This document shows positions 1 to 64,000 of a DNA stretch of 64,000 bases, in pieces. Position 1 is the stretch's first letter, and every line of letters starts with the position of its first letter. This stretch comes from Candidatus Omnitrophota bacterium (GTDB lineage: Bacteria; Omnitrophota; Gorgyraeia; Gygaellales; Profunditerraquicolaceae). The position numbers were made by a program, and so were the translations under genes. The stretch is taken from contig JBAZNG010000001.1 in the NCBI GenBank assembly GCA_041649385.1, forward strand, positions 3,427 to 67,426, given 5' to 3'. Under the pieces are notes generated by a model. That model ran no database searches and was not told the DNA's origin. It worked only from the letters and a program-made list of their open reading frames with translations.

Positions 1-24
1 CTCCTTCTTAAATAAACCTTTTAG

Positions 25-435
25 TTATTTGGCAGGTTTTGGGGCTGATTTCTTTGCTTCAATCTTTTTCACCATCGCCTGGTTGCCTTTGCGCGGGCCT
101 TTTCTGCTGCGCGCGTTTGTACGCGTGCGCTGGCCCCTTGCCGGCAGGCCTTTCTTATGGCGCGTACCCCTGTATGAACCGATATCCATCAGGCGCTTGA
201 TATCCTGCGAAATGTCCCTGCGCAGGTCGCCCTCAAGCCTTAAACCTAATTTCTCAAAGGCATTGGTAATGTGCGCAATCTCTTCGTCACTTAAATCTTT
301 AGCCCTTTTATCGCCGTTTACGCCGGATTCCCTTAAAATAACCGCAGAAAGCGCATGGCCTATGCCATATAAATAGGTCAAAGCTATCTTCACTTTCTTT
401 TCTTTAGGTATATCTACACCGAGGATTCTTGGCAT
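25..435 (-). CDS. rpsM: 30S ribosomal protein S13 with short Lys/Ala-rich C-terminal tail
   Basis: ORF translation has S13 hallmarks ([23 protein letters not shown]); last gene of the spc/alpha junction. Confidence 0.93.
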
Positions 436-454
436 TATTTACTCCTTAAATAAA

Positions 455-568
455 TTAACCTTGTCTTTGTTTATGCTTCTGGTTTGAGCAGATTACCCGC
501 ACAACCCCTCTTCTTTTGATCACTTTGCACTTATCGCAAATCTTACGAACGCTTGCTTTTACTTTCAT
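455..568 (-). CDS. rpmJ: 50S ribosomal protein L36 (37 aa, below the ORF-track length cutoff)
   Basis: Manual translation of minus strand gives [37 protein letters not shown], the canonical zinc-ribbon L36; sits between infA and rpsM as expected. Confidence 0.88.
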
Positions 569-569
569 T

Positions 570-788
570 TTATTTCACCCGAAATGTTATTCTCCCCCTG
601 GTCAGGTCATACGGAGAGAGCTCTAATTTTACTTTATCACCCGGCAGGATCCTGATGAAATTCATGCGCATCTTGCCGGAAATATGCGCCAGGACAATAT
701 GGCCATTCTCTAACTCCACCTTGAACATGGCGTTAGGCAAGGCTTCCGCGATCTTTCCTTCTGTCTCAATAAGGTCTTCTTTTGCCAT
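570..788 (-). CDS. infA: translation initiation factor IF-1
   Basis: 72 aa, S1-like OB fold sequence [13 protein letters not shown]... Confidence 0.93.
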
Positions 789-789
789 A

Positions 790-1533
790 TTATTTGCTTA
801 AAACCACCGGGCCTTTATCGGTAATTGCCACAGTATGCTCAAAATGCGCCGAGGCAAGCCCGTCTTTTGCCACAGCTGTCCAGCCGTTCTCGGTAATCTC
901 AGACTCCCATCCACCTAGATTTATCATTGGCTCAATTGCCAGGACCATCCCGTTTTTCAGTAGTGCGCCGCATCCGGCTGGGCCAAAATTAGGCACTTCC
1001 GGTTCTTCATGCAAGGCCCTGCCAATGCCGTGCCCGACAAATTGCCGGACAACTGAAAAACCAGCCTGCTCCACAAAAACTTGTATGCTATGAGAAATAT
1101 CAGTCAAGTGGTTACCCGGATAAGCTTTCTTTATCCCCTCATCCAGTGAAAGCCTGGCGATCTCCATGAGCTTTTTCTTTTTCTCATCGACCCGCCCGGC
1201 AGCAACCGTAACAGCGGCGTCAGAAAAATAACCCTTGTAATTAACGCCGATATCCAGGCTAACGATATCGCCATCCAGGATGACCCTCGGGCCCGGTATG
1301 CCATGCACAATCTCTTCATTTACCGAGATGCATGTACAGGCAGGAAAACCCTGGTACCCTTTAAAAGCCGGCGCAGCGTTGCTTGCCAGGATAAGCTTCT
1401 CAACCAGAGCATCGATATCACCGGTGCTTACCCCTGGACGGACCTCTTTCTTTACGCGTTTAATGATCCCGGCAAGGATCGAACCTGCCTCAGCCATTAA
1501 CTTAATCTCCTGGCTGGACTTGATCGGGATCAT
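790..1533 (-). CDS. map: methionine aminopeptidase type I
   Basis: 247 aa, MetAP metal-binding residues and pita-bread fold motifs. Confidence 0.9.
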
Positions 1534-2180
1534 TTTAAGGCTCTGCTTAAATCAATAATCTCTTTAAGAACGATTTGCGGATCAAGGTCCGCGGCTAATC
1601 TATGTAATTTTTCCTGCTTCTTATAAAACTCAATCAAGGAAGAAACTTCCTGCTTATAGACTTCCAGGCGTTTTCTTACCGTGGCTTCCACATCATCAGT
1701 TCGTTGATACAAAGAACCACCGCAATTATCACAGATACCTTTCTGTTTAGGAGGCATATTCGTGATATGGAAATTTGCCCCGCATTTTGAGCAGACCAGC
1801 CTGCCGGTAAGCCGCTTGATGATTACCTCATCGCTAGTGTCCAGGTAAATAACCAGGTCAACAGCAATCTTCTTCTTGCTTAAAATATCATCGAGCATGC
1901 CGGCTTGCGCAAGCGTCCTGGGATAACCATCAAGTATAAAACCTTTTTTGATATCCGCGTTATTGAAACGCTCATCGAGCATGCCGGCAACCAGCGCATC
2001 CGGCACAAGCAGCCCTTTATCCATAATGCCTTTAGCCTGTTTTCCAAGCTCGCTATTAGCCGTAACATTCTGCCTCAAGATATCGCCGGTAGAAACATGC
2101 GGCAACTGCAACGCTTTAGCCAGCCTCACCGCCTGCGTGCCTTTTCCTGCCCCCGGAGGGCCCAATAACACAATATACAT
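1530..2180 (-). CDS. adk: adenylate kinase (zinc-lid type, CxxC...CxxC)
   Basis: P-loop GPPGAGKGTQ, lid CSKCG...CDNCG. Confidence 0.93.
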   Translation of the reverse strand: MYIVLLGPPGAGKGTQAVRLAKALQLPHVSTGDILRQNVTANSELGKQAKGIMDKGLLVPDALVAGMLDERFNNADIKKGFILDGYPRTLAQAGMLDDILSKKKIAVDLVIYLDTSDEVIIKRLTGRLVCSKCGANFHITNMPPKQKGICDNCGGSLYQRTDDVEATVRKRLEVYKQEVSSLIEFYKKQEKLHRLAADLDPQIVLKEIIDLSRALK

Positions 2181-3526
2181 TATCTTCTTCCCCTGATATG
2201 GCCGGACTTTATGAAACCTTCATAGTGGTGCGTCAATAAATGTGATTCTATCTGCTTTAATGTATCCAGCATGACCCCGACAATGATCAGGATGCCGGTG
2301 CCGCCGAAGAACGAAGCGACCAGATACGGCACTTTCAGCCAGGCCATGATAAAATCCGGAAAAATAGCGATGATCGCGATAAAAGTAGCTCCGGCTAAAG
2401 TGATCCGCGTCATCACGAAATCCAGAAACTCTGCCGTGGATACTCCCGGCCTTATCCCCGGGATGAACCCGCCGTATTTTTTCATATTCTCGGAAAGGTC
2501 ATTCGGGTTAAAAACTATCGCGGTATAGAAATAACAAAAGAAAATTATCAAAAGAGCATAAACTGCTGTATAAAGCAAATGCCCACGGATCAAACCCTGC
2601 GCCAGGCGTTGAAACCCGGGATTAGGGATAAATGATGCCAAAGTCGCCGGAAAAAGGATGATCGACTGCGCGAAGATGATCGCGATAACGCCCGACGTGT
2701 CAACTTTCAAGGGGATATACGTGCTTTGCCCACCGTAGACTTTCCTGCCCACGATACGCCTGGCATACTGCACGGGGATCTTACGCACCCCCTGGGTGAT
2801 CATAATTACCGCAAAGACAACAGCAACTAAAAAGAAAGCCATGATCAACAATGTAAGCGGCTGGATCTGCCTGCGGGAGGCATCAAAAGGAGAAATCAGG
2901 ACAAAGAGCTGATGCAGCGCTGTGGGAATACGCGAAATGATACCCGCGGTGATCACCAGCGATATACCGTTGCCGATACCGCGCTCCTGGATCTGCTCGC
3001 CCAACCACATAATGAATATCGTCCCTGTGGTAAGCGTAAGCACTGTGAGTATCCTGAAACCCCAGCCTGGGTGCATCACGATCTGCAAACCTTCGAAACG
3101 CGCGGGGTCCTCAAGCCATAGCGCGATAAAATAGGATTGCACAACAGAAAGCACGACTGTTCCGTAACGCGTCAGCTGATTGATCTTTTCGTAACCGGCC
3201 TTGCCTTCCTTGGCCAGCTTTTCCAGAGCGGGGATCACCGCCGTTAACAACTGCATGATGATGGAACTTGATATATAAGGCATGATCCCCAGGGCGAATA
3301 TGGTAAGGCGTTCCATGGCGCCGCCGGAAAACATATTAATTATGCCAAAGAGCGTACCGCCTTGCGTTTTAGCAATACGGTTAAAGAAATCCGCCAGAGC
3401 TACGCCGTCGATCCCAGGTATGGGTATATAGCAACCTACCCGGTAAACAGCAATCAGCGCACCCGTGATCAACAACCTGCGCTTTAGATCAGGGATTTTA
3501 AATGAATTGACTAAAGCACTAAACAT
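2180..3526 (-). CDS. secY: preprotein translocase subunit SecY
   Basis: 448 aa polytopic membrane protein, conserved SecY motifs; between rplO and adk. Confidence 0.93.
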   Translation of the reverse strand: MFSALVNSFKIPDLKRRLLITGALIAVYRVGCYIPIPGIDGVALADFFNRIAKTQGGTLFGIINMFSGGAMERLTIFALGIMPYISSSIIMQLLTAVIPALEKLAKEGKAGYEKINQLTRYGTVVLSVVQSYFIALWLEDPARFEGLQIVMHPGWGFRILTVLTLTTGTIFIMWLGEQIQERGIGNGISLVITAGIISRIPTALHQLFVLISPFDASRRQIQPLTLLIMAFFLVAVVFAVIMITQGVRKIPVQYARRIVGRKVYGGQSTYIPLKVDTSGVIAIIFAQSIILFPATLASFIPNPGFQRLAQGLIRGHLLYTAVYALLIIFFCYFYTAIVFNPNDLSENMKKYGGFIPGIRPGVSTAEFLDFVMTRITLAGATFIAIIAIFPDFIMAWLKVPYLVASFFGGTGILIIVGVMLDTLKQIESHLLTHHYEGFIKSGHIRGRR

Positions 3527-4091
3527 TTAGGATTTGGACCTTACCACCGGCATTAGCTATTTCGGTCGCTGCGCGTTTTGAAAAAGCATGGGCCAGGATA
3601 GTAACAGGATTCTTTATACTGCCATTTCCCAGGATCTTGACTAATTTTGCCTCATCGCGGATCAATCCGTTTTTTTTCAAAACTTCCGGGGTAATCGTGC
3701 TTTCTTTAATTTTATTCAATAATTCCAGGTTAACCACCTGATAAACTTTCCTGAAATTGCTTACAAAACCACGTTTAGGCATTTTGCGGATCAAAGGCGA
3801 CTGCCCGCCTTCAAATCCCAGATAGAAATGCCTTCCAGCGCGCGAGGTCTGGCCTTTGCTTCCACGCGTAGAGGTTTTACCATGCCCGGAACTGGGGCCG
3901 CGGCCAAGATATTTACGTTTCTTATGCGCTCCATAAGGAGCCTTGATCTTATGTAAAGCTACCCCTTTATTATCATCCTTGATTTGCGCAACAATAGGGG
4001 CGGGCTTCTTAACAACTTTTACCTTTGCAACCGGCTTCTTGACCGCCGGCTTACTTTCTGCTTTAGTCGTCTTAGGGTTTTTTTCTTTCAT
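3519..4091 (-). CDS. rplO: 50S ribosomal protein L15 with about 40 aa Lys-rich N-terminal extension
   Basis: L15 core (KRKYLGRGPSSGHGKTSTRG); no L30 gene precedes it. Confidence 0.88.
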   Translation of the reverse strand: MKEKNPKTTKAESKPAVKKPVAKVKVVKKPAPIVAQIKDDNKGVALHKIKAPYGAHKKRKYLGRGPSSGHGKTSTRGSKGQTSRAGRHFYLGFEGGQSPLIRKMPKRGFVSNFRKVYQVVNLELLNKIKESTITPEVLKKNGLIRDEAKLVKILGNGSIKNPVTILAHAFSKRAATEIANAGGKVQILNV

Positions 4092-4094
4092 CTT

Positions 4095-4547
4095 TTAAGC
4101 CTTAAGGCTTTTTAAGCCTTGAACAGTAGCTTTAATTACGTTAATAGGGTTATTGGATTTAAGGCACTTGGTAAGGATATCTTTGATGCCGGCGGCTTCA
4201 CAGACCGCGCGCACAGGGCCGGCGGCAATAACACCCGTACCTTCAGAAGCCGGCTTAAGCATGACTTTGGCCGCGCCAAAGTGCCCGATAACCTCATGCG
4301 GTATAGTAGCGCCTTCCAGAGTGACTCTAAAAATATTCTTCTTGGCTTTGGTTAAAGACTTTCTGATCGCGTCGGCAACTTCATTGGCTTTATCCAAAGC
4401 AAAACCAACCCTGCCCTTTGTATCGCCGACAACAACCAGGGCGCTAAAATGCAGTTTTTTGCCGCCTTTAGTTACTTTAGTAACACGGTTAATGGAAATG
4501 ACTTTTTCGATCAGGTCTGACTGTTTCTCAACATTGAATTCACGCAT
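4095..4547 (-). CDS. rpsE: 30S ribosomal protein S5
   Basis: 150 aa, S5 dsRBD and C-terminal domain motifs. Confidence 0.93.
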
Positions 4548-4550
4548 ATT

Positions 4551-4940
4551 TTAAAACTCCAATCCACCTTTTCTTAATGAATCAGCAAATGCTTTGATGC
4601 GGCCGTGGTATAAGTAACCGGCCCGGTCAAAGATAACTTTGCTAAAACCTTTTTCTTTAGCGGCTTTGGCAAAAAGCTCGCCGAAGATCTCCGATGATTT
4701 TACGTTGCCTGCCTTGGTAAACTTCTGCTTTGTCGCTTTGTCGTTGGTAGACAGAGAAAACAGGACTTTCCCGGTTGCATCGTCAATAACCTGCCCGGAG
4801 ATGTTCTTCAGGCTGCGGTGCACGACTAAACGGGGCTTGCTTTCAGTGCCGAACATCTTCTTCTTTAACCTGGAATGCCTTTTAGACCTGGATTCTTCTT
4901 TACTTTTCATTTTACTTTCCTGTTGCTTTAGCTTTTCCAA
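4551..4940 (-). CDS. rplR: 50S ribosomal protein L18 (N-terminal basic extension)
   Basis: 129 aa, L18 core GQVIDD...LYHGRIKA. Confidence 0.9.
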   Translation of the reverse strand: MEKLKQQESKMKSKEESRSKRHSRLKKKMFGTESKPRLVVHRSLKNISGQVIDDATGKVLFSLSTNDKATKQKFTKAGNVKSSEIFGELFAKAAKEKGFSKVIFDRAGYLYHGRIKAFADSLRKGGLEF

Positions 4941-5457
4941 CCTTCTTCTTCACATGTTCACCGAGAAAACGTATGCCTTTGCCTTTATAAGGCTCGGGTG
5001 GATAAATATCGTGTATCTCGCTGGCTATCTTGCCGACCAGCTCTTTATCGATACCGCGGATGATCACCTGCGTCGGTTTAGGCGTTTCCATCTTGATCCC
5101 ATCGGGAATATTGACATTTACAGGATGCGAAAAACCTAAAGCCATATTCAGCACCTTCCCCTGCACAGCCGCGCGGAAACCTACGCCCTGTATTTCAAGC
5201 TCCTTGACATAGCCTTCGTTGACGCCTTTAACCATATTCAGGATCAGCGCGCGGTATAGCCCGTGAAAAGCCCTGTCCATTTTGGTATTGGCTACGCGCT
5301 TTACAAAAAGCTGTCCGTCCTTTATCTCAACAGTTATCCTGTCGGAAAGTTTACGGTTAAGTTTACCGTTCTTGCCTTCCACGAAGATAACGCCGTCTTT
5401 AACCTCAACTTTTACTTCTTTCGGTATGGCTACCGCTTTCTGCCCTATTCTAGACAT
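4912..5457 (-). CDS. rplF: 50S ribosomal protein L6
   Basis: 181 aa, two L6 alpha/beta repeats. Confidence 0.92.
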   Translation of the reverse strand: MSRIGQKAVAIPKEVKVEVKDGVIFVEGKNGKLNRKLSDRITVEIKDGQLFVKRVANTKMDRAFHGLYRALILNMVKGVNEGYVKELEIQGVGFRAAVQGKVLNMALGFSHPVNVNIPDGIKMETPKPTQVIIRGIDKELVGKIASEIHDIYPPEPYKGKGIRFLGEHVKKKVGKAKATGK

Positions 5458-5476
5458 TTTTAAATATATCCTTGTT

Positions 5477-5872
5477 TTACCAAACGTATCCGATTACTTC
5501 GCCGCCTAAACTAAGTTCCCTGGCATCCTTATCCGTAAGTATACCCTTGGAAGTCGAGATGATCGCCAGGCCCCTGCCGCGTAAAACAGAAGGAATTTTC
5601 TTTTTTGTGACATAGACCCTCAAACCGGGTTTGGAGATCCTTTTAATATTGCGCATCGCCGGTTTGCCAGCCAGATACTTAAGGTAGACCCTGGCTAAAC
5701 CCTGCTTCTTATCTTCAATCATCTTAAAATTATCGATATATTCGTATTTCTTGAGGATATCCAGGATAGACCTGATATTGTTGGAAGCCGGCACATCCAC
5801 GGTATCCCGTTTAACAATTACCGCGTTGCGTATGATCGTAAAAACATCTGCAATTAAATCCGTTCTTGACAT
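5477..5872 (-). CDS. rpsH: 30S ribosomal protein S8
   Basis: 131 aa S8 family. Confidence 0.93.
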   Translation of the reverse strand: MSRTDLIADVFTIIRNAVIVKRDTVDVPASNNIRSILDILKKYEYIDNFKMIEDKKQGLARVYLKYLAGKPAMRNIKRISKPGLRVYVTKKKIPSVLRGRGLAIISTSKGILTDKDARELSLGGEVIGYVW

Positions 5873-5888
5873 TTAACCCCCGTTTTTT

Positions 5889-6074
5889 CTACCAGCTAGC
5901 CTTCTTAACTCCCGGAATAAGCCCCTGCCAAACCAGTTCCCTGAAACATATACGGCAAAGTTTGAACCTTCTTAAATACCCACCGCTCCTGCCGCAAATG
6001 GAACAACGGTTATATTTACGTGTTGAGAATTTTGCCGGCCTTTTCCATCTCGCTATCTGTGAATTCTTTGCCAT
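5889..6074 (-). CDS. rpsZ: 30S ribosomal protein S14 type Z (zinc-binding, 61 aa)
   Basis: CSICGRSGG...CRIC tetra-Cys motif, short-form S14. Confidence 0.92.
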
Positions 6075-6138
6075 TTTTCCTTTTCCTTATCCTTTCCCGC
6101 TCTGCCTATTCATTCTCAAGCGGGATCCCGTCTATTTT

Positions 6139-6693
6139 TTATTCATCCTGGCGGGAAAAAGGCATACCGAAATATTTTAACAATAGCTTCGCCTCTTCCT
6201 TGTTTCTTACGTTCTTGATCACAAAAGTTATATCCATACCCTGGGGGCGGCTGATCCGGTCATAATCAATCTCCGGAAATATTCCTTGTTCGCTTAAACC
6301 CAGACTGTAGTTGCCGGCCTGATCGAAAGAATTTACTGAAACGCCGCGGAAATCGCGTAAACGCGGTAAAGCGACATTAATCAAGCGGTCCATAAACTCA
6401 TACATCATCGCCTTGCGCAAAGTCACCTTGGCGCCGACAGCCTGCCCCTGTTTGGTCTTAAAATTAGCGATAGCTTTTTTCGTCCTGCGGATGATCGGCT
6501 TTTGGCCGGTGATCGCCGCTAACTCCTCAATGGCCTTTTCTAAGATCTTAACATCAGCAATAGCCTCTCCTACGCCCATATTTACCACTATCTTATCCAC
6601 GCGCGGTAAAGCTAACTTGTTTTTTAGCTTAAGGTCCTGCATCAATTTGGCGCTTATCTCATTACGGTATTTTTCTAATAATCTTGGTATCAT
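6139..6693 (-). CDS. rplE: 50S ribosomal protein L5
   Basis: 184 aa L5 family. Confidence 0.93.
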   Translation of the reverse strand: MIPRLLEKYRNEISAKLMQDLKLKNKLALPRVDKIVVNMGVGEAIADVKILEKAIEELAAITGQKPIIRRTKKAIANFKTKQGQAVGAKVTLRKAMMYEFMDRLINVALPRLRDFRGVSVNSFDQAGNYSLGLSEQGIFPEIDYDRISRPQGMDITFVIKNVRNKEEAKLLLKYFGMPFSRQDE

Positions 6694-6715
6694 TTTTTCC
6701 CTTATTCTTAATCCT

Positions 6716-6772
6716 GGGTTTTAGGTGTTAGGTTCTCCCTACATTCTACCTACTACCTACTAACTACCCTAA
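6716..6772. repeat. CTAC-rich intergenic repeat, copy 1 (AGGTKYT heptads + CCCTACATTCTACCTACTACCTACTAACTACCC)
   Basis: Seen directly; fills the 82 bp rplX-rplE spacer inside the spc operon. Confidence 0.85.
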
Positions 6773-6775
6773 TAT

Positions 6776-7087
6776 TTATATGATCTCTTTGCAGGCTTTG
6801 CAGAACCTGCTTTTTTCGCCTTCTTTACTTGTCTTTATCCCCACCCGCACAGCTTTATTGCAAGCCTTGCATACAAGCATAAGATTGGAAATACTAATCG
6901 GCATTTCTATGGAAATGATGCCGCCTTTTTTATCCTGGCTGGTCTGGCGCTTATGTTTCTTGGCAAGATTCAAACCTTCCACGATCACTCGCGAGCCGTC
7001 TTCAATAAGGCTGATCACTTTACCTTTCTTGCCTCTATCCTTGCCTTTAGTTACCTGCACTATGTCGTTCTTCTTAATCTTTTGCAT
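6776..7087 (-). CDS. rplX: 50S ribosomal protein L24
   Basis: 103 aa KOW domain protein. Confidence 0.92.
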   Translation of the reverse strand: MQKIKKNDIVQVTKGKDRGKKGKVISLIEDGSRVIVEGLNLAKKHKRQTSQDKKGGIISIEMPISISNLMLVCKACNKAVRVGIKTSKEGEKSRFCKACKEII

Positions 7088-7455
7088 TAAATTACCTCGG
7101 GAGCTAAAGAGATGATCTTGGTAAATTTCTTATCCCTTAATTCGCGTGCGACAGGCCCGAATACGCGCGTACCGCGGGGATTGAATTTATCGTCAATAAT
7201 GACAACAGCGTTACGGTCAAACCTTAAGACCGTGCCGTCCTTCCTTCTGATCGGATGCTTTGAACGCACGATCACCGCTTTGGCCACTTCGCCTTTCTTC
7301 ACCGCTGCATTAGGGTAGGCTTCTTTGATATTAACATTGATCACATCCCCAATGTTAGCGATAGGCTTGCCTTTCTGGAATAACACGCCAATCATGGCGG
7401 CCTTGCGGGCACCGGTATTATCAGCAACATCCAGGATACTGCGCAATTGGATCAT
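7087..7455 (-). CDS. rplN: 50S ribosomal protein L14
   Basis: 122 aa, highly conserved L14. Confidence 0.95.
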
Positions 7456-7737
7456 TTAAACCGCCTCCTCTTTCAAGGCAACGTGCATGGTTTGCGCTTT
7501 CTTGATTATTGCCTTAAGGATAAAACGCTTGTCTTTTGACAAAGGCCGGGTTTCTACGATCGTCACTGTATCGCCGATCTTAGCTAAACCCTTTTCGTCA
7601 TGCGCCTTAAATTTATTGAAACGTTTGGCCACTTTGCCGTATTTGGGGTGCTTGGCCAGATGCATGATCTTGACTACGATGGTTTTCTGCATCTTGTCGC
7701 TTGTCACAATACCGGTAAACTCTTTTCTATTGCCCAT
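7456..7737 (-). CDS. rpsQ: 30S ribosomal protein S17
   Basis: 93 aa OB-fold S17. Confidence 0.92.
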   Translation of the reverse strand: MGNRKEFTGIVTSDKMQKTIVVKIMHLAKHPKYGKVAKRFNKFKAHDEKGLAKIGDTVTIVETRPLSKDKRFILKAIIKKAQTMHVALKEEAV

Positions 7738-7738
7738 T

Positions 7739-7930
7739 TTATTTATCTTTCTTCTCGTTAAGCAGCGTATTTATCCGCGCGATATCTTTCTTGATCAACG
7801 AAAATCTATGCGGTTTTTCCACGCTGCCGGCATAACGCTGCATGTTCAGCTTGGATAACTCATCTAATAAACTTTTCTCTTTTAACAAAAGGTCTTCTTT
7901 GGATAAATTGCGCAATTCCTGTGTCTTCAT
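7739..7930 (-). CDS. rpmC: 50S ribosomal protein L29
   Basis: 63 aa helical L29. Confidence 0.9.
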   Translation of the reverse strand: MKTQELRNLSKEDLLLKEKSLLDELSKLNMQRYAGSVEKPHRFSLIKKDIARINTLLNEKKDK

Positions 7931-7931
7931 A

Positions 7932-8348
7932 TTATTTATGCACCCTGGTTACGAATTTTGTCCTTAAAGGCAGTTTGTATGCCGCCAGGCGGAAACATGC
8001 CTTGGCATACTCTTGCGGTACGCCGCCTAATTCAAAAAGTATGCGGCCCCTTTTAACTACCGCCACCCAATGATCGAGGTCGCCTTTTCCTTTACCCATA
8101 CGGACTTCTGCCGGTTTCTTGGTGATGGATTTATCCGGGAAAACCCTGATCCAGAGCTTGCCGCCTTTATGCAGCTGGCGGGCCAGGATCACACGCACAG
8201 CTTCAATCTGCGTATTTTTAAGCCAACCGTTATCCAGGGATTTAAGGGCAAATTCGCCAAAAGACACATGCGTGCCTGTCGTAGCTATTCCCCTTCTCTG
8301 GCCTTTCTGCAACTTACGGTATTTTACCCTCTTGGGCATTAAAACCAT
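7932..8348 (-). CDS. rplP: 50S ribosomal protein L16
   Basis: 138 aa L16/L10e family. Confidence 0.94.
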
Positions 8349-8349
8349 T

Positions 8350-9078
8350 TTAGTTCGCTCCTTGGTTACCGGCGCTTACTGGCGGTGACCTTCGCGCATC
8401 TCTTTTCTGCTGGTCTGTCGCCGGCTTTGTATCTTCCTGGGCAAGCTCTTTGCCGAGGATATCGCCTTTATAGATCCAAACTTTTACCCCAATCAAACCA
8501 TAAGTGGTGAGCGCTTCGGCAAAACCATAATCAATATCCGCGCGTAAAGTCTGTAAAGGCACCTTGCCCACTTTATAAGTTTCTGTGCGCGACATCTCCG
8601 CACCGTTAAGGCGGCCGGAACATTTAACGCGGATACCTTTTACCCCCGAGGTCACCGACTGCTCCATAGCCCTTTTTACGGCCCTGCGGAAAGCCACGCG
8701 TTTTTCCTGCTGCATGGCGATATTTTCTGCGACTAACTGCGCATCCCATGTCGGACGGTTGATCTCTTCTATGTCTATGGATATTTCATTTTTTACCAGG
8801 CTGTTCAAGTCCGCGCGCAGGCGTTCAATATCAGAACCATGCCTGCCGATGATAAGCCCCGGGCGGGCTGAAAAGATACGCACCCGGATCCGCTGCGCAA
8901 GCCTTTCAATGACAACCTTGGAGATCGCCGCCTGCTTGAATCTGGACTTGATGAATTTCCGGATCTTATAATCCTGCTGGATAAACAAAGGAAAATCCTT
9001 AGCCCCGGCGAACCAGCGGCTATGCCATTGTTTTATAAAACCGATCCTTAATATTAACGGGTTTACCTTATGTCCCAT
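8350..9078 (-). CDS. rpsC: 30S ribosomal protein S3 (C-terminal charged extension)
   Basis: 242 aa, KH domain + S3 C-terminal domain. Confidence 0.93.
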
Positions 9079-9184
9079 GAAGTTATTCTCCTTATCTACC
9101 TTGATAACACCCGCGCAATTCTCCGACGCAAGGCGTATACCGGCCCAATTCCATTAAGGGCGGGTACTTTATCAGCGCGTGGTG

Positions 9185-9514
9185 TTACTTTAAATCTAAC
9201 TCAATCTTTATATGCGCGGTGCGCTTTACAATTGAAGCCGCGCGCCCGAACGCAGCAGCTTTAAATCTTTTCCACATCGGGCCGGGGTTGCAAACGATCT
9301 TGGAGATGTATAGTTTATCGGCTCCAAAGCCTTTTATTTTAGCATTAGCGGTTGCGGATTTCAATATTTTTATCAAATATTCTTTAGGCCTTTTATTTAA
9401 ATGCAAAAGAATCGCCTGCGCCTCTTGGACATCTTTGCCGCGGATCAAGTCCATCACCGGCCGTACCTTGCTTGGTGAGATCCTTAAAAATTTACCTTCT
9501 GCCTTTGAAATCAT
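9185..9514 (-). CDS. rplV: 50S ribosomal protein L22
   Basis: 109 aa L22 family. Confidence 0.92.
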   Translation of the reverse strand: MISKAEGKFLRISPSKVRPVMDLIRGKDVQEAQAILLHLNKRPKEYLIKILKSATANAKIKGFGADKLYISKIVCNPGPMWKRFKAAAFGRAASIVKRTAHIKIELDLK

Positions 9515-9515
9515 T

Positions 9516-9803
9516 TTATGTTTTCTCCAACGCTTTTTTAGCTTTCACGCCGCCATGCTTACGGAAGATCCTGGAAAGAGCAAACTCTCCTAACTTATGG
9601 CCAACCATATTCTCGGTAACAAACACCGGGATATGCCTTTTTCCATCATGCACGGCAAAAGTCAAACCCACAAAATCCGGGATGATCGTCGAACGCCTGC
9701 TCCAGGTCTTGATCGCCTGGCGGTCACCGAGCTTTTTGTGTTTTTCTACTTTTTTTAAAAGACTTTCTTCAACATAAGGGCCTTTTTTTAATGAACGTGG
9801 CAT
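9516..9803 (-). CDS. rpsS: 30S ribosomal protein S19
   Basis: 95 aa S19. Confidence 0.94.
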
Positions 9804-9804
9804 A

Positions 9805-10641
9805 TTATGGTTTCCTTCTCTTTACGATAAACTTGTTAGAATACTTTTTGCGGTTACGCGTGCGGTAACCTTTCGTAGGCACGCCCCATGGCGTTACCGG
9901 ATGCGGGTTACCCTGGCCTGATTTGCCTTCGCCACCGCCGTGTGGATGGTCAAAAGGATTCATTACAACGCCCCTTACTGATGGTTTGATCCCCAGCCAC
10001 CGGCTCTTGCCCGCTTTGCCCAGGATCAATGATTCATGCTCAATGTTACCGATCTGCCCGATCGTCGCGTGGCAATCCAGGCTGACCAATCTTACTTCAC
10101 CGGAAGGCAGTTTGATATGCGCAAAATCGCCTTCTTTTGCCATGATCTGAGCGCTTGTCCCTGCGCCGCGCACGATCTGTCCGCCTTTTCCTTGAGATAT
10201 CTCAATGTTATGCACTAATGTGCCTGAAGGTATGTTGCGTAATAAAAGGCAGTTTCCGATCTTGATCTCTGTTTCCTTCTGGTTTGAAGCAATTACTTCA
10301 TCTCCCACATTCATGCCTACGGGAGCGATAATATATCTCTTTCTCTTGTCCGCATATTCAATCAGCGCGATCCTGGCTGAACGGTTCGGGTCATATTCAA
10401 TCGCCAGAACCTGTGCCGGCAACTCAACAATATTTCTCTTAAAATCAACGATCCTGAGCATGCGTTTGTGGCCGCCGCCGATATGCCTGGTGGTGATCCG
10501 GCCATGCGCGTTCCTGCCGCCTGTCTTCTTTAAGGGCAGCAACAATGACCTTTCCGGCTTACCTTTGGTGATCTCTGAAAAATCCGGCCCGCTCATGTGG
10601 CGCCTTGAAGGTGTTGTTGGTTTGAATTTTATTATACCCAT
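9805..10641 (-). CDS. rplB: 50S ribosomal protein L2
   Basis: 278 aa, L2 N- and C-terminal domains. Confidence 0.95.
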
Positions 10642-10694
10642 TTGTTTTTTCCTTATTTGTTTTACCGCTCTTCTTTTTTCTGCTGCTGTTGCTT

Positions 10695-10746
10695 TTGTTT
10701 TTGTTTTTCCCTACATTCTACCTACTACCTACTATCTATTATCTAC
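10695..10746. repeat. CTAC-rich intergenic repeat, copy 2; its terminal CTA supplies the rplW TAG stop
   Basis: ccctacattctacctactacctactatctattatctac between rplW and rplB. Confidence 0.85.
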
Positions 10747-11021
10747 TTAATTTCTATCTTCTGTCCGTCTTTTAAAGTAACAACAGCTTTCTTCAGATCC
10801 TGTGTGCGGCCTAACTGATGGCGCACTCTTTTGAGTTTCCCGCTGCAGATAAAGGTATTCACGTCTTTTACTTTAACTTTATACTCCTGCTCTACGCTCT
10901 TTTTGATCTGGATCTTATTGGCGGCCTTATCCACCAGAAAAAGGTATTTGCCTTCCGGCAAATAAGCGGTTGATTTTTCAGTCTGTAACAAAGCTTTGAT
11001 GATCAATTTTGCGCTGCTCAT
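10743..11021 (-). CDS. rplW: 50S ribosomal protein L23
   Basis: 92 aa L23. Confidence 0.92.
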   Translation of the reverse strand: MSSAKLIIKALLQTEKSTAYLPEGKYLFLVDKAANKIQIKKSVEQEYKVKVKDVNTFICSGKLKRVRHQLGRTQDLKKAVVTLKDGQKIEIK

Positions 11022-11776
11022 TTCTTAAGCCTTTCCGTAAGGTCTTTCAAGGCCGCTTTAGTGATAACCACTTTATTAGCGTTCATTACTGCATAAGCGT
11101 TGGTGTCTCTGGCTAAATCCACGCTCACTGAATTCAGGTTTTTTAAAGCGGACTTCTGCGTTTTCTCCACTTTATCCGAGAGAAAAAGTACTTTCGCCGG
11201 TTTTTTAGTTTTAGCGCCGAACGCTTTCAGGTTGAAGAAAATTTGCGCCGCAAGCTTGGTCTTGGGTTCTTTGATATCAAATTTATCCAGGACAATCATG
11301 TTATTTTCATTGAGTTTGCTGTTAAGCGCCGTCTTCAACGCCTGGTTCTTGATCTTGGCAGGGAGATGATAAGAAAAATCGCGGGGGTGCGGGCCGAATA
11401 CCACGCCGCCATGCTTCCAGAGAGGAGAACGCGTAGAACCTACGCGCGCCCGGCCGGTTCCCTTCTGTTTCCAGGGTTTTCTACCGCCGCCGGATACTTC
11501 CCCGCGTGTTTTCGTGGAAGCTAAACCCATACGCTGGTTTGCCCGGAACCCGTTAATTGCCTGATAGAGGCATTCAGGATTAAGCGTTCCGTCAAAAACA
11601 CTCGCGTCTAATTTGATCGTATCGATCTCTGCGCCTTCTGAATTATAAATAGGTAAGGTAAACCCCGTTAGAGAACTATCTCCTTTAACGGCCTTTACCG
11701 ATGATGCCTTCTTAACCTGCTCTTGATTATTCATATTATTATCTGATTGATTATTATTCTCTAACGGGGTAAACAT
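11018..11776 (-). CDS. rplD: 50S ribosomal protein L4 with N/Q-rich N-terminal extension
   Basis: 252 aa; L4 core after a 40 aa low-complexity leader. Confidence 0.9.
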   Translation of the reverse strand: MFTPLENNNQSDNNMNNQEQVKKASSVKAVKGDSSLTGFTLPIYNSEGAEIDTIKLDASVFDGTLNPECLYQAINGFRANQRMGLASTKTRGEVSGGGRKPWKQKGTGRARVGSTRSPLWKHGGVVFGPHPRDFSYHLPAKIKNQALKTALNSKLNENNMIVLDKFDIKEPKTKLAAQIFFNLKAFGAKTKKPAKVLFLSDKVEKTQKSALKNLNSVSVDLARDTNAYAVMNANKVVITKAALKDLTERLKK

Positions 11777-11778
11777 GT

Positions 11779-12408
11779 TTATTTATTAACCGCTTTCTTG
11801 GCTACCTTTTTCTTGGCTTTGGTAATGACAAGATAACCGTTCTTATGGCCCGGTACAGCACCCTTGATTAAAAGGATATTATTCTCTGCGTCCGCTTTAA
11901 TGACTTTCAAATTCTGGATAGTGACTTTTGCAGCGCCCATATGCCCGGGCAAGTGATGGCCTTTCCAGACCCTGCCGGGGGTTGTGGTTGAACCAATAGA
12001 ACCTATGCGGCGGTGGCTTGTGGAACCATGCGTCTTCGGACCGCCTTTCCAGTGCCAGCGTTTCATGCCGCCCTGAAAACCTTTACCAATAGAAGTACCG
12101 CTAATATCCACAAAATCCCCGGCCGCGAAAATATCCGCTTTTACCAGGTCACCGGGTTTACATTCCGTGGCAGGTTTAGTTAACTCCCTGATCAATCTAC
12201 AGGCAGGGATATTCAATTTCTTAAAATAAGCTGACTGGGGTTTTTTCAATTTCTTCTCAAGCACTTCGTCAAAACCCAGCTGAATATTCTTAGTCCCCAC
12301 CGCCAGTATCGGGCATGGCCCGGCCTGGATAGCCGTCACGCCGACCTGTTCGCCGGAAGCATCATAAATCTGAACCATACCAATTTTTTTGCCTAATATG
12401 CCGATCAT
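11779..12408 (-). CDS. rplC: 50S ribosomal protein L3
   Basis: 209 aa L3. Confidence 0.94.
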
Positions 12409-12434
12409 TTTGTTTGCTTTCTTTGGGTTTTGGC

Positions 12435-12740
12435 CTACTTGATTTCTACATCCACTCCTGCAGGCAGGTTTAACTTCCTTAATGAATCGATGGTCTTAGC
12501 TGTGGGTTCAAAGATGTCAATAAGGCGTTTATGGGTAGACAAATCAAACTGTTCACGCGATTTCTTGTCAACATGAGGAGAACGCAGCACCGTATAAATT
12601 TCCTTTTTAGTAGGAAGCGGCACGGGGCCGGAAATCTTGGCCCCGGTACGCTTAACAGTTTCCACGATCTCGATTACTGCCTGATCCAGGAGCCTGTGGT
12701 CATATGCCTTTAATTTGATGCGTATTTTTTGCGTATTCAT
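12435..12740 (-). CDS. rpsJ: 30S ribosomal protein S10
   Basis: 101 aa S10/NusE. Confidence 0.94.
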
Positions 12741-12743
12741 TTT

Positions 12744-13946
12744 TTAAGCAATGACCTCTGTAACTACTCCTGCGCCGACTGTATGCCCACCTTCACGGAT
12801 GGCAAAACGCGATTCTTTCTCCATGGCGATTGGTGTGATTAATTCAATATCCAAGTTCACGTTGTCCCCGGGCATAACCATCTCCACGCCGGCTGGTAAT
12901 CCAGCTGTCCCGGTAACGTCGGTTGTACGAAAATAGAACTGCGGGCGATAGCCTTTAAAGAAAGGTGTATGCCTGCCGCCTTCTTCCTTGGTCAGGATAT
13001 AGACCTGGGCCTTGAATTTGGTATGCGGCAATATTGACTTAGGAGCTGCGATGACCATCCCGCGCTCAATATCATTTTTTTCCATGCCTCTTAAGAGCAG
13101 GCCAACGTTATCACCGGCCTGGCCTTCATCAAGCAGTTTACGGAACATTTCTATACCCGTAACCACGGATTTTCTTGGTTCCGGCCTTAAGCCGATGATC
13201 TCAACTTCTTCACCGACCTTTACTTTACCGCGCTCGATCCTGCCGGTAGCAACTGTGCCTCTACCTTCAATACTGAAAACATCCTCAACAGCCATAAGTA
13301 ACGGCTTATCCATTTCCCTTGCCGGCATAGGAATGAATTCATCCACTGCCTTCATCAGGTCCAGGATAGGCTTAGCGTCTTCGCCAGCGGCATCGGCGGT
13401 AACTAAAGCTTTGGAAGCGCTGCCACGAATGATCGGCGTCTTGTCGCCGGGATATCCGTATTTGGTCAAAAGATCCCTTACTTCCATCTCGACCAAATCC
13501 AACAACTCTTTATCGTCCACTAAATCAACTTTGTTTAAGAAAACTACCATTGCCGGCACGTTAACCTGCCTGGCTAAAAGAATATGCTCTCTTGTTTGAG
13601 GCATAGGGCCGTCAACAGCCGAAACGACCAGGATTGCGCCATCCATCTGCGCGGCGCCGGTGATCATATTCTTGATGTAATCGGCGTGTCCCGGGCAGTC
13701 AATGTGAGCGTAATGGCGGTTATCTGTCTCATATTCAACGTGGGCAACAGAGATAGTCACGACTTTTGTCTCATCTCTTACTGTGCCGCCTTTTGCGATA
13801 TCCGCGTAATCTCTCTTTGTCGCTTTACCCAGCTTTGCCAAAACATTTGTAATAGCAGCGGTGAGCGTGGTCTTACCATGATCGATGTGACCAATAGTAC
13901 CGATGTTTACATGCGGCTTAGACCTTACAAATTTTTCTTTAGCCAT
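12744..13946 (-). CDS. tuf: elongation factor Tu
   Basis: 400 aa, GHVDHGKTT, DCPGH, NKVD G-motifs. Confidence 0.97.
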
Positions 13947-13966
13947 TTCTTAATCCTCCTGTTTGT

Positions 13967-16063
13967 TTATAAACTTTTTCTTGCGCCTGAAGTTGCAAAT
14001 CCTGCTGTGATCTTTTCCGCTATATGTGCGGGTACCTCATGATAGAACGAAGGTTCCATTGTAAACGATGCACGGCCTTGTGTCAAGGATCTTGTTACGG
14101 TCGCGTAATTAAAAACTTCAGACAACGGAACGTTCGCTCGGATAGTGCGAAGGTTAAGCGTCTGTCCCAGCGCGATAATTTTCGCGCGGCGGCTGGAAAG
14201 ATCGCCGATAACCTGGCCCATAAACTCTTCCGGCACGACTACTTCAATATCCATGATCGGCTCCAATAACACGGGATTTGCTTTTCTTAACCCTTCCTGA
14301 AAAGCGATAGAACCTGCCATTTTAAAAGCTAATTCTGATGAATCAACTTCATGGAATGAGCCATCAACTAAAATGATCGCAACATCCGTAACAGGATAAC
14401 CGCCCAATACGCCATTCTTGGCTGCGCCGAGCACTCCCTGTTTTACAGCCGGGATGAATTCACGCGGAATCGCACCACTCTTGATCTTATCCTCAAAAGT
14501 GATACCGGTCCCGGGAGTTTCCTGAGGGGCCATCTCAATTACGCAGTGGCCATATTGGCCGCGGCCGCCTGACTGTGAAATGAATTTTCCAACGCTGGAG
14601 ACACTCTTCTTGATCGTTTCCCGGTAAGCTACCTGCGGAGCGCCGACTTGCGCTTCCACATTGAACTCACGCAGGATCCTGTCAATAATGATCTCCAGGT
14701 GCAACTGGCCCATGCCAGCGATCAATGTCTGGCCGGTCTCCTGGTTATAGCTGACCCTGAAAGACGGGTCCTCATCCTCTAATTTATGCAAAGCCAACCC
14801 TAATTTCTCCTGGGCATCCTTGGATTTAGGCTCAATCGCCTGTTGGATGACTGGTTCAGGAAAACGCATTGCTTCGATCAATATATGGTTTTTCTCCGTG
14901 CAGAGCGTATCGCCGGTCTTAGTGTCCTTTAAACCGACCACCGCGGCAATATCGCCGATGGAAATACTTTCCACTATCTCCTGGCGGTTTGCGTGCATCT
15001 TCACGATCTTGGTCACGCGCTCACGTTCTCTCTTGGAAGCATTGTAAATATAAGTACCCGCTGCCAATGTCCCAGAGTACATACGCACATAATTTATCTT
15101 TCCCACAAACGGGTCAGTGGCTACTTTAAAAGATAACGCCGCAAAAGGAGCCGCGTCATCAGCCTTGATCTCCTCAAATTCACCGGAATCCGGGTTGATC
15201 CCTTTGATCGGAGGCAGGTCTATGGGCGAGGGAAGATAATCCTTGACCGCATCCAGCATCAACTGCACGCCCTTATTCTTAAAAGCAGAACCGCAAAGCA
15301 CAGGCACGAATTTATTGGCGATCACCGTCTTACGGATCGTTTCCTTTATCTGCTGATTACTTACTTCTTTGCCGGCCAGATACAACTCCATCACCGCATC
15401 ATCTGCCTCGGCAAGTTTTTCCACAAGTATATTGCGGTATTTATCAAAATCTGCCAGCATATCCGCCGGGACTTCCTTTACCTCGATTTCCTTGCCCAGG
15501 TCATCCTTATAAGAGATGAGCTTTTTCTCTACCAGGTCCACAATGCCTTTAAAATCAGCTTCTTTGCCAAAAGGAAGATGAATAGCCGCAACATTGGCCC
15601 CCAGGCGCTGATGCATCTGGTTGACCACCTCCAGGAAATTCGCCCCTGTGCGGTCCATCTTATTTACAAATGCAATACGCGGCACACTGTAACGGTCAGC
15701 CTGGCGCCAAACGGTTTCTGACTGAGGCTGGACACCGCCGACGCTGCAGAAAACCACTACCGCGCCATCCAATACCTTTAAAGACCTTTCCACCTCAATG
15801 GTAAAATCAACGTGCCCGGGAGTATCAATCAGGTTAATATGCACGTCTTTCCAGACACAAGTCGTAGCGGCTGACGTGATCGTAATGCCGCGTTCCTGTT
15901 CCTGGGCCATCCAGTCCATCGTGGCCGTACCGTCATGCACTTCACCTAACTTATAATTCCTGCCTGTATAGAATAGCACGCGCTCGCTGGTCGTGGTTTT
16001 ACCCGCGTCAATATGCGCGATGATCCCGATATTTCTTATTTTACTTAAAGGTATTTTTCTCAT
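13967..16063 (-). CDS. fusA: elongation factor G
   Basis: 698 aa, [10 protein letters not shown]-domain plus domains II-V. Confidence 0.96.
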
Positions 16064-16121
16064 CTTTTCTACAATACTTCTCTAGTATATCCAGCGTTGA
16101 GCTTTATTTTAATGTTAAAAT

Positions 16122-16592
16122 TTACCAGCGGAAATGCGCGAAAGCTTTATTCGACTCCGCCATCTTATGCGTATCGTCCCTCTTCTTGATCGCCGAGCCC
16201 TCTCCTTTATAAGCGGAAATGATCTCGTCGGCTAATTTTTCTTCCATGGCCTTGCCTTTACGGTGCTGGGCAAAATCCCTGATCCAGCGTAAAGCAATAG
16301 AAGTACCGCGCTCCTGCCTGACTTCCACAGGAACTTGATAAGTTGCCCCGCCTACCCTGCGCGGTTTGACTTCCAAACGCGGCCTGGCATTATCCAAAGC
16401 CTTATAAAAAACTTTCAAAACATCCTGCTCATTAAGATTCTTCTGGATGATAGCGAACGCTCCATAGACCATCTTTTCAGAGATAGCTTTTTTACCGTCG
16501 AGCATGACCATATTGATAAATTTCGCCACGATCTTGGAATTAAATTTAGGGTCCGCTAAAATATTTTTTTCCTGCGCTTTTCTTCTTCTCAT
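16122..16592 (-). CDS. rpsG: 30S ribosomal protein S7
   Basis: 156 aa S7. Confidence 0.94.
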   Translation of the reverse strand: MRRRKAQEKNILADPKFNSKIVAKFINMVMLDGKKAISEKMVYGAFAIIQKNLNEQDVLKVFYKALDNARPRLEVKPRRVGGATYQVPVEVRQERGTSIALRWIRDFAQHRKGKAMEEKLADEIISAYKGEGSAIKKRDDTHKMAESNKAFAHFRW

Positions 16593-16671
16593 TGTCTAAA
16601 CCTGCTCCTTCTTTGCCTCCTTATGCTTGACCTTTTAATCAAGCCTGCGGAAGCCTGTTACTTATCTTCTA

Positions 16672-17049
16672 TTAAGCTGCTTTTGGTTTCTTTGCTCCGT
16701 ATTTTGAACGCGACCTTCTGCGCTGATTTACCCCGGAAGCGTCTAATGTGCCCCTGACAATATGATAGCGCACACCAGGTAAATCCTTGACCCTGCCGCC
16801 CCTGACCAGGACTATGGAATGCTCCTGCAGGTTATGCCCTTCGCCCGGTATATAAGCGGTAACTTCAATGCCCGTGGTCAGCCTAACCCTGGCTATTTTA
16901 CGCAAAGCCGAGTTTGGTTTCTTAGGCGTCATCGTACGCACCTGTAAACACACACCCCGCCTCTGCGGCGAATTCTTCAAAGCCGGCGACTTGCTTTTCT
17001 TTTTCTGCGAAACCCTTCCAAACCTGATTAGCTGTGCAATTGTGGGCAT
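16672..17049 (-). CDS. rpsL: 30S ribosomal protein S12
   Basis: 125 aa, PNSALRK motif region. Confidence 0.95.
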
Positions 17050-17051
17050 AT

Positions 17052-20000
17052 TTATTCCTTTATGCTGTTAGCTGCTTCCTCGTTTTTCTCTTCAATTTTT
17101 GCCGGGGCGTTCTTATTTACTTCAATATCCCGGTGCGTATGAAAACCCGTACCTGCGGGAATAAGGTGTCCTACGATAACATTCTCCTTCAAGCCAAAAA
17201 GTTCATCGCTCTTGCCGCTGGTCGCTGCTTCCGTCAATACACGCGTAGTCTCCTGGAAGCTGGCCGCGGAAATAAAGCTTTCCGTAGTAAGCGATGCTTT
17301 GGTGATACCCAAAAGTAAAGGCGTAGCCTGTGCAGGCTTTTGGCCTTTCTTAATCACGCGGGTATTTTCCTTCTGAAAAACCCATTTATCCACCTGTTGC
17401 GTAGCCAGGAATTCAGTATCGCCTGGATCCTCAACCCTTACTTTCTTGAGCATCTGCCTGATAATCAGCTCAATATGCTTGTCATTGATGTGTACACCCT
17501 GCAGGCGGTAAACTTCCTGGACTTCATTAACCAGATATTCCTGCAGGACCTTGTCTCCGCAGACCCTTAAAATATCCTGCAAGACTACAGGCCCGTCGGT
17601 CAACTGCTGCCCGGCTGAAACTTTATCGCCTTTATAAATATTCGGATGTTTGCCATGGGGAATAATATACTCTCTGGACATGCCTGTCGTAGACCTGACA
17701 ATGATCACGCGCTGGTTCTTCTTTGTCTCGCCGAACTCCACGAAACCATCGATCTCGCTGATCACGGCCGGATCCTTAGGCCTTCTGGCTTCAAAAAGCT
17801 CAGCGACCCTGGGCAAACCGCCGGTAATATCCCTGGTTTTCACAACGGTGCGCGGTATCTTGGCTAAAAGGTCTCCGGCATTCATCTTCTCGCCGTCTTT
17901 GGCCATAACGTGTGCGCCGATGGGAATAGGATATATCCCGGAAACTTCCTTCTTTTCATCCAACACAACGATCTGCGGATGGTATTCCGGCTTATGCTCC
18001 ACAACAACGCGTTCAGCTAACTTGGTCACCGGATTGATCTCCTCGCGGATAGTGATATTCTCGCGTAAATCCTCATAACGCACTGTACCGGCAACTTCCG
18101 TAAGCACGGGGATCGTATACGGATCCCAACGCACAAAAGAAACTCCCTTATTGATATCTGCGCCATCGGCAACATTGATGAACGCGCCCTGCAATACCAG
18201 GTAGCGCTCCAATTCCCTGCCCTGGGCATCATTGATACTGATCGCGCCGTTACGGTTTAGGACCACGAACTCATTGTTCTTGGCGGTAAACCTTAAACCA
18301 TGGTAGCGGACAATACCTTTATTCTTGGATTTTATAACAGACTGTTCAATCGTACGGCTGGCTGTACCACCGATATGGAACGTTCTCATCGTCAACTGCG
18401 TACCGGGTTCGCCGATACTCTGCGCGGCGATCACGCCCACTGCTTCACCCAGCTCCACCAGCCTTCCGGTGGCCAAATTACGGCCATAACATTTTGTGCA
18501 GACGCCCCTGCCAGATTCACAGGTAAGCACGCTACGGATACGGATCTTTTCAATGCCTAATTTCTCGATCTGGTCGGCTTTATCGCCGGTGATCATCGAA
18601 CCTTGCTCCACGATGACTTCGTCGGTAATGATATCCACGACGTTATCCAAAGCAACGCGGCCGACAATGCGGTCGCGCAGCGAAACAACTTCTTCGTCGC
18701 CTTCTACGATAGCCGCAACAGTGATACCGTTAAGCGTGCCGCAGTCATCCTCACAAACAATAACTTCCTGCGCCACATCAACAAGCCTGCGGGTCAGGTA
18801 ACCGGCATCTGCTGTTTTTAGCGCGGTATCCGCAAGGCCCTTACGTGCGCCGTGCGTGGAAATAAAATACTCCAGTACATTTAAGCCTTCCCGGAAGTTA
18901 GCGGTGATCGGATTCTCAATGATCTCGCCTGAAGGTTTAGCCATCAGCCCGCGCATACCGGCCAGCTGCCTGACCTGTAAACGTGAACCACGGGCGCCGG
19001 AATCAGCCATCATGAATATGGGATTGAAAGACGCCATGCCCTTGAACAACAGGTCGGATATTTTATCCGTGGTATGCGTCCAGATATCAATGACCTTGGA
19101 TTTACGCTCACTGTCGGTAATGATACCTTTGCGATACTGGTCATCAACGCGGGCGACTTCAGCTTTGGACTCCTTGATCACTTCAGGTTTCTCCGAAGGC
19201 ACGATCATATCGTCTATGCCGATGGATATGCCGCCTAAAGTACCCATCTCAAAACCTAAACGCTTGATCGCATCGAGCAACTTTATTGTCGCTGTGTGGC
19301 CGAAACGTTTATAGCACTCCACCACTATATCGCTGACCTTGCCTTTATTCAGTTCGCGGTTGACAAAACCGAATTCCGCAGGCAAAAGCTCGTTGAACAT
19401 TGCCCTGCCCACAGTAGTAGTAATAGATTGTTTGCCTAAAATGACTTTCTTCTGGTCAAAATCATAAACCCCGTCTACGCGCAGTTTGATCTTAGCATGC
19501 AACTCCACCGCACGGTCATCGTAAGCGATCAAAGCCTCCTGGGCATTACCAAAAGACATCCCTTCGCCAAGAGCGCCGGGTTTCTCCTTGCTTAAATAAG
19601 CTACACCGAGGATGATATCCTGTGTGGGCGAGATGACCGGCCTGCCGTCAGCAGGAGAAAATATATTGTTGATCGCTAAAATCAGTATTTTGGCTTCTAA
19701 TTGTGATTCCAAAGAAAGCGGCACATGCACAGCCATCTGGTCGCCGTCAAAGTCGGCGTTAAAAGCCGTACAAACCAGCGGATGGATCTTGATCGCCTTG
19801 CCTTCAATTAAAAGCGGCTGGAACGCCTGGATGCCTAAACGGTGCAAAGTGGGCGCGCGGTTCAATAGAACAGGATGGTCCTTGATTACTTCATCAAGGA
19901 TATCCCATACTTCGATCTTGCCGCGTTCAACCATGCGCCGGGCGCCTTTGATCGTGTGCACAAAACCTTTTTCCCTTAATTTTTTAATGATAAACGGCTC

Positions 20001-21101
20001 AAAAAGCTCCAAGGCCATCTGTTTAGGCAGGCCGCATTCATGCAGCTTTAATTCCGGGCCCACAACGATTACCGAACGGCCGGAGTAATCCACGCGTTTA
20101 CCTAAAAGATTCTGGCGGAACCGTCCCTGTTTTCCCTTAAGCATATCGGAAAGCGATTTTAGGGGGCGGTTATTCGCGCCGTTTACCGCTTTACCATGGC
20201 GGCCATTATCCAATAAAGCATCCACGGCCTCCTGGAGCATGCGCTTTTCATTGCGGATAATGATCTCCGGAGCGTTGAGCTCCATAAGTTTCTTTAAACG
20301 GTTGTTGCGGTTGATCACACGCCTGTAGAGGTCATTTAAGTCGCTGGTCGCAAACCTTCCGCCATCCAGCGGCACTAACGGCCTTAAGTCCGGCGGGATC
20401 ACCGGGACGATCTCTAAGATCATCCAATCCGGTTTATTGCCGCTTTTCTTAAAATCCTCAATGATCTTTAATGTTTTAATTGATTTGCGGTTATTTAAGA
20501 CATCTTTGGATTTCTCCAATTCCCTTCTTACCTTGCGGCAGACCGCATCAAGGTCTAAACCTTTTAAGAGCTCCAGGACCGCATCAGCGCCGATCTTGGC
20601 CTTAAAGGATGCGCCGTATTTGACCACGGCATCCTGGTACTGTTCATCGGTTAGAAGCTCATTTTTCTTTAAAGGCGTTGTGCCGGGATCTACGACAATA
20701 TATTCCTCGTAGTAGATCACCCTCTCTAAATCCCTTAAACGGATATCTAAAAGCGCGCTCATCCTGCTGGGCACGGCTTTAAAGAACCAGATATGCGTTA
20801 CCGGCGTAGCCAATTCAATGTGGCCCATGCGTTCACGGCGCATGCTGGAACGCTCAACGGTAACTCCGCAACGGTCGCAGGTGATCCCTTTGAATTTTAT
20901 GCCTTTGTACTTACCGCAGCTACACTCCCAATCGCGCACAGGCCCAAAGATCTTCTCGCAGAACAAACCGTCTTTTTCCGGCTTTAATGTGCGGTAATTG
21001 ATCGTTTCTGCTTTTTTCACTTCGCCCTTGGACCAGGATTTAATCACCTGAGGGCTGGCAATCTTAATGCTTATACTGTCAAAAGAAACGCTCTCTTCCA
21101 T
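17052..21101 (-). CDS. rpoC: DNA-directed RNA polymerase subunit beta prime
   Basis: 1349 aa; zinc finger CxxC..CxxC, NADFDGD catalytic motif. Confidence 0.97.
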
Positions 21102-24100
21102 TATTTTGCCTTCTCCGTACGGATATCAAGGCATAAGCCTTGAAGTTCCTTGATTAATACATTAAATGACTCCGGAGTACCGTGAGTCAAACGCTGTTCG
21201 CCTTTAACAATCGCCTCATAGATACGCGTCCTGCCTACGACATCGTCGCTCTTCACAGTAAGCATTTCCTGTAAGCTGAATGCCGCGCCATACGCTTCCA
21301 GCGCCCAGACTTCCATTTCGCCTAAACGCTGGCCGCCGAACTGGGCTTTGCCGCCTAAAGGCTGCTGGGTGACCAATGAATAAGGCCCGATGGAACGCGC
21401 GTGGATCTTTTCATCAACCAAGTGGATCAGTTTCAAAACATACATATAACCTACGGTAACCCTCTGGTCAAAAGGCTCTCCGCTATAACCATCATAAAGC
21501 CTCATCTTCCCGTCTTCCGGAAGGCCGGCTTTCTTAAGCAATTCCTTAATTTCTCCTTCTTTAGCGCTGTCAAATACAGGACAGCTGACTTGCATGCCTA
21601 ACGCTTTAGCCGCCCAGCCTAAATGGCACTCCAGGATCTGGCCGACATTCATACGTGATGGTACGCCTAACGGGTTTAAAACCACTTCCACGGGCGTGCC
21701 ATCAGGCAAGAAGGGCATATTCTCCTCGGGAATAATCTTAGCCACAACGCCTTTGTTGCCATGGCGGCCGGCTACCTTGTCACCCTCGGAAAGTTTTCTC
21801 TTCGTCGCGATATAAACTACTACGCGCTTAAGTATCCCTGCGGGAAGCTCATCGCCGCGGCGGACCTTCTCAATCTCCTGCGCTTCTTCTAAAAGCAACT
21901 CATGCATCTGCTCGTCAAAAGAAGCAGCCAGGATCTTGGCTTCCTCATTATCATTGTAATTGGTCTTCTCGACCTTCTTTTTATCTATGCCTAAGATCTG
22001 GGCAAGGCGGACAAGCTTTTCCGTCTGCAGGAACTCTATCTCCTGTTTATAGTAAGCTTTCAATTCCCTTGTTTTGGCCAGCTCAATAGTTTTTTCCTCT
22101 TTGGATTTTCTGCCTCTGTCTTTACGCTGGAACACATGCACGTCAATAACCACGCCTTCTACCCCTGGAGGGACAATCAAAGAAGTATCCCTTACGTCCC
22201 CGGCCTTTTCGCCGAAAATAGCGCGCAGCAATTTCTCTTCAGGGCTTGGCTCAGAATCAGTTTTAGGAGTGATCTTGCCTACCAGAATGTCTCCGGCGCC
22301 GACTTCTGCGCCAGTGCGGATAATCCCATTCTCATCCAAGTTCCTTAAGGCCTCTTCGCTGACATTAGGGATATCGCGGGTAATCTCTTCATTGCCTAAA
22401 CGTGTTTCCGCTGCTTCAATCTCAAATTCCTCAACGTGGATAGAGGTGAATGTGTCGTTCTTCAGAAGTTTTTCGCTGATTAAGATGGCGTCTTCAAAGT
22501 TGTAACCTCTCCAGGGCATGAAAGCCACCAGGACATTCTTGCCTAAAGCGAGTTCACCTTCTTTTGTAGCGATACCGTCGGCAATGATCTGGCCGCGTTC
22601 CACATGGTCGCCTAACTTCACAAGCGGCCTCTGATTCAGGCATGTATCGGCATTAGTACGCAGGAATTTCTTTAAATGGTAGATCGTCTTGCCTACGGTT
22701 ATAGAAGATGAGTCAACGCTTGAGACTTTACCGGAATCTGTAGCGACGATCACTGTACCGGAATCCCGCGCGACTTTCTCCTCCATCTCTGTATCTACTA
22801 AAGCCGCTTCCGTGATCATTAAAGGCACTGCCTGGCGCATCATGTTTGAACCCATAAGCGCGCGGTTAGCGTCATCATGCTCTAAGAACGGTATCAGCGA
22901 CGCAGCCACGGAGACCAGCTGTTTCGGTGAAACATCCATATACTGGACTTGCTTAGGCGGAACTTTCGGGAAATCATCCTTAAAACGGCAGATCACTTCC
23001 TTCTCGGAAAAAGTACCGTCCGGGTCTAAAGGCACATCCGCCTGGGCGATCATTTTATCTTCTTCCAGGTCAGCTGTAAGGTATTCAATCTTCTTGGTTA
23101 CTTTCCCGTCTTCAACCTTGCGGTAGGGAGTTTCCAACAACCCCACGGAATTGATCCTGGCAAAACAACTTAAGGAAGCGATCAAACCGATATTCGGGCC
23201 TTCCGGTGTCTCAATAGGACAAACGCGGCCATAATGCGAAGGATGGATATCTCTTACCTCAAAGCCGGCTCTTTCGCGTGAAAGGCCTCCTGGGCCGAGC
23301 GCGCTCAGCCTTCTTTTATGTGTCATCTCAGCCAAAGGATTGATCTGGTCCATAAACTGGGAAAGCTGGCTGCGGCCGAAGAAATCACGGATCTGGTTGG
23401 ATAATAATTTGGAGTTAATCAGGTAATGGACGTTCAAATTATCGAATTCTCCCAAAAGGCTTAAACGTTCTTTGATTGAACGCTCCACGCGCGATAAACC
23501 TATACGCACCTGGTTCTGCACTAATTCCCCTACGCTTTTTACGCGGCGGTTGCCTAAATGGTCAATATCATCGATCTTGCCTTCGCCATTATTCAGTTTG
23601 ATCAGGTATTCTATTACCTTTATTACTGTATCAGAATCAAGTATCCTTTTCTCTAAAGATACCTGCATGCCTAATTTGCGGTTTAAGATGAAACGTCCGG
23701 CCCTTTCTAAGTCATAGCGGGCAGTATCAAAGAAAAGCCTGTAGAAAAGATTTTCTGCGGCTTCTTTGGTCACCGGCTCTGTCGGCCGCATTTTGCGGTA
23801 GAAATCCAGATAAGCCTCTTCTTTATTCTTAGTGTAATCTTTCTTTAAAGTATTTACGATCTCCGGGTACTCTTTGCCGAAAGCGGCAATGATCTGGCTG
23901 TCCTCTGAAAAACCGAGTATCCTTAAGATCTGCGTAGCGGGAAAATTCCTTCTGCGGTCAACGTAAGCGGTGATTGTTTCGGTAAGGTCATATTTGAACT
24001 CAAGCCATGCGCCACGGTAAGGGATCACTCGGCCATAAAATATTTTTTTGCCTGTGGGATGCAACTCCTCTTCAAATGAAACACCCGGTGAACGCTGTAA

Positions 24101-24505
24101 CTGGCTGACCACTACTCGTTCGTCGCCATTAATGATAAAAGTGCCAGTCTCTGTCATTAAAGGCAGGTCGCCGAAATAGGCATCCTGTTCTTTAGTTTCG
24201 CGAGGGGTAGTTAACCTGAACTTGACTTTCAAAGGGGCCGCGTATGTCAGCGAACGGTTTTTCGCCTCTGACATGGTATATTTTGGCTTGCCTAAAGAGT
24301 AGCTGATGAATTCCAGCTTCACCGAACGGTCCGGGCTTTCAATAGGGAATATCTCCCCGAAAACCTCCTGAAGGCCCTGGTTCTTTCTCTCGCCTACCGC
24401 AGTTTCAACCTGCAGGAAATCACGGTAAGTTTCAAGCTGAACATCTAAAAGATTGGGCAACTCATATGTTTCTTTTAGCTTAGCAAAACTCTTGCGTTTA
24501 ATCAT
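21101..24505 (-). CDS. rpoB: DNA-directed RNA polymerase subunit beta
   Basis: 1134 aa; conserved beta-subunit blocks. Confidence 0.97.
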
Positions 24506-24566
24506 AATGGATTAATCAACCCCCACTTACTTAGAGTTACTTATATTTATCTATATTTACTTAGGT

Positions 24567-24947
24567 TTACTTTAACTCTACTGTTGCGCCAGCTGCCTCT
24601 AACTTCTTTTTTATTTCAGCAGCTTCATCTTTAGTAGCGCCTTCTTTAATTGCTTTAGGAGCGGCGTCTACTAAGTCTTTGGCTTCTTTTAAGCCAAGGT
24701 TAGTGATGGTACGCACCTCTTTGATAACAGCGATCTTGTTTGCGCCGGCATTAGCTAATACGACTGAAAATACCGACTTTTCTTCTGCGGCAGCAGCAGG
24801 TGCACCGGCAGCAGCAGGTGCAGCTACCATAGCAGCATTTGCGCTGACACCGAATTTTTCCTCTAACGCTTTTACCAGATCAGCCAATTCCAGCACGCTC
24901 ATGCCTTCGATTGACTTGATCATTTCTTCCATTTTTGCAGTTGCCAT
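24567..24947 (-). CDS. rplL: 50S ribosomal protein L7/L12
   Basis: 126 aa, Ala-rich hinge, C-terminal domain. Confidence 0.93.
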
Positions 24948-24987
24948 TTCTTCCTCCTTGATTTGCCTGATTCTACAGGAATCTTCT

Positions 24988-25518
24988 TTAACTTGCTGTT
25001 TTTTTCTGTCTTATTTGATCCAGGCAAACTACGAATTTCTTGTTCACCTGGTTTAGAACCATGACCAGCCTGACAATGGGCGAATTGATCATTCCTACAA
25101 CCTGCGCAATGAGTACTTCGCGCGAAGGCAGCTTGCTCATCGCCACGATATCTTCTTTTGCTAATAGCTTATCGTTAAGGTATCCGCCGGCAAGCACGAG
25201 CTTCTCTTTTTCTTTATTAAAATCACATAAGACCTTGGAAGCCTGGACAGGCTCATCCTTGAAAAATATCATCCCGCAGGGAGTTTCCACTGCCGTAACC
25301 AACTGCTCAAGACCTAAATCTTTCATTGCCCGGCGGGCTATGCTGTTCTTAACCACAAGCATGTCTACTCCGGTGCCTTTAAGCGACTTCCTTAAAATAC
25401 TCATATCCGGGCTGGAAACTCCTGAATATTTCACGATCAGGAATCCTTTGGAGGATTTGTAGATATCTTTTATGCGGCTGCCAGAAGTTTCTTTGATTAA
25501 AAGTCCGAGTTTTTTCAT
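24988..25518 (-). CDS. rplJ: 50S ribosomal protein L10
   Basis: 176 aa L10. Confidence 0.9.
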
Positions 25519-25519
25519 C

Positions 25520-26200
25520 TTAAGAAGGTATCCTTAAACCTGGGTTCATGGAAACGGTAATAGAAGAACTCTTGATGAACCTGCCTTTAACGGAAGCGGG
25601 CTTTGCCTCATTGATCGCCTCGATCACCTTGGAAGCATTATCATTTAGCTGTTCTTCACTGAAAGATATCTTGCCTACGGATAAATGGATACCACCCTGT
25701 TTGTCCACGCGGAACTCCACTTTTCCCTTACGCACATCTTCTATCGCCTTTACGATATCATTGGTCACTGTGCCTGTTTTAGGGCTGGGCATCAGGCCGC
25801 GCGGGCCCAGTACCTTGCCCAGTTTGCTTAAATCCTTCATCATATCAGGGGTGGCGATAGAACAATCAAAATCAAGGAAACCGCCGGCAACCTTGTCGAT
25901 CAGTTCCATGCCGCCGACAAAATCAGCTTTTGCTTCACGCGCCAGGCGCTCATGCTCGCCTTTGCAGAATACGGCAACTTTGATCTTCTTGCCTGTTCCG
26001 TGAGGCAATACCACAGTTCCACGCACCATCTGATCGCTCTTTTTAGTATCCACGCTTAAATTAAAATGCAGATCTACGGAACTGTCAAACTTAGGCTTAG
26101 GCAGCTTCTTAAGCAAAGCGATCGCTTCCTTCAACTGGTAAACTTTATCCACTTCAACTTGTTTTAAGGCTTCCTTATATCTTTTACTTTGTGTTTTCAT
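25520..26200 (-). CDS. rplA: 50S ribosomal protein L1
   Basis: 226 aa L1. Confidence 0.93.
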   Translation of the reverse strand: MKTQSKRYKEALKQVEVDKVYQLKEAIALLKKLPKPKFDSSVDLHFNLSVDTKKSDQMVRGTVVLPHGTGKKIKVAVFCKGEHERLAREAKADFVGGMELIDKVAGGFLDFDCSIATPDMMKDLSKLGKVLGPRGLMPSPKTGTVTNDIVKAIEDVRKGKVEFRVDKQGGIHLSVGKISFSEEQLNDNASKVIEAINEAKPASVKGRFIKSSSITVSMNPGLRIPS

Positions 26201-26203
26201 TTT

Positions 26204-26629
26204 TTACCCTTCAACGGCAATGCCCATGCTGTGGGCTGTGCCTTCAATTATTTTAATTGCCTTCACCAGGCTGTCCGTATTCAAATCCGGCAGCTTTAAC
26301 TGCGCGATCTCCTCAACCTGTTTTTTTGTTACCTTACCGATCGTCTCCTTGCCGCTTGTGCCGGAGGCTTTGGCAAGATTGGCCGCGCGCTTAAGCAACA
26401 CTGAAGATGGCGGGCTCTTTATAATAAAGGTAAAGGTCCTGTCCTCAAAAACCGAGATGACTACAGGTAAGATCAGCCCGTCACGGCCCTTGGTCTGGTC
26501 GTTAAACTGTTTACAGAACTGCATAATATTAACGCCATGCTGGCCTAAAGCAGGCCCTACCGGCGGGGCGGGATTCGCCTGCGCTGCCGGGACATGTAAT
26601 TTAATTTGTGCTTTGATCGCTTTTGCCAT
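26204..26629 (-). CDS. rplK: 50S ribosomal protein L11
   Basis: 141 aa, PPVGPALG motif. Confidence 0.94.
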
Positions 26630-26631
26630 GG

Positions 26632-27159
26632 TTACACCTTTTCCACTTGCCAGTATTCCAGCTCTACCGGCGTTGAACGGCCGAATATGGATATGCTGAC
26701 CTTGATTTTGCCTTTTTCAGGATAAACTTCTTCAATAATACCGTTAAAATTCAGGAATGGCCCTTCATTGACTCTTACTTGTTCATCTTTCTGAAAAACT
26801 ATCTTTGGGCTGGGTTTTGCTGCGGTTTCTTTGGTACGTTTAAGGATATTGTCTACTTCTTCCTGGGGCAGGGGTACGGGCTTTTTTCCTAAACCGATAA
26901 ACCCGGTCACGCCGGGTGAATTCTTCACAAAAAGGTATGTCTGTTCGTTAAGCTGCATCTCCACTAAAAGATAACCCGGGAAGAATTTCCTCTGGGTGAT
27001 CTTCTTCTTGCCGGAACGGACCTCCGAGATCTGCTCAGTAGGAATGACAACGCTGGAGATCAACTCCATCATGCCTTCGGAAGCGATCTTCTTCTCCAGG
27101 GAGGTTTTTACTTTCTCTTCCAAGCCAGTTTGTGCGTGAACCACATACCACTTCTTCAT
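26632..27159 (-). CDS. nusG: transcription termination/antitermination factor NusG
   Basis: 175 aa, NGN + KOW domains. Confidence 0.92.
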
Positions 27160-27347
27160 CTGAATACTAACCTCAAAAATTTAGATAACCCTAAATCCAC
27201 TATCCCGATAAAAATAGCCATGATAATCGTCACGGTTATCACCAGGACCGTGGAAGCCAAAAGCTCTTTGCGCGTTGACCAGGCAACTTTGCTTAATTCT
27301 GCGCGGACTTCCCTTAAAAAATTAACAGGTTTGGCGATAATATTCAT
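27156..27347 (-). CDS. secE: preprotein translocase subunit SecE
   Basis: 63 aa, single TM helix, precedes nusG. Confidence 0.85.
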   Translation of the reverse strand: MNIIAKPVNFLREVRAELSKVAWSTRKELLASTVLVITVTIIMAIFIGIVDLGLSKFLRLVFR

Positions 27348-27377
27348 CTTAACCTTTTATTTTGCCGCCTCAATATA

Positions 27378-27448
27378 CAGGAGCGGCAGGACTTGAACCT
27401 GCAGTCACGGTTTTGGAGACCGTTGGTTTGCCATTAACCGACGCCCCT
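27378..27448 (-). tRNA. trnW: tRNA-Trp (anticodon CCA)
   Basis: Minus-strand cloverleaf AGGGGCG...ACGGT-CUCCAAA-ACCGT...GCAGG-TTCAAGT-CCTGC-CGCTCCT; classic position upstream of secE. Confidence 0.88.
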
Positions 27449-27569
27449 AAAGTTATTTATCCCTGGATCCTGGCTTAAACCGCCTGATGGTCTTCAGCAT
27501 TTTCAGGCATTCGCCAGGATAAATTAACACATTATCCTACTCACACTTTCGTGTAAGCAAGTTAAGCGT

Positions 27570-27719
27570 TTATTTAATCTCCTTATGCGGGGTATGCTTA
27601 TGACAGGCGTTGCAGAACTTGCTCATTTCAAGTCTATCCTGATGCAACTTTTTATTCTTCGTCGTCGTGTAATTTCTTTTCTTGCAAACCGTACACTCTA
27701 AAGTGATTGTTTCGCGCAT
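27570..27719 (-). CDS. rpmG: 50S ribosomal protein L33 (49 aa; the ORF-track entry is over-extended into the tRNA)
   Basis: [24 protein letters not shown]...[14 protein letters not shown] zinc ribbon; internal Met chosen as start. Confidence 0.85.
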
Positions 27720-27721
27720 AT

Positions 27722-27793
27722 TTATTCTTAAGCTGGAGACGAGAATTGAACTCGTGACCCCGTCCTTACCAAGGACGTGCTCTGCCAACTGAG
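27722..27793 (-). tRNA. trnT: tRNA-Thr (anticodon GGT)
   Basis: GCTGGAGTAGCTCAGTTGGCAGAGC...CGTCC-TTGGTAA-GGACG...GAGTTCAATTCTCGTCTCCAGC. Confidence 0.9.
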
Positions 27794-27939
27794 CTACTCC
27801 AGCAGCAAGCACCGTGAGTCCTCAGCAAATTAATAATATAAAAAAACCCCACCTTTTAAGAACCCAAAAACCCGCTCTTAAAATCAGTAATTTAGCTTAA
27901 ATTATGCTGCAATTACGTGGGAAATCTTCAGAGTGAATG

Positions 27940-27968
27940 AGTATATATTAAAGATGTATTCTTGTCAA
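27940..27968 (-). promoter_or_regulatory. Candidate sigma70 promoter (TTGACA-17-TATACT) directed at tRNA-Thr/rpmG and possibly the whole downstream super-operon
   Basis: Minus-strand TTGACAagaatacatctttaataTATACT immediately after the rsmA stop. Confidence 0.5.
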
Positions 27969-27975
27969 CCTTTTT

Positions 27976-28779
27976 TTAGCTTTTTTTTACAAGGTTGGCT
28001 AAAAGGGCAAAATCCTTAAGCTCCAACTCTTCCGGGCGGATGTTCTTGCTAAAGCCGGAGCGGTTAAAAAAAGCTTCCAGGCTCTCCTCTGCGATAATAC
28101 CTTCCAGGCTGTTTTTTAAGGTCTTCCTCCTCTTGTTGAACGAGCCGCGGATGACCTTAAAGAACAACTCCTCATCGTTAACCTGGCAAGGGCTTTTGTC
28201 TCTTACTTTGAGCATTAAAAATGATGAATCAACTTTGGGGGCCGGGAAAAATGAATTCCTCTTAATATTGAACAATAGCTCCGTTTTCAGGTAGTACTGC
28301 GCAAAACAACTAAGCGAGCCATAAACTTTACTTCCCGGGCAGGCAACTAACCGTTGTGCATACTCCTTCTGCACAGTGATGAAGATCTCGCTTATCAAAT
28401 CACGGTAATTTATAAAATACTCAATCAGGGGGCTGGATATATAATAAGGGATATTGCCAAATACCTTGATCTTTCCCGTAACTTTTTCTTTGGCTAAAAA
28501 TTCCCTTAAATTTATCTTTAAGATATCCCCCCTCATTAGCTGGCAATTGGCGCAGGCGCAAAGCGCTGATTCCAGGTGCGCGTAAAGCCGTTTATCAATC
28601 TCAACAGCGTATAATTTATTTACCAACCCCGAAAATATGGCGGTGAGCTCTCCTTTGCCTGAACCAACCTCAAGCAAGGTATCTTTAGCGGAAAAAGAAC
28701 AATTAGAGACGATCTTATTGCGTATATTCTTATCGACCAGGAAATTCTGGCCTAGGCTTTTTTTAGGTTTTGAGTGCAT
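27976..28779 (-). CDS. rsmA: 16S rRNA (adenine1518/1519-N6)-dimethyltransferase
   Basis: 267 aa, SLGQNFL and VGSGKGELT SAM motifs. Confidence 0.92.
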   Translation of the reverse strand: MHSKPKKSLGQNFLVDKNIRNKIVSNCSFSAKDTLLEVGSGKGELTAIFSGLVNKLYAVEIDKRLYAHLESALCACANCQLMRGDILKINLREFLAKEKVTGKIKVFGNIPYYISSPLIEYFINYRDLISEIFITVQKEYAQRLVACPGSKVYGSLSCFAQYYLKTELLFNIKRNSFFPAPKVDSSFLMLKVRDKSPCQVNDEELFFKVIRGSFNKRRKTLKNSLEGIIAEESLEAFFNRSGFSKNIRPEELELKDFALLANLVKKS

Positions 28780-29747
28780 TTTACGGCTAATTTAACTGCT
28801 GCGATAAAAGATGACGGGTTAGCTGACTTTGCGCAATCCTGCGCAATATCAAAAGCAGTGCCATGCAGCGGGGAAGTACGCACAAAAGGAAGGCCGAGGG
28901 TCAGGTTGACTCCGCTGTCAAGGCCGGTCAATTTCAACGGTATCAGGGCCTGGTCATGGTAAGCGGCAACTACGCAATCGAACTGCCGGCAATACGCTTT
29001 ATATATCGCTGCGTCCGCTGAAAACGGGCCGGATATGCTGGCTCCTTTAATTTTATTCTTCAGGCTTTTGATCGCCGGGATGATCACCTTGTTCTCTTCA
29101 TCTCCGATAACGCCGTTATCCGAAGCATGGGGATTCAACCCGCAGATGACAAACTTAGGGTGTTTAAGCAAAAAAAGTGCTTTTAGCCCAGAAGCGGTCA
29201 AGCGTATGGTTTTCTGGATCAAGCGGCTGTTCAAATAAGAGGCGACGTTTTTTAAAGGAATATGCCTGGATAACAGGCAAAATTTAAGGTGGTCGTTCAA
29301 TAAAAGCATCACCGTATCCGGGCTATGGCATTTACGGCTTAAGTACTCGGTATGCCCGGAGACCTTGAAGCCGGCAAGGTTCACCGCTTCCTTGGATATC
29401 GGTGCGGTTACCAAACAATCAAGTTTGCCCTCTCGCAATAAAGCTATCGCCTTATCCAGATATTCAATTGAGGCCTTGCCGTATTCAGCTTTAACCTTGC
29501 CAAAGGAAAACTTCTTGTGGTTTAAATTATCTATGTCGATAAGATGTACGGGTGGTCTAAATGGCCTTGCGGATGGCAAAGTTTTCTTGAGGACAAAACC
29601 GCTTCCGATAACCGTAAATTCCGCAAAACCCTCAAGCTGCTTGAGCGCCTTTATAACTATGGCTGGGCCGATACCTGCAGGATCGCCTATGGTAAGGCCG
29701 ACTTTAACTGCCGGTGATCTTGATGTAAGAACGTTTTTTGATTTCAT
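28752..29747 (-). CDS. pdxA: 4-hydroxythreonine-4-phosphate dehydrogenase
   Basis: 331 aa PdxA family; overlaps rsmA by 28 nt, conserved surA-pdxA-rsmA order. Confidence 0.88.
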   Translation of the reverse strand: MKSKNVLTSRSPAVKVGLTIGDPAGIGPAIVIKALKQLEGFAEFTVIGSGFVLKKTLPSARPFRPPVHLIDIDNLNHKKFSFGKVKAEYGKASIEYLDKAIALLREGKLDCLVTAPISKEAVNLAGFKVSGHTEYLSRKCHSPDTVMLLLNDHLKFCLLSRHIPLKNVASYLNSRLIQKTIRLTASGLKALFLLKHPKFVICGLNPHASDNGVIGDEENKVIIPAIKSLKNKIKGASISGPFSADAAIYKAYCRQFDCVVAAYHDQALIPLKLTGLDSGVNLTLGLPFVRTSPLHGTAFDIAQDCAKSANPSSFIAAVKLAVKCTQNLKKA

Positions 29748-30660
29748 CCAACCACCGGGTCAATCCTTCCTGCATTTTCATTTCATATAAAAACGAGTGT
29801 ATCCTGCTTTGTGCCTGAGGCAGGCTCAACTGCTGGCTGCCGATAATATTATTCAACCTGAATATATAATACTGGTTGTCTATCTTGATTGGGTTGGAGA
29901 CCTCGGAGATCCCCAGCTTAAAAACCACCCCCTGTATCTCTTTACGCAGCTCATCTCCCAGGGAGGCGTTCATCTTGCTGGCCCTGAAAGGGTAAAGCCT
30001 GGCCAGGTCTTCGGGCTTTTTACCCAGCCTGAGATTATAGGCCAGGGTTTTTGCCAGGTTATCATCATCCAGTGAAAAGACATCCAGTTCGCGTGTTTCC
30101 GGCTTTAAGAACTCCCTTTTATGCTGCTCATAGAAGCTAGTGATATCATCCGGACCAATGACTATCTTTGAACGCACCTTGGCGTCCACGATAGCGAACA
30201 TCAAGAACTGTTCGCGGATCTTATTCTCCAGGTCCGCCGGCACTAAACCCTGTTTAGCCAGGTCCAACTCCAGGGCATTATCCGAAGAGTAACGTTTCTT
30301 GATATCGGCGATCTTGGCTTTGACCCTGTTCTGGTCTATGATCACTTTCTCCTTCTTGGCTTCCTGAAGGATGAGCCGGTCCTCAATCAGGCGATCCAGC
30401 AGATCCATTTTTACCTGCTGAAGCTTGCTCTCCAGTTCCTTGCCGCTGTAATCTTTGGAATACTGCATGCGCATAAAGTTAAAAAAATCGTTTAGATCCT
30501 TTTGAGTGATTATCTCATTATTCACCACAGCCACCACAGCTTCCTTGGCATAAGCATCCGGCAGATACACTTTGCCGGTAAAATCCGTTAGGCCAAAGGA
30601 GAAAGCGATGAAAAGCAGGAAAAATAAAAAGTGCCTTTTAATTTTAGCTATGCGCTGCAT
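29704..30660 (-). CDS. SurA-like periplasmic chaperone with degenerate parvulin-type PPIase domain
   Basis: 318 aa, signal peptide, SurA N-domain-like helical region; synteny with pdxA-rsmA. Confidence 0.65.
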   Translation of the reverse strand: MQRIAKIKRHFLFFLLFIAFSFGLTDFTGKVYLPDAYAKEAVVAVVNNEIITQKDLNDFFNFMRMQYSKDYSGKELESKLQQVKMDLLDRLIEDRLILQEAKKEKVIIDQNRVKAKIADIKKRYSSDNALELDLAKQGLVPADLENKIREQFLMFAIVDAKVRSKIVIGPDDITSFYEQHKREFLKPETRELDVFSLDDDNLAKTLAYNLRLGKKPEDLARLYPFRASKMNASLGDELRKEIQGVVFKLGISEVSNPIKIDNQYYIFRLNNIIGSQQLSLPQAQSRIHSFLYEMKMQEGLTRWLDEIKKRSYIKITGS

Positions 30661-32584
30661 TCAGGACTCCCGTCTTTTTAAAATTATTGATTGCTTCCTT
30701 AAGCAACCGGCAATAAAGGTCAAAACCCACCGCGGCGATGAACCCATGCTGCTGTTGCCCGAGAAGATTGCCTGCGCCGCGGATCTCCAGATCCTCCATT
30801 GAGATGTTGAACCCGGCGCCTAAACCGCTGTGCTCATCAATGGCTTTAAGCCTTTTGCGACCGTCAGAATCCAAGGCCTCTTTGCGGCTGAACATGAAAT
30901 ATGCGTAGGCGCTGCGGTTAAACCTGCCGACCCTGCCGCGCAACTGATGCAAATCCGCCAAACCAAAATGTTCCGCGCTGTTGACAATGATCGTATTGGC
31001 ATTGGGTATATCTATGCCCGATTCAATGATCATTGTTGAAACCAAAACATCGATTGAGCCAGAGATAAAATCCGACATCACCTTTTCCAGGACCTTCGCC
31101 GGCATCTGGCCGTGCGCTATGGCGATTTTGAGCCCCGCGGGCAAACCTTGCGCGACCTTGTTTTTGACCTTCTCCAGGTCGAGTATCCGGTTATGCAGAA
31201 AAAATACCTGGCCCTTACGGTTAAGCTCGCGTTTTATCGCCTGATGCACCAGATCCAGGTCATATTCTACCACAATCGTCTGTATAGGCAACCTATTTTG
31301 GGGCGGGGTATTGATCACCGAGAAATCCCTGGCTCCCATCAGGCTCATATATAAAGTGCGCGGTATAGGGGTCGCGGTAAGCACAAGCACATCCGTGGTC
31401 AGTTTAAGTTTCTTCAGCTTCTCTTTTGCCGTTACGCCAAAACGCTGTTCTTCATCAACGATGACCAGGCCCAGGTCCTTGAATACAACATCATCAGATA
31501 AAAGCCTGTGCGTTCCAATAACGATGTCCACCCTTCCTTCCTGTAACCTCTTGAGTATTTCTTTCTGCTCGCGGATGGTCTTAAAACGGCATAATAATTC
31601 AACGTTCACCGCAAAATCCTTAAGCCGGGCGCTGAAATTCTGGTAGTGCTGCTCTGCCAATATCGTGGTCGGCACTAAATAAGCTACCTGTTTATTGTCC
31701 ATTACCGCCTTAAAAGCCGCGCGCATAGCGACTTCTGTTTTGCCATAGCCTACGTCACCGCAAAGCAGGCGGTCCATCGGCCTGCCGCTTTCCATATCCT
31801 GTTTGACTTCCAAAGTAGCCTTAACCTGGTCAGGGGTCTCAGTGTAAGGGAAAGTTTTCTCAAAATCCGCCTGCCACTGGGTATCGCTGGAAAATTTAAA
31901 ACCCCCCATCGCTAAACGCATCGCCTGCAAAGTCAAGAGGTCCCAGGCCATCTTCTGGATGCCGCGGCGCGTGCGTTCCTTTGTCCTTTTCCATTCTCCT
32001 GAACCTAAACGGTAAAGTTTCGGCCGGCGCGCGGCAAAAGCGATATATTTTTGCACAAGGTGCATTGTTTCTACGGGGACGTATAATTTCTCCTTGAGGT
32101 CATATTCAATGACCAGATGGTTAACGAACTTATCCTGGCGCTTTATTCTCTCAAATCCCAGGAACCTGCCTACCCCGTGCTGGCTGTGCACAACATAATC
32201 ACCAACGCCGATATCCACAAAATTATTCAAAGGGAACTCTTCAGTAAAATCAAAATTCTTCGTTGGCGGTGATTTCTTAAACGGCAGGATGATCGCTATA
32301 CGATGCTGCCAAAGCGGCTGGCCGCTGGAAGGGTTAAAACTTCTTAAGGAAACCAGGATATCGTTATCCAACTCTAAACGGATAGGCAGCTCAAACGAAC
32401 CGGGGAAGATATCCACAACCGAGCCGCGGCTGGCAAAATCACCGGGTTCAGCTACAAGAGACTGCCGTTTATAGCCAAATGCCACTAAATCAGCAAAAAG
32501 CCTCTCTAATTCGATACTTTGTCCGGAAAAAAATTTCAGGGATTTAAACATCGCTATGGTCAAGGCAAAGCCAGACAGTTGCAT
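30644..32584 (-). CDS. mfd: transcription-repair coupling factor, short form lacking the N-terminal UvrB-homology module
   Basis: 646 aa; CarD/TRCF RNAP-interaction domain (VVHSQHGVGRFLG) + SF2 helicase motifs (GYGKTEVA, DEEQRFGV). Confidence 0.8.
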   Translation of the reverse strand: MQLSGFALTIAMFKSLKFFSGQSIELERLFADLVAFGYKRQSLVAEPGDFASRGSVVDIFPGSFELPIRLELDNDILVSLRSFNPSSGQPLWQHRIAIILPFKKSPPTKNFDFTEEFPLNNFVDIGVGDYVVHSQHGVGRFLGFERIKRQDKFVNHLVIEYDLKEKLYVPVETMHLVQKYIAFAARRPKLYRLGSGEWKRTKERTRRGIQKMAWDLLTLQAMRLAMGGFKFSSDTQWQADFEKTFPYTETPDQVKATLEVKQDMESGRPMDRLLCGDVGYGKTEVAMRAAFKAVMDNKQVAYLVPTTILAEQHYQNFSARLKDFAVNVELLCRFKTIREQKEILKRLQEGRVDIVIGTHRLLSDDVVFKDLGLVIVDEEQRFGVTAKEKLKKLKLTTDVLVLTATPIPRTLYMSLMGARDFSVINTPPQNRLPIQTIVVEYDLDLVHQAIKRELNRKGQVFFLHNRILDLEKVKNKVAQGLPAGLKIAIAHGQMPAKVLEKVMSDFISGSIDVLVSTMIIESGIDIPNANTIIVNSAEHFGLADLHQLRGRVGRFNRSAYAYFMFSRKEALDSDGRKRLKAIDEHSGLGAGFNISMEDLEIRGAGNLLGQQQHGFIAAVGFDLYCRLLKEAINNFKKTGVLNAAHS

Positions 32585-32608
32585 AAACTGCCTGGCTTGC
32601 GCCTTATC

Positions 32609-34813
32609 TTATCTGGAACCTTTGCGGCTCCAGGAAAGCACTAATGGGGAGGCGATAAAAACCGTTGAATACACGCCGGAGATAAAGCCGACGATCAAAG
32701 CAAAAGCAAAATTGCTTAAAACTTCCCCTCCGAATAAAAAGATGGCGATGACCACAAATAGAGTCACCCCGGAGGTAAGTAATGTCCTGGCAAGCGTCTG
32801 GTTAACGCTTAAGTTGATCAACTCACGTAAAGAAAGTTTACGGTAAAGCCTGGCATTCTCACGCACACGGTCGTAAATAACTATCGTATCGTTAATGGAA
32901 AACCCGATGATCGTTAAAAACGCTGTGATACTTAAAAGATCTATCTGGCGGTTAGTCATCGCCATGAATCCCATTGTAACCAGAAGATCGTGCAAAAGCG
33001 CGACTACACCGGCGGCGGCGAAATTAAAATGCTTGAACCTGAAAGAAACATAGATAAGTATGCCGATGACCGCCCAGAACAGCGCTTTAAGGGCTTTTTC
33101 CTTAAGATGTTTTCCGGCAACCGGGCCAACCCTCTCTATCCTTAAAGTTTGCACATCCTGATCCGGAAAAGCCTGTTTCAGCTTATCTGTCAGGATAATG
33201 TTTTTATCTTCCGCCGTGCGGATAAGTATCGCTTTAGGATTATCCTTAAACTGCTGGATAGAAGCATCAGACATATTTATACCCTTAAGCACCTGGCGTA
33301 CCTTATCGATCTCTGGCGCGGATTTAAAACTATATTCCTGCAGCTGCCCTCCGGCAAAATCAATACCGTATACCTGGCTTCCTTTCTTAAAATATGAGAA
33401 TAACCCGGCCGTGATCACGATCACTGATAACGCATAGAAAATATTCCTTTTGGAGATAAAATCAATTTTCGTCTCACCGATAAGCTTAAGCATCGGCAAG
33501 GAATTCTTTATCCAGCCTAAGCCTAAGAGGACCTCAAATATCACGCGCGTAACGACTATCGCGCTGAACATGCTGGCGATCAAACCAATGGTCAAAGTGA
33601 CCGCGAAACCGCGGATAGGCCCGGTACCAAACTGAAATAGTAAAAATGCCGCGATAAGCGTAGTAAGGTTTGAGTCAAATATCGCGCTGAAGGCGCGGGC
33701 ATAACCGTTATTAATGGCTAAACGCAGGCTCCTGCCGGCATTCAGCTCTTCTCTGATACGCTCATTGATCAAGATATTCGCGTCCACCGCCATGCCCAGA
33801 GATAAAGCTATGCCGGCGATACCAGGCAAAGTCAATGTGGCGGATACCCCGGAAAAAAGCACAGGCAGAGCCCCTAATCCGCCTAAAATCATTAAAAAGT
33901 TAAGCAGCAACGCTATATTGCTGATCACGCCTGCCAATAGATAATAGACGGCCATAAAAATAAAAACCGCGGCCGCCCCGATCAAACTGGCTTTTACGCC
34001 TTTATTAATGGAATCCTGCCCCAATAAAGGCCCGATAGTCCTTTCTTCCTCAATATGCATGGGCGCCGGTAATGCGCCTACCCTTAAGATCAAAGCCAGG
34101 TCCTGCGCGCTTTGCGCGTCAAAACGGCCGGTGATCACTGCTTCGCCAGAAGGTATCGCCTCCCTGATACGCGGCGCTGACTGCACCTTACCGTCTAAAA
34201 CTATAGCCAGGCGCCGGCCCACATTGCTGGCCGTAATCTGCGCAAACTTTTGCGCCCCTTCTGCGTTAAATTGCAAAGCGACGATCGGCTCATTAAACTG
34301 GCTCTGGTCAAAACGCACAGAAGCGTTGGTAAGCGAATCGCCGACTAAAACTGTTTTACTCTCCAGGAGCAAAGACTCATTATCGTCAGTAATATGTTTT
34401 AACTCATAGCCTTCAGGCACCGTGCCAGCCAAAGCTGCCCGGAGCTTCTCCGGATCATCGCTGACAAGCTTGAACTCCAGCATCGCGGTCTTGCCGATTA
34501 TATCAATAGCGCGCTGGCGGTCCGTAACCCCGGGTAATTGCACGACGATCTCATCATCGCCCTGTTTTTGTATGGAAGTCTCCCTTACCCCGAACTCATC
34601 GATCCGGTTACGGATAACCTCAACCGCCCTGTCGCAGGCATCAAGTTTTGCCTGGCCGGTAAGGTGGCTTGTGTCTATCTTAAGTAATAAGTGCATCCCG
34701 CCCTGAAGGTCAAGGCCTAAATTAATGCGCTTATTCAAAGGAAAACTGAAATACACGCAACCGATTACCACGCCTAAGATCAGCAATATCCTGTAAAGAA
34801 GGTTCCTCTTCAT
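32609..34813 (-). CDS. secDF: protein translocase subunit SecDF (fused)
   Basis: 734 aa, 12 TM, SecD and SecF halves in one ORF. Confidence 0.9.
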   Translation of the reverse strand: MKRNLLYRILLILGVVIGCVYFSFPLNKRINLGLDLQGGMHLLLKIDTSHLTGQAKLDACDRAVEVIRNRIDEFGVRETSIQKQGDDEIVVQLPGVTDRQRAIDIIGKTAMLEFKLVSDDPEKLRAALAGTVPEGYELKHITDDNESLLLESKTVLVGDSLTNASVRFDQSQFNEPIVALQFNAEGAQKFAQITASNVGRRLAIVLDGKVQSAPRIREAIPSGEAVITGRFDAQSAQDLALILRVGALPAPMHIEEERTIGPLLGQDSINKGVKASLIGAAAVFIFMAVYYLLAGVISNIALLLNFLMILGGLGALPVLFSGVSATLTLPGIAGIALSLGMAVDANILINERIREELNAGRSLRLAINNGYARAFSAIFDSNLTTLIAAFLLFQFGTGPIRGFAVTLTIGLIASMFSAIVVTRVIFEVLLGLGWIKNSLPMLKLIGETKIDFISKRNIFYALSVIVITAGLFSYFKKGSQVYGIDFAGGQLQEYSFKSAPEIDKVRQVLKGINMSDASIQQFKDNPKAILIRTAEDKNIILTDKLKQAFPDQDVQTLRIERVGPVAGKHLKEKALKALFWAVIGILIYVSFRFKHFNFAAAGVVALLHDLLVTMGFMAMTNRQIDLLSITAFLTIIGFSINDTIVIYDRVRENARLYRKLSLRELINLSVNQTLARTLLTSGVTLFVVIAIFLFGGEVLSNFAFALIVGFISGVYSTVFIASPLVLSWSRKGSR

Positions 34814-34834
34814 GGCCTATTTTATCCTTATTGT

Positions 34835-35131
34835 TTATTTGCCCCCCGCGCTCTGCGGTTTTTTGATGTAAGCGACGCTGTTTTTCTCGATCTCCATCTT
34901 CACATTCTCATCAATGCGCAAAATAAAAGTCTTATCTTTCACGCCTACGATAGTGCCGTGTATGCCGCCTAAAGTAACCACTTCGTCGTTCTTATCTATA
35001 CCGGCAAGCATCTTCTGGTGCTCTTTTTCTTTAAGTTTTTGCGGGCGGATAAGCATGAAATAAAAAACAATGAATATCAGCGCTATTGGAAAAAGCTGCA
35101 CGATAGGGTTTACCGCTGTTTGCTGTGGCAT
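34835..35131 (-). CDS. yajC: preprotein translocase subunit YajC
   Basis: 98 aa, single TM, YajC signature. Confidence 0.85.
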   Translation of the reverse strand: MPQQTAVNPIVQLFPIALIFIVFYFMLIRPQKLKEKEHQKMLAGIDKNDEVVTLGGIHGTIVGVKDKTFILRIDENVKMEIEKNSVAYIKKPQSAGGK

Positions 35132-35150
35132 TTTATCTCCTTAGTTTAAG

Positions 35151-35390
35151 TTACTTAGAAGCTTTCTTCATCAGGCTCTTTACTGTGTCCGACATCTGCG
35201 CGCCCTTCTTCACCCATTCCTGAATGCTTTCTTTTTTAAGTTCGGATTTGCCGTTAATCGGGTTATAAAAACCCAGTTCATCGATGATCCGCGAGTCGCG
35301 TCCGGACCGCTCATCAAATACAGTGACCCTGAAATGCGCCTTGTTCTTGGGGTTCTTGCCTATCCTTCTTAAACGAATATGTACCGCCAT
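35151..35390 (-). CDS. rpsP: 30S ribosomal protein S16
   Basis: 79 aa MAVHIRLRRIGKNPK... Confidence 0.92.
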   Translation of the reverse strand: MAVHIRLRRIGKNPKNKAHFRVTVFDERSGRDSRIIDELGFYNPINGKSELKKESIQEWVKKGAQMSDTVKSLMKKASK

Positions 35391-35427
35391 TACCAGATCC
35401 TCCTTAAGTAGTGTTCATTTTGAATCG

Positions 35428-36915
35428 TCATTTCCTAATTGCTTCCATTAACGCCTTAGCTTTATTCACTGTTTCCTGATACTCCCTGCTTCCTACGGAA
35501 TCCGCTACGATACCGGCGCCAGCCTGCACGTAAGCAAAACCATCCTTGATGACTATCGTGCGTATAGTGATACAAGTATCCATATTGTGGGAAAAACTGA
35601 AATACCCGACCGCGCCGGCGTACAAAGAACGCCTAAGGCTCTCTAAGGTATCAATGATCTCCATCGCCCTGACCTTGGGCGCGCCTGAAACAGTGCCGGC
35701 AGGAAAAGCGGCTTTTAACACATCATAGATATCAAACCTTTTTTTGTCAAGCACTCCTCTTACTTCACTGACCAGGTGCATTACATGAGAATACCTTTCC
35801 ACGCGCATAAAATCAGTAACGCTGACTTTTCCCGGCAGGCTTACGCGGCCTAAATCATTCCTGCCAAGATCAACCAGCATCAGGTGTTCAGCCTTTTCCT
35901 TTTTATCTTTCAATAGCTCTTTCTCAAGCTGCCTGTCTTTTACCTGGTCCGCTGAACGTGGCCGCGTGCCAGCAATAGGCCGCGTCTGAATGATCCCGTC
36001 CTCGCAGCGCACGAGCATCTCGGGGCTTGAGCCTACGACAGAAAAACCCTTCAGCTTCAAGAAATACATATAGGGGGAAGGATTGGACATCCTTAAAGAA
36101 CGGTAAATATCAAAAGCACCTTTCTTCGCCTTGACTTTGAAACGCTGCGAAAGGACTACCTGAATGATATCGCCTTTTTTTATGTACTCTTTGGCCGTGT
36201 TGACCATTTTTACGAACTCGCCCTTACGCATATTACTTTGTATGGTAAAACCTATTTTTGCGGCTGGCGGCTTGTTTTCCCCGATAGAGCCGTCAAAATC
36301 CTCCTGGATCAGGTCTATCTTCCTTAAAGCCTGACGGTAAAGTTTCTTCTTAACAGCCAGGCTACCTGCCCGCAAGTTTTGCGGCAGGATGACATTACTA
36401 ACTATCTTGATAGTATGCCTGAAATGGTCAAAAACCAGGATTGTATCCGTAAGGATGAACAAGGAATCACTAAGCTTAAGGTCATCCTTGTTCTTGTCCG
36501 GAAGTTTTTCAAAGAAACGCACCGTATCATAACCGATATAACCTACCAGGCCTCCGGAAAACCTCGGCAGGCCGCTGACCTCTACACTTTTAAACGGGCG
36601 CATCAGGTTCTTTATCTCATCCAAGGGATTAGTCGCCGTAACAAACCGCCGGGACTTTTTTTGATGCGCATTGACCACCTCTATATTCCTGCCCTTGCTC
36701 TTAAAAATAAACGAAGGGTTTGCCCCCAAGAAAGAATAGCGCGCGATCTTCTCCTTGCCCTCCACAGATTCAAGCAGAAAAGCGTAATCGCCCTTCTTGA
36801 TCTTTAAGAAAGCGGAAACCGGTGTCTCCAGGTCAGCGTTAATCTCCTTATACACCGGGATCACATTGCCCTGTTTGCTAAGTTTTAAGAATTCTTTGAA
36901 ATCTGGCCTGTACAT
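35428..36915 (-). CDS. chorismate-utilising enzyme, anthranilate/aminodeoxychorismate synthase component I family
   Basis: 495 aa chorismate-binding fold; no partner glutamine amidotransferase gene adjacent. Confidence 0.7.
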   Translation of the reverse strand: MYRPDFKEFLKLSKQGNVIPVYKEINADLETPVSAFLKIKKGDYAFLLESVEGKEKIARYSFLGANPSFIFKSKGRNIEVVNAHQKKSRRFVTATNPLDEIKNLMRPFKSVEVSGLPRFSGGLVGYIGYDTVRFFEKLPDKNKDDLKLSDSLFILTDTILVFDHFRHTIKIVSNVILPQNLRAGSLAVKKKLYRQALRKIDLIQEDFDGSIGENKPPAAKIGFTIQSNMRKGEFVKMVNTAKEYIKKGDIIQVVLSQRFKVKAKKGAFDIYRSLRMSNPSPYMYFLKLKGFSVVGSSPEMLVRCEDGIIQTRPIAGTRPRSADQVKDRQLEKELLKDKKEKAEHLMLVDLGRNDLGRVSLPGKVSVTDFMRVERYSHVMHLVSEVRGVLDKKRFDIYDVLKAAFPAGTVSGAPKVRAMEIIDTLESLRRSLYAGAVGYFSFSHNMDTCITIRTIVIKDGFAYVQAGAGIVADSVGSREYQETVNKAKALMEAIRK

Positions 36916-36930
36916 AAATTATTGTGCGAG

Positions 36931-37000
36931 TATGTAGAATATAGAAGGTAAAATGTAGGAAAAACCAAAACCTACATTCTATATACTACATTCTATCTAC
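36931..37000. repeat. CTAC-rich intergenic repeat, copy 9 (palindromic variant: aatgtagg-N11-cctacatt hairpin)
   Basis: Perfect 8 bp stem flanked by TAGAATGTAGG / CCTACATTCTA arms; between trpE-like and hisI. Confidence 0.8.
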
Positions 37001-37335
37001 TGCCTTTCTATTTTTCTATAAAAACACGACCTCTTGCCGGTATGGCAGGCTGCTCCCACCTGGCGGACTTTAATTAAAAGCGTATCCATATCACAATCAT
37101 AGGCAATCCATTTTACAAACTGGAAATGCCCGCTGGTCAAACCTTTCACCCAATATTCCTTACGCGAGCGCGACCAGAAACATGTCCTGCCTGATTTTAT
37201 CGTGCGCCTCAAAGATTCCTTGTTCATATACCCGAGCATCAATACCGCGTTATCCTTGTAATCCTGGATGATCGCCGGGATCAGGCCGTTTTTGTCAAAT
37301 TTCAGCGAACTTACTTTAAAATTGATCTTTTTCAT
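36997..37335 (-). CDS. hisI: phosphoribosyl-AMP cyclohydrolase
   Basis: 112 aa HisI. Confidence 0.88.
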
Positions 37336-38087
37336 ATTCTTACCGGTATCCCTTTTTGTTTTAAGAACTCTTTTACTTGTTTGATGGAATATACCTCATA
37401 GTGGAAGAGTGAAGCCGCAAGAGCAGCGTCGGCATTCGCTAAAGCGAAAACATCGTAAAAATCTTCCAGTTTGCCGGCTCCGCCAGAAGCGATCACCGGG
37501 ATATCCACATGCTTAGTTACGGCCTTGGTCAATTCCAGGTCATAACCATCCTTGGTGCCGTCATAATCCATGCTTGTTAAAAGGATCTCGCCAGCGCCAA
37601 GTTTAGCGGCTTTCCTTGCCCACTCCAAAGCGTTGATGCCCGTAGGCGTCCTTCCTCCGTTAATAAAGACCTCCCAGCGGTCTTTTTGCTTCTTGGCGTC
37701 AATGGCCAAGACAATACACTGGCTGCCGAACCTGCCGGATGCGTCAGAGATAAGCTCCGGGCATTTCACAGCCTGCGTATTCAAGGAAACTTTCTCCGCT
37801 CCGGCATTTAAAATATCCCTGATATCAGATAAATCGCCGATACCTCCGCCAACAGTAAAAGGCATAAAGATATTCTTGGCGATCTTCTCCACTAAAGAGA
37901 CAAGTGTTTTACGCTTCTCAAAACTGGCGGTGATATCCAAAAAAACAAGCTCATCGGCCCCCTGTGCGTCATAGGCTTGAGCCACTTCCACGGGGTCGCC
38001 GGCATCACGCAGGCTTAAGAACTTTACGCCCTTAACTACCCTGCCCTCTTTGATATCCAGGCAAGGGATGATCCTTTTACTTAACAT
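37332..38087 (-). CDS. hisF: imidazole glycerol phosphate synthase cyclase subunit
   Basis: 251 aa TIM barrel HisF. Confidence 0.93.
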
Positions 38088-38164
38088 TATTTAATAAAGG
38101 TTTAGATTTCCTGGGTATTCCGCGCCTTTAAGCAAAACTCGCGGGAATACCCAAGAACCTCAAG

Positions 38165-38593
38165 CTACTTTACTTTCTTATTCAGGTAAGCTCTTAAGAA
38201 ACTCCACGTCTTCTTGCCGACTTTGCCGTCAACAGGAAGGTTATTAGCTTTTTGAAAAGCCCTGATCGCTTCGGTGGTTTGCCTGCCTAATTTGCCATCA
38301 ATCTTGCCAGAGTAATAACCGGCATTCCTCAAAGCTACCTGTATTTCTTTTGCCTTAGGCCGCTGTTTGATCTCATTGATATCACTAACTGATTGTTCTT
38401 CTGATACCTTTACCGCTGACGCCCTTAAACTATTCAACTCCTCATCTTTAGCGCTTAATTGTGCTTCTAACGCAGCAACCTGGTTCCTCAAACCCTGGAC
38501 TTCCAGATCACCATTTTTACGCGCGGTCGCGCAACCGCTTAATGAAAGGCCAGCTGCCGTCAATACAACCAACACCATGATCCTTTTAACCAT
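38165..38593 (-). CDS. lipoprotein with coiled-coil and C-terminal peptidoglycan-binding (PG_binding_1) domain, inserted in his operon
   Basis: LSGC lipobox, LRNAGYYSGKIDGKLGRQTTEAIRAFQ motif. Confidence 0.7.
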   Translation of the reverse strand: MVKRIMVLVVLTAAGLSLSGCATARKNGDLEVQGLRNQVAALEAQLSAKDEELNSLRASAVKVSEEQSVSDINEIKQRPKAKEIQVALRNAGYYSGKIDGKLGRQTTEAIRAFQKANNLPVDGKVGKKTWSFLRAYLNKKVK

Positions 38594-38606
38594 TCTCCCT
38601 CCTTTG

Positions 38607-39335
38607 TTAACTACCCACTGTTTTCAATGCTTCCGTTAAAGTAAACTTATTCTCATACAATGCCTTGCCTACGATGACTCCCGCTACGCCCTCTCCGGAC
38701 AAAGAACTTAAATCTTCTAGATCCTTCAAAGAAGATACTCCTCCTGAAGCGATCACCTTTAAACCGCTTTCCTTAACTAACTTTTTTATTCCCTCTAAAT
38801 TCGGGCCGCACAACATACCGTCTTTTGCAATATCCGTGTAAATCACCTGGCTAAACCCCAGGAGTTTAAGTTCCCTGGCAAAACTAAAAACTTCTATTTC
38901 CTGGCCAGCGCTCTGCCAGCCATCCACCTTCACAAAACCATCTTTAGCATCAATGCTGACGATGACTTTATCTTTAAACTGATTAGCCGCTTCTTTCAAA
39001 AAACCTCTGTCCACAGCTGCCCTTGTACCCAGGACTACTCTGCTCACCCCTGAAGATACAAGCTGGCGGATAGTTTCCATTGTTCTGACCCCTCCTCCGA
39101 ATTCCAGGGGGATCTTTACTTTATTGATGATGCTTTTTAAAGCGCTTAGATTTTTGACAACCCCTTCTTTTGCCCCATCAAGGTCTACGATATGCAGAAA
39201 CTCCGCGCCTTGCGCTTCCCAATTACTGGCGACAAGCGCAGGATCATCAGAGTAGACCTTCTGCTCGTCGAATTTACCCTGCGTAAGCCTGACAACCTTT
39301 CCGCCTCTTATATCTATCGCCGGAATAATTAACAT
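38607..39335 (-). CDS. hisA: ProFAR isomerase
   Basis: 242 aa HisA. Confidence 0.92.
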   Translation of the reverse strand: MLIIPAIDIRGGKVVRLTQGKFDEQKVYSDDPALVASNWEAQGAEFLHIVDLDGAKEGVVKNLSALKSIINKVKIPLEFGGGVRTMETIRQLVSSGVSRVVLGTRAAVDRGFLKEAANQFKDKVIVSIDAKDGFVKVDGWQSAGQEIEVFSFARELKLLGFSQVIYTDIAKDGMLCGPNLEGIKKLVKESGLKVIASGGVSSLKDLEDLSSLSGEGVAGVIVGKALYENKFTLTEALKTVGS

Positions 39336-39937
39336 ATTTCCACGAAATTTTTGATCATTTTTAAACCCACGCTTTGGCTTTTTTCCGGATGGAACTGCGC
39401 CCCGTAAACTTTGCCCTGGCAGACAACCGCAGCAAATTCAACGCCGTATTCCGCAGAAGCAACAACCACCTGGCTATCTGCGGGAAGCGGATAATAAGAG
39501 TGGCAGAAATACACCTGGTCATGGTCAACTACTCCTTTAAGCAACGGGCAATCCGCTGATCTTATTTTCAGGTTATTCCAGCCCATATGAGGCACTTTCA
39601 AACCGCCTTTGGCGCAGAATCTCACCACATCCCCTTTTAATATGGATAACCCCGGCTGGACTTCTGCTTCCTTGCTATTTTCAAACAAAAGCTGCATCCC
39701 CAGGCATATGCCTAATAAAGGTTTTTGCTTTGCGCTTTCTTTGATCGCTTCCACCAAACCTTGCTTATGTAATTCACACATCGCGTCGCTAAAAGCCCCT
39801 ACTCCCGGGAGCACGACCTTAGCGCTTTTTTTTATATCCGCGGGTTTATTCGTCACCAGCACTTTACCACCGCAAGCCTGCAGGGCTTTGGCAACGCTGT
39901 GGATATTGCCCATTCCGTAATCAATGACTGCGATCAT
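39329..39937 (-). CDS. hisH: imidazole glycerol phosphate synthase glutaminase subunit
   Basis: 202 aa class I GATase, catalytic Cys/His. Confidence 0.92.
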   Translation of the reverse strand: MIAVIDYGMGNIHSVAKALQACGGKVLVTNKPADIKKSAKVVLPGVGAFSDAMCELHKQGLVEAIKESAKQKPLLGICLGMQLLFENSKEAEVQPGLSILKGDVVRFCAKGGLKVPHMGWNNLKIRSADCPLLKGVVDHDQVYFCHSYYPLPADSQVVVASAEYGVEFAAVVCQGKVYGAQFHPEKSQSVGLKMIKNFVEIC

Positions 39938-39979
39938 AATTCAGTAGTTAATATTTCGTAGGTAGTGGTTAGGTTGCGC

Positions 39980-40588
39980 CTAGTCAATAACTCCCTTTGT
40001 TGAAGGGACGCCTTTACGACGAGGGTCTATCTGCGTTGCCTGATCTAAAGCTATACCCAATCCTTTAAAAACCGGCTCCAAATTAGTATGTAAATCCGGG
40101 GTTAGTTTTGAAATATTAATAACCAAATTCATTCCTAATGTTTTGGCAAAAGATTCAAAAAGGTGGTTAGCATATTCAAAAGAATATTTCTCATCTTTTT
40201 GAGTAACCAGATCGTTTGAAACATCAAATTTAATCCCGTTAAAAAAACCTCTTCCGCTTATATCAACTGTAACAGTAGCAGTTACATCCTCCATAGGTAC
40301 AGACATAGAACCTATCCTATTAATACCGACTTTATCTCCTAATGCCTCCTTAAAAGCTTGTCCTAATACAATCCCTAAATCTTCGTTAGTGTGGTGTATG
40401 TCTACTTTTAGGTCAGCTTCATTAGTAGTTATCTCCAAATCAAAATGCCCCCAGAACGCGAATAATTCCAGCATGTGATCCAAAAATCCTATCCCGCAAT
40501 TTATCTTTGATTCGCCGGTTCCGTCAATATTCAATTTTATCGTTATATCGGTTTCTTTGCTTTTCCGGTTTTTACTCGTTACTCTCAT
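39980..40588 (-). CDS. hisB: imidazoleglycerol-phosphate dehydratase
   Basis: 202 aa IGPD. Confidence 0.92.
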   Translation of the reverse strand: MRVTSKNRKSKETDITIKLNIDGTGESKINCGIGFLDHMLELFAFWGHFDLEITTNEADLKVDIHHTNEDLGIVLGQAFKEALGDKVGINRIGSMSVPMEDVTATVTVDISGRGFFNGIKFDVSNDLVTQKDEKYSFEYANHLFESFAKTLGMNLVINISKLTPDLHTNLEPVFKGLGIALDQATQIDPRRKGVPSTKGVID

Positions 40589-40601
40589 CTTTCTCCTCGC
40601 G

Positions 40602-40649
40602 TTTTCCCTATATTCTATCTACTATCTACTACCTACCCTATGCCTACGA
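40602..40649. repeat. CTAC-rich intergenic repeat, copy 3
   Basis: ttttccctatattctatctactatctactacctaccctatgcctacga between hisD stop and hisB RBS. Confidence 0.85.
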
Positions 40650-41876
40650 TTACACAAATCTCGCCTTCACCGAATCTAAATGTTTTTGCAGCCCCTCGAT
40701 CCCCGCTATCTTCTCCAGCGGCTCACGCATCTTCTCCAGGGCTTTCTTGGAATAACTTATGATATGGCTGCTCTTGACAAAATCAAACACGCTTAAGCCG
40801 CTAAAGAACCTCGCAGTGCCGGACGTAGGCAAAACATGGCTTGGCCCGGCAATATAATCTCCTACGGCTGTCGGGCTATACGGCCCTAAAAAGATAGCGC
40901 CGGCATTCTTAATGCCCTTAAGCAGGCGGTTAGGCGACTGCACTAAGATCTCTAAATGCTCCGGGGCGATCTTATTGCTGATCTCTACAGCCTGGTCCAG
41001 GTTTTTAGTCAATATAATATAGCCGTTCTCGCCATCTAATTGAGATTTTACTTCCCGGGCAAGCGATTTAGAATTAGTGATTAATATAGCCAGGCCCTTG
41101 GAATGTTCTGCCTGGGCGCGCAGGTCCGCAATAATGAATTTAGGGTTACTGAAACGGTTGGCAATAATCACCAGCTCCGTTGGCCCGGCGATCATATCTA
41201 TATCCACAGTGCCGAATACCTGGCGTTTTGCCTCATTTACATAAATATTCCCGGGCCCGACTATTTTGTCAACAGCCGGGATAGTCTTGGTGCCGTAAGC
41301 TAAAGCCGCGATCCCTTGCGCTCCCCCGGCGCGGTAAATTTCGTCTACCTTTAAAAGGTCAGCTACTACAAGTATATGCGGGTTAATGCATCCGGATTTA
41401 TCCGGCGGGCTGATCATCGCTATTTTCTTAACACCCGCTAGCTTTGCCGGCAAAACAGTCATATAAACAGTGGAGACTAACGGCGCCGTACCCGCTGGGA
41501 TATAGACTCCTACTCTGTCTAAAGGAGTGTAGTTCTCGCCCAAAAGCACGCCTTCCGGTGAGCTGATCCTCCAGGATTTGCGCAGCTGCTTACGGTAAAA
41601 TCTGTTGATGTTCTCAATTGCCACTTTCAGGCTGGAAACGAAATTGGCGCTTGTGTTCTGGTATGCGCCGCTTATCTCTATCTGGGAAACTTTAAGCTGC
41701 CTGGGGCTTAGCTTAACAGCGTCAAACTTGCGCGTGTATTTCAATAAAGCGTCATCGCCGAAAAGACGCACGTCTTCAATGATCTTTTTCACCTTGTCTT
41801 CTACGCGTGACTGCCGGTTTGCGCCGCGGCTGTATATCTTTTCCAACTGCTTACTCGTTGCCCTGATTATTTTCAT
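40650..41876 (-). CDS. hisD: histidinol dehydrogenase
   Basis: 408 aa HisD. Confidence 0.93.
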   Translation of the reverse strand: MKIIRATSKQLEKIYSRGANRQSRVEDKVKKIIEDVRLFGDDALLKYTRKFDAVKLSPRQLKVSQIEISGAYQNTSANFVSSLKVAIENINRFYRKQLRKSWRISSPEGVLLGENYTPLDRVGVYIPAGTAPLVSTVYMTVLPAKLAGVKKIAMISPPDKSGCINPHILVVADLLKVDEIYRAGGAQGIAALAYGTKTIPAVDKIVGPGNIYVNEAKRQVFGTVDIDMIAGPTELVIIANRFSNPKFIIADLRAQAEHSKGLAILITNSKSLAREVKSQLDGENGYIILTKNLDQAVEISNKIAPEHLEILVQSPNRLLKGIKNAGAIFLGPYSPTAVGDYIAGPSHVLPTSGTARFFSGLSVFDFVKSSHIISYSKKALEKMREPLEKIAGIEGLQKHLDSVKARFV

Positions 41877-41895
41877 CTCTCTTACTTCCTGTTCT

Positions 41896-44556
41896 TTAGT
41901 TTGTTATCTGGCCTAATTTATTAATTATATCTTTTAGTTGGCTAAAAGCCAAGTCAAAATTATCAGGATTTGTTCCTCCTGCCTGGGCAAAATCTTTCCT
42001 GCCTCCGCCTGAACCTCCAATAAGCGGAGCAACCTGACGGATCAATGCCCCCGCGTCTATGCCTTTAGGCAACAGGTCTTGCGTAACCGCGATAACCAGG
42101 CATGCTTTATTTTTCTCTTCATCCTTTGAACCTAAAGCGATCACACCTTGCTTTAATTCCATCTTTAACTTATCCGCCAGAGTGCGCAAAGCATTCATAT
42201 CCAAACCAACCTCAAGCGAGGAAACCAGATTTATACCATTAACCTTTACCGCTTTTCCGATAATCCTGGGCACCGCGCCCAGCAGGCTGCTGTTTACCTC
42301 TAAGCTGCGTTCTTTCTCCCGCTCTTTCAATTCTTTCAGCTTTTCTTTTTTCCTGGATTCCTCAATAGCTTTCTGCTGTTGGTCCCTGACAAACTGCTCG
42401 GCAAAATTGCCCGTTACGCCTTCAATTCTCCTGATGCCGCTGGCTACGGAACTTTCGCTGATTATTTTTATCATGCCGATCTTGCCAATATCGTCGATAT
42501 GCGTGCCGCCGCATAATTCCTTTGAGATATCCCCAATGGCAACCATACGCACATTCTCACCGTATTTCTCTTCAAAAAAAGCTAATGCCCCCGCTTTTTT
42601 AGCTTCTTTAAGAAGCATTTCTTTGCAATTCACCTTATGTTTTTTAGCGATATAGCTGTTGGCTAATTCCTCAACTCTGGAGATCTCCTCGCTAGACAGC
42701 CTTTTAAAATGCGTAAAGTCAAAACGGAATTTTTCCTCGGAGACCAATGACCCCTGCTGCTGGACATGATTGCCCAGGACCTGGCGTAAAGCTGCCTGCA
42801 ATATGTGCGTGGCAGTATGGTTACGGGCGATATTCAACCTGCGCTCAACATTGATCTGCGCTTTGACCTTATCGCCTTTCTTAAAAGAACCTGAAATTAC
42901 TTTACCGATATGCAGGAAAACATTATCGTTTTTCTGCGTATTTAAAACATCAAAAACATTTGCCCCATTTACCAGTTTGCCGGTATCTCCGACCTGTCCG
43001 CCTGATTCCGCGTAAAATGGCGTCTGCTCTAAAATAATTTCTAAACTTTCGCCTGCCGAACCATGATCTGTTTTTTGTCCGTCCTTCAGGATCGCCAGGA
43101 TCGTTGCCTCTGCGGCATTCTCCTGATAGCCAAGGAATTTTGTCTCATCCAGTTTCAAACCTAATCCTTTGGCATCAAAAACATCACCCTTCATCTTACT
43201 GGATGATTTTGAAAGCTCCTTCTGTTTATCCAACTCACTTTGATAAACCACCTCAAAATTACCACCAACTTTAATAAATCGTATTTTCAATTCATTTTTT
43301 GTTATCTCCAGAGGAATACCGTTAGTATCATACAATCTAAAAGCAACGCTACCTAAGCTTCCAGAAGTAGCTGCACTAGCAACAGTAAAGCCTTCTATTT
43401 TTGGATCATTTTCTAATTCTGCCTTTAATTTCTCAATCTCACTATCGACCAAAACACTACTTAACTTAAGCGTATTAATAAAATTAGTTTCTTCATTGAG
43501 GATAACCTGGGCAATATCCTCCTGCCTTTCCTTTAGCTCCGGATAAGGTTTACGCATCACCTGGGCAAGCTGCCCGACTAACGTATATAAGAATGGCTTA
43601 TTTATGCCTAAACTTCTTAAATGCATTACACTCTTACGGATGATTTTCCTGACAATATATCCACGCCCTTCATTAGACGGAGATATCCCGTCATATATTG
43701 AAAAAACCACCGCGCGTATATGGTCGGCCACAGCATACCCCACTGTCCCGAACGAATCGGAAACAGTTTCGCTATTACGCTTGATTTCTTTGATTATTGG
43801 CTGGAATAATTCCGTTTCAAAGTTGCTTTGTTTGCCCTGCATCACCGCGGCCAACCTCTCCAAACCCATTCCCGTATCAATATTCTTATTGGGCAGCGGC
43901 TCTAAAGTGCCGTCCTCTTTACGGTTAAACTGCGTAAATACAAGGTTCCAAATCTCGGCGAACCTGCCGCAGCTGCATGTCGGATCACATACCGATTCTC
44001 CGCAGCCTACGTTAGCCCCAAAATCATAAAAGATCTCTGAACACGGGCCGCACGGCCCATTAGGCCCCTTGGTTTTTGCTTCTGCCGGCCAGAAATTATC
44101 CTTATCCCCCAGCCTGATGATCTTGCGCTCCGGGAACTTTACAATATTCTTCCAGATATCATAAGCCTCATCGTCATCCTGGTATACGGAAACCCAGAGC
44201 CTATCCGCGGGGATCTTTAGTTCCCCGGTCAAAAATTCCCAGGCCCAGGATATCGCTTCTTTCTTAAAATAATCCCCGAAAGAAAAGTTCCCCAGCATCT
44301 CAAAGAAAGTGTGGTGCACGCTGGTCTTACCGACTTTTTCTAAGTCATCCGTGCGCAGGCACCGCTGGCTTGTTGCGGCGCGCTTAAACCCGGAATCAAA
44401 ACCAAGGAACTCGCGCTTAAACTGGTTCATCCCCGCGGGGGTAAACAGCACGGTAGGATCATCCTTAGGCACCAGGGAATCGCTCTCTACTATTTTGTGT
44501 TTTTTGGCTTTAAAAAAGGCGAGAAATTTATCTCTTAAAATATCCGCGGTCATCAT
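41896..44556 (-). CDS. alaS: alanine--tRNA ligase
   Basis: 886 aa class II aaRS, editing domain, DHHA1 C-terminus. Confidence 0.95.
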   Translation of the reverse strand: MMTADILRDKFLAFFKAKKHKIVESDSLVPKDDPTVLFTPAGMNQFKREFLGFDSGFKRAATSQRCLRTDDLEKVGKTSVHHTFFEMLGNFSFGDYFKKEAISWAWEFLTGELKIPADRLWVSVYQDDDEAYDIWKNIVKFPERKIIRLGDKDNFWPAEAKTKGPNGPCGPCSEIFYDFGANVGCGESVCDPTCSCGRFAEIWNLVFTQFNRKEDGTLEPLPNKNIDTGMGLERLAAVMQGKQSNFETELFQPIIKEIKRNSETVSDSFGTVGYAVADHIRAVVFSIYDGISPSNEGRGYIVRKIIRKSVMHLRSLGINKPFLYTLVGQLAQVMRKPYPELKERQEDIAQVILNEETNFINTLKLSSVLVDSEIEKLKAELENDPKIEGFTVASAATSGSLGSVAFRLYDTNGIPLEITKNELKIRFIKVGGNFEVVYQSELDKQKELSKSSSKMKGDVFDAKGLGLKLDETKFLGYQENAAEATILAILKDGQKTDHGSAGESLEIILEQTPFYAESGGQVGDTGKLVNGANVFDVLNTQKNDNVFLHIGKVISGSFKKGDKVKAQINVERRLNIARNHTATHILQAALRQVLGNHVQQQGSLVSEEKFRFDFTHFKRLSSEEISRVEELANSYIAKKHKVNCKEMLLKEAKKAGALAFFEEKYGENVRMVAIGDISKELCGGTHIDDIGKIGMIKIISESSVASGIRRIEGVTGNFAEQFVRDQQQKAIEESRKKEKLKELKEREKERSLEVNSSLLGAVPRIIGKAVKVNGINLVSSLEVGLDMNALRTLADKLKMELKQGVIALGSKDEEKNKACLVIAVTQDLLPKGIDAGALIRQVAPLIGGSGGGRKDFAQAGGTNPDNFDLAFSQLKDIINKLGQITN

Positions 44557-45069
44557 CTATCTTTCATTCGGCAGTTTTCTTACTGCATCGCTAACCAGGT
44601 CCGGGGAAAATCCTCTGCGTATTAAATACGCGTATATCCTCTGCTTTGCCCTAAACGCCTCTATCCCCTTTGACTTGGCGAATCTTTGTTCGGCCAACTG
44701 CTTTACTACAAGAGCCTCATGGTAATCCTCTTTTGCCCAGCTAACGGCATTCTCAATGACCTCTTTACCTATGCCTTTCTGGATTAATTCCTGTTTTATC
44801 CTTCTTAAACCAAATGGCCGTTTAAGCCGGCTGGACACCCAGCCCCTGGCAAAAACGCGGTCATCAATAAACTCTTTGTCTTTTAAGAATTTTACTGTTT
44901 CGCAGGATACTCCTTCCGAAAAACCTTTCTGCTTTAATCTTTGCTCAAGCTCCTTTGCGCTGCGCAGGCGGAACTTAAGCAGCAGAAAAGCGTATTCCCT
45001 GGCTTTTTCCGGAGTATCGCTATTTGCTCTATTCTGCGAGGCTGAACTTCTTACGCGATTCCTTCTCAA
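44557..45069 (-). CDS. recX: recombination regulator RecX
   Basis: 170 aa RecX helical repeats; conserved recA-recX-alaS order. Confidence 0.85.
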
Positions 45070-46054
45070 TATCTTCCTGTATTTTGGGATTTTCTTTTAG
45101 GAATTTTATCGCCGCGTCCCTGCCCTGGCCTAACTTCTTATCTTCAAAGGAAAGCCATGTGCCGGATTTAGTGATCACGCCCAGGCTTACCGAAGCGTCG
45201 ATCACCGCGCCGGTTTTGGCAATACCCTCATTATGCATGATATCAAACTCTGCCTCGCGGAAAGGCGGAGCGACTTTATTCTTGACGACCCTGACCCTCA
45301 CATGGTTGCCGATAACCCTGTCGGCTTCTTTTAAGTAGGCGATCCTGCGCACATCAAGCCTTACGGAAGAATAGAACTTAAGCGCACGTCCCCCGGGAGT
45401 TGTCTCAGGCGAACCAAACATCACTCCGATCTTTTCCCTTAACTGGTTTATAAAGATCACCGTGGTGCGCGATTTGCTGATCGTGCCGGTCAACTTACGC
45501 AAAGCCTGGCTCATTAAACGCGCCTGTAACCCCATATGCGAATCACCCATCTCGCCTTCGATCTCTGCGCGCGGAGTCAAAGCAGCCACGGAATCCACGA
45601 CTACCAGGTCCACCGCATTAGAGCGCACAAGCGTTTCAGCGATCTCCAAAGCCTGCTCACCCGTATCCGGCTGAGAGATCAAAAGTTCATCTAAATTCAG
45701 ACCGATAATCTTAGCGTAAGTCGGGTCAAATGCATGCTCCGCGTCGATAAACGCGGCAACCCCGCCTTTTTTCTGTATCTCCCTGATTGCCGTTAAGGTC
45801 AGCGTAGTTTTACCCGATGCTTCAGGTCCGAATATCTCAATCACCCTGCCGCGCGGCAAACCGCCTACTCCAAGAGCAAGATCCAAAGTAAGCGCGCCTG
45901 TTGATATGGTCTCAACATTGGCTTTTGTATGCGAGCCTAACTTCATGATCGAACCCTTGCCAAACTGCTTCTCTATCTGCAGTAAAGCCAGTTCCAATGC
46001 CTTGCTGCGGTCAGATTGCTCTTTAACTTCTTCTTTTTTCTTTTCCACGACCAT
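45029..46054 (-). CDS. recA: recombinase RecA
   Basis: 341 aa, GPEASGKTT Walker A, L1/L2 loops. Confidence 0.97.
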
Positions 46055-46091
46055 TTTTGCCTCCGATTTTATTAAAAGATTAGGGTTGTAT

Positions 46092-46120
46092 TATATCCTA
46101 GCCCACCGAGAGTGTCAAAC
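46092..46120 (-). promoter_or_regulatory. Consensus sigma70 promoter for recA (TTGACA-17-TATAAT) with GGAGG RBS
   Basis: Minus strand gtTTGACActctcggtgggctaggaTATAATac, about 40 nt upstream of recA ATG. Confidence 0.7.
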
Positions 46121-46205
46121 AATTAATCGCCTATAAAAAGGCTTTTTCCTCCTTTCACAAGCAATAGACGTATGTGCGCGCATTTTCTAACTCAACTTTA
46201 CCCTA

Positions 46206-46286
46206 GAAACAGTTTCCATCCCCAAGGGGAAACTGTTTTGATTCTAAAGGGGAAACTGTTTCCGCTTTAGATTGGAAACTGTTTCG
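46206..46286. promoter_or_regulatory. Array of four palindromic GGAAAC(W)GTTTCC operator-like sites spaced 23 bp apart
   Basis: gaaacagtttcc / ggggaaactgtttt / ggggaaactgtttcc / ggaaactgtttcg at centres 46211, 46234, 46257, 46280. Confidence 0.75.
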
Positions 46287-46320
46287 ATTTGAGATTTGGC
46301 GGGGAAAGCAGCTTACGAGA

Positions 46321-46349
46321 TTGACATTCGGGACAAAATATGGTAGATT
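46321..46349 (+). promoter_or_regulatory. sigma70 promoter TTGACA-17-TGgTAGATT (extended -10) giving a probable leaderless transcript for the GGDEF gene
   Basis: -10 ends 7 nt before the ATG at 46357; no Shine-Dalgarno. Confidence 0.6.
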
Positions 46350-46356
46350 TTACCCC

Positions 46357-47520
46357 ATGGATGAAACAGCCAGATTAAAACAGGAATTGGAGCGTTCAAA
46401 AACCGAGTTGGGGATACTCTATGAGATCTCTAATGCCATGCGCACAACGCTTAAGCTTGATGAGATCCTCTACATCATTCTGACAGGCGTGACCGCGCAT
46501 ACTGGCCTGGGATTTAACCGCGCGATGCTCTTTCTAGTCAATGAAAATGATAAGCTCGTGGAAGGCAAAATGGGCATTGGGCCGGAAAACGGCGAAGAAG
46601 CAAACTCCGCCTGGACCAAGATTGATGAAGAAAAAATGGACTTGGAGGACCTGATCAACGCCTTTAAAAACTCCAACAACTCCCTGGAATTAGGATTTAA
46701 CCGCCAGGTAAGGAATTTAAAGATTTCCCTGCTTGATAAAACGGATAACCCGATCAGCCTGGCTGTTTTAGAAGGCATGCCGCTGCATTTAACCTCGGAA
46801 ACCATGCAGAATTACTGCAACTCCCCGGTAATCAAAATGCTGCAAAGCAATGAAATGGTATTCATCCCCTTAAAAGCCAAAGACCGCGTAAACGGCGTGA
46901 TCATCGCGGACAATTTCATCACCAAAAAACCGATCACTAAAGACGACCTGCGTATGCTGATCATGCTGGCAAACCAGGCAGGCCTGGCAATTGAAAATTC
47001 GCAGCTATATGAAAAAACGGTTGACCGCGCCCACTCGGATTACCTGACCAACCTCTGGAACCATGGATATTTTCAATTCCTTTGGCAGACGGAAACTGAA
47101 AAAGCCCGCGCCACCCAGACTCCTTTAAGCCTAATTATGGTAGATATTGATGATTTCAAGGTTTACAACGATTCGCTTGGCCACCAGGCAGGAGACCGCA
47201 TCTTAAAGGAAATGGCTCAGATACTAAAGAATCAGTCGCGTAAAATTGATTTTGTCTGCCGTTATGGCGGAGAGGAATTTACGATCATCCTCCCGCAGAC
47301 CGATAAAAAAGAGGCTTTTATGATCGCTGAGCGCTTGAGGATGGATATAGAAAAACACACTTTTCTTAACGAAGAGATACTGCCGAACAAAAAACTTACC
47401 GTAAGCCTGGGGATAGCCACTTTCCCTGAGGATGGAACGCTCCCCGCCGAACTGATCACCTGCTCCGACAAACTGCTTTACCAGGCAAAAAGCAAAGGCA
47501 AGAATATAACCTGTTATTAA
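46357..47520 (+). CDS. GAF domain-containing diguanylate cyclase (GGEEF active site)
   Basis: GAF fold region then RYGGEEF GGDEF domain; ORF-track start at TTG 46321 rejected in favour of ATG 46357 (MDETARLKQ...). Confidence 0.85.
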   Translation: MDETARLKQELERSKTELGILYEISNAMRTTLKLDEILYIILTGVTAHTGLGFNRAMLFLVNENDKLVEGKMGIGPENGEEANSAWTKIDEEKMDLEDLINAFKNSNNSLELGFNRQVRNLKISLLDKTDNPISLAVLEGMPLHLTSETMQNYCNSPVIKMLQSNEMVFIPLKAKDRVNGVIIADNFITKKPITKDDLRMLIMLANQAGLAIENSQLYEKTVDRAHSDYLTNLWNHGYFQFLWQTETEKARATQTPLSLIMVDIDDFKVYNDSLGHQAGDRILKEMAQILKNQSRKIDFVCRYGGEEFTIILPQTDKKEAFMIAERLRMDIEKHTFLNEEILPNKKLTVSLGIATFPEDGTLPAELITCSDKLLYQAKSKGKNITCY

Positions 47521-47543
47521 ACTTGGCTCTTGTTTTTTCTCCG

Positions 47544-50500
47544 CTAAACCCCCGCGGCAACCGGCTCTTTTTGCGCTTGGTTCTGTGAGAATTTTACCGA
47601 AACTATCTTAGAAACTCCTGACTGCTGCATAGTGATGCCATACATGACATTGGCGTTGGCAATCGTCTTTTTATTATGCGTGATCACGATAAACTGCGAT
47701 GTCCTGGAGAACTCCTGCAGGATGCGCGAGAACCTGTCTACATTGGCTTCATCAAGAGCAGCGTCAATCTCATCAAGTATGCAGAATGGCGAAGGCTTAA
47801 CCTTAAAAATAGCGAAGATCAGCGCGATCGCCGACATGCTCTTTTCTCCTCCGGACAATAACAAAACATTCTGCAGTTTCTTTCCCGGAGGCCGGCAGAT
47901 GATCTCAATACCGGATTCTAAAGGATCCGACTCATCGGTCAAGAATACCTGCGCGTCTCCGCCGTTAAAAAGCAGGCGGAAGTAATTACGGAACTCTACT
48001 TTCACCTTCTCAAATGTATCCATGAACATCTGTTTTGTCGTCCGGTTGATCTTTAAGATCGCCTGGTGCAGCGATTCTTTGGCGCTATTTAAATCTGTCT
48101 GCTGCTGAATGAGAAAATCGTAGCGCTGCTTAAGCTCATCATACTCCTCTATGGCGACTAAATTCACCGAGCCGTAGGAATCCAGCTTCTCCTTAAGCTT
48201 TGTTATCTCCCCATTCAAAACCTGCCTGTCTTGCTGCTGCACATTGAGAATCTGCGTATCCAGGTCGACTTTATAGCTGTTTTGCATCCGCTCCTTGATA
48301 TTGGTGTAGCGGTAATCCACATCCTTATCCTGCATCTGGAGATCATGCAGCTGGGATTTAATCAGGTCCATCTCTTTACGGCCAGCCTCTATTTTTCTTG
48401 CTGCTTCCACGGTAGAGCTGGATATCTGTTCATATTCGGCGTCCATCACGGTTAATTTTTCTTTATTCTCAAGGATATCCTTGGTTGCCTGTTCCTTATT
48501 CTTCTGGCATTCTACGATCTCGGCTTTCAGTGTTTCCTGAAGCGCATTTCCGTCAGTAATCTGCCGCTGAATATGCTCAAGCGCTTCCTCATCCTGCGTA
48601 CAAGTCTCCTGAATAATCTTTAAAGTCGCCGCGTCTGAACTTAAACGCCTGGTCAAGGCCTCGATCTCCGTCTTAGTCTGCGTGATCACAACCAAAACAT
48701 CTTCTCTTAACTTGCTTTTTAAAGAAATCACGTCCTCATCCTGCAGGATCTGGTCTTCGATCTGCCTCTGCTTGCTGCTCAAGGCAGTAAGCCTGGATTG
48801 AGCGTCAACAAGGTTCTGCTCCAATACAGAGATCTCGCGGGATACATCGCCTAACTCCATGACAATGACATCCTCTTCTTCCTTGATCTTATTGAATTGC
48901 TCGGATATCGCCGCGAAACTTGACTCCTTGTTCGCCAGAGAGATCTCCTGGTTGCGCAGGTCCTGGCCGAGGCTTTCGGCCATCTTGGACAATTCAGATA
49001 TACAGCTTTCCCTCAATACCTTCTTGTTCCTCAATTCACCCAGGCGCTCCTCCAGATCCTTGATCTTCTCGTCGATCCTGGTTGTGTCCAACTCTATGGG
49101 CTTGGCTTCCCCGCTTAATTTAAACCCCTCGCCGCTTCTTTCAGTATCACCGAATGAAGAACTGACTTTGACCACCAGGCCGGAAACAGTATCCCGGGGC
49201 ATTTTATCAAGGTAGATCACGGCATTCAGCGCCGGGCCTATATCATCATATTTATTTTTCAGCTTCTCCAGGAACTCTTTATGAGAAGCCAAAGTAAGCT
49301 TTTCATTCTCCAGCGCCGAGATCTCCGTATTGATCGTATTTAAATTTATGCCTTCCTGGTCAAGATTTTCCTTTACCTTGGCGATCCTGGAATTTAACTC
49401 ATCAAGTGCCAGCTTAACCGTTTCCAGCTCAAGGCTGACCTTCTTGAAATTCTCCTCGGTGATAGCCTTCTCTTCAAAAACCTTGGCTTTCTCGATCGCC
49501 AGGCGCTTCTTACGCGCCAGGTAAACCTGGTGCTTGGAATTGATATCTCCGATCTCGTTCTTTGCCGCGGCGACTTGAGAAGCCAAATCCAGGATAGTCT
49601 TTTTGCCCTCAACGATCGCCTCAAGCAGGCCTTTGATCGTGACGCTAATCGCGTTGATCTCTTCTTCTTTCTGCGCCAGAGTGATATTCTTCTCCTCGCT
49701 AACCTGCTGGATGCTATCGTGTTCGGCTTTTACTTTTTCCAGTTTTTCCTGATCCTGCAATAACTTGGCTTTAGCCTGTTCGATTTGGCTGTTCAAGATC
49801 TCCCGGCTGGCGTTGATCTCGGCGATCCTGTCCTCGTCAAACTTGATATGCTCATCATTGCGTACCAGGCTGTTTTCCAGGTTCAACACCTGGCCCTTTA
49901 AAGCCATCATCTTCTCTTCAAATTCTTTAAGCTCGGACTGGCGGTTAGAGATCTTCTCTTCCTGCTGCCGGATAGTTTCCAAAAGGGAATTCTGGCTCTG
50001 TTCAAGGCCTGAAATAGAGTTGACCAGTTCCTCTTTTTGTTTAAGCAAATCTGTCTTTTCCAGGAGTGCGGAATCAATCTCTTTGGTTTTCAGCTCTTCA
50101 AAGACTTCTTTGTACCTGCGCGCCTTGTTCGCCTGGCGCTCTAAACTTCCGATCTGGCGTTTGACTTCAACGACAATGTCATTTACGCGCAAAAGATTCT
50201 GCTGCGTTTCTTCCAATTTACGCATTGTTTCCCTCTTTTGCGCTTTATACCTTGTAATACCGCTTGCTTCGTCAAAAACTAACCTACGGTCATCGGGCCG
50301 CGAGCTTAACACAAGGTCGATCTTGCCCTGCGCAACTATAGAGTAACTCTCTGCACCGATACCCGTGCCAAGCAACAGATCCAGTATATCCTTAAGCCGC
50401 ACAGTCGACTTATTGATCATGTATTCGCTTTCACCTGAACGAAATATCCTGCGGGTGATCACCAACTCCGGATGGTCAATATTAAAAAACCGGTTCTGGT

Positions 50501-50756
50501 TATCAAAAGAAAGGCTCACTTCTGCCATGCTCAACGGCTCTTTATTGTCGGCGCCGTTAAAAATGACATCCAGCATCTCTGAACCGCGCAAAGACTTTGC
50601 GGATTGCTCGCCAAGCACCCAGCGTATGGAATCAAAAATATTGCTTTTACCGCAGCCGTTAGGGCCGACTACGGCGGTAATCCCCGGCTCAAACTCAAGG
50701 ACTGTTTTTTCGCAGAAAGACTTAAAACCTACAAGCTCAAGTTTTTTAAAATACAT
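47544..50756 (-). CDS. smc: chromosome segregation protein SMC
   Basis: 1070 aa, Walker A GPNGCGKSN, long coiled coils, hinge, signature LSGGEKS and Walker B. Confidence 0.95.
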   Translation of the reverse strand: MYFKKLELVGFKSFCEKTVLEFEPGITAVVGPNGCGKSNIFDSIRWVLGEQSAKSLRGSEMLDVIFNGADNKEPLSMAEVSLSFDNQNRFFNIDHPELVITRRIFRSGESEYMINKSTVRLKDILDLLLGTGIGAESYSIVAQGKIDLVLSSRPDDRRLVFDEASGITRYKAQKRETMRKLEETQQNLLRVNDIVVEVKRQIGSLERQANKARRYKEVFEELKTKEIDSALLEKTDLLKQKEELVNSISGLEQSQNSLLETIRQQEEKISNRQSELKEFEEKMMALKGQVLNLENSLVRNDEHIKFDEDRIAEINASREILNSQIEQAKAKLLQDQEKLEKVKAEHDSIQQVSEEKNITLAQKEEEINAISVTIKGLLEAIVEGKKTILDLASQVAAAKNEIGDINSKHQVYLARKKRLAIEKAKVFEEKAITEENFKKVSLELETVKLALDELNSRIAKVKENLDQEGINLNTINTEISALENEKLTLASHKEFLEKLKNKYDDIGPALNAVIYLDKMPRDTVSGLVVKVSSSFGDTERSGEGFKLSGEAKPIELDTTRIDEKIKDLEERLGELRNKKVLRESCISELSKMAESLGQDLRNQEISLANKESSFAAISEQFNKIKEEEDVIVMELGDVSREISVLEQNLVDAQSRLTALSSKQRQIEDQILQDEDVISLKSKLREDVLVVITQTKTEIEALTRRLSSDAATLKIIQETCTQDEEALEHIQRQITDGNALQETLKAEIVECQKNKEQATKDILENKEKLTVMDAEYEQISSSTVEAARKIEAGRKEMDLIKSQLHDLQMQDKDVDYRYTNIKERMQNSYKVDLDTQILNVQQQDRQVLNGEITKLKEKLDSYGSVNLVAIEEYDELKQRYDFLIQQQTDLNSAKESLHQAILKINRTTKQMFMDTFEKVKVEFRNYFRLLFNGGDAQVFLTDESDPLESGIEIICRPPGKKLQNVLLLSGGEKSMSAIALIFAIFKVKPSPFCILDEIDAALDEANVDRFSRILQEFSRTSQFIVITHNKKTIANANVMYGITMQQSGVSKIVSVKFSQNQAQKEPVAAGV

Positions 50757-50814
50757 TCATCTTCCTCCAATTCTCTGCATCTATTATATTTTAACTTGCT
50801 AAATTTATCTTTTG

Positions 50815-50863
50815 CTTTTCCCTACATTCTACCTGCCATCTACTACCTACCCCCTAATCTGTA
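50815..50863. repeat. CTAC-rich intergenic repeat, copy 4
   Basis: ttttccctacattctacctgccatctactacctaccccctaatctgtacta between HTH gene and smc. Confidence 0.85.
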
Positions 50864-51049
50864 CTAATGAGCTTGGTTCTCCAGCCACGCATCAATTTTA
50901 TCTTTTTTAAAACGCCACTGCCCGACGAGCTTTAGCGCCGGTATCTTATTATGTTTAAGCCAGTCATAGATCGTCCTACGGGTCACTTTCAGGTAATCCG
51001 CCAGATCCTCTATTGTCATCAAGTTTGCATTGACCATTATTCTCTCCAA
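50864..51049 (-). CDS. excisionase-family helix-turn-helix DNA-binding protein (61 aa, TTG start)
   Basis: MTIEDLADYLKVTRRTIYDWLKHNKIPALKLVGQWRF matches the excisionase/MerR-superfamily HTH_17 pattern. Confidence 0.75.
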   Translation of the reverse strand: MERIMVNANLMTIEDLADYLKVTRRTIYDWLKHNKIPALKLVGQWRFKKDKIDAWLENQAH

Positions 51050-51168
51050 ATATTATGTTTGCATTATAAATAGTAAAATAATATTTGTCAAGAGAATATT
51101 TACATTCTTTAACATATGTTATCAAATTAGTATGATAATAGACACATTGATACATAAACATACATAAA

Positions 51169-51300
51169 ACCCAGACCGTTTCTATATAACTATCTGGGAT
51201 ATATGTAGATATAGCAGAACTGTCCCCGAATGATACAATGGGGACAGTTCTATCATAACTTAAGTCATACCAATATGATAAATAGAAACGGTCTAGATTG
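51169..51300. repeat. Nested palindromic (MITE-like) element: outer IR AGACCGTTTCTAT / ATAGAAACGGTCT enclosing 12 bp stem hairpin agaactgtcccc-N12-ggggacagttct
   Basis: Seen directly; right half duplicated at 51718-51777. Confidence 0.7.
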
Positions 51301-51303
51301 GCG

Positions 51304-51714
51304 TTACAGAGGAGTAAGAATACCGCCGGTTGAGGCTGTATAAGTAACATTACCGGTTGTGCCCAGGGTTACCGGTGAAGCGACAAATGTGTAGCCGGTT
51401 ATATCCGCGGTACAACTGTAGTTATAACCCTGTATCTGCGTCTGGCTGCCGGAAGCATCAGCGCAATAGTTGGGGGCGGAGTTGATAAAACTCTGCAGCT
51501 CAAAAACAGTGACCGGATAATGCCCTAAAGAAACTGAAGCGGTTTCCGCCGCATTGGCCAGCGAACGAATATTGCCTTTTGCTGCTGCTTCATTAGCAGC
51601 CCTCTTCATAGCGATCAGGTTTGGAATAGCAATAGCGGCAAGCAGGGAAATAATTCCCACAACAATCAATATCTCCACTAAAGTAAAGCCTTTGCTTTGA
51701 GCAAGCTTAGCCAT
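51304..51714 (-). CDS. type IV pilin / pseudopilin with class III signal peptide (G|FTLVEIL)
   Basis: MAKLAQSKGFTLVEILIVVGIISLLAAIAIPNL N-terminal methylation motif, Thr/Gly-rich C-terminal beta domain. Confidence 0.85.
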   Translation of the reverse strand: MAKLAQSKGFTLVEILIVVGIISLLAAIAIPNLIAMKRAANEAAAKGNIRSLANAAETASVSLGHYPVTVFELQSFINSAPNYCADASGSQTQIQGYNYSCTADITGYTFVASPVTLGTTGNVTYTASTGGILTPL

Positions 51715-51717
51715 AAA

Positions 51718-51777
51718 GGGGACACTTCTATTCTAACTTATTCCATACCAATGAGATAGATAGAAACGGTCTAGATT
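51718..51777. repeat. 60 bp direct repeat of the right half of the 51169-51300 element (about 87% identical), immediately upstream of pilin ATG
   Basis: ggggacacttctattctaacttattccataccaatgagatagatagaaacggtctagatt vs 51241-51300. Confidence 0.75.
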
Positions 51778-52978
51778 ATTTTCTGAGCGCCTCTTTGAAG
51801 GCTTTGGTTAAGGCAGGGACAACCTCAAAAAGGTCTCCGACTATCCCGTATGTAGCCACTTTAAATATAGGTGCCTCGGGATCTTTATTGATCGCCACAA
51901 TGATCTTGGAAGACTGCATGCCCACAAGATGCTGGATCTGGCCGGAAATACCACAGGCAAAATATATCTTCGGCCCGACTGTGCGTCCGGTTTGGCCTAC
52001 CTGGTGCGAATATGGCATCCATCCTGAATCAACCGCTGCGCGGCTTGAACCCACAGCTGCTCCTAAAACATGCGCCAGCTCCTCAAGTATCTTGAAATTT
52101 TCATGATTGGCCATACCGCGGCCTCCGGAAACAATGATATCCGCTTCAGAAAGGTTCACCGTAGATTCGATCTCTTCAACAATATCCAGTAATTTAGTAC
52201 GGGAAAAATAAAGTGATTTGTCAAAACTTTCACGGATTATTTTACCTTTGCGTTTTTTATCAGCTGGCAAAGGCGTAAAAACTTTATGCCTGACAGTAGC
52301 CATCTGCGGGCGGTAATTCGGCGAGATTATCGTCGCCATAATATTGCCGCCAAAAGCCGGGCGCGTCTGCAGTAATATTTTCTTTGTTTCATCAATATCT
52401 AAACCCGTGCAATCCGCGGTAAGCCCAGCCTTGATATTAATGGCCACCCGTGAGATCAAAGACCTACCTATGTTAGTTGCCCCGCATAAAAATATCTCCG
52501 GTTTATATTTCTTGATCAGTTCAACAAGAATATTAGTGTAAGGCTCATCCTGGAAATTCGCCAGCTCCGGCGCTTCAACCAGGTAAATATTATCCGCGCC
52601 GCAGAAAGTTAGTTCATCAAGCTGGTCCTCAAGTTTATCCCCGATCAGAACGCCGCTTACCTGGCAATTAAGTTTCTTGGCTAATTCCTGCGCCTTGCCG
52701 AGCAACTCATAAGAAACTGACTGCACCCTGCCGTTCTTCTGCTCAATGAACACCCAGATGCCTTTATGATCTTTGATATCCGGCAACTCACACTTAGCAG
52801 GAGTTTTCTCTAAAATGATCGCCTTGAATTTACAGGCATCCTTGCAGGCTCCGCAAAGCGTGCATTTATTCAGGTCTATCATCGCCTTTTTGTCCATCAT
52901 GCGAATGGCATCAAACGGACAGGCCTTAAAACATAATGTACAACCGGTGCACTTCTCAATAATGATCTGTATAGACAT
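51776..52978 (-). CDS. etfA: electron transfer flavoprotein alpha subunit with N-terminal 2x[4Fe-4S] ferredoxin domain
   Basis: CTGCTLCFKACP and CTLCGACKDAC clusters followed by EtfA FAD-binding domain. Confidence 0.88.
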   Translation of the reverse strand: MSIQIIIEKCTGCTLCFKACPFDAIRMMDKKAMIDLNKCTLCGACKDACKFKAIILEKTPAKCELPDIKDHKGIWVFIEQKNGRVQSVSYELLGKAQELAKKLNCQVSGVLIGDKLEDQLDELTFCGADNIYLVEAPELANFQDEPYTNILVELIKKYKPEIFLCGATNIGRSLISRVAINIKAGLTADCTGLDIDETKKILLQTRPAFGGNIMATIISPNYRPQMATVRHKVFTPLPADKKRKGKIIRESFDKSLYFSRTKLLDIVEEIESTVNLSEADIIVSGGRGMANHENFKILEELAHVLGAAVGSSRAAVDSGWMPYSHQVGQTGRTVGPKIYFACGISGQIQHLVGMQSSKIIVAINKDPEAPIFKVATYGIVGDLFEVVPALTKAFKEALRK

Positions 52979-52980
52979 AT

Positions 52981-53763
52981 CTAGTTAACCTCGTTCTTGA
53001 TCAAAGAAACCAGTTCTTTAGCGATTTCCACTGTTTCACCCTTTAATATCTGTCCGCCGGTCCTCTGGGCAGGCGTGAATATCTTGACTACCTGTGTAGG
53101 CGAACCGCATAAGCCGATCTGCTGCGGATCAAGGTTTAAATCCTTCTGGCCCCAGGTAACGATCTTAGCGCTTTTTGAACGCATCATACCTTTTAAAGAA
53201 GGTATACGCGGTTCATTGATCTCCTTGACTACTGTAAGTAAAGCCGGAAGCGGGGTTTCAATGATCTCAAAGCCTTCTTCAAGCATTCTTTCAACGCGCA
53301 TGGATTTATCCGTTGCTTCCTCAACTTTCTTCACATAAGTTACTTGAGGGATATTCAAGTGCGTGGATATGCCCGGCCCGACCTGCGCGGTATCTCCGTC
53401 TGAAGCCTGTTTGCCGCAGATCACCAGGTCATATGCGCCGATCTTTTTTATCGCCCCGGCCAAAGTATAACTTGTCGCCCAGGTATCGCTGCCGGCAAAA
53501 GCGCGGTCGCAGATAAGGAAACCCTCATCAGCTCCCATGGATATTGCCTCACGCAAAGCCGCGTCAGCCTGCGGAGGCCCCATAGAGATTATGGAGACTT
53601 TTCCGCCAAACCTCTCCTTTAGGCGCACCGCTTCCTCAATCGCGTACATATCAAAAGGGTTAATTATTGATTTGACCCCTTCGCGGATAAGCGTATTTGT
53701 TTCAGGATTAATCCTCACCTCTGTTGTCTCTGGTACCTGTTTGATGCAAACAATTATATTCAT
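52981..53763 (-). CDS. etfB: electron transfer flavoprotein beta subunit
   Basis: 260 aa EtfB. Confidence 0.9.
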   Translation of the reverse strand: MNIIVCIKQVPETTEVRINPETNTLIREGVKSIINPFDMYAIEEAVRLKERFGGKVSIISMGPPQADAALREAISMGADEGFLICDRAFAGSDTWATSYTLAGAIKKIGAYDLVICGKQASDGDTAQVGPGISTHLNIPQVTYVKKVEEATDKSMRVERMLEEGFEIIETPLPALLTVVKEINEPRIPSLKGMMRSKSAKIVTWGQKDLNLDPQQIGLCGSPTQVVKIFTPAQRTGGQILKGETVEIAKELVSLIKNEVN

Positions 53764-53767
53764 TCTT

Positions 53768-53856
53768 AATAGCCCTTTTAGGTTCTGGGTTCTAGGTTAT
53801 AGGTTCTGGTTTTTCCTACATTCTACCTACTATCTACTACCTACCCTCTATTAACT
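53768..53856. repeat. CTAC-rich intergenic repeat, copy 5 (longest AGGTTCT heptad run)
   Basis: ttaggttctgggttctaggttataggttctggtttttcctacattctacctactatctactacctaccctctattaactacttag. Confidence 0.85.
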
Positions 53857-55006
53857 ACTTAGCCATCTCCTTGATCATTGCTAACGCGATAATGCTGCGC
53901 TGCACCTGGTTTGTGCCTTCATAGATCTGGGTGATCTTGGCGTCACGCACATATTTCTCAATCGGATAATCCTTCATATAACCGTATCCGCCGAATAACT
54001 GTAGAGCGTCTACGGAAACCTTCATCGCCACATCCGAAGCAAACATCTTGGCCATCGCTGATTCCTTAGCCACGTCCTTTTTGCCAGCATCCACCATCCT
54101 AGCGGTTGAATATACCAGGCCGCGGGCAGCTTCAACTTCCGTAGCCATATCCGCGATCATCCACTGGATACCCTGAAAGCTTGAGATGGGCTTACCGAAC
54201 TGCACTCTCTGGCGCACATATTTAACAGCCAGCTCCAACGCGCCCTGCGCAATACCTAATGCCTGCGCGGCAACTCCCGGGCGGCTCATATCAAATGTCC
54301 TCATTGTGACGATAAAACCCATACCTTCTTTAGCTAACAGGTTCTGCGCGGGTACCTTGCAATCTGTGAAAATAAGTTCCCTTGTGCTGGAAGCGCGGAT
54401 ACCGAACTTATCCTCTTTCTTGCCGAAAGTAAACCCGGGCGTACCCTTTTCCACGATGAACGCCGAAGCGCCACGGGCGCCTTTAGTCTTATCCGTCATG
54501 GCGATAACAACATAAGTTTCCGCGTCTCCGCCATTGGTAATGAAATGCTTTAAACCATTTAAAATATAATGGTCGCCTTCTTTTTTGGCTGTAGTCTTAA
54601 TCGCCGAAGCATCAGACCCTGCTTCCGGCTCCGTAATGGCAAACGCAGCTACTTTCTTGCCGCTAGCCAAGTCAGGCAGGTATTTCTTTTTTTGCTCATC
54701 ATTACCAAACAAAACGATCGGGAATGTGCCCAGGGCGCTGGCTGCGTAGCAAACCGCGATACCGCCGCAGGCGCGGGAGAACTCTTCCGTAGCTAAACAT
54801 AAATTCATAACATTGGTGCCTAAACCGCCGTACTCTTCCGGGATGAATAAACCGAACATATCGGATTCCGCCATTACTTTAAGCACATCCCAGGGATACT
54901 CTTCGCTGATATCGTATTTGGCAGCAGCCGGACGGATCTTCTCCTCGGCGATCTTATGGGCTAACTCCTTGATCATCTTTTGCTCATCAGTTAACAAATA
55001 ATCCAT
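53855..55006 (-). CDS. acyl-CoA dehydrogenase (butyryl-CoA dehydrogenase-like)
   Basis: 383 aa ACAD fold, catalytic Glu near C-terminus; adjacent to etfBA. Confidence 0.88.
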   Translation of the reverse strand: MDYLLTDEQKMIKELAHKIAEEKIRPAAAKYDISEEYPWDVLKVMAESDMFGLFIPEEYGGLGTNVMNLCLATEEFSRACGGIAVCYAASALGTFPIVLFGNDEQKKKYLPDLASGKKVAAFAITEPEAGSDASAIKTTAKKEGDHYILNGLKHFITNGGDAETYVVIAMTDKTKGARGASAFIVEKGTPGFTFGKKEDKFGIRASSTRELIFTDCKVPAQNLLAKEGMGFIVTMRTFDMSRPGVAAQALGIAQGALELAVKYVRQRVQFGKPISSFQGIQWMIADMATEVEAARGLVYSTARMVDAGKKDVAKESAMAKMFASDVAMKVSVDALQLFGGYGYMKDYPIEKYVRDAKITQIYEGTNQVQRSIIALAMIKEMAK

Positions 55007-55059
55007 TTTTTCCTCCTTAACTGCCGTAAATCTGGCAGGCTGATTAATTAATTCTTTGG

Positions 55060-55087
55060 ATTATAACATAAAAAGGTTATTTTACAA
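55060..55087 (-). promoter_or_regulatory. Candidate promoter for acd-etfBA (TTGTAA-16-TATAAT)
   Basis: Minus strand cTTGTAAaataacctttttatgtTATAATcc, 50 nt upstream of acd ATG. Confidence 0.5.
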
Positions 55088-55580
55088 GCCCCGTTATAAG
55101 TGGCGCCCCAGCGCTACGGGACTTATAACGGGGCAAGAGTTTTAGCATTGCCACTTCCTGGCAATTGGGGAATTTGCAGCAGTTAATACACTCCGCCCAT
55201 ATTTTGTGCGGCAGGGTGGAGTTTTTGATGCGTTTAAAACCTAACTTCTTAAAAAAATCGGGTTTATAAGTAAGTACAAATACTTTTTTTGCGCCAAGGG
55301 CCTTGGCTTCCGCAAGGCAAACGGACACAAGGTCAAAACCTATTCCTTTACCCTGGTATCTTTTTGACACTGCCGTAGATTTTACCTCGGCTAAATCATC
55401 CCAGGATATATGTAAAGCGGCGCAGCCAACAACTTTGCCTTTGTCTTCATAAACCCAGAAATCGCGGATATTCTCATAAAGCTCATTCAATGAGCGCGGC
55501 AACATAACATCCTGTTTGGCAAAACAACCGATTAACTCCTGGATCTGTTTTATATCTTTGATCTTTGCTTTTCTTATCAT
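55077..55580 (-). CDS. GNAT family N-acetyltransferase (short ArgA/N-acetylglutamate synthase-like)
   Basis: 167 aa, acetyl-CoA binding motif QGKGIG, C-terminal Cys cluster. Confidence 0.65.
   Translation of the reverse strand: MIRKAKIKDIKQIQELIGCFAKQDVMLPRSLNELYENIRDFWVYEDKGKVVGCAALHISWDDLAEVKSTAVSKRYQGKGIGFDLVSVCLAEAKALGAKKVFVLTYKPDFFKKLGFKRIKNSTLPHKIWAECINCCKFPNCQEVAMLKLLPRYKSRSAGAPLITGLVK
55089..55135. promoter_or_regulatory. Perfect 14 bp inverted repeat GCCCCGTTATAAGT-N19-ACTTATAACGGGGC inside the 3' end of the GNAT gene, abutting the acd -35
   Basis: Seen directly. Confidence 0.7.
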
Positions 55581-55583
55581 ATT

Positions 55584-55633
55584 TTTTGCCTACCTGCTAT
55601 CTACTAACTACTACCTGCTCTCTATTAAGTATT
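55584..55633. repeat. CTAC-rich intergenic repeat, copy 6 (diverged)
   Basis: ttttttgcctacctgctatctactaactactacctgctctctattaagtatta between glgC and GNAT. Confidence 0.75.
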
Positions 55634-56855
55634 ATTTAATTGATGTGCCTTTAGCCACTACCACAATTCCTGAATCGCTGACAAAAAAACGCTTTTTATC
55701 TTCATCAAGGTCATATCCAATGACCACGCCCTGGGGGATACTTACATCCTTATCAATGATCGCCCGTTTTATCTTAGCGTGCCTGCCGACATTTACGCCT
55801 TCCATAAGTATGGAATCATAAACTTCCGAGAAGCTGTTAATGCGCACATTCGGCGAAAGGATACTGTGCTGCACGCGTCCGCCGGAAACAACGCAACCTT
55901 CGGAAACTATAGAATCCAAAACAAGGCCTACGCGGCCTTTTTCCTGCTCACCGGAGTGCACAGTCTTTACCGGCGGGTATTGCTCCTGGTAAGTCCTTAC
56001 CGGCCAATCCTGGTCATAAAGGTTGAAATCGGGGTTGGCCTGGATCAAGCCCATATTCGCGTCATAATAAGCGTCGATTGTCCCGATATCCCGCCAATAC
56101 GCCTCTTTATTATTCTCATCGCGGAAATTATAAACAACGACTTTCATATTCTTCTTAAGCATCTGCGGGATGATATCCTTGCCGAAATCATGCGAGGATT
56201 TGGCGTTCTTTGAGTCTTCCGTAAGTTCCTTTTCAAGTATGGAATTGTTAAAAACATAAATACCCATAGAGCCGTATATCTTATCGGGCTTATCGATGAT
56301 CGTCTTTGGATTGGCCGGTTTCTCCTGGAAACCGACGATTTTTCCGGCGGTATCGACCTCCACCACGCCTAAATGCTTGGATTTATTTTTATTTATCTCC
56401 ACAACCCCCACGGTCAGGTCGGCGTTCTGATCCCTATGGTAATCGATCATAGAGTAGTAATTCATTTTGTAAATATGGTCGCCTGCCAGTATAAGCACCT
56501 CATCAGGCCTGTCCATTTCAAGCGTATAAAGGTTCTGATAAAGCGCGTTGGCTGTGCCCAGGTACCAGGAATCACCCACTCTTTGCTGCGCAGGAAGCAT
56601 CTCAATAAACTGGCCTAACTCTGAAGGCAAAAAGTTCCAGCCTAAACGGATATGCCTCTGCAAAGACGCGGATTTATACTGGCTAAGCAGGTAGATCTTG
56701 CGCAGGCCGGAGTTAATGCAATTACTTAAAGTAAAATCAATGATCCGGTAGATGCCGCCAAAAGGCACAGCCGGTTTTGTACGGTCTTTGGTCAAAGGCA
56801 GGAGCCTCTCGCCCTTGCCGCCTACCATAATAAAAGTCAGGACTTTGCGCATCAT
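55632..56855 (-). CDS. glgC: glucose-1-phosphate adenylyltransferase
   Basis: 407 aa, GGKGERL nucleotide-binding motif, left-handed beta helix C-domain. Confidence 0.9.
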   Translation of the reverse strand: MMRKVLTFIMVGGKGERLLPLTKDRTKPAVPFGGIYRIIDFTLSNCINSGLRKIYLLSQYKSASLQRHIRLGWNFLPSELGQFIEMLPAQQRVGDSWYLGTANALYQNLYTLEMDRPDEVLILAGDHIYKMNYYSMIDYHRDQNADLTVGVVEINKNKSKHLGVVEVDTAGKIVGFQEKPANPKTIIDKPDKIYGSMGIYVFNNSILEKELTEDSKNAKSSHDFGKDIIPQMLKKNMKVVVYNFRDENNKEAYWRDIGTIDAYYDANMGLIQANPDFNLYDQDWPVRTYQEQYPPVKTVHSGEQEKGRVGLVLDSIVSEGCVVSGGRVQHSILSPNVRINSFSEVYDSILMEGVNVGRHAKIKRAIIDKDVSIPQGVVIGYDLDEDKKRFFVSDSGIVVVAKGTSIK

Positions 56856-57487
56856 CTTAAAAATGCCCCTTCTATGCCCTTACGGGTCATCATTACGGCG
56901 ATTGCCGCAAGCAATATGTACATGATCTTGGAAAATGCCCGCGTGCCGGATTGGCCGATCCTTTTAATGATCAAGTCGGAACTGGCCAACGTAACCCAGA
57001 CAATAAGCATATTCAAAACCAGCGAAACAAATGTCGCCGCTACCCCGAAAGTATCCACCATGATCAGGGTAGTGGTCAAAACCGCAGGGCCGGTGACTAA
57101 AGGCGTGCCCATGGGGAAAACGCCCATATATTTATCGTGGCTGCCTGTGGCCAGGCTTTTTTGCGCACCGGGCAGAAGAAGCCGGGCGGAAATAACAAAT
57201 AAAAGCAGGCCTCCGGCGATCTGAAAATCCGGGATAGTGATATTTAAAAGCCGCAATACCCCTTTGCCCAGGAACATAAAAAGCACGGCCATAAGCGTAG
57301 CCGTAACTACGGTATCCAGAACTATCTTCTTTTTCTCCCGCTTGCTCATTCCTTCAACCATGGAAATGAATAAAGGGATATTGCCGATAGAATCCACGGC
57401 AACAAATATAGGGATGAACGTAAGTAAATACGGCTTAATGATTTCCATCATGCTTAATATTATATAGAATGCTCCGTCAAATGGCAA
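56852..57487 (-). CDS. MarC family (UPF0056) integral membrane protein
   Basis: 211 aa, 6 TM, MarC signature. Confidence 0.75.
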   Translation of the reverse strand: MPFDGAFYIILSMMEIIKPYLLTFIPIFVAVDSIGNIPLFISMVEGMSKREKKKIVLDTVVTATLMAVLFMFLGKGVLRLLNITIPDFQIAGGLLLFVISARLLLPGAQKSLATGSHDKYMGVFPMGTPLVTGPAVLTTTLIMVDTFGVAATFVSLVLNMLIVWVTLASSDLIIKRIGQSGTRAFSKIMYILLAAIAVMMTRKGIEGAFLR

Positions 57488-57495
57488 TAGAAAAT

Positions 57496-58644
57496 TTAAT
57501 CAATCTTGCGGATCAAAGGAAGGCAAAGAAAACTGGCAAGCGCGGATATCACGATCAGCCATTTCAAGCCGATTATGGGAAGCAAAAAACCGCCGGAGAT
57601 ATTACTTGCGGCATCGGCTAAATTGTTCACGCTGCAGAGAAGCGCAAATGAAGTAGCCTCAAAGCCTTTGACGGATTTACGCGCCATAAGGTCCATGATC
57701 ATAATGAATATGAACATCCCCAGAAAACTGTATAGGATATTATAAACTACCGCGCTAGACGGCGTAAAATACAAATAACTTAACGTAGTTACTGCCCCCA
57801 ATAGCACTGAATAATAAAGCCATTTTTTAAAGTTTATCCTTTTGCTGAAATTATAATAAAATACCGCTCCCAGTATGCCGAAAAACATGCTCACTGTCCC
57901 AAGTGTGCCGATCCACATCTTGCTCCACTTAAAGACATTCCTCTCTATGAATAACAGGGGCGTGCCGAAAGAAGGTGAGAATTTATAAAGAAAAATAAAA
58001 AGGCAAACTAATAACAGCTTCTTGTCCGTAAACAGCTTCTTTAGGTCTGAAAACAGGTTGGCATAACGCTTCTCCTGCCCGGTCTGGTCTTCCCGGTAAA
58101 AATAAGCCGGTATAGCTACGATTAAATACACCGGCACAAGGCACAAGAAACCCACTTGGTAACCCCAATGCTCGGCCAGGTAAGCGCCGCCTATCCCGGT
58201 GATCAGCCCCGCTAACAACGCCGATATCCACTGGACGCTCTGGATCCTGCCGGTAGCTTCGTATTTCTTGCCCTCCACGCACATGATCCCGTCAACTGCC
58301 ACGTCACGGAACGCGGCGCTGGAAGAATTGATCAGCAATATTCCTAAAAGCGCGAATAAAGGCATATGCAAAAGCCCCAGGATAAGCACGAAAACCAGAT
58401 CCAGGGTTAAAGAAATGAATATCCAGGTGCGCTTACTTAAGAAATGGTCTATGAAATAACCGATCAGTGGCTTGGCCAGCCAGGCAAGGGATGTCAGGCT
58501 GCCAATGAACATGATTTTATCGGCGCCAAAACCAAGGGTCTCCTTCATATAATAAAATAACCCCTGGGAAGGAAGGCTTTCTATGCTCTGGGTAAAATAT
58601 ACCCCGGAGCTTAACGCAAATACCCAAAATAGTTTCTTATTCAT
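57496..58644 (-). CDS. MFS transporter, folate-biopterin transporter (FBT) family-like
   Basis: 382 aa, 12 TM, FBT-type N-terminal motif (LFYYMKETLG...LAWLAKPLIGYFID). Confidence 0.7.
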   Translation of the reverse strand: MNKKLFWVFALSSGVYFTQSIESLPSQGLFYYMKETLGFGADKIMFIGSLTSLAWLAKPLIGYFIDHFLSKRTWIFISLTLDLVFVLILGLLHMPLFALLGILLINSSSAAFRDVAVDGIMCVEGKKYEATGRIQSVQWISALLAGLITGIGGAYLAEHWGYQVGFLCLVPVYLIVAIPAYFYREDQTGQEKRYANLFSDLKKLFTDKKLLLVCLFIFLYKFSPSFGTPLLFIERNVFKWSKMWIGTLGTVSMFFGILGAVFYYNFSKRINFKKWLYYSVLLGAVTTLSYLYFTPSSAVVYNILYSFLGMFIFIMIMDLMARKSVKGFEATSFALLCSVNNLADAASNISGGFLLPIIGLKWLIVISALASFLCLPLIRKID

Positions 58645-58669
58645 AATTCCTTATTTCAAGATTACTTCC

Positions 58670-58800
58670 CGCTTCGGCGCGCCTTGCGGTCGCAATGACG
58701 GTTATTCGTCATTGCGAGGAGTCCGCCAACGCTGCAATGGCGGACGACGAAGCGACCAAGGGCGAAATGCCCACGTAAGTGCCGAGCCTATCTAGGCGAG
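58670..58800 (-). ncRNA. GC-rich multi-hairpin 5' leader (candidate riboswitch / cis-regulatory RNA) upstream of the FBT transporter
   Basis: 11 bp stem tcgcaatgacg/cgtcattgcga, 8 bp stem gtccgcca/tggcggac, cgcUUCGgcg tetraloop, alternative outer helix ggtcgc/gcgacc. Confidence 0.4.
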
Positions 58801-58818
58801 GCCAATCCCGGTTTAATT

Positions 58819-58859
58819 AAACTTAATAAAAAGGCTACCAATATCAATTGGTAGCCTTA
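58819..58859 (-). terminator. Rho-independent terminator of secG (12 bp stem AAGGCTACCAAT/ATTGGTAGCCTT, loop ATCA, then TTTTTATTAAGTTT on the minus strand)
   Basis: Seen directly 25 nt after secG stop. Confidence 0.8.
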
Positions 58860-58883
58860 TATTTATTGATAAATTCAAGAGCT

Positions 58884-59309
58884 TCACTTAGCAGCCTTAG
58901 GCGCCTCCGGTTTAGCTGCCGTTTGCGGCGCAGTAGCAGGCGCAGGAACAGTTGCCTCCTGAACAGGTATAGCTGTAGTAGCTACTTTTGCCTCAACCGG
59001 CTTAACTGTTTCCTGCGCGGCTTTCGGCAAGACAGCCGCCTGTTTTACAGGGGCCTTCGTACGGGCATTACTCATTAAAGATTTGCCCTGCCTGACCGAT
59101 AATAACGCCAGGCTTAAACAGGTAAAAAAGAAAACTATAGACATAATCGTGGTAGTACGGGTAAGAAAAGCATTTGTCTTGGTCCCGAACATGGATTCAA
59201 CTCCGGCGAAACTTTCCACAAGCCCGGCGCCGCGGCCCCTCTGGATCAGCACCAAAATGATCAGGATCAAACAAGCAACCACATGAATTATAGTAAGTAA
59301 CGTCGTCAT
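58884..59309 (-). CDS. secG: preprotein translocase subunit SecG with Ala/Pro-rich C-terminal extension
   Basis: 141 aa, two TM helices with Gly-rich loop, tpiA-secG linkage. Confidence 0.8.
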   Translation of the reverse strand: MTTLLTIIHVVACLILIILVLIQRGRGAGLVESFAGVESMFGTKTNAFLTRTTTIMSIVFFFTCLSLALLSVRQGKSLMSNARTKAPVKQAAVLPKAAQETVKPVEAKVATTAIPVQEATVPAPATAPQTAAKPEAPKAAK

Positions 59310-60079
59310 TTTTTTACCTCGCTGGCTTTAGTAACGATCGCGCTAAAAGATTCAACTTTCAGGCTTGCCCCGCCGACCAGGGCGCCGTCTACATCCGGCT
59401 TATTCATAAGTTCCGTGATATTCTCCGGTTTAACGCTTCCGCCGTACTGGATCCGCACGCTAGAAGATACCTCAAGGCCGTAGATGGATTTTAATAATCC
59501 GCGTATATAGGCGTGCACTTCCTGCGCCTGTTCAGGAGTAGCGGTCTTGCCTGTGCCGATAGCCCAAACAGGCTCATAGGCAACAACGATCTTAAGCATA
59601 TCTTCGTTGCTGATATCTACCAGGCTATTCTTAACATGGTCCTCAATAACCTTAAATGTATTATTGCTTTCTCTTTCTTTAAGATTCTCGCCCACGCAGA
59701 CGATCGGGGTAAGCCCCGCCTTAAGAGCAGCTTTGATCTTTTTATTCACAGTTTCATTTGTCTCACCAAAAAACTGCCTGCGTTCGGAGTGGCCGATGAT
59801 CACATACTGGCAACCTGCGTCTTTAAGCATGGCCGGGGAAACCTCTCCGGTAAAAGCCCCTTCCTCCTGCCAGTAGATATCCTGCGCGCCCAGGCCGATC
59901 TCCGACTCATTCAGGATCTCGGCAACTTCGCTTAAAGCCGTAAATGCCGGACAGAGCACCACATCCACCTTGGCAAAATCCAGTTTAAAAAGCCCGCGTT
60001 TAAGGCCATTAGCTAATTCGATAGCCTCCTTAATAGTTTTATACATCTTCCAGTTACCCGCAATAATAGTTTTTCTCAT
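59306..60079 (-). CDS. tpiA: triosephosphate isomerase
   Basis: 257 aa, AYEPVWAIGTG, catalytic His/Glu. Confidence 0.95.
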   Translation of the reverse strand: MRKTIIAGNWKMYKTIKEAIELANGLKRGLFKLDFAKVDVVLCPAFTALSEVAEILNESEIGLGAQDIYWQEEGAFTGEVSPAMLKDAGCQYVIIGHSERRQFFGETNETVNKKIKAALKAGLTPIVCVGENLKERESNNTFKVIEDHVKNSLVDISNEDMLKIVVAYEPVWAIGTGKTATPEQAQEVHAYIRGLLKSIYGLEVSSSVRIQYGGSVKPENITELMNKPDVDGALVGGASLKVESFSAIVTKASEVKK

Positions 60080-60081
60080 AT

Positions 60082-60342
60082 TTACCCCGTTAGAGATAGG
60101 AAACGCTTCAAGCGATTCTTCAGATAACGCTTCCCCATTCCAGTTTTTAAATATCTTTCTCTAGTAAATGCGTCTTCTTTATTAATACAGCCTTCATAAT
60201 AAATTAATTCAAAAGGACATCTATTTTTAGTTGATGTTACTCGTCCTTCATTGTGCTCAATGAAGCGTTTCCGTAAATCACCGGTTGTGCCGGTGTAAAA
60301 CTTGTTGTCTTTTCTACTCCTGATTACGTAAGTGTATACCAT
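60082..60342 (-). CDS. GIY-YIG nuclease superfamily small protein (YhbQ/UPF0213-like)
   Basis: 86 aa, VYTYVIRS...KFYTGTTGDLRKRFIEHN = GIY-YIG core with Arg and Glu catalytic residues. Confidence 0.8.
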   Translation of the reverse strand: MVYTYVIRSRKDNKFYTGTTGDLRKRFIEHNEGRVTSTKNRCPFELIYYEGCINKEDAFTRERYLKTGMGKRYLKNRLKRFLSLTG

Positions 60343-60354
60343 GAGTCATAATCT

Positions 60355-61542
60355 CTAACGGGGTGCATCCGTTAGCGCAGCGACTCCCGGAAGCGTCTTG
60401 CCCTCCAGGTATTCAAGGCTGGCTCCCCCTCCAGTTGATATATGCGTCATCTTGTCTTCTAATTTGAATTTCGCGACGGCCGCGGCAGTATCTCCTCCAC
60501 CGATCACGGAAACACAATTTAAGCCGGCGATGAATTTACCCAATTCCTGGGTGCCGTGGCTAAAAGCGTCCATCTCAAAGATACCCACTGGCCCGTTCCA
60601 GACAATAGTCTTAGCGTCTTTTAGTTTATCTTCAAACAATTTAATCGTCTTAGGGCCGATATCCACTGCGATCAGGCCATCAGGGATGTTCTCCCCGACG
60701 ATCTCAACTTTAGCGTCAGCCTTGATCGCTTCAACAACAACGTTATCCACCGGAAGAAGTATCTCTTTCCCTAGCTTCGCAGACTTTTCCAATATTGACT
60801 TAGCCAGGTCAAGCTTATCTTTCTCAAGCTTGGAATTACCGATCTGTTTGCCTTGGGCCTTTAAAAAAGTATATGCCATGCCTCCGCCTACGATTATAGC
60901 GTCGCATTTAGGAAGCAGGTTATCGATCACCCCGATCTTATCGGAAACTTTTGAACCTCCTAAAATGACCATAAAAGGCTTCTGGGGATTTTCCACGGCG
61001 CTGCCTAAATATTTTATTTCTTTCTCTAATAAGAACCCTGCCGCGGATTTCAAATAATGCGTTATGCCTTCAGTAGAAGCATGCGCGCGGTGGGCGGTGC
61101 CAAAAGCATCATTAACAAATACATCCGCCAAGGAAGCGAGCTGTTTGGCAAAACCAGCGTCATTAGCTTCTTCTTCGCTATGATAACGCAGATTTTCCAA
61201 TAAAACGACTTTTTGGGGAGCGTTATCAATGTCTTTTTTGAGATTTTCGCCAATACAATCGTTAAAGAACAATACATTCTCACCCAAAAGCTGCTGTAAT
61301 CTTTCTGCGACAGGTTTAAGGCTGTATTTAGCGACTGGCTTGCCATCGGGACGGCCAAGGTGGCTGATCAGCACAAGCTTTTTTGCTCCGCTCTGCAGGA
61401 TATGTTTTAACGTGGGCAGCGTCCCGCGGATACGCGTATCGTCTGTAATATTAAGAGCAGCGTCCTGCGGCACGTTAAAATCCACGCGCACCAACACTGT
61501 TTTGTTTTTTAGGTCCAGGTCCTTTAATGTTAGCTTTGCCAT
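60355..61542 (-). CDS. pgk: phosphoglycerate kinase
   Basis: 395 aa, hinge and nucleotide-binding motifs. Confidence 0.95.
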   Translation of the reverse strand: MAKLTLKDLDLKNKTVLVRVDFNVPQDAALNITDDTRIRGTLPTLKHILQSGAKKLVLISHLGRPDGKPVAKYSLKPVAERLQQLLGENVLFFNDCIGENLKKDIDNAPQKVVLLENLRYHSEEEANDAGFAKQLASLADVFVNDAFGTAHRAHASTEGITHYLKSAAGFLLEKEIKYLGSAVENPQKPFMVILGGSKVSDKIGVIDNLLPKCDAIIVGGGMAYTFLKAQGKQIGNSKLEKDKLDLAKSILEKSAKLGKEILLPVDNVVVEAIKADAKVEIVGENIPDGLIAVDIGPKTIKLFEDKLKDAKTIVWNGPVGIFEMDAFSHGTQELGKFIAGLNCVSVIGGGDTAAAVAKFKLEDKMTHISTGGGASLEYLEGKTLPGVAALTDAPR

Positions 61543-61589
61543 TTTATTTCTCCATCTTCCACATACAGCTATCAGCCTTCAGCTTCAAC

Positions 61590-61677
61590 TTTTGGTTTTC
61601 CCTGCATTCTACCTACTATCTACTACCTGCCCTATTTTGTTTTTTCTTTCCTACCTGCTTTCTGCTACCTACTGCTC
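61590..61677. repeat. CTAC-rich intergenic repeat, copy 7 (duplicated CTACCTGC module)
   Basis: ttttggttttccctgcattctacctactatctactacctgccctattttgttttttctttcctacctgctttctgctacctactgctc. Confidence 0.85.
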
Positions 61678-62730
61678 TTACAGGCCCTTTTTTACCATGA
61701 ATTCGCAAAGGTCAACTACCCTGTTGGAATAACCCCATTCATTATCATACCAGGAAAGGACTTTGACGAAATCATCCTGAATGACTTTTGTGCTTTGAGC
61801 GTCAAGAATTGAGCTTAATAAACAGTGGTTAAAATCTACCGAAACTACTGGATCTTCAGTATATCCAAGTATACCTTTCATCGGGCCTTCGGAAGCGGCT
61901 TTAAAAGCGGCGTTCAATTCTTCGACAGTCGCTTTCTTTGCCAAAGCCACCGTAAGATCAACGACGGAAACGTTGGGAGTGGGAACACGGATAGCAAACC
62001 CATCCAGTTTGCCTTTCAATTCCGGAATGACCAAAGATATTGCTTTGGCAGCGCCTGTGGAAGTAGGGATCATGGAAACCGCTGCTGCGCGGGCACGCCG
62101 TAAGTCTGAATGCGCCATATCCTGGACTTTCTGGTCATTAGTATAGGAGTGGATAGTGGTCATCAAACCCTTGGTAATACCCCATTTATCATTAAGCACT
62201 TTTGCGATAGGCGCCAGGCAGTTTGTCGTGCAGGAAGCGTTAGAAACCACGTGATGATTTTTAGGATCGTATTTATCTTCGTTGACGCCCAAAACGATGG
62301 TAATATCCTCACCCTGGGCAGGAGCAGAGATGATCACTTTCTTGGCGCCGCCTTTGGTAATATGGTTCTCCGCGCCTTTAACTTCCTTACCCTTTTTATT
62401 TACGCCATCCTTCTTGATCGTAAATAAACCTGTGGACTCAACCACCAACTCAACACCCAGGTCTTTCCAGGGAAGTTCAGAAGGGTCTCTTTTGCTTAAA
62501 ACTTTGATCGATTTACCGTTTACGCTAATCACATCATCCGCTGTGGCTTTTACTTCGCCATTAAACCTGCCATGCACTGAATCATATTTAAACAAATAGG
62601 CATTGGTTTTAGCGTCAGTCAGGTCGTTGATCGCCACCAATTCTATTGCCTTGCTATTTTTTTCCATGATCGCGCGCGCGACTAATCGGCCGATCCTGCC
62701 AAAACCGTTGATTCCGACTTTTATTGCCAT
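61678..62730 (-). CDS. gap: glyceraldehyde-3-phosphate dehydrogenase
   Basis: 350 aa, NGFGRIGR, catalytic SCTTNC. Confidence 0.96.
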
Positions 62731-62765
62731 TTTATTCCTCCTTGATTAATTAAATGTTAAAATAC

Positions 62766-62838
62766 TTTAGGTTTTAGGTGTTTGGTTCCAGGTTTTCCCT
62801 ACCTACTACATACTACATTCTACCTACCCGCTATTATG
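62766..62838. repeat. CTAC-rich intergenic repeat, copy 8
   Basis: tttaggttttaggtgtttggttccaggttttccctacctactacatactacattctacctacccgctattatgtc. Confidence 0.85.
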
Positions 62839-62840
62839 TC

Positions 62841-63836
62841 CTAAACGGCTTTTAAGTATTGCGCGGCTAATTCAGGCGAGGTTGAATCGAGGTAAAAACC
62901 GGTCCCCCACTCAAAACCTGCAACTTGCGTCAGCTTCGGCATCAACTCTATATGCCAATGGTAATATTCCCCTTCTAATTCACTATTAATGGGTGAAGAA
63001 TGAATTATATAATTATATGAGATATTTTCAAATACTTTTTTCAGTTTTCTTAATGTGCCCTGCATGATCTCAGCCAATGCCTTTATTTCTTCCGCGCTCA
63101 TCAGGCTGAAATTGCCGCTGTGCTTCTTAGGAATAATCATTATCTCGAACGGGAAACGCGAAACAAAAGGGCAGAAAGAAAGAAAATATTTGTTCTCCAG
63201 GACTAATCTATCCTTTTCCTGCAGTTCCTGGCGGATAATATCACAGAAAATACAACGTTCGCGGTAATTAAAATACTCCTTTGCGCCATGAAGCTCCTCT
63301 AAAGCATTCTTGGGCACCATAGGCAACGCAACGATCTGCGTATGCGGATGCTCCAACGTCGCTCCTGCGGCAGAGGCATAATTCCTGAAAAGCATCAGGT
63401 ATTTAAAACGCTCATCCTTGGCCAGGTCCTGGCAACGGGCACAACACATCTTGAAATAATTTTCCACCTCTTCCGGCAAAAGATCAGGAAGGTCTTTGGC
63501 GTGATACGGCGTCTCGATGAGGACTTCATGGGCGCCTACCCCGTTAGACATATCATAGATGCCGATGCCGCGGCGCTCAAGGCTGCCTTCGATCTGTAAG
63601 GCCGGGAATTTATTTGCTACCACGCGCACAGTCCATCCCGGGGTATTCGCATGCGTGTTGGGGTCACGAAAACAATTGATCTCCGGAGGCGTCATAAATT
63701 CGTTGCCGTAACAAAAAGGGCATAACCCGCCTTTAGGCACGTATTGATCATAATTAAAATCTGCCGGGGCATTGGGATTATCGGTATCCACAATCACCCA
63801 GCGGCCGACAATAGGATCCCTTCTTAATTCTCCCAT
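62841..63836 (-). CDS. galT: galactose-1-phosphate uridylyltransferase (GalT, HIT superfamily)
   Basis: 331 aa, CPFC zinc site, HPHTQ active-site motif. Confidence 0.85.
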   Translation of the reverse strand: MGELRRDPIVGRWVIVDTDNPNAPADFNYDQYVPKGGLCPFCYGNEFMTPPEINCFRDPNTHANTPGWTVRVVANKFPALQIEGSLERRGIGIYDMSNGVGAHEVLIETPYHAKDLPDLLPEEVENYFKMCCARCQDLAKDERFKYLMLFRNYASAAGATLEHPHTQIVALPMVPKNALEELHGAKEYFNYRERCIFCDIIRQELQEKDRLVLENKYFLSFCPFVSRFPFEIMIIPKKHSGNFSLMSAEEIKALAEIMQGTLRKLKKVFENISYNYIIHSSPINSELEGEYYHWHIELMPKLTQVAGFEWGTGFYLDSTSPELAAQYLKAV

Positions 63837-63837
63837 C

Positions 63838-64000
63838 TTATAATTCTACCTCTCTTAAGAATTTAGCCGTGTCTTCCGGAGGCAGCGGGCAGATATAAAA
63901 ACCTGTCCCCCACTCAAATCCGGCAACCTTGGTCAGGCGCGGCATGATCTCAATATGCCAATGGTAATCCTGATCAATGGATTTCCAGTAGCCGGCTTTC
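63838..64000 (-). CDS. second GalT-family paralog, C-terminal 53 codons only (gene continues beyond window end)
   Basis: Manual translation ...[42 protein letters not shown] aligns with galT1 C-terminus; about 75% nt identity. Confidence 0.75.

Follow-up and report, generated by a model that had tools for sequence, protein, structure and literature searches.

The 38 nucleotides on the coding strand from 10746 to 10709 (the reverse complement of 10709-10746), GTAGATAATAGATAGTAGGTAGTAGGTAGAATGTAGGG, are best read as one copy of a lineage-specific, strand-polar interspersed repeat carried by a clade of Omnitrophota-like bacteria. The repeat is 35-50 nt long, and about 11 copies are present within the window, the 64-kb stretch of DNA that was analysed as a whole. 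Each copy is composed of two to six heptads (YAGNTAG) followed by a 3' cap (GAATGYAGGRAAA). The explanation favoured here, which has about an even chance of being correct, is that the repeat constitutes a polar, C-free, unstructured and operon-compatible intercistronic spacer with its sense strand placed directly 3' of genes. On the best reading of its effects, the element is a passive backup for termination that also sets cistrons apart and in some copies provides a Shine-Dalgarno sequence. The repeat is apparently undescribed, and literature searches, both for its sequence strings and for repeats of Omnitrophota, turned up no earlier account of it.

The consensus consists of an (A)TAGGG- or TCAG- 5' end, the units [YAGNTAG]2-6 and a terminal GAATGYAGGRAAAAC. 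Both ends (ATAGGG or TCAG at the 5' end and the cap at the 3' end) are defined and non-periodic, and the cap is often followed on its 3' side by a tail of short repeats (AACCTAR, GCTGARR or CAAAAR). The unit has nearly invariant A2, A6 and G7, with T, C or A at position 1 and G, A or T at position 4, where C almost never occurs (0-3%); this logo is partly imposed by the detection pattern. The commonest tandem period over all loci is 7, and TRF detected period 7 in the window at 6746-6767, 10718-10747, 40615-40636, 53823-53844, 61609-61628 and 62799-62827. An 18-mer search of the window with at most three mismatches gave 14 matches against 0.04 expected. The two-heptad string YAGNTAGYAGNTAG with at most one mismatch gave 21 matches against 0.61 expected, and 20 of these 21 are on the minus strand.

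The flagged copy (10703..10747, minus strand; nhmmer E=7.7e-10) is located between rplW and rplB in an S10-type ribosomal protein operon. It contains the heptads TAGATAA-TAGATAG-TAGGTAG-TAGGTAG and then the cap AATGTAGGGAAAAAC. The rplW open reading frame (10743..11021, minus strand) ends with the TAG at 10743-10745, which is the first triplet of the array and lies in its 7-nt register, and rplB is located at 9805..10641. The spacer between the two genes is about 101-109 nt long, and the predicted MFE of the whole spacer is -0.8 kcal/mol. An A-rich, C-poor tail with CAAAAR-type repeats (10642..10702, minus strand) extends up to the Shine-Dalgarno sequence and start of rplB, and a TTGTTT repeat of period 6 was detected by TRF at 10689-10708.

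The window contains nine forward arrays, one inverted pair and one reversed fragment, all located between Pfam-identified genes, and about half of the window spacers of at least 25 nt hold a copy. The rplX-rplE copy (6731..6775, minus strand) is followed by an AACCTAA-type heptad tail at about 6700-6730. The inverted pair between hisI and trpE (36929..37001) is composed of a forward copy (36971-37001, minus strand), which includes the TAG stop of hisI, and a reverse partner (36929-36966, plus strand); together they form a long hairpin (36915-37015; dG -29.8 kcal/mol, z -5.6). A degenerate reversed copy (39943..39972, plus strand) lies between hisB and hisH. The hisD-hisB copy (40600..40643, minus strand) has the cap AATATAG, without an ATG, and its 3' end merges with the hisB Shine-Dalgarno sequence, GAGGAG. 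Another minus-strand copy (50814..50858) lies before an SMC gene and after a small open reading frame that ends in TAG. The copy between the acyl-CoA dehydrogenase gene (acd) and etfB (53807..53857, minus strand) carries an AACCTAR heptad tail at about 53770-53806. The copy between a glgC-like gene and a GNAT gene (55584..55634, minus strand) lacks the cap GAATGTAG; its terminal AGG is 8 nt before the next ATG, and its register reaches the TAA stop of the glgC-like gene at 55632-55634. Two arrays are present between gap and pgk (61594..61672, minus strand), one degenerate (61651-61672) and one with the cap AATGCAG (61594-61638), and a GCTGARR heptad tail lies on their 3' side. In the copy between a galT-like gene and gap (62791..62835, minus strand) the order of the units is rearranged and the tail is of the AACC type.

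An exact 21-mer scan of GTDB representative genomes detected the repeat in a Candidatus Omnitrophota MAG (L002), where it lies between a TAG stop and the Shine-Dalgarno sequence of an acpP-like gene, and in a contig assigned to the Nautiliaceae by binning (L001). Metagenomes scanned with a 22-mer yielded 67 contigs. A profile search identified 89 copies at E<1e-3, and removal of L003 and L004, which are duplicates of the window, left 87 copies at 43 distinct genomic sites. All of these sites are intergenic except for one reversed copy inside an open reading frame. Synteny with the window was seen in several contigs, with amino-acid identities of 60-96%. The 4-fold-site identity of the window with L016, L021, L043, L031 and L036 is 0.39-0.45, and synonymous sites are therefore saturated. 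Many of the contigs end within copies. Rfam searches of the whole window at the gathering threshold returned two tRNAs only, and those of 50700-63000 returned nothing over a copy at E<=1. A phage origin was rejected, as the repeat had no match in viral contigs.

The copies are set in presumably transcribed spacers between co-oriented genes, and the upstream gene is protein-coding or encodes a tRNA or tmRNA. Of 79 copies, 71 share their strand with the gene that precedes them. Among the 43 sites, 36-37 directly follow a co-oriented open reading frame of at least 60 codons, four follow a tRNA or tmRNA gene, and the others are either the reverse halves of hairpin pairs or sit where a contig stops. 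Copies are typically separated from the upstream stop by -20 to +15 nt, and the following start codon is 1-290 nt away (median 34 nt when counted from the terminal AGG). At the RNA genes, copies are found between tRNA-Lys and tRNA-Leu (L014), after tRNA-Arg (L026), between a duplicated tRNA-Thr 3' end and tRNA-Tyr (L045) and after tmRNA (L041 and L068, the latter as a tandem triplication). The four tRNA or tmRNA sites are all in the forward orientation (p about 0.06), which is not predicted by purely translation-based selection and counts against the favoured explanation. Because 68 of the 71 window open reading frames are on one strand, and no collected contig carries single copies in both orientations beside oppositely oriented genes, gene polarity and replication polarity are inseparable. 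In L034, a copy follows a local cluster of plus-strand genes in a contig whose genes are mostly on the minus strand.

The sequence-only reading had stated that the repeat donates the stop codon of the upstream gene, and this was borne out for stops that are either donated or backed up. The TAG stops of rplW and of acd (open reading frame 53855..55006, minus strand; stop at 53855-53857) lie inside the element and in register with the array, and the TAA stops of hisD (40650-40652) and of the glgC-like gene both lie 6-9 nt before arrays, as had been noted. TAG is the stop codon of 28 of the 52 element-adjacent genes (54%) against 78 of 416 background genes (19%; odds ratio 5, p=1.7e-7), and several open reading frames extend 1-6 codons into the array. 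The stops in all three frames, also part of that reading, are real and orientation-specific. All three frames are shut within 40 nt in 83 of 87 arrays (95%), the last frame at a median of 14 nt, whereas the same holds for 13% of spacers that lack the element, 38% of shuffles matched in composition and 5% of reverse-complemented arrays. This closure needs no separate selection, since the unit bears TAG and its length of 7 nt is not a multiple of three. Single TAGs in the arrays often mutate to CAG, TAT or AAT and not to other stop codons. Reassignment of TAG was rejected, because long conserved genes (tuf, rpoB, rpoC and fusA) are uninterrupted when read with the standard code and orthologues share the same TAG end.

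Comparison of orthologous junctions indicates both gain or loss and retention of the repeat. Orthologous copies of the flagged rplW-rplB copy are present in L062 and L036, those of the rplX-rplE copy in L010 and L036, those of the hisD-hisB copy in L016, L021 and L043, and those of the gap-pgk arrays in L070, L024 and L031. The rpsS-rplV junction reads TAAAATG in the window and contains a copy in L036 and L040, and the rpsG-fusA junction contains a copy only in L036 and is empty in the window. The hisB-hisH junction is an overlapping TAATG in L043 and L021, whereas the same reversed copy is found in the window and in L016. Element-free junctions of relatives thus overlap or abut (TAATG, TAAAATG), and insertion therefore separates the cistrons physically. 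Upstream of hisF, the window and L016 have unrelated hairpins, and L021 and L043 have an element pair. Orthologues differ in heptad number (2 to 6), and tails are swapped even between close relatives (the window and L010). The retained orthologous cores are about 75-90% identical (hand count on aligned sequences), and the hisD-hisB orthologues share site-specific variants such as GGGTAGGCAG and ATGCAGGNAAGG. Since the cores are conserved at saturated synonymous divergence, the sequence is actively maintained, and such maintenance would imply a conserved sequence-specific partner or constraint. Filled and empty sites revealed no convincing target-site duplication (a possible AAAT at rpsS-rplV only), and no propagation machinery (transposase or terminal inverted repeats) was identified at the compared sites.

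The copy cores contain 1-4% C and have a predicted MFE of 0 to -3.1 kcal/mol, whereas element-free spacers have an ordinary composition with 19% C. Single copies with their spacers fold no better than shuffles (z -1.65 to +1.55), and pairing of the heptads with downstream AACCTA tails is not significant. In 20 of 65 copies (about 30%), the terminal AGG(R)A is placed 3-12 nt before the next start, i.e., at the Shine-Dalgarno position; elsewhere, a canonical AAGGAG comes after the tail. Forward and reverse pairs form long hairpins upstream of hisF in L043 and L021 and between acpP and fabF in L001. Some pairs, which are followed by T8 (L044/L059, at convergent gene ends), have the make-up of intrinsic terminators, and single copies have neither a GC-rich hairpin nor a U-tract. 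A terminator was rejected for the repeat as a whole, as it fits the forward and reverse pairs only. Two further readings were set aside on general grounds: a G-quadruplex, for which we take the G-tracts to be too short and irregular, and an FtsK-orienting, KOPS-like GGGNAGGG, as KOPS are presumably unlike a 40-nt intergenic element.

In the favoured explanation of an intercistronic spacer, any frame that enters the element is closed within about 14 nt, and the TAGs of the array are often the real stop of the upstream gene. Termination-reinitiation coupling requires overlaps or very short spacers (PMC10666635). Insertion of a copy would replace such coupling by independent initiation on an unstructured leader while leaving transcription uninterrupted. 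We infer from the sequence that transcription probably reads through the copies, that coupling is affected and that the terminal AGG may act as a Shine-Dalgarno sequence. The polarity could be caused by selection against the reverse orientation, which is open in all frames and C-rich, by a binding function at the transcript level or by a replication-linked insertion bias. The favoured explanation would attribute it to the first of these, as a C-rich reverse copy would look like a site for Rho loading (rut). Strand-specific insertion may act instead of, or in addition to, such selection. A conserved partner that recognizes the sequence, be it a host binding protein or an enzyme of propagation, would explain why the sequence stays constant.

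Such a partner is central to the alternative that the heptads are a cis-acting platform of RNA or single-stranded DNA for an oligomeric, sequence-specific protein recognizing xAG triplets that recur every 7 nt. Across the genome, this protein would label gene 3' ends that are to be processed, protected or regulated in termination or translation, and frame closure would be a side effect. This is possible, albeit rather improbable. It would account for the near-invariant A2, A6 and G7 and the rarity of C (0-3%) at position 4, although the detection pattern itself accounts for part of this logo. It is also consistent with the persistence of the same consensus and middle heptads despite saturated synonymous sites, with the tight polar placement after protein, tRNA and tmRNA genes alike and with the unstructured nature of the element. 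The protein HutP recognizes three XAG motifs at 7-nt spacing and makes contact with their A and G bases, and TRAP recognizes (G/U)AG repeats (PMC2425495). The repeat resembles these targets in its three or more xAG triplets, its 7-nt period (as in the HutP model RNA), its predicted-unstructured RNA and its invariant A and G. It differs from them in that single copies have neither an adjacent terminator nor a two-site layout with a 12-17 nt linker and in that the element occurs genome-wide and not in one leader. Against a platform for this putative protein stand the variation in heptad number among orthologues, the free gain and loss of sites and the swapped tails of the window and L010. The conserved middle heptads exceed the needs of a passive spacer, which points towards a specific binding partner.

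By analogy with HutP, the array may even be a genome-wide transcript "punctuation mark" at the 3' ends of protein, tRNA and tmRNA genes that is recognized in its 7-nt register by a putative oligomeric RNA-binding protein, but this is doubtful. If it were true, processing between cistrons, protection of 3' ends or the translation of individual cistrons would be under the control of this protein across a clade of Omnitrophota, and the survival of the consensus through saturated divergence would be accounted for.

Equally unlikely is a purely selfish or neutral repeat whose polarity results from replication-linked, strand-specific insertion (as in IS200/IS605 or REP-RAYT systems) combined with slippage. 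Its association with gene ends would then mean only that a compact genome tolerates insertion there. The presence/absence polymorphism, the variable heptad number and the tandem triplication after tmRNA in L068 are in agreement with such a repeat, as are the contig ends within copies, which are usual for repeats, and the BIME-like mosaics and hairpins formed by forward and reverse copies. The extreme gene-strand bias, which leaves gene and replication polarity inseparable, is also compatible with it. However, no transposase, terminal inverted repeats, target-site duplication or viral-contig matches were seen, the copy in L034 follows a plus-strand cluster in a mostly minus-strand contig, and cores with site-specific variants are kept at the same sites despite saturated 4-fold sites.

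The sequence-only reading had proposed an evolved translation-reset module, in which AGGU and AUG-UAG capture and release ribosomes and thereby tune reinitiation; this is very improbable. Stop donation and frame closure, on which it partly relied, are both confirmed, and the string AGGTAGAATGTAG occurs exactly at 5 window copies against 0.01 expected, and no other cap is as frequent in the family. In Escherichia coli, translation does initiate at start-stops (bioRxiv 10.1101/520783). The commonest cap resembles them in having an AUG directly before UAG and a purine-rich motif upstream, and it differs in that the motif is not conserved over copies and orthologous sites, that the Shine-Dalgarno-like motif is only 3 nt away and that copies occur in untranslated tRNA spacers. 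The statement that most copies contain AGGUAGAAUGUAG was too strong, as the exact string is found in 5 of about 11 window copies. Other window caps are AATATAG (40607) and AATGCAG (61601), and the motif is missing at 55589, 61651 and 39943. Because the loci were ascertained with a pattern that contained the cap, cap statistics were restricted to smaller unbiased sets, namely 8 window arrays and 21 non-seed arrays. ATGTAG is present in 4 of the former and 5 of the latter, and ATGCAG is found in about 20% of the seed copies. Orthologous retained copies have AATATAG (hisD-hisB in the window and rplW-rplB in L036) or ATGCAG (L016, L021 and L043), so the expected conservation of ATG-TAG among relatives was not found.

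An AGGU located 3 nt from an AUG is too close for good Shine-Dalgarno spacing, which argues against efficient initiation. In about 30% of the copies, the cap itself occupies the Shine-Dalgarno position of the real downstream start. Copies are also found between tRNA genes and after tmRNA, where there is no ribosome to reset, which argues that the element is not only about ribosomes. The ATG-TAG appears to be incidental to the most frequent form of the cap. The idea of translational decoupling survives in part: insertion does separate the cistrons, as the empty orthologous junctions overlap or abut, whereas the start-stop mechanism is not supported. Decoupling is thus kept as a probable effect, and the description as an evolved module rather than a neutral repeat would go beyond what sequence alone supports.

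A transcription signal, either a promoter with the cap TAGAAT as its -10 box or a terminator, is the least credible alternative and was rejected as very unlikely, since the agreement of TAGAAT with 5/6 of TATAAT, the position of copies upstream of genes and the terminator-like pairs with a T-run at convergent ends (L044/L059) are outweighed by a consensus in which no correctly spaced -35 box or TG extension is seen (17 nt before TAGAAT lies the hexamer TAGGGT, a 2/6 match to TTGACA), a promoter scan of 50000-64000 in which no site uses TAGAAT and the sole in-copy match is weak (9/12, 55603-55576), the absence of TAGAAT from many copies, the location of the cap 5-12 nt from the start codon in about 30%, the association of copies in convergent pairs with the upstream gene end, and the presence of single copies without a hairpin or U-tract inside ribosomal protein operons.

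Among known repeats, the closest analogues appear to be the cyanobacterial STRR and the mycobacterial MIRU and, more loosely, REP/BIME, and the defining features of each were not found in the present repeat. STRR are 7-bp repeats in cyanobacterial intercistronic spacers such as hupS-hupL, and roles in transcript stability or translational coupling have been proposed (PMC2670836). The two families share an organization of 7-nt units in short tandem arrays that are scattered over intergenic or intercistronic spacers at many loci, and both recur at the same site in several genera, whereas the present repeat differs in phylum and unit, has defined ends, near-constant co-orientation with genes and contact with stop codons, and forms no hairpins as single copies. 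YAGNTAG is not among the STRR units known to us, and as the host is Omnitrophota-like, we take STRR to be an analogue and not a family to which the repeat belongs. MIRU are inserted at gene junctions in a manner compatible with expression (PMC12548453). They are likewise short, operon-internal and co-oriented with the flanking genes, whereas the small open reading frame of MIRU overlaps the neighbouring stop and start and keeps coupling, and the element described here is shorter, is built of heptads, closes every frame and has no conserved open reading frame. RAYT transposases are associated with REP, the unit of which is itself an imperfect palindrome. REP/BIME share with the repeat a length of about 35-40 nt, an abundance in transcribed intergenic regions near stop codons and hairpins formed by inverted pairs, whereas the unit described here is C-free, has no palindrome and is unstructured. 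The roughly 0.5 Mb of fragments collected contained no RAYT-type gene.

To our knowledge, the Omnitrophota are uncultivated and almost nothing is known of the organisation of their gene expression. The element-encoded C-terminal tails and TAG stops affect gene calling, and the repeat breaks metagenome assemblies while providing a handy clade marker. It turns overlapping stop-start junctions into unstructured spacers of 45-135 nt, including junctions of the S10/spc ribosomal protein operons. The empty and filled versions of one junction in relatives constitute a natural experiment on translational coupling. The strict polarity and the conservation over saturated divergence imply a conserved sequence-specific partner that could be found.

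Some copies of the TAG-heptad element, a polar intergenic repeat of 35-50 nt, contain a nested perfect palindrome, CCTGCCTGCC(G)GGCAGGCAGG, in the layout GGTAG-CCTGCCTGCCGGCAGGCAGG-TAG. These copies are located in four of the element-bearing loci outside the window (L019, 2739-2803; L021, 3143-3205; L023, 5980-6041; L031, about 1896-1960). The palindrome has also been found alone, without the element, in the recA-side spacer of locus L016. This palindrome could be a small element of a second kind, or it could have arisen as a hairpin from CAGG heptads.

Short repeats of other kinds, namely (AACCTAR)n, (GCTGARR)n and (CAAAAR)n, make up the spacer from the TAG-heptad element to the next start codon. 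Such tails occur in the window at 6700-6730, 53770-53806, 61545-61590 and 62765-62790, and in many other loci (e.g., L010, L012, L047 and L051). The AACCTAR and GCTGARR tails also carry one stop codon per 7-nt unit, and the GCTGARR arrays are mostly in the sense orientation (sense to antisense, 5 to 1). At the rplX-rplE junction, the tail of the window has been swapped for a different one at the same site in the close relative L010.

Of the 71 ORFs that reach 70 aa or more in the 64 kb window, 68 lie on the minus strand. This extreme gene-strand bias confounds transcription polarity with replication polarity in any test of the two.

A reverse-oriented copy (8798-8828, plus-strand coordinates) lies within an ORF of locus L068 (8204..9592), which appears to consist of a Maf-like N-terminal part fused to a peptidase-like C-terminal part. 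Translation through the copy gives ...FFFFFLPTIYCLLSTVLCGC..., a stretch that looks like a signal peptide's hydrophobic core and lipobox. This copy is an example of the reverse orientation being open in all frames.

Several other repeats are present in the window. Three tandem repeats of 23 nt each, with the palindrome GAAACAGTTTC, occupy the divergent region (46206-46296) upstream of a GAF-GGDEF gene (46321-47520), the only clear plus-strand gene of the window, and are probably operator sites. Inverted and direct repeats of 60 nt, GGGGACAGTTCTATC...AAACGGTCTAGATT, at 51168-51299 and 51715-51777 bracket small ORFs, one of which (51304-51714) encodes a prepilin-type N-terminal methylation motif; the bracketed segment may be duplicated or invertible. 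A GC-rich spacer of 239 nt (58645-58883) contains a terminator-like perfect palindrome (58831-58858) that is kept in locus L070, together with CTCGCAATGACG...CGTCATTGCGA hairpin repeats that also occur in the spacers of L031 and L024. These hairpin repeats are a second repeat family, unrelated to the TAG-heptad element.

In locus L045 (1597-1852), the last ~29 nt of a tRNA-Thr gene (GGGTCGGGGGTTCGATTCCTCTCGCCGGCT) occur a second time 153 nt further downstream. A structured, GC-rich insert separates the two copies, and the TAG-heptad element follows the second. The duplication looks as if the 3' end of the tRNA carried an integration scar or had received a small insertion. A degenerate forward copy paired with a reverse copy was identified between acpP and fabF in L001 (2650-2950; JAMOTL010000004.1, labelled Nautiliaceae MAG). 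Binning assigned this contig and L002, from a Candidatus Omnitrophota MAG, to different phyla, and the presence of the pair in L001 may be due to mis-binning or horizontal transfer.

Follow-up and report, generated by a model that had tools for sequence, protein, structure and literature searches.

A pilin gene flanked by members of a dispersed REP/REPIN-like repeat family in a Candidatus Omnitrophota genome

Background

In the REP/BIME system of Escherichia coli, many short extragenic repeats of about 35 nt with a GTAG 5' motif, often arranged as inverted pairs, are associated with the RAYT protein TnpArep (PDB entry 4ER8), a HUH Y1 transposase of ca. 160 aa whose gene is located between two inverted repeats. 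Classical RAYT genes are single-copy. Members of the IS200/IS605 family also encode a Y1 HUH transposase (together with tnpB), move as a whole module and leave no visible target-site duplication, but they do not possess long inverted terminal copies. Small non-autonomous palindromes located beside genes, such as the Correia elements of Neisseria and the Rickettsia palindromic elements, can supply terminators or alter expression, and the Rickettsia elements can insert in frame into coding sequence. These families rely on other or unknown transposition machinery and typically display terminal inverted repeats and target duplications. As for pilin genes, their variation is driven by pilE/pilS gene conversion in Neisseria and by Piv inversion in Moraxella.

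In Pseudomonas fluorescens SBW25, REPINs are inverted doublets with a short spacer that form near-perfect long hairpins of about 89 nt; they occur together with singlets, have variable centres and conserved ends, and are gained and lost between relatives (PMC3116915, PMC3337134). Published descriptions of REP, REPIN and RAYT systems (PMC5581495, PMC3337134) match the repeat family and the transposase reported below, and in the literature collection searched no paper combines RAYT or REPIN with Omnitrophota.

The locus considered here lies in a 64-kb stretch of DNA of a Candidatus Omnitrophota bacterium (hereafter the window), in which a preliminary description made from the sequence had seen a pilin cassette bracketed by direct repeats. 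The explanation that we favour, with a probability of roughly 0.85, is that these repeats are REP/REPIN-like dispersed elements situated around a resident pilin gene and having a RAYT-class transposase as their partner.

Results and Discussion

Organisation of the locus

On the minus strand, the genes occur in the order etfB (52981-53763), a ferredoxin-fused etfA (51776-52978), the pilin gene, an HTH_17 gene and smc (47544-50756). The features in and around the pilin gene are as follows.

51718-51777 (element at 51716..51780), minus strand: REP-like unit C, 60 nt, singlet (HMM E = 1.1e-14)
51304-51714, minus strand: pilin or pseudopilin-like type IV gene, 136 aa (Pfam N_methyl and TIGR02532)
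51240-51299 (element at 51236..51301), minus strand: REP-like unit B, 60 nt, first arm of the doublet (HMM E = 9.4e-13)
51228..51239, no strand: 12-nt spacer and hairpin loop of units A and B (palindrome and folding analysis)
51168-51227 (element at 51167..51231), plus strand: REP-like unit A, 60 nt, inverted arm of the doublet (HMM E = 2.5e-12)
51093..51108, minus strand: operator-like inverted repeat AGAAT-N6-ATTCT just upstream of the -35 hexamer, part of a motif found upstream of the HTH gene in relatives (see below)
51063..51091, minus strand: sigma-70-type promoter (TTGACA-17-TATAAT, 12/12 match to consensus) serving the HTH(-smc) unit
50864..51037, minus strand: HTH_17 (excisionase/MerR-like) gene, 57 aa, with its ATG start at 51037 and GGAGAG at 51042-51047

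The pilin gene itself was correctly placed from the outset, its ORF having a typical prepilin N-terminus, and its description as sitting in a housekeeping context devoid of pilus assembly genes holds for every window gene tested. The direct repeats on either side of it are also real, although B and C are 85% identical (51/60) rather than about 87% and their coordinates had been given one base off. The main correction concerns the palindrome, previously reported as a nested structure that includes one of only two repeat copies. Its arms (51168-51227 / 51240-51299) are 70% complementary across a 12-nt spacer and both of its stems are perfect (inner 12-bp GGGGACAGTTCT, outer 13-bp AGACCGTTTCTAT), so that the far arm is an inverted third copy of the unit, A, which is 70% identical to each of B and C. 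The three units share the exact ends AGACCGTTTCTAT ... AGAA(C/G)TGTCCCC, and the window contains 3 occurrences of the 18-mer ATAGAAACGGTCTAGATT when up to 3 mismatches are allowed, 0.04 being expected. The outer end of C overlaps the etfA stop codon, its GTCCCC end stops 3 nt short of the pilin ATG, and B begins 4 nt past the pilin stop codon; with units occupying both short flanking spacers, the pilin gene looks like a bracketed cassette.

As RNA, the B/A doublet is predicted to form a 132-nt hairpin (-54.7 kcal/mol, z = -7.0), after which the gene strand reads GGGUUUUAU (51164-51172). A single unit folds about as well as shuffled sequence (z about -0.3) and is on its own a weak palindrome. 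A hand-drawn 15-pair stem gave 85% of paired cells versus 34-47% in slid controls but showed no covariation, and RNAalifold returned a consensus energy of only -0.27 kcal/mol with 0 compensatory pairs; the unit was accordingly rejected as a structured RNA. Rfam scans of the window at the gathering threshold, and of positions 50700-51900 at permissive settings, gave no match at the units; just two tRNAs elsewhere and one chance miRNA match were returned.

A dispersed, mostly intergenic repeat family

A scan of metagenome contigs with the pattern GACCGTTTCTATN{28,34}GAANTGTCC retrieved 62 contigs, about 54 of which are true family members, and yielded the consensus tc.AGACCGTTTCTATtTaacc...cAat.aGTTa.gaTAGAAcTGTCCCC, in which the ends are invariant and the centre is variable. 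An HMM built from these metagenome copies alone, with no window sequence included, recognised A, B and C (E = 1e-12 to 1e-14) and had no other hit in the 64-kb window. The search for further copies that had been proposed initially was thus productive: besides a fourth unit in the same genome (see below), 96 units were found on 55 non-window contigs, as 20 tail-to-tail doublets, 14 inverted pairs 487-595 nt apart and 28 other occurrences. When the three window units are counted with these, 92 of 99 are intergenic, and two of the seven exceptions are A and B themselves, which overlap only a spurious 124-aa ORF. Units are found in both orientations relative to adjacent genes, and a doublet of this family (type 1) is present in a named Omnitrophota genome (L030). 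Of the ~54 contigs that carry repeats, only those with the two orthologous loci have a pilin gene adjoining a repeat, and the repeats form a dispersed family unlinked to pilins. B and C are closer to each other (83-85% identity) than typical family pairs (median 68%, 99th percentile 85%), which points to a recent local origin or to gene conversion; the two probably did not arrive wholly independently of each other.

The available sequence of this genome, about 81 kb made up of the window and 17 kb of flanks (L154, L157), contains four type-1 copies, three of them at the pilin locus. The fourth (L157:6168-6229, E = 3e-16) is located 3.6 kb past the right end of the window and lies in frame within the priA ORF, a situation resembling that of the Rickettsia palindromic elements. 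The 7-kb left flank has no repeat units. L157 also carries a doublet and a singlet of a second type of element (GTAGACAGTCTA...), defined as GTATTTCT...ACTGTCTAC and seen in L061 and in pilin-less relatives. Homology between these type-2 elements and the window units was considered and rejected: an HMM made from type 2 only misses the window units (E = 2.5), and type 2 is therefore treated as a second, separate family. One type-2 unit adjoins a RAYT-like ORF in L014.

Association with a Y1 transposase

On 14 contigs, two inverted type-1 units flank an ORF of ~163 aa ('-> ORF <-') that matches Pfam Y1_Tnp (E = 3e-20). With 99.1 bits it passes the cut-off of 80 set for NCBIfam NF047646, "REP-associated tyrosine transposase", and with 42.4 bits it stays under the cut-off of 55 of the IS200 model NF033573; its best and only relative of solved structure in the PDB is E. 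coli TnpArep (4ER8), and the HxH and YIHxNP motifs are kept in 14/14 ORFs. Three contigs from a single metagenome series share, at 92-94% identity, the whole block of ~690 nt formed by the transposase gene and its two units; the shared sequence stops at the outer ends of the units, the flanks do not align, and a truncated second copy occurs in L139. It is therefore possible that the module still acts as an insertion sequence, these data suggesting a multi-copy, IS-like behaviour on contigs that are unassignable to genomes. RAYT-like genes are present in two named Omnitrophota genomes (L014 and L083), and a further contig with a REP-flanked transposase (L095) displays synteny with the ribosomal-protein region of the window at about 70% identity. 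No transposase gene was found in the window and its 17 kb of flanks, for which reason mobilisation in this genome is assumed.

The system thus combines a multi-copy extragenic repeat, hairpin-forming doublets, a repeat-flanked RAYT gene (on 14 contigs; none in the 81 kb of this genome) and a transposase of the RAYT clade. It resembles E. coli REP/BIME and TnpArep in its many short extragenic repeats, often in inverted pairs, and in the position of the Y1 transposase gene between two inverted repeats, and differs from it in the length of the unit (about 60 nt versus about 35 nt), its weak palindromy when single, its end sequences, the absence of a GTAG 5' motif and its host, which belongs to the uncultured phylum Omnitrophota. 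Unlike the classical single-copy RAYT genes, the Omnitrophota module is found in several contexts. With the REPINs of SBW25 it has in common the inverted short-spacer doublets folding into near-perfect long hairpins, the singlets beside doublets, the conserved ends and variable centres, and gain or loss between relatives, yet the doublet is longer here (about 132 nt versus about 89 nt) and its behaviour is read from sequence comparison, not from excision events. The Y1 HUH transposase, the mobility of the whole module and the lack of a visible target-site duplication are shared with IS200/IS605 elements, from which the module is distinguished by its long inverted terminal copies, by the absence of tnpB and by a protein that falls under the IS200 cut-off while exceeding that for RAYT. 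Like Correia and Rickettsia elements, the doublets are small non-autonomous palindromes beside genes, but their partner here is a transposase of the Y1 class and they show no visible target duplication. Taken together, the sequence comparisons indicate a REP/REPIN-like repeat family with a RAYT-class transposase in Omnitrophota, belonging to a kind of system already known. The MITE-like appearance of the palindrome noted in the preliminary description is in line with this, since it corresponds to a REPIN-type doublet; a classical, DDE-derived MITE was rejected because there is no target duplication when filled and empty sites are compared and the parent ORF is a Y1 transposase.

A stationary pilin gene with variable repeats

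Searching species-representative genomes for EtfA produced 80 loci, nearly all labelled Candidatus Omnitrophota, and many of them have kept the order etfB-etfA-[gap]-HTH-smc. In most of the loci, etfA is separated from the HTH gene by between 7 bp and about 1.8 kb, and in two distant ones by more. Depending on the lineage, this gap contains the pilin gene described here, a prepilin gene of another kind, a gene with a PilZ domain, an ECF sigma factor or no gene at all. The pilin occupies this slot in 5 of 80 species representatives, so its presence does vary among relatives as had been supposed. Orthologues share the slot in L084/85, L086/87, L088-91, L159, L061, L012, L022, L028 and L055, and the closest homologues of the pilin are all found in it (P0001 90%, P0005 84% and P0018 72% at the protein level, L159 92% at the nucleotide level). 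Some of these orthologues have no repeats (L084/85, L088, L012, L022, L028) and others have repeats of another kind (L159, L086, L061). The most informative loci compare as follows.

L084/85, pilin 90% identical (protein): no units upstream; no units downstream
L159, etfA 95% and pilin 92% identical (nt): type-2 doublet upstream; empty site downstream
L114, pilin 83% identical (nt): type-1 doublet upstream; empty site downstream
L160/161, about 84% and 81% identical (nt): C-like unit upstream; doublet with arms swapped relative to B/A downstream
L086 and L061, pilin 81% and 76% identical (nt): type-2 elements upstream; downstream one type-2 copy in L061 and none in L086

The site of unit B is empty in L159, L114 and L084, which read 'TAACGCCAATCC...' where the window has 'TAACGCCAATC[TAGACCG...'. 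Across the whole downstream site, L159 has TAACGCCAATCCCGAACTCGTATTTTCCCC versus TAACGCCAATC[TAGACCG...CGGTCTGG]GTTTTATG in the window, and when the empty and filled sites are aligned, the doublet stands out as a cleanly inserted segment of roughly 127 nt that lacks a visible target-site duplication. Relatives that are ~95% identical in etfA thus have different repeats at the same sites, which indicates a fast turnover. A 95%-identical copy of unit C occurs at the same position in L098, but as evidence for an orthologous C it is weakened by the mosaic nature of the contig, the etfA part of which is 96% identical to L159 and the part from the pilin onward 96% identical to L022; L098 may be an assembly chimera.

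In a rough neighbour-joining tree of EtfB and EtfA, built without support values, the pilin-bearing species fall in one terminal clade where they are interleaved with pilin-less ones, and the window is sister to L084. Together with the conservation of the slot, this placement fits a pilin gene inherited in place and lost repeatedly. The pilin is patchy across species, and it is present on every contig that carries the identical HTH protein and reaches its slot, these being short-read assemblies from which rare variants may escape; in four independent assemblies the arrangement is identical (99.9%).

The HTH gene and the AT-rich stretch

The HTH ORF matches HTH_17 (E = 9e-18) and the excisionase-family model TIGR01764 (57 bits). 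Of the 61-aa gene with a TTG start proposed earlier, the ORF and the domain are real but the start is not: the TTG (51049) lies inside the GGAGAG Shine-Dalgarno region, and gene callers as well as relatives use the ATG at 51037, giving 57 aa. Among the 64 loci with smc after etfA, 47 have the gene immediately before smc, most of them without a pilin, and a TTGACA-N17-TATAAT promoter precedes it in 49/50 related loci. The motif AAAGAATGTAAAGATT (up to 3 mismatches), which contains the AGAAT/ATTCT inverted repeat, occurs upstream of it in 46/50. The AT-rich stretch described before is confirmed (21.7% GC at 51020-51139); since the 12/12 promoter (51091-51063) lies within it, this island is a conserved sigma-70 promoter outside the repeat system. 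The control of a cassette by the HTH protein is not supported by these results, and the gene, with its own conserved promoter and operator-like motif, is a core neighbour of smc and not cassette equipment. The setting of a Xis-type gene is likewise absent, with no integrase and an HTH gene found in 47/64 species loci.

Alternative explanations

The first alternative is that the units are local regulatory DNA, either a duplicated promoter or leader of the pilin gene or a terminator, and that their likeness to sequences elsewhere reflects a shared regulator-binding or terminator motif. It draws on the position of C against the pilin start codon, on the strong B/A hairpin followed by UUUU, on the presence in related species of different GC-rich hairpins, with T-runs, at the corresponding position and on the unusually high similarity of B and C. 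A promoter in the unit was nevertheless rejected, because C contains neither a sigma-70 nor a sigma-54 consensus and promoter-like matches in the region (5 versus 3.3 expected) are at chance level. The orientation of the units relative to adjacent genes goes both ways, on 14 contigs they pair around a transposase gene in a module that moves as a block, one copy is in frame inside priA, and there is neither an Rfam match nor covariation, all of which makes this explanation very unlikely. A co-opted role as terminator would be compatible with the REP/REPIN-like reading and does not compete with it.

The second alternative takes C and B for what is left of a tandem array of the form unit-pilin-unit-pilin after the deletion of one pilin, or for the drivers of recurrent pilin loss by homologous recombination. 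The pilin of L061 is indeed flanked on both sides by direct copies of a different repeat family, several pilin-less relatives retain one such copy in the slot, and the scatter of pilin-positive species within one clade suggests repeated loss, this tree being a plain neighbour-joining tree without support values. On the other hand, two pilins in tandem were seen in no relative, the singlets of pilin-less loci are type 2 with no detectable kinship to the window units (E = 2.5), and a deletion variant of this strain was not seen. We regard this scenario as highly improbable.

The initial proposal was that the pilin is a mobile or phase-variable cassette, the direct repeats acting as att or recombination sites, the palindrome as a recombinase target and the HTH protein as the controller of excision or switching. 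It had in its favour the closeness of the direct repeats to the ORF (3 nt and 4 nt from its ends), the occurrence of the slot pilin in just 5/80 species representatives, an inverted A/C pair that could in principle flip the gene and the excisionase-family match of the HTH protein. Mobility is contradicted by the closest orthologues, which are always in the etfA-HTH-smc slot whether they have no repeats or other repeats, and by the repeats themselves, which are dispersed, transposase-linked and almost never beside pilins. As to switching, the about 81 kb of this genome yielded neither a recombinase nor an integrase, and tblastn and blastn with the pilin, together with a prepilin-motif scan, all covering the window plus its 17 kb of flanks, detected no second prepilin and no partial or silent pilin copy, so that the silent cassettes to be looked for are missing there. 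The four assemblies provide no arrangement variant and the identical-HTH contigs covering the slot all have the pilin, while the HTH gene adjoins smc mostly without a pilin. The resemblance to pilE/pilS and Piv is superficial, being limited to repeats beside a pilin gene, with no silent cassettes, invertase or recombinase, or within-strain variant arrangements found here. An integron cassette was rejected as the attC cores RYYYAAC / GTTRRRY are absent in and at the edges of the units on both strands and the domain-scanned window genes are housekeeping genes with no integrase; a Piv-, Hin- or shufflon-like system, or an integrase plus Xis cassette, was rejected as no recombinase was found and the assemblies, made from short reads in which rare variants may go unseen, show no alternative orientation or occupancy. 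A mobile or phase-variable pilin cassette is therefore extremely unlikely.

Proposed origin of the arrangement

What is observed here is the membership of the units in a family, their dispersal and extragenic location, the doublet and transposase arrangements, and the gain and loss of units around a stationary pilin. As the flanking repeats belong to a transposase-linked family scattered in intergenic DNA, the pilin gene is simply resident at this locus and is neither a mobile cassette nor one that switches. Under the REP/REPIN-like reading, the autonomous form would be the ~690-nt module with its two inverted units around a Y1 (HUH) RAYT-class transposase; the B/A doublet, which has the arrangement of the module minus the transposase gene, would be a non-autonomous MITE-like derivative and C a solitary copy. 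Units would have landed in, or decayed within, the two short spacers beside a long-resident pilin in the etfA-[pilin]-HTH-smc slot, having been mobilised in trans by the Y1 transposase, with hairpins of single-stranded DNA as its substrate, by analogy with IS200/IS605 and TnpArep.

In several relatives the pilin ATG lies 4-9 nt after the etfA stop, a spacing which suggests that the pilin is co-transcribed with etfBA. C would then be located in an intercistronic leader, and the B/A hairpin with its U-run, ahead of the HTH promoter, would likely form the 3' end of the etfBA-pilin transcript or serve to stabilise this transcript.

One could further imagine that the pilin can be excised between its direct repeats C and B, by the Y1 transposase or by recombination, so that populations would mix piliated and pilin-less cells. 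We consider this very unlikely; if true, the repeated fixation of deletions would explain both the patchy distribution of the pilin and the lone repeats in pilin-less relatives. In a weaker version, the repeats would have taken on a role in adjusting how strongly the pilin is expressed compared with etfBA.

Conclusions

These data remove a false lead, the locus being neither pilin-switching nor pilin-mobilising, and indicate for annotation that repeats of this kind can mimic cassette boundaries. They may also seed chimeras in metagenome assemblies, with L098 as a possible example. Overall, a REP/REPIN-type family together with its Y1 transposase is documented in Omnitrophota, an uncultured phylum, with units that are unusually long (60 nt) and have invariant and asymmetric ends, and the apparent block-wise movement of the module resembles the IS-like stage that has been proposed as the origin of REPINs (PMC3337134).

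Variable gene content between etfA and the HTH gene

The slot between etfA and the HTH gene, which holds the pilin gene in the clade of the window, carries different cargo in other lineages.

Content of the etfA-HTH gap in loci (L) of other lineages
L032, L039, L062: PilZ-domain gene (Pfam PilZ)
L033, L035, L038, L040, L042, L043, L051, L053: ORFs similar to the PilZ-domain gene
L020: ECF sigma factor (Pfam ECF sigma) and putative anti-sigma factor; similar ORF in L021
L006: different prepilin gene, 160-171 aa (Pfam N_methyl); similar ORF in L011
L083: RAYT-like gene of 327 aa, then a duplicated etfA 3' fragment

The contig L098 (Ga0172381_10126036) is mosaic, and its two parts match different relatives having a pilin orthologue in this slot: the etfA end shows 95.8% identity to L159, and all sequence from about pilin codon 9 onward shows 96.2% identity to L022. 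The two parts join within the REP unit and the N-terminal part of the pilin, which is conserved; the contig reflects either an assembly chimera or real recombination within the pilin.

Two further genes were recorded in or near the window.

L154:15690-16736 (contig covering the left flank, same genome), ca. 5-6 kb beyond the left end of the window: T2SSE (PilT/PilB-type) ATPase gene, 348 aa
Window about 60080-60340 (L001:1373-1633): GIY-YIG domain ORF, 86 aa

The former is the sole pilus-machinery gene seen near the window and is flanked by genes for the large and small subunits of an aconitase-family (LeuC/LeuD-like) enzyme; the latter is placed between pgk and tpiA, in a run of glycolytic genes.

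Dispersed repeat families

A complete copy of the type-1 REP unit, the 60-nt repeat found around the window pilin, was detected within the priA ORF on L157, the contig that extends the window to the right (E = 3e-16). There, the unit is in frame and contributes 20 residues, 'DGDSSIVTCSAPSGKIETVL', which immediately precede a degenerate Walker A region. A second palindromic family (type 2), GTAGACAGTCTAyGTAAC...GTTACrTAGACTGTCTAC, occurs in the genome of the window and in relatives.

L157:6168-6229, ca. 3.6 kb past the right end of the window: type-1 unit in priA
L157:8800-8925 and L157:1117-1170: type-2 repeats, own genome of the window
L061:1359-1490: type-2 repeat of ca. 125 nt between MFS and MarC genes of a relative

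The equivalent MFS-MarC spacer of the window, near 57.4 kb, is only 47 nt long, whereas that of L061 contains the ca. 125-nt copy. In L014, a RAYT-like ORF has one type-2 unit ca. 60 nt upstream.

A third family of dispersed hairpins has the form GGGGACGGTTCT...AGAACCGTCCCC, in many cases with a T-run behind it, and its arm resembles the GGGGACAGTTCT end of the unit in the window. L029 carries five copies within 13 kb, all of them intergenic (321-362, 1539-1568, 5163-5185, 7212-7254 and 12550-12582); the family was also seen in L007, L010, L012, L016 and L023, and in several species it lies directly after the etfA stop codon.

The smc gene and its upstream HTH gene

In ten relatives (L006, L009, L029, L036, L037, L046, L048, L054, L056 and L058), the SMC N-terminus is split, with residues 1-44 followed ca. 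1.65 kb further on by residues 38-200, which looks like an intein or another insertion at the Walker A region; smc of the window is uninterrupted.

Window 50864-51120: HTH_17 / excisionase-fold gene, 57 aa, with upstream region; counterparts in L004-L069

Such a gene lies immediately 5' of smc in 47 of the 64 Omnitrophota species loci. Its consensus-type sigma-70 promoter is almost unchanging across these loci, and an operator-like repeat, AGAAT-N6-ATTCT, is conserved with it. Against the MADS1 model, the protein scored 69.9 bits, below the cut-off of 80. The HTH protein may be an autoregulated partner or a regulator of smc.
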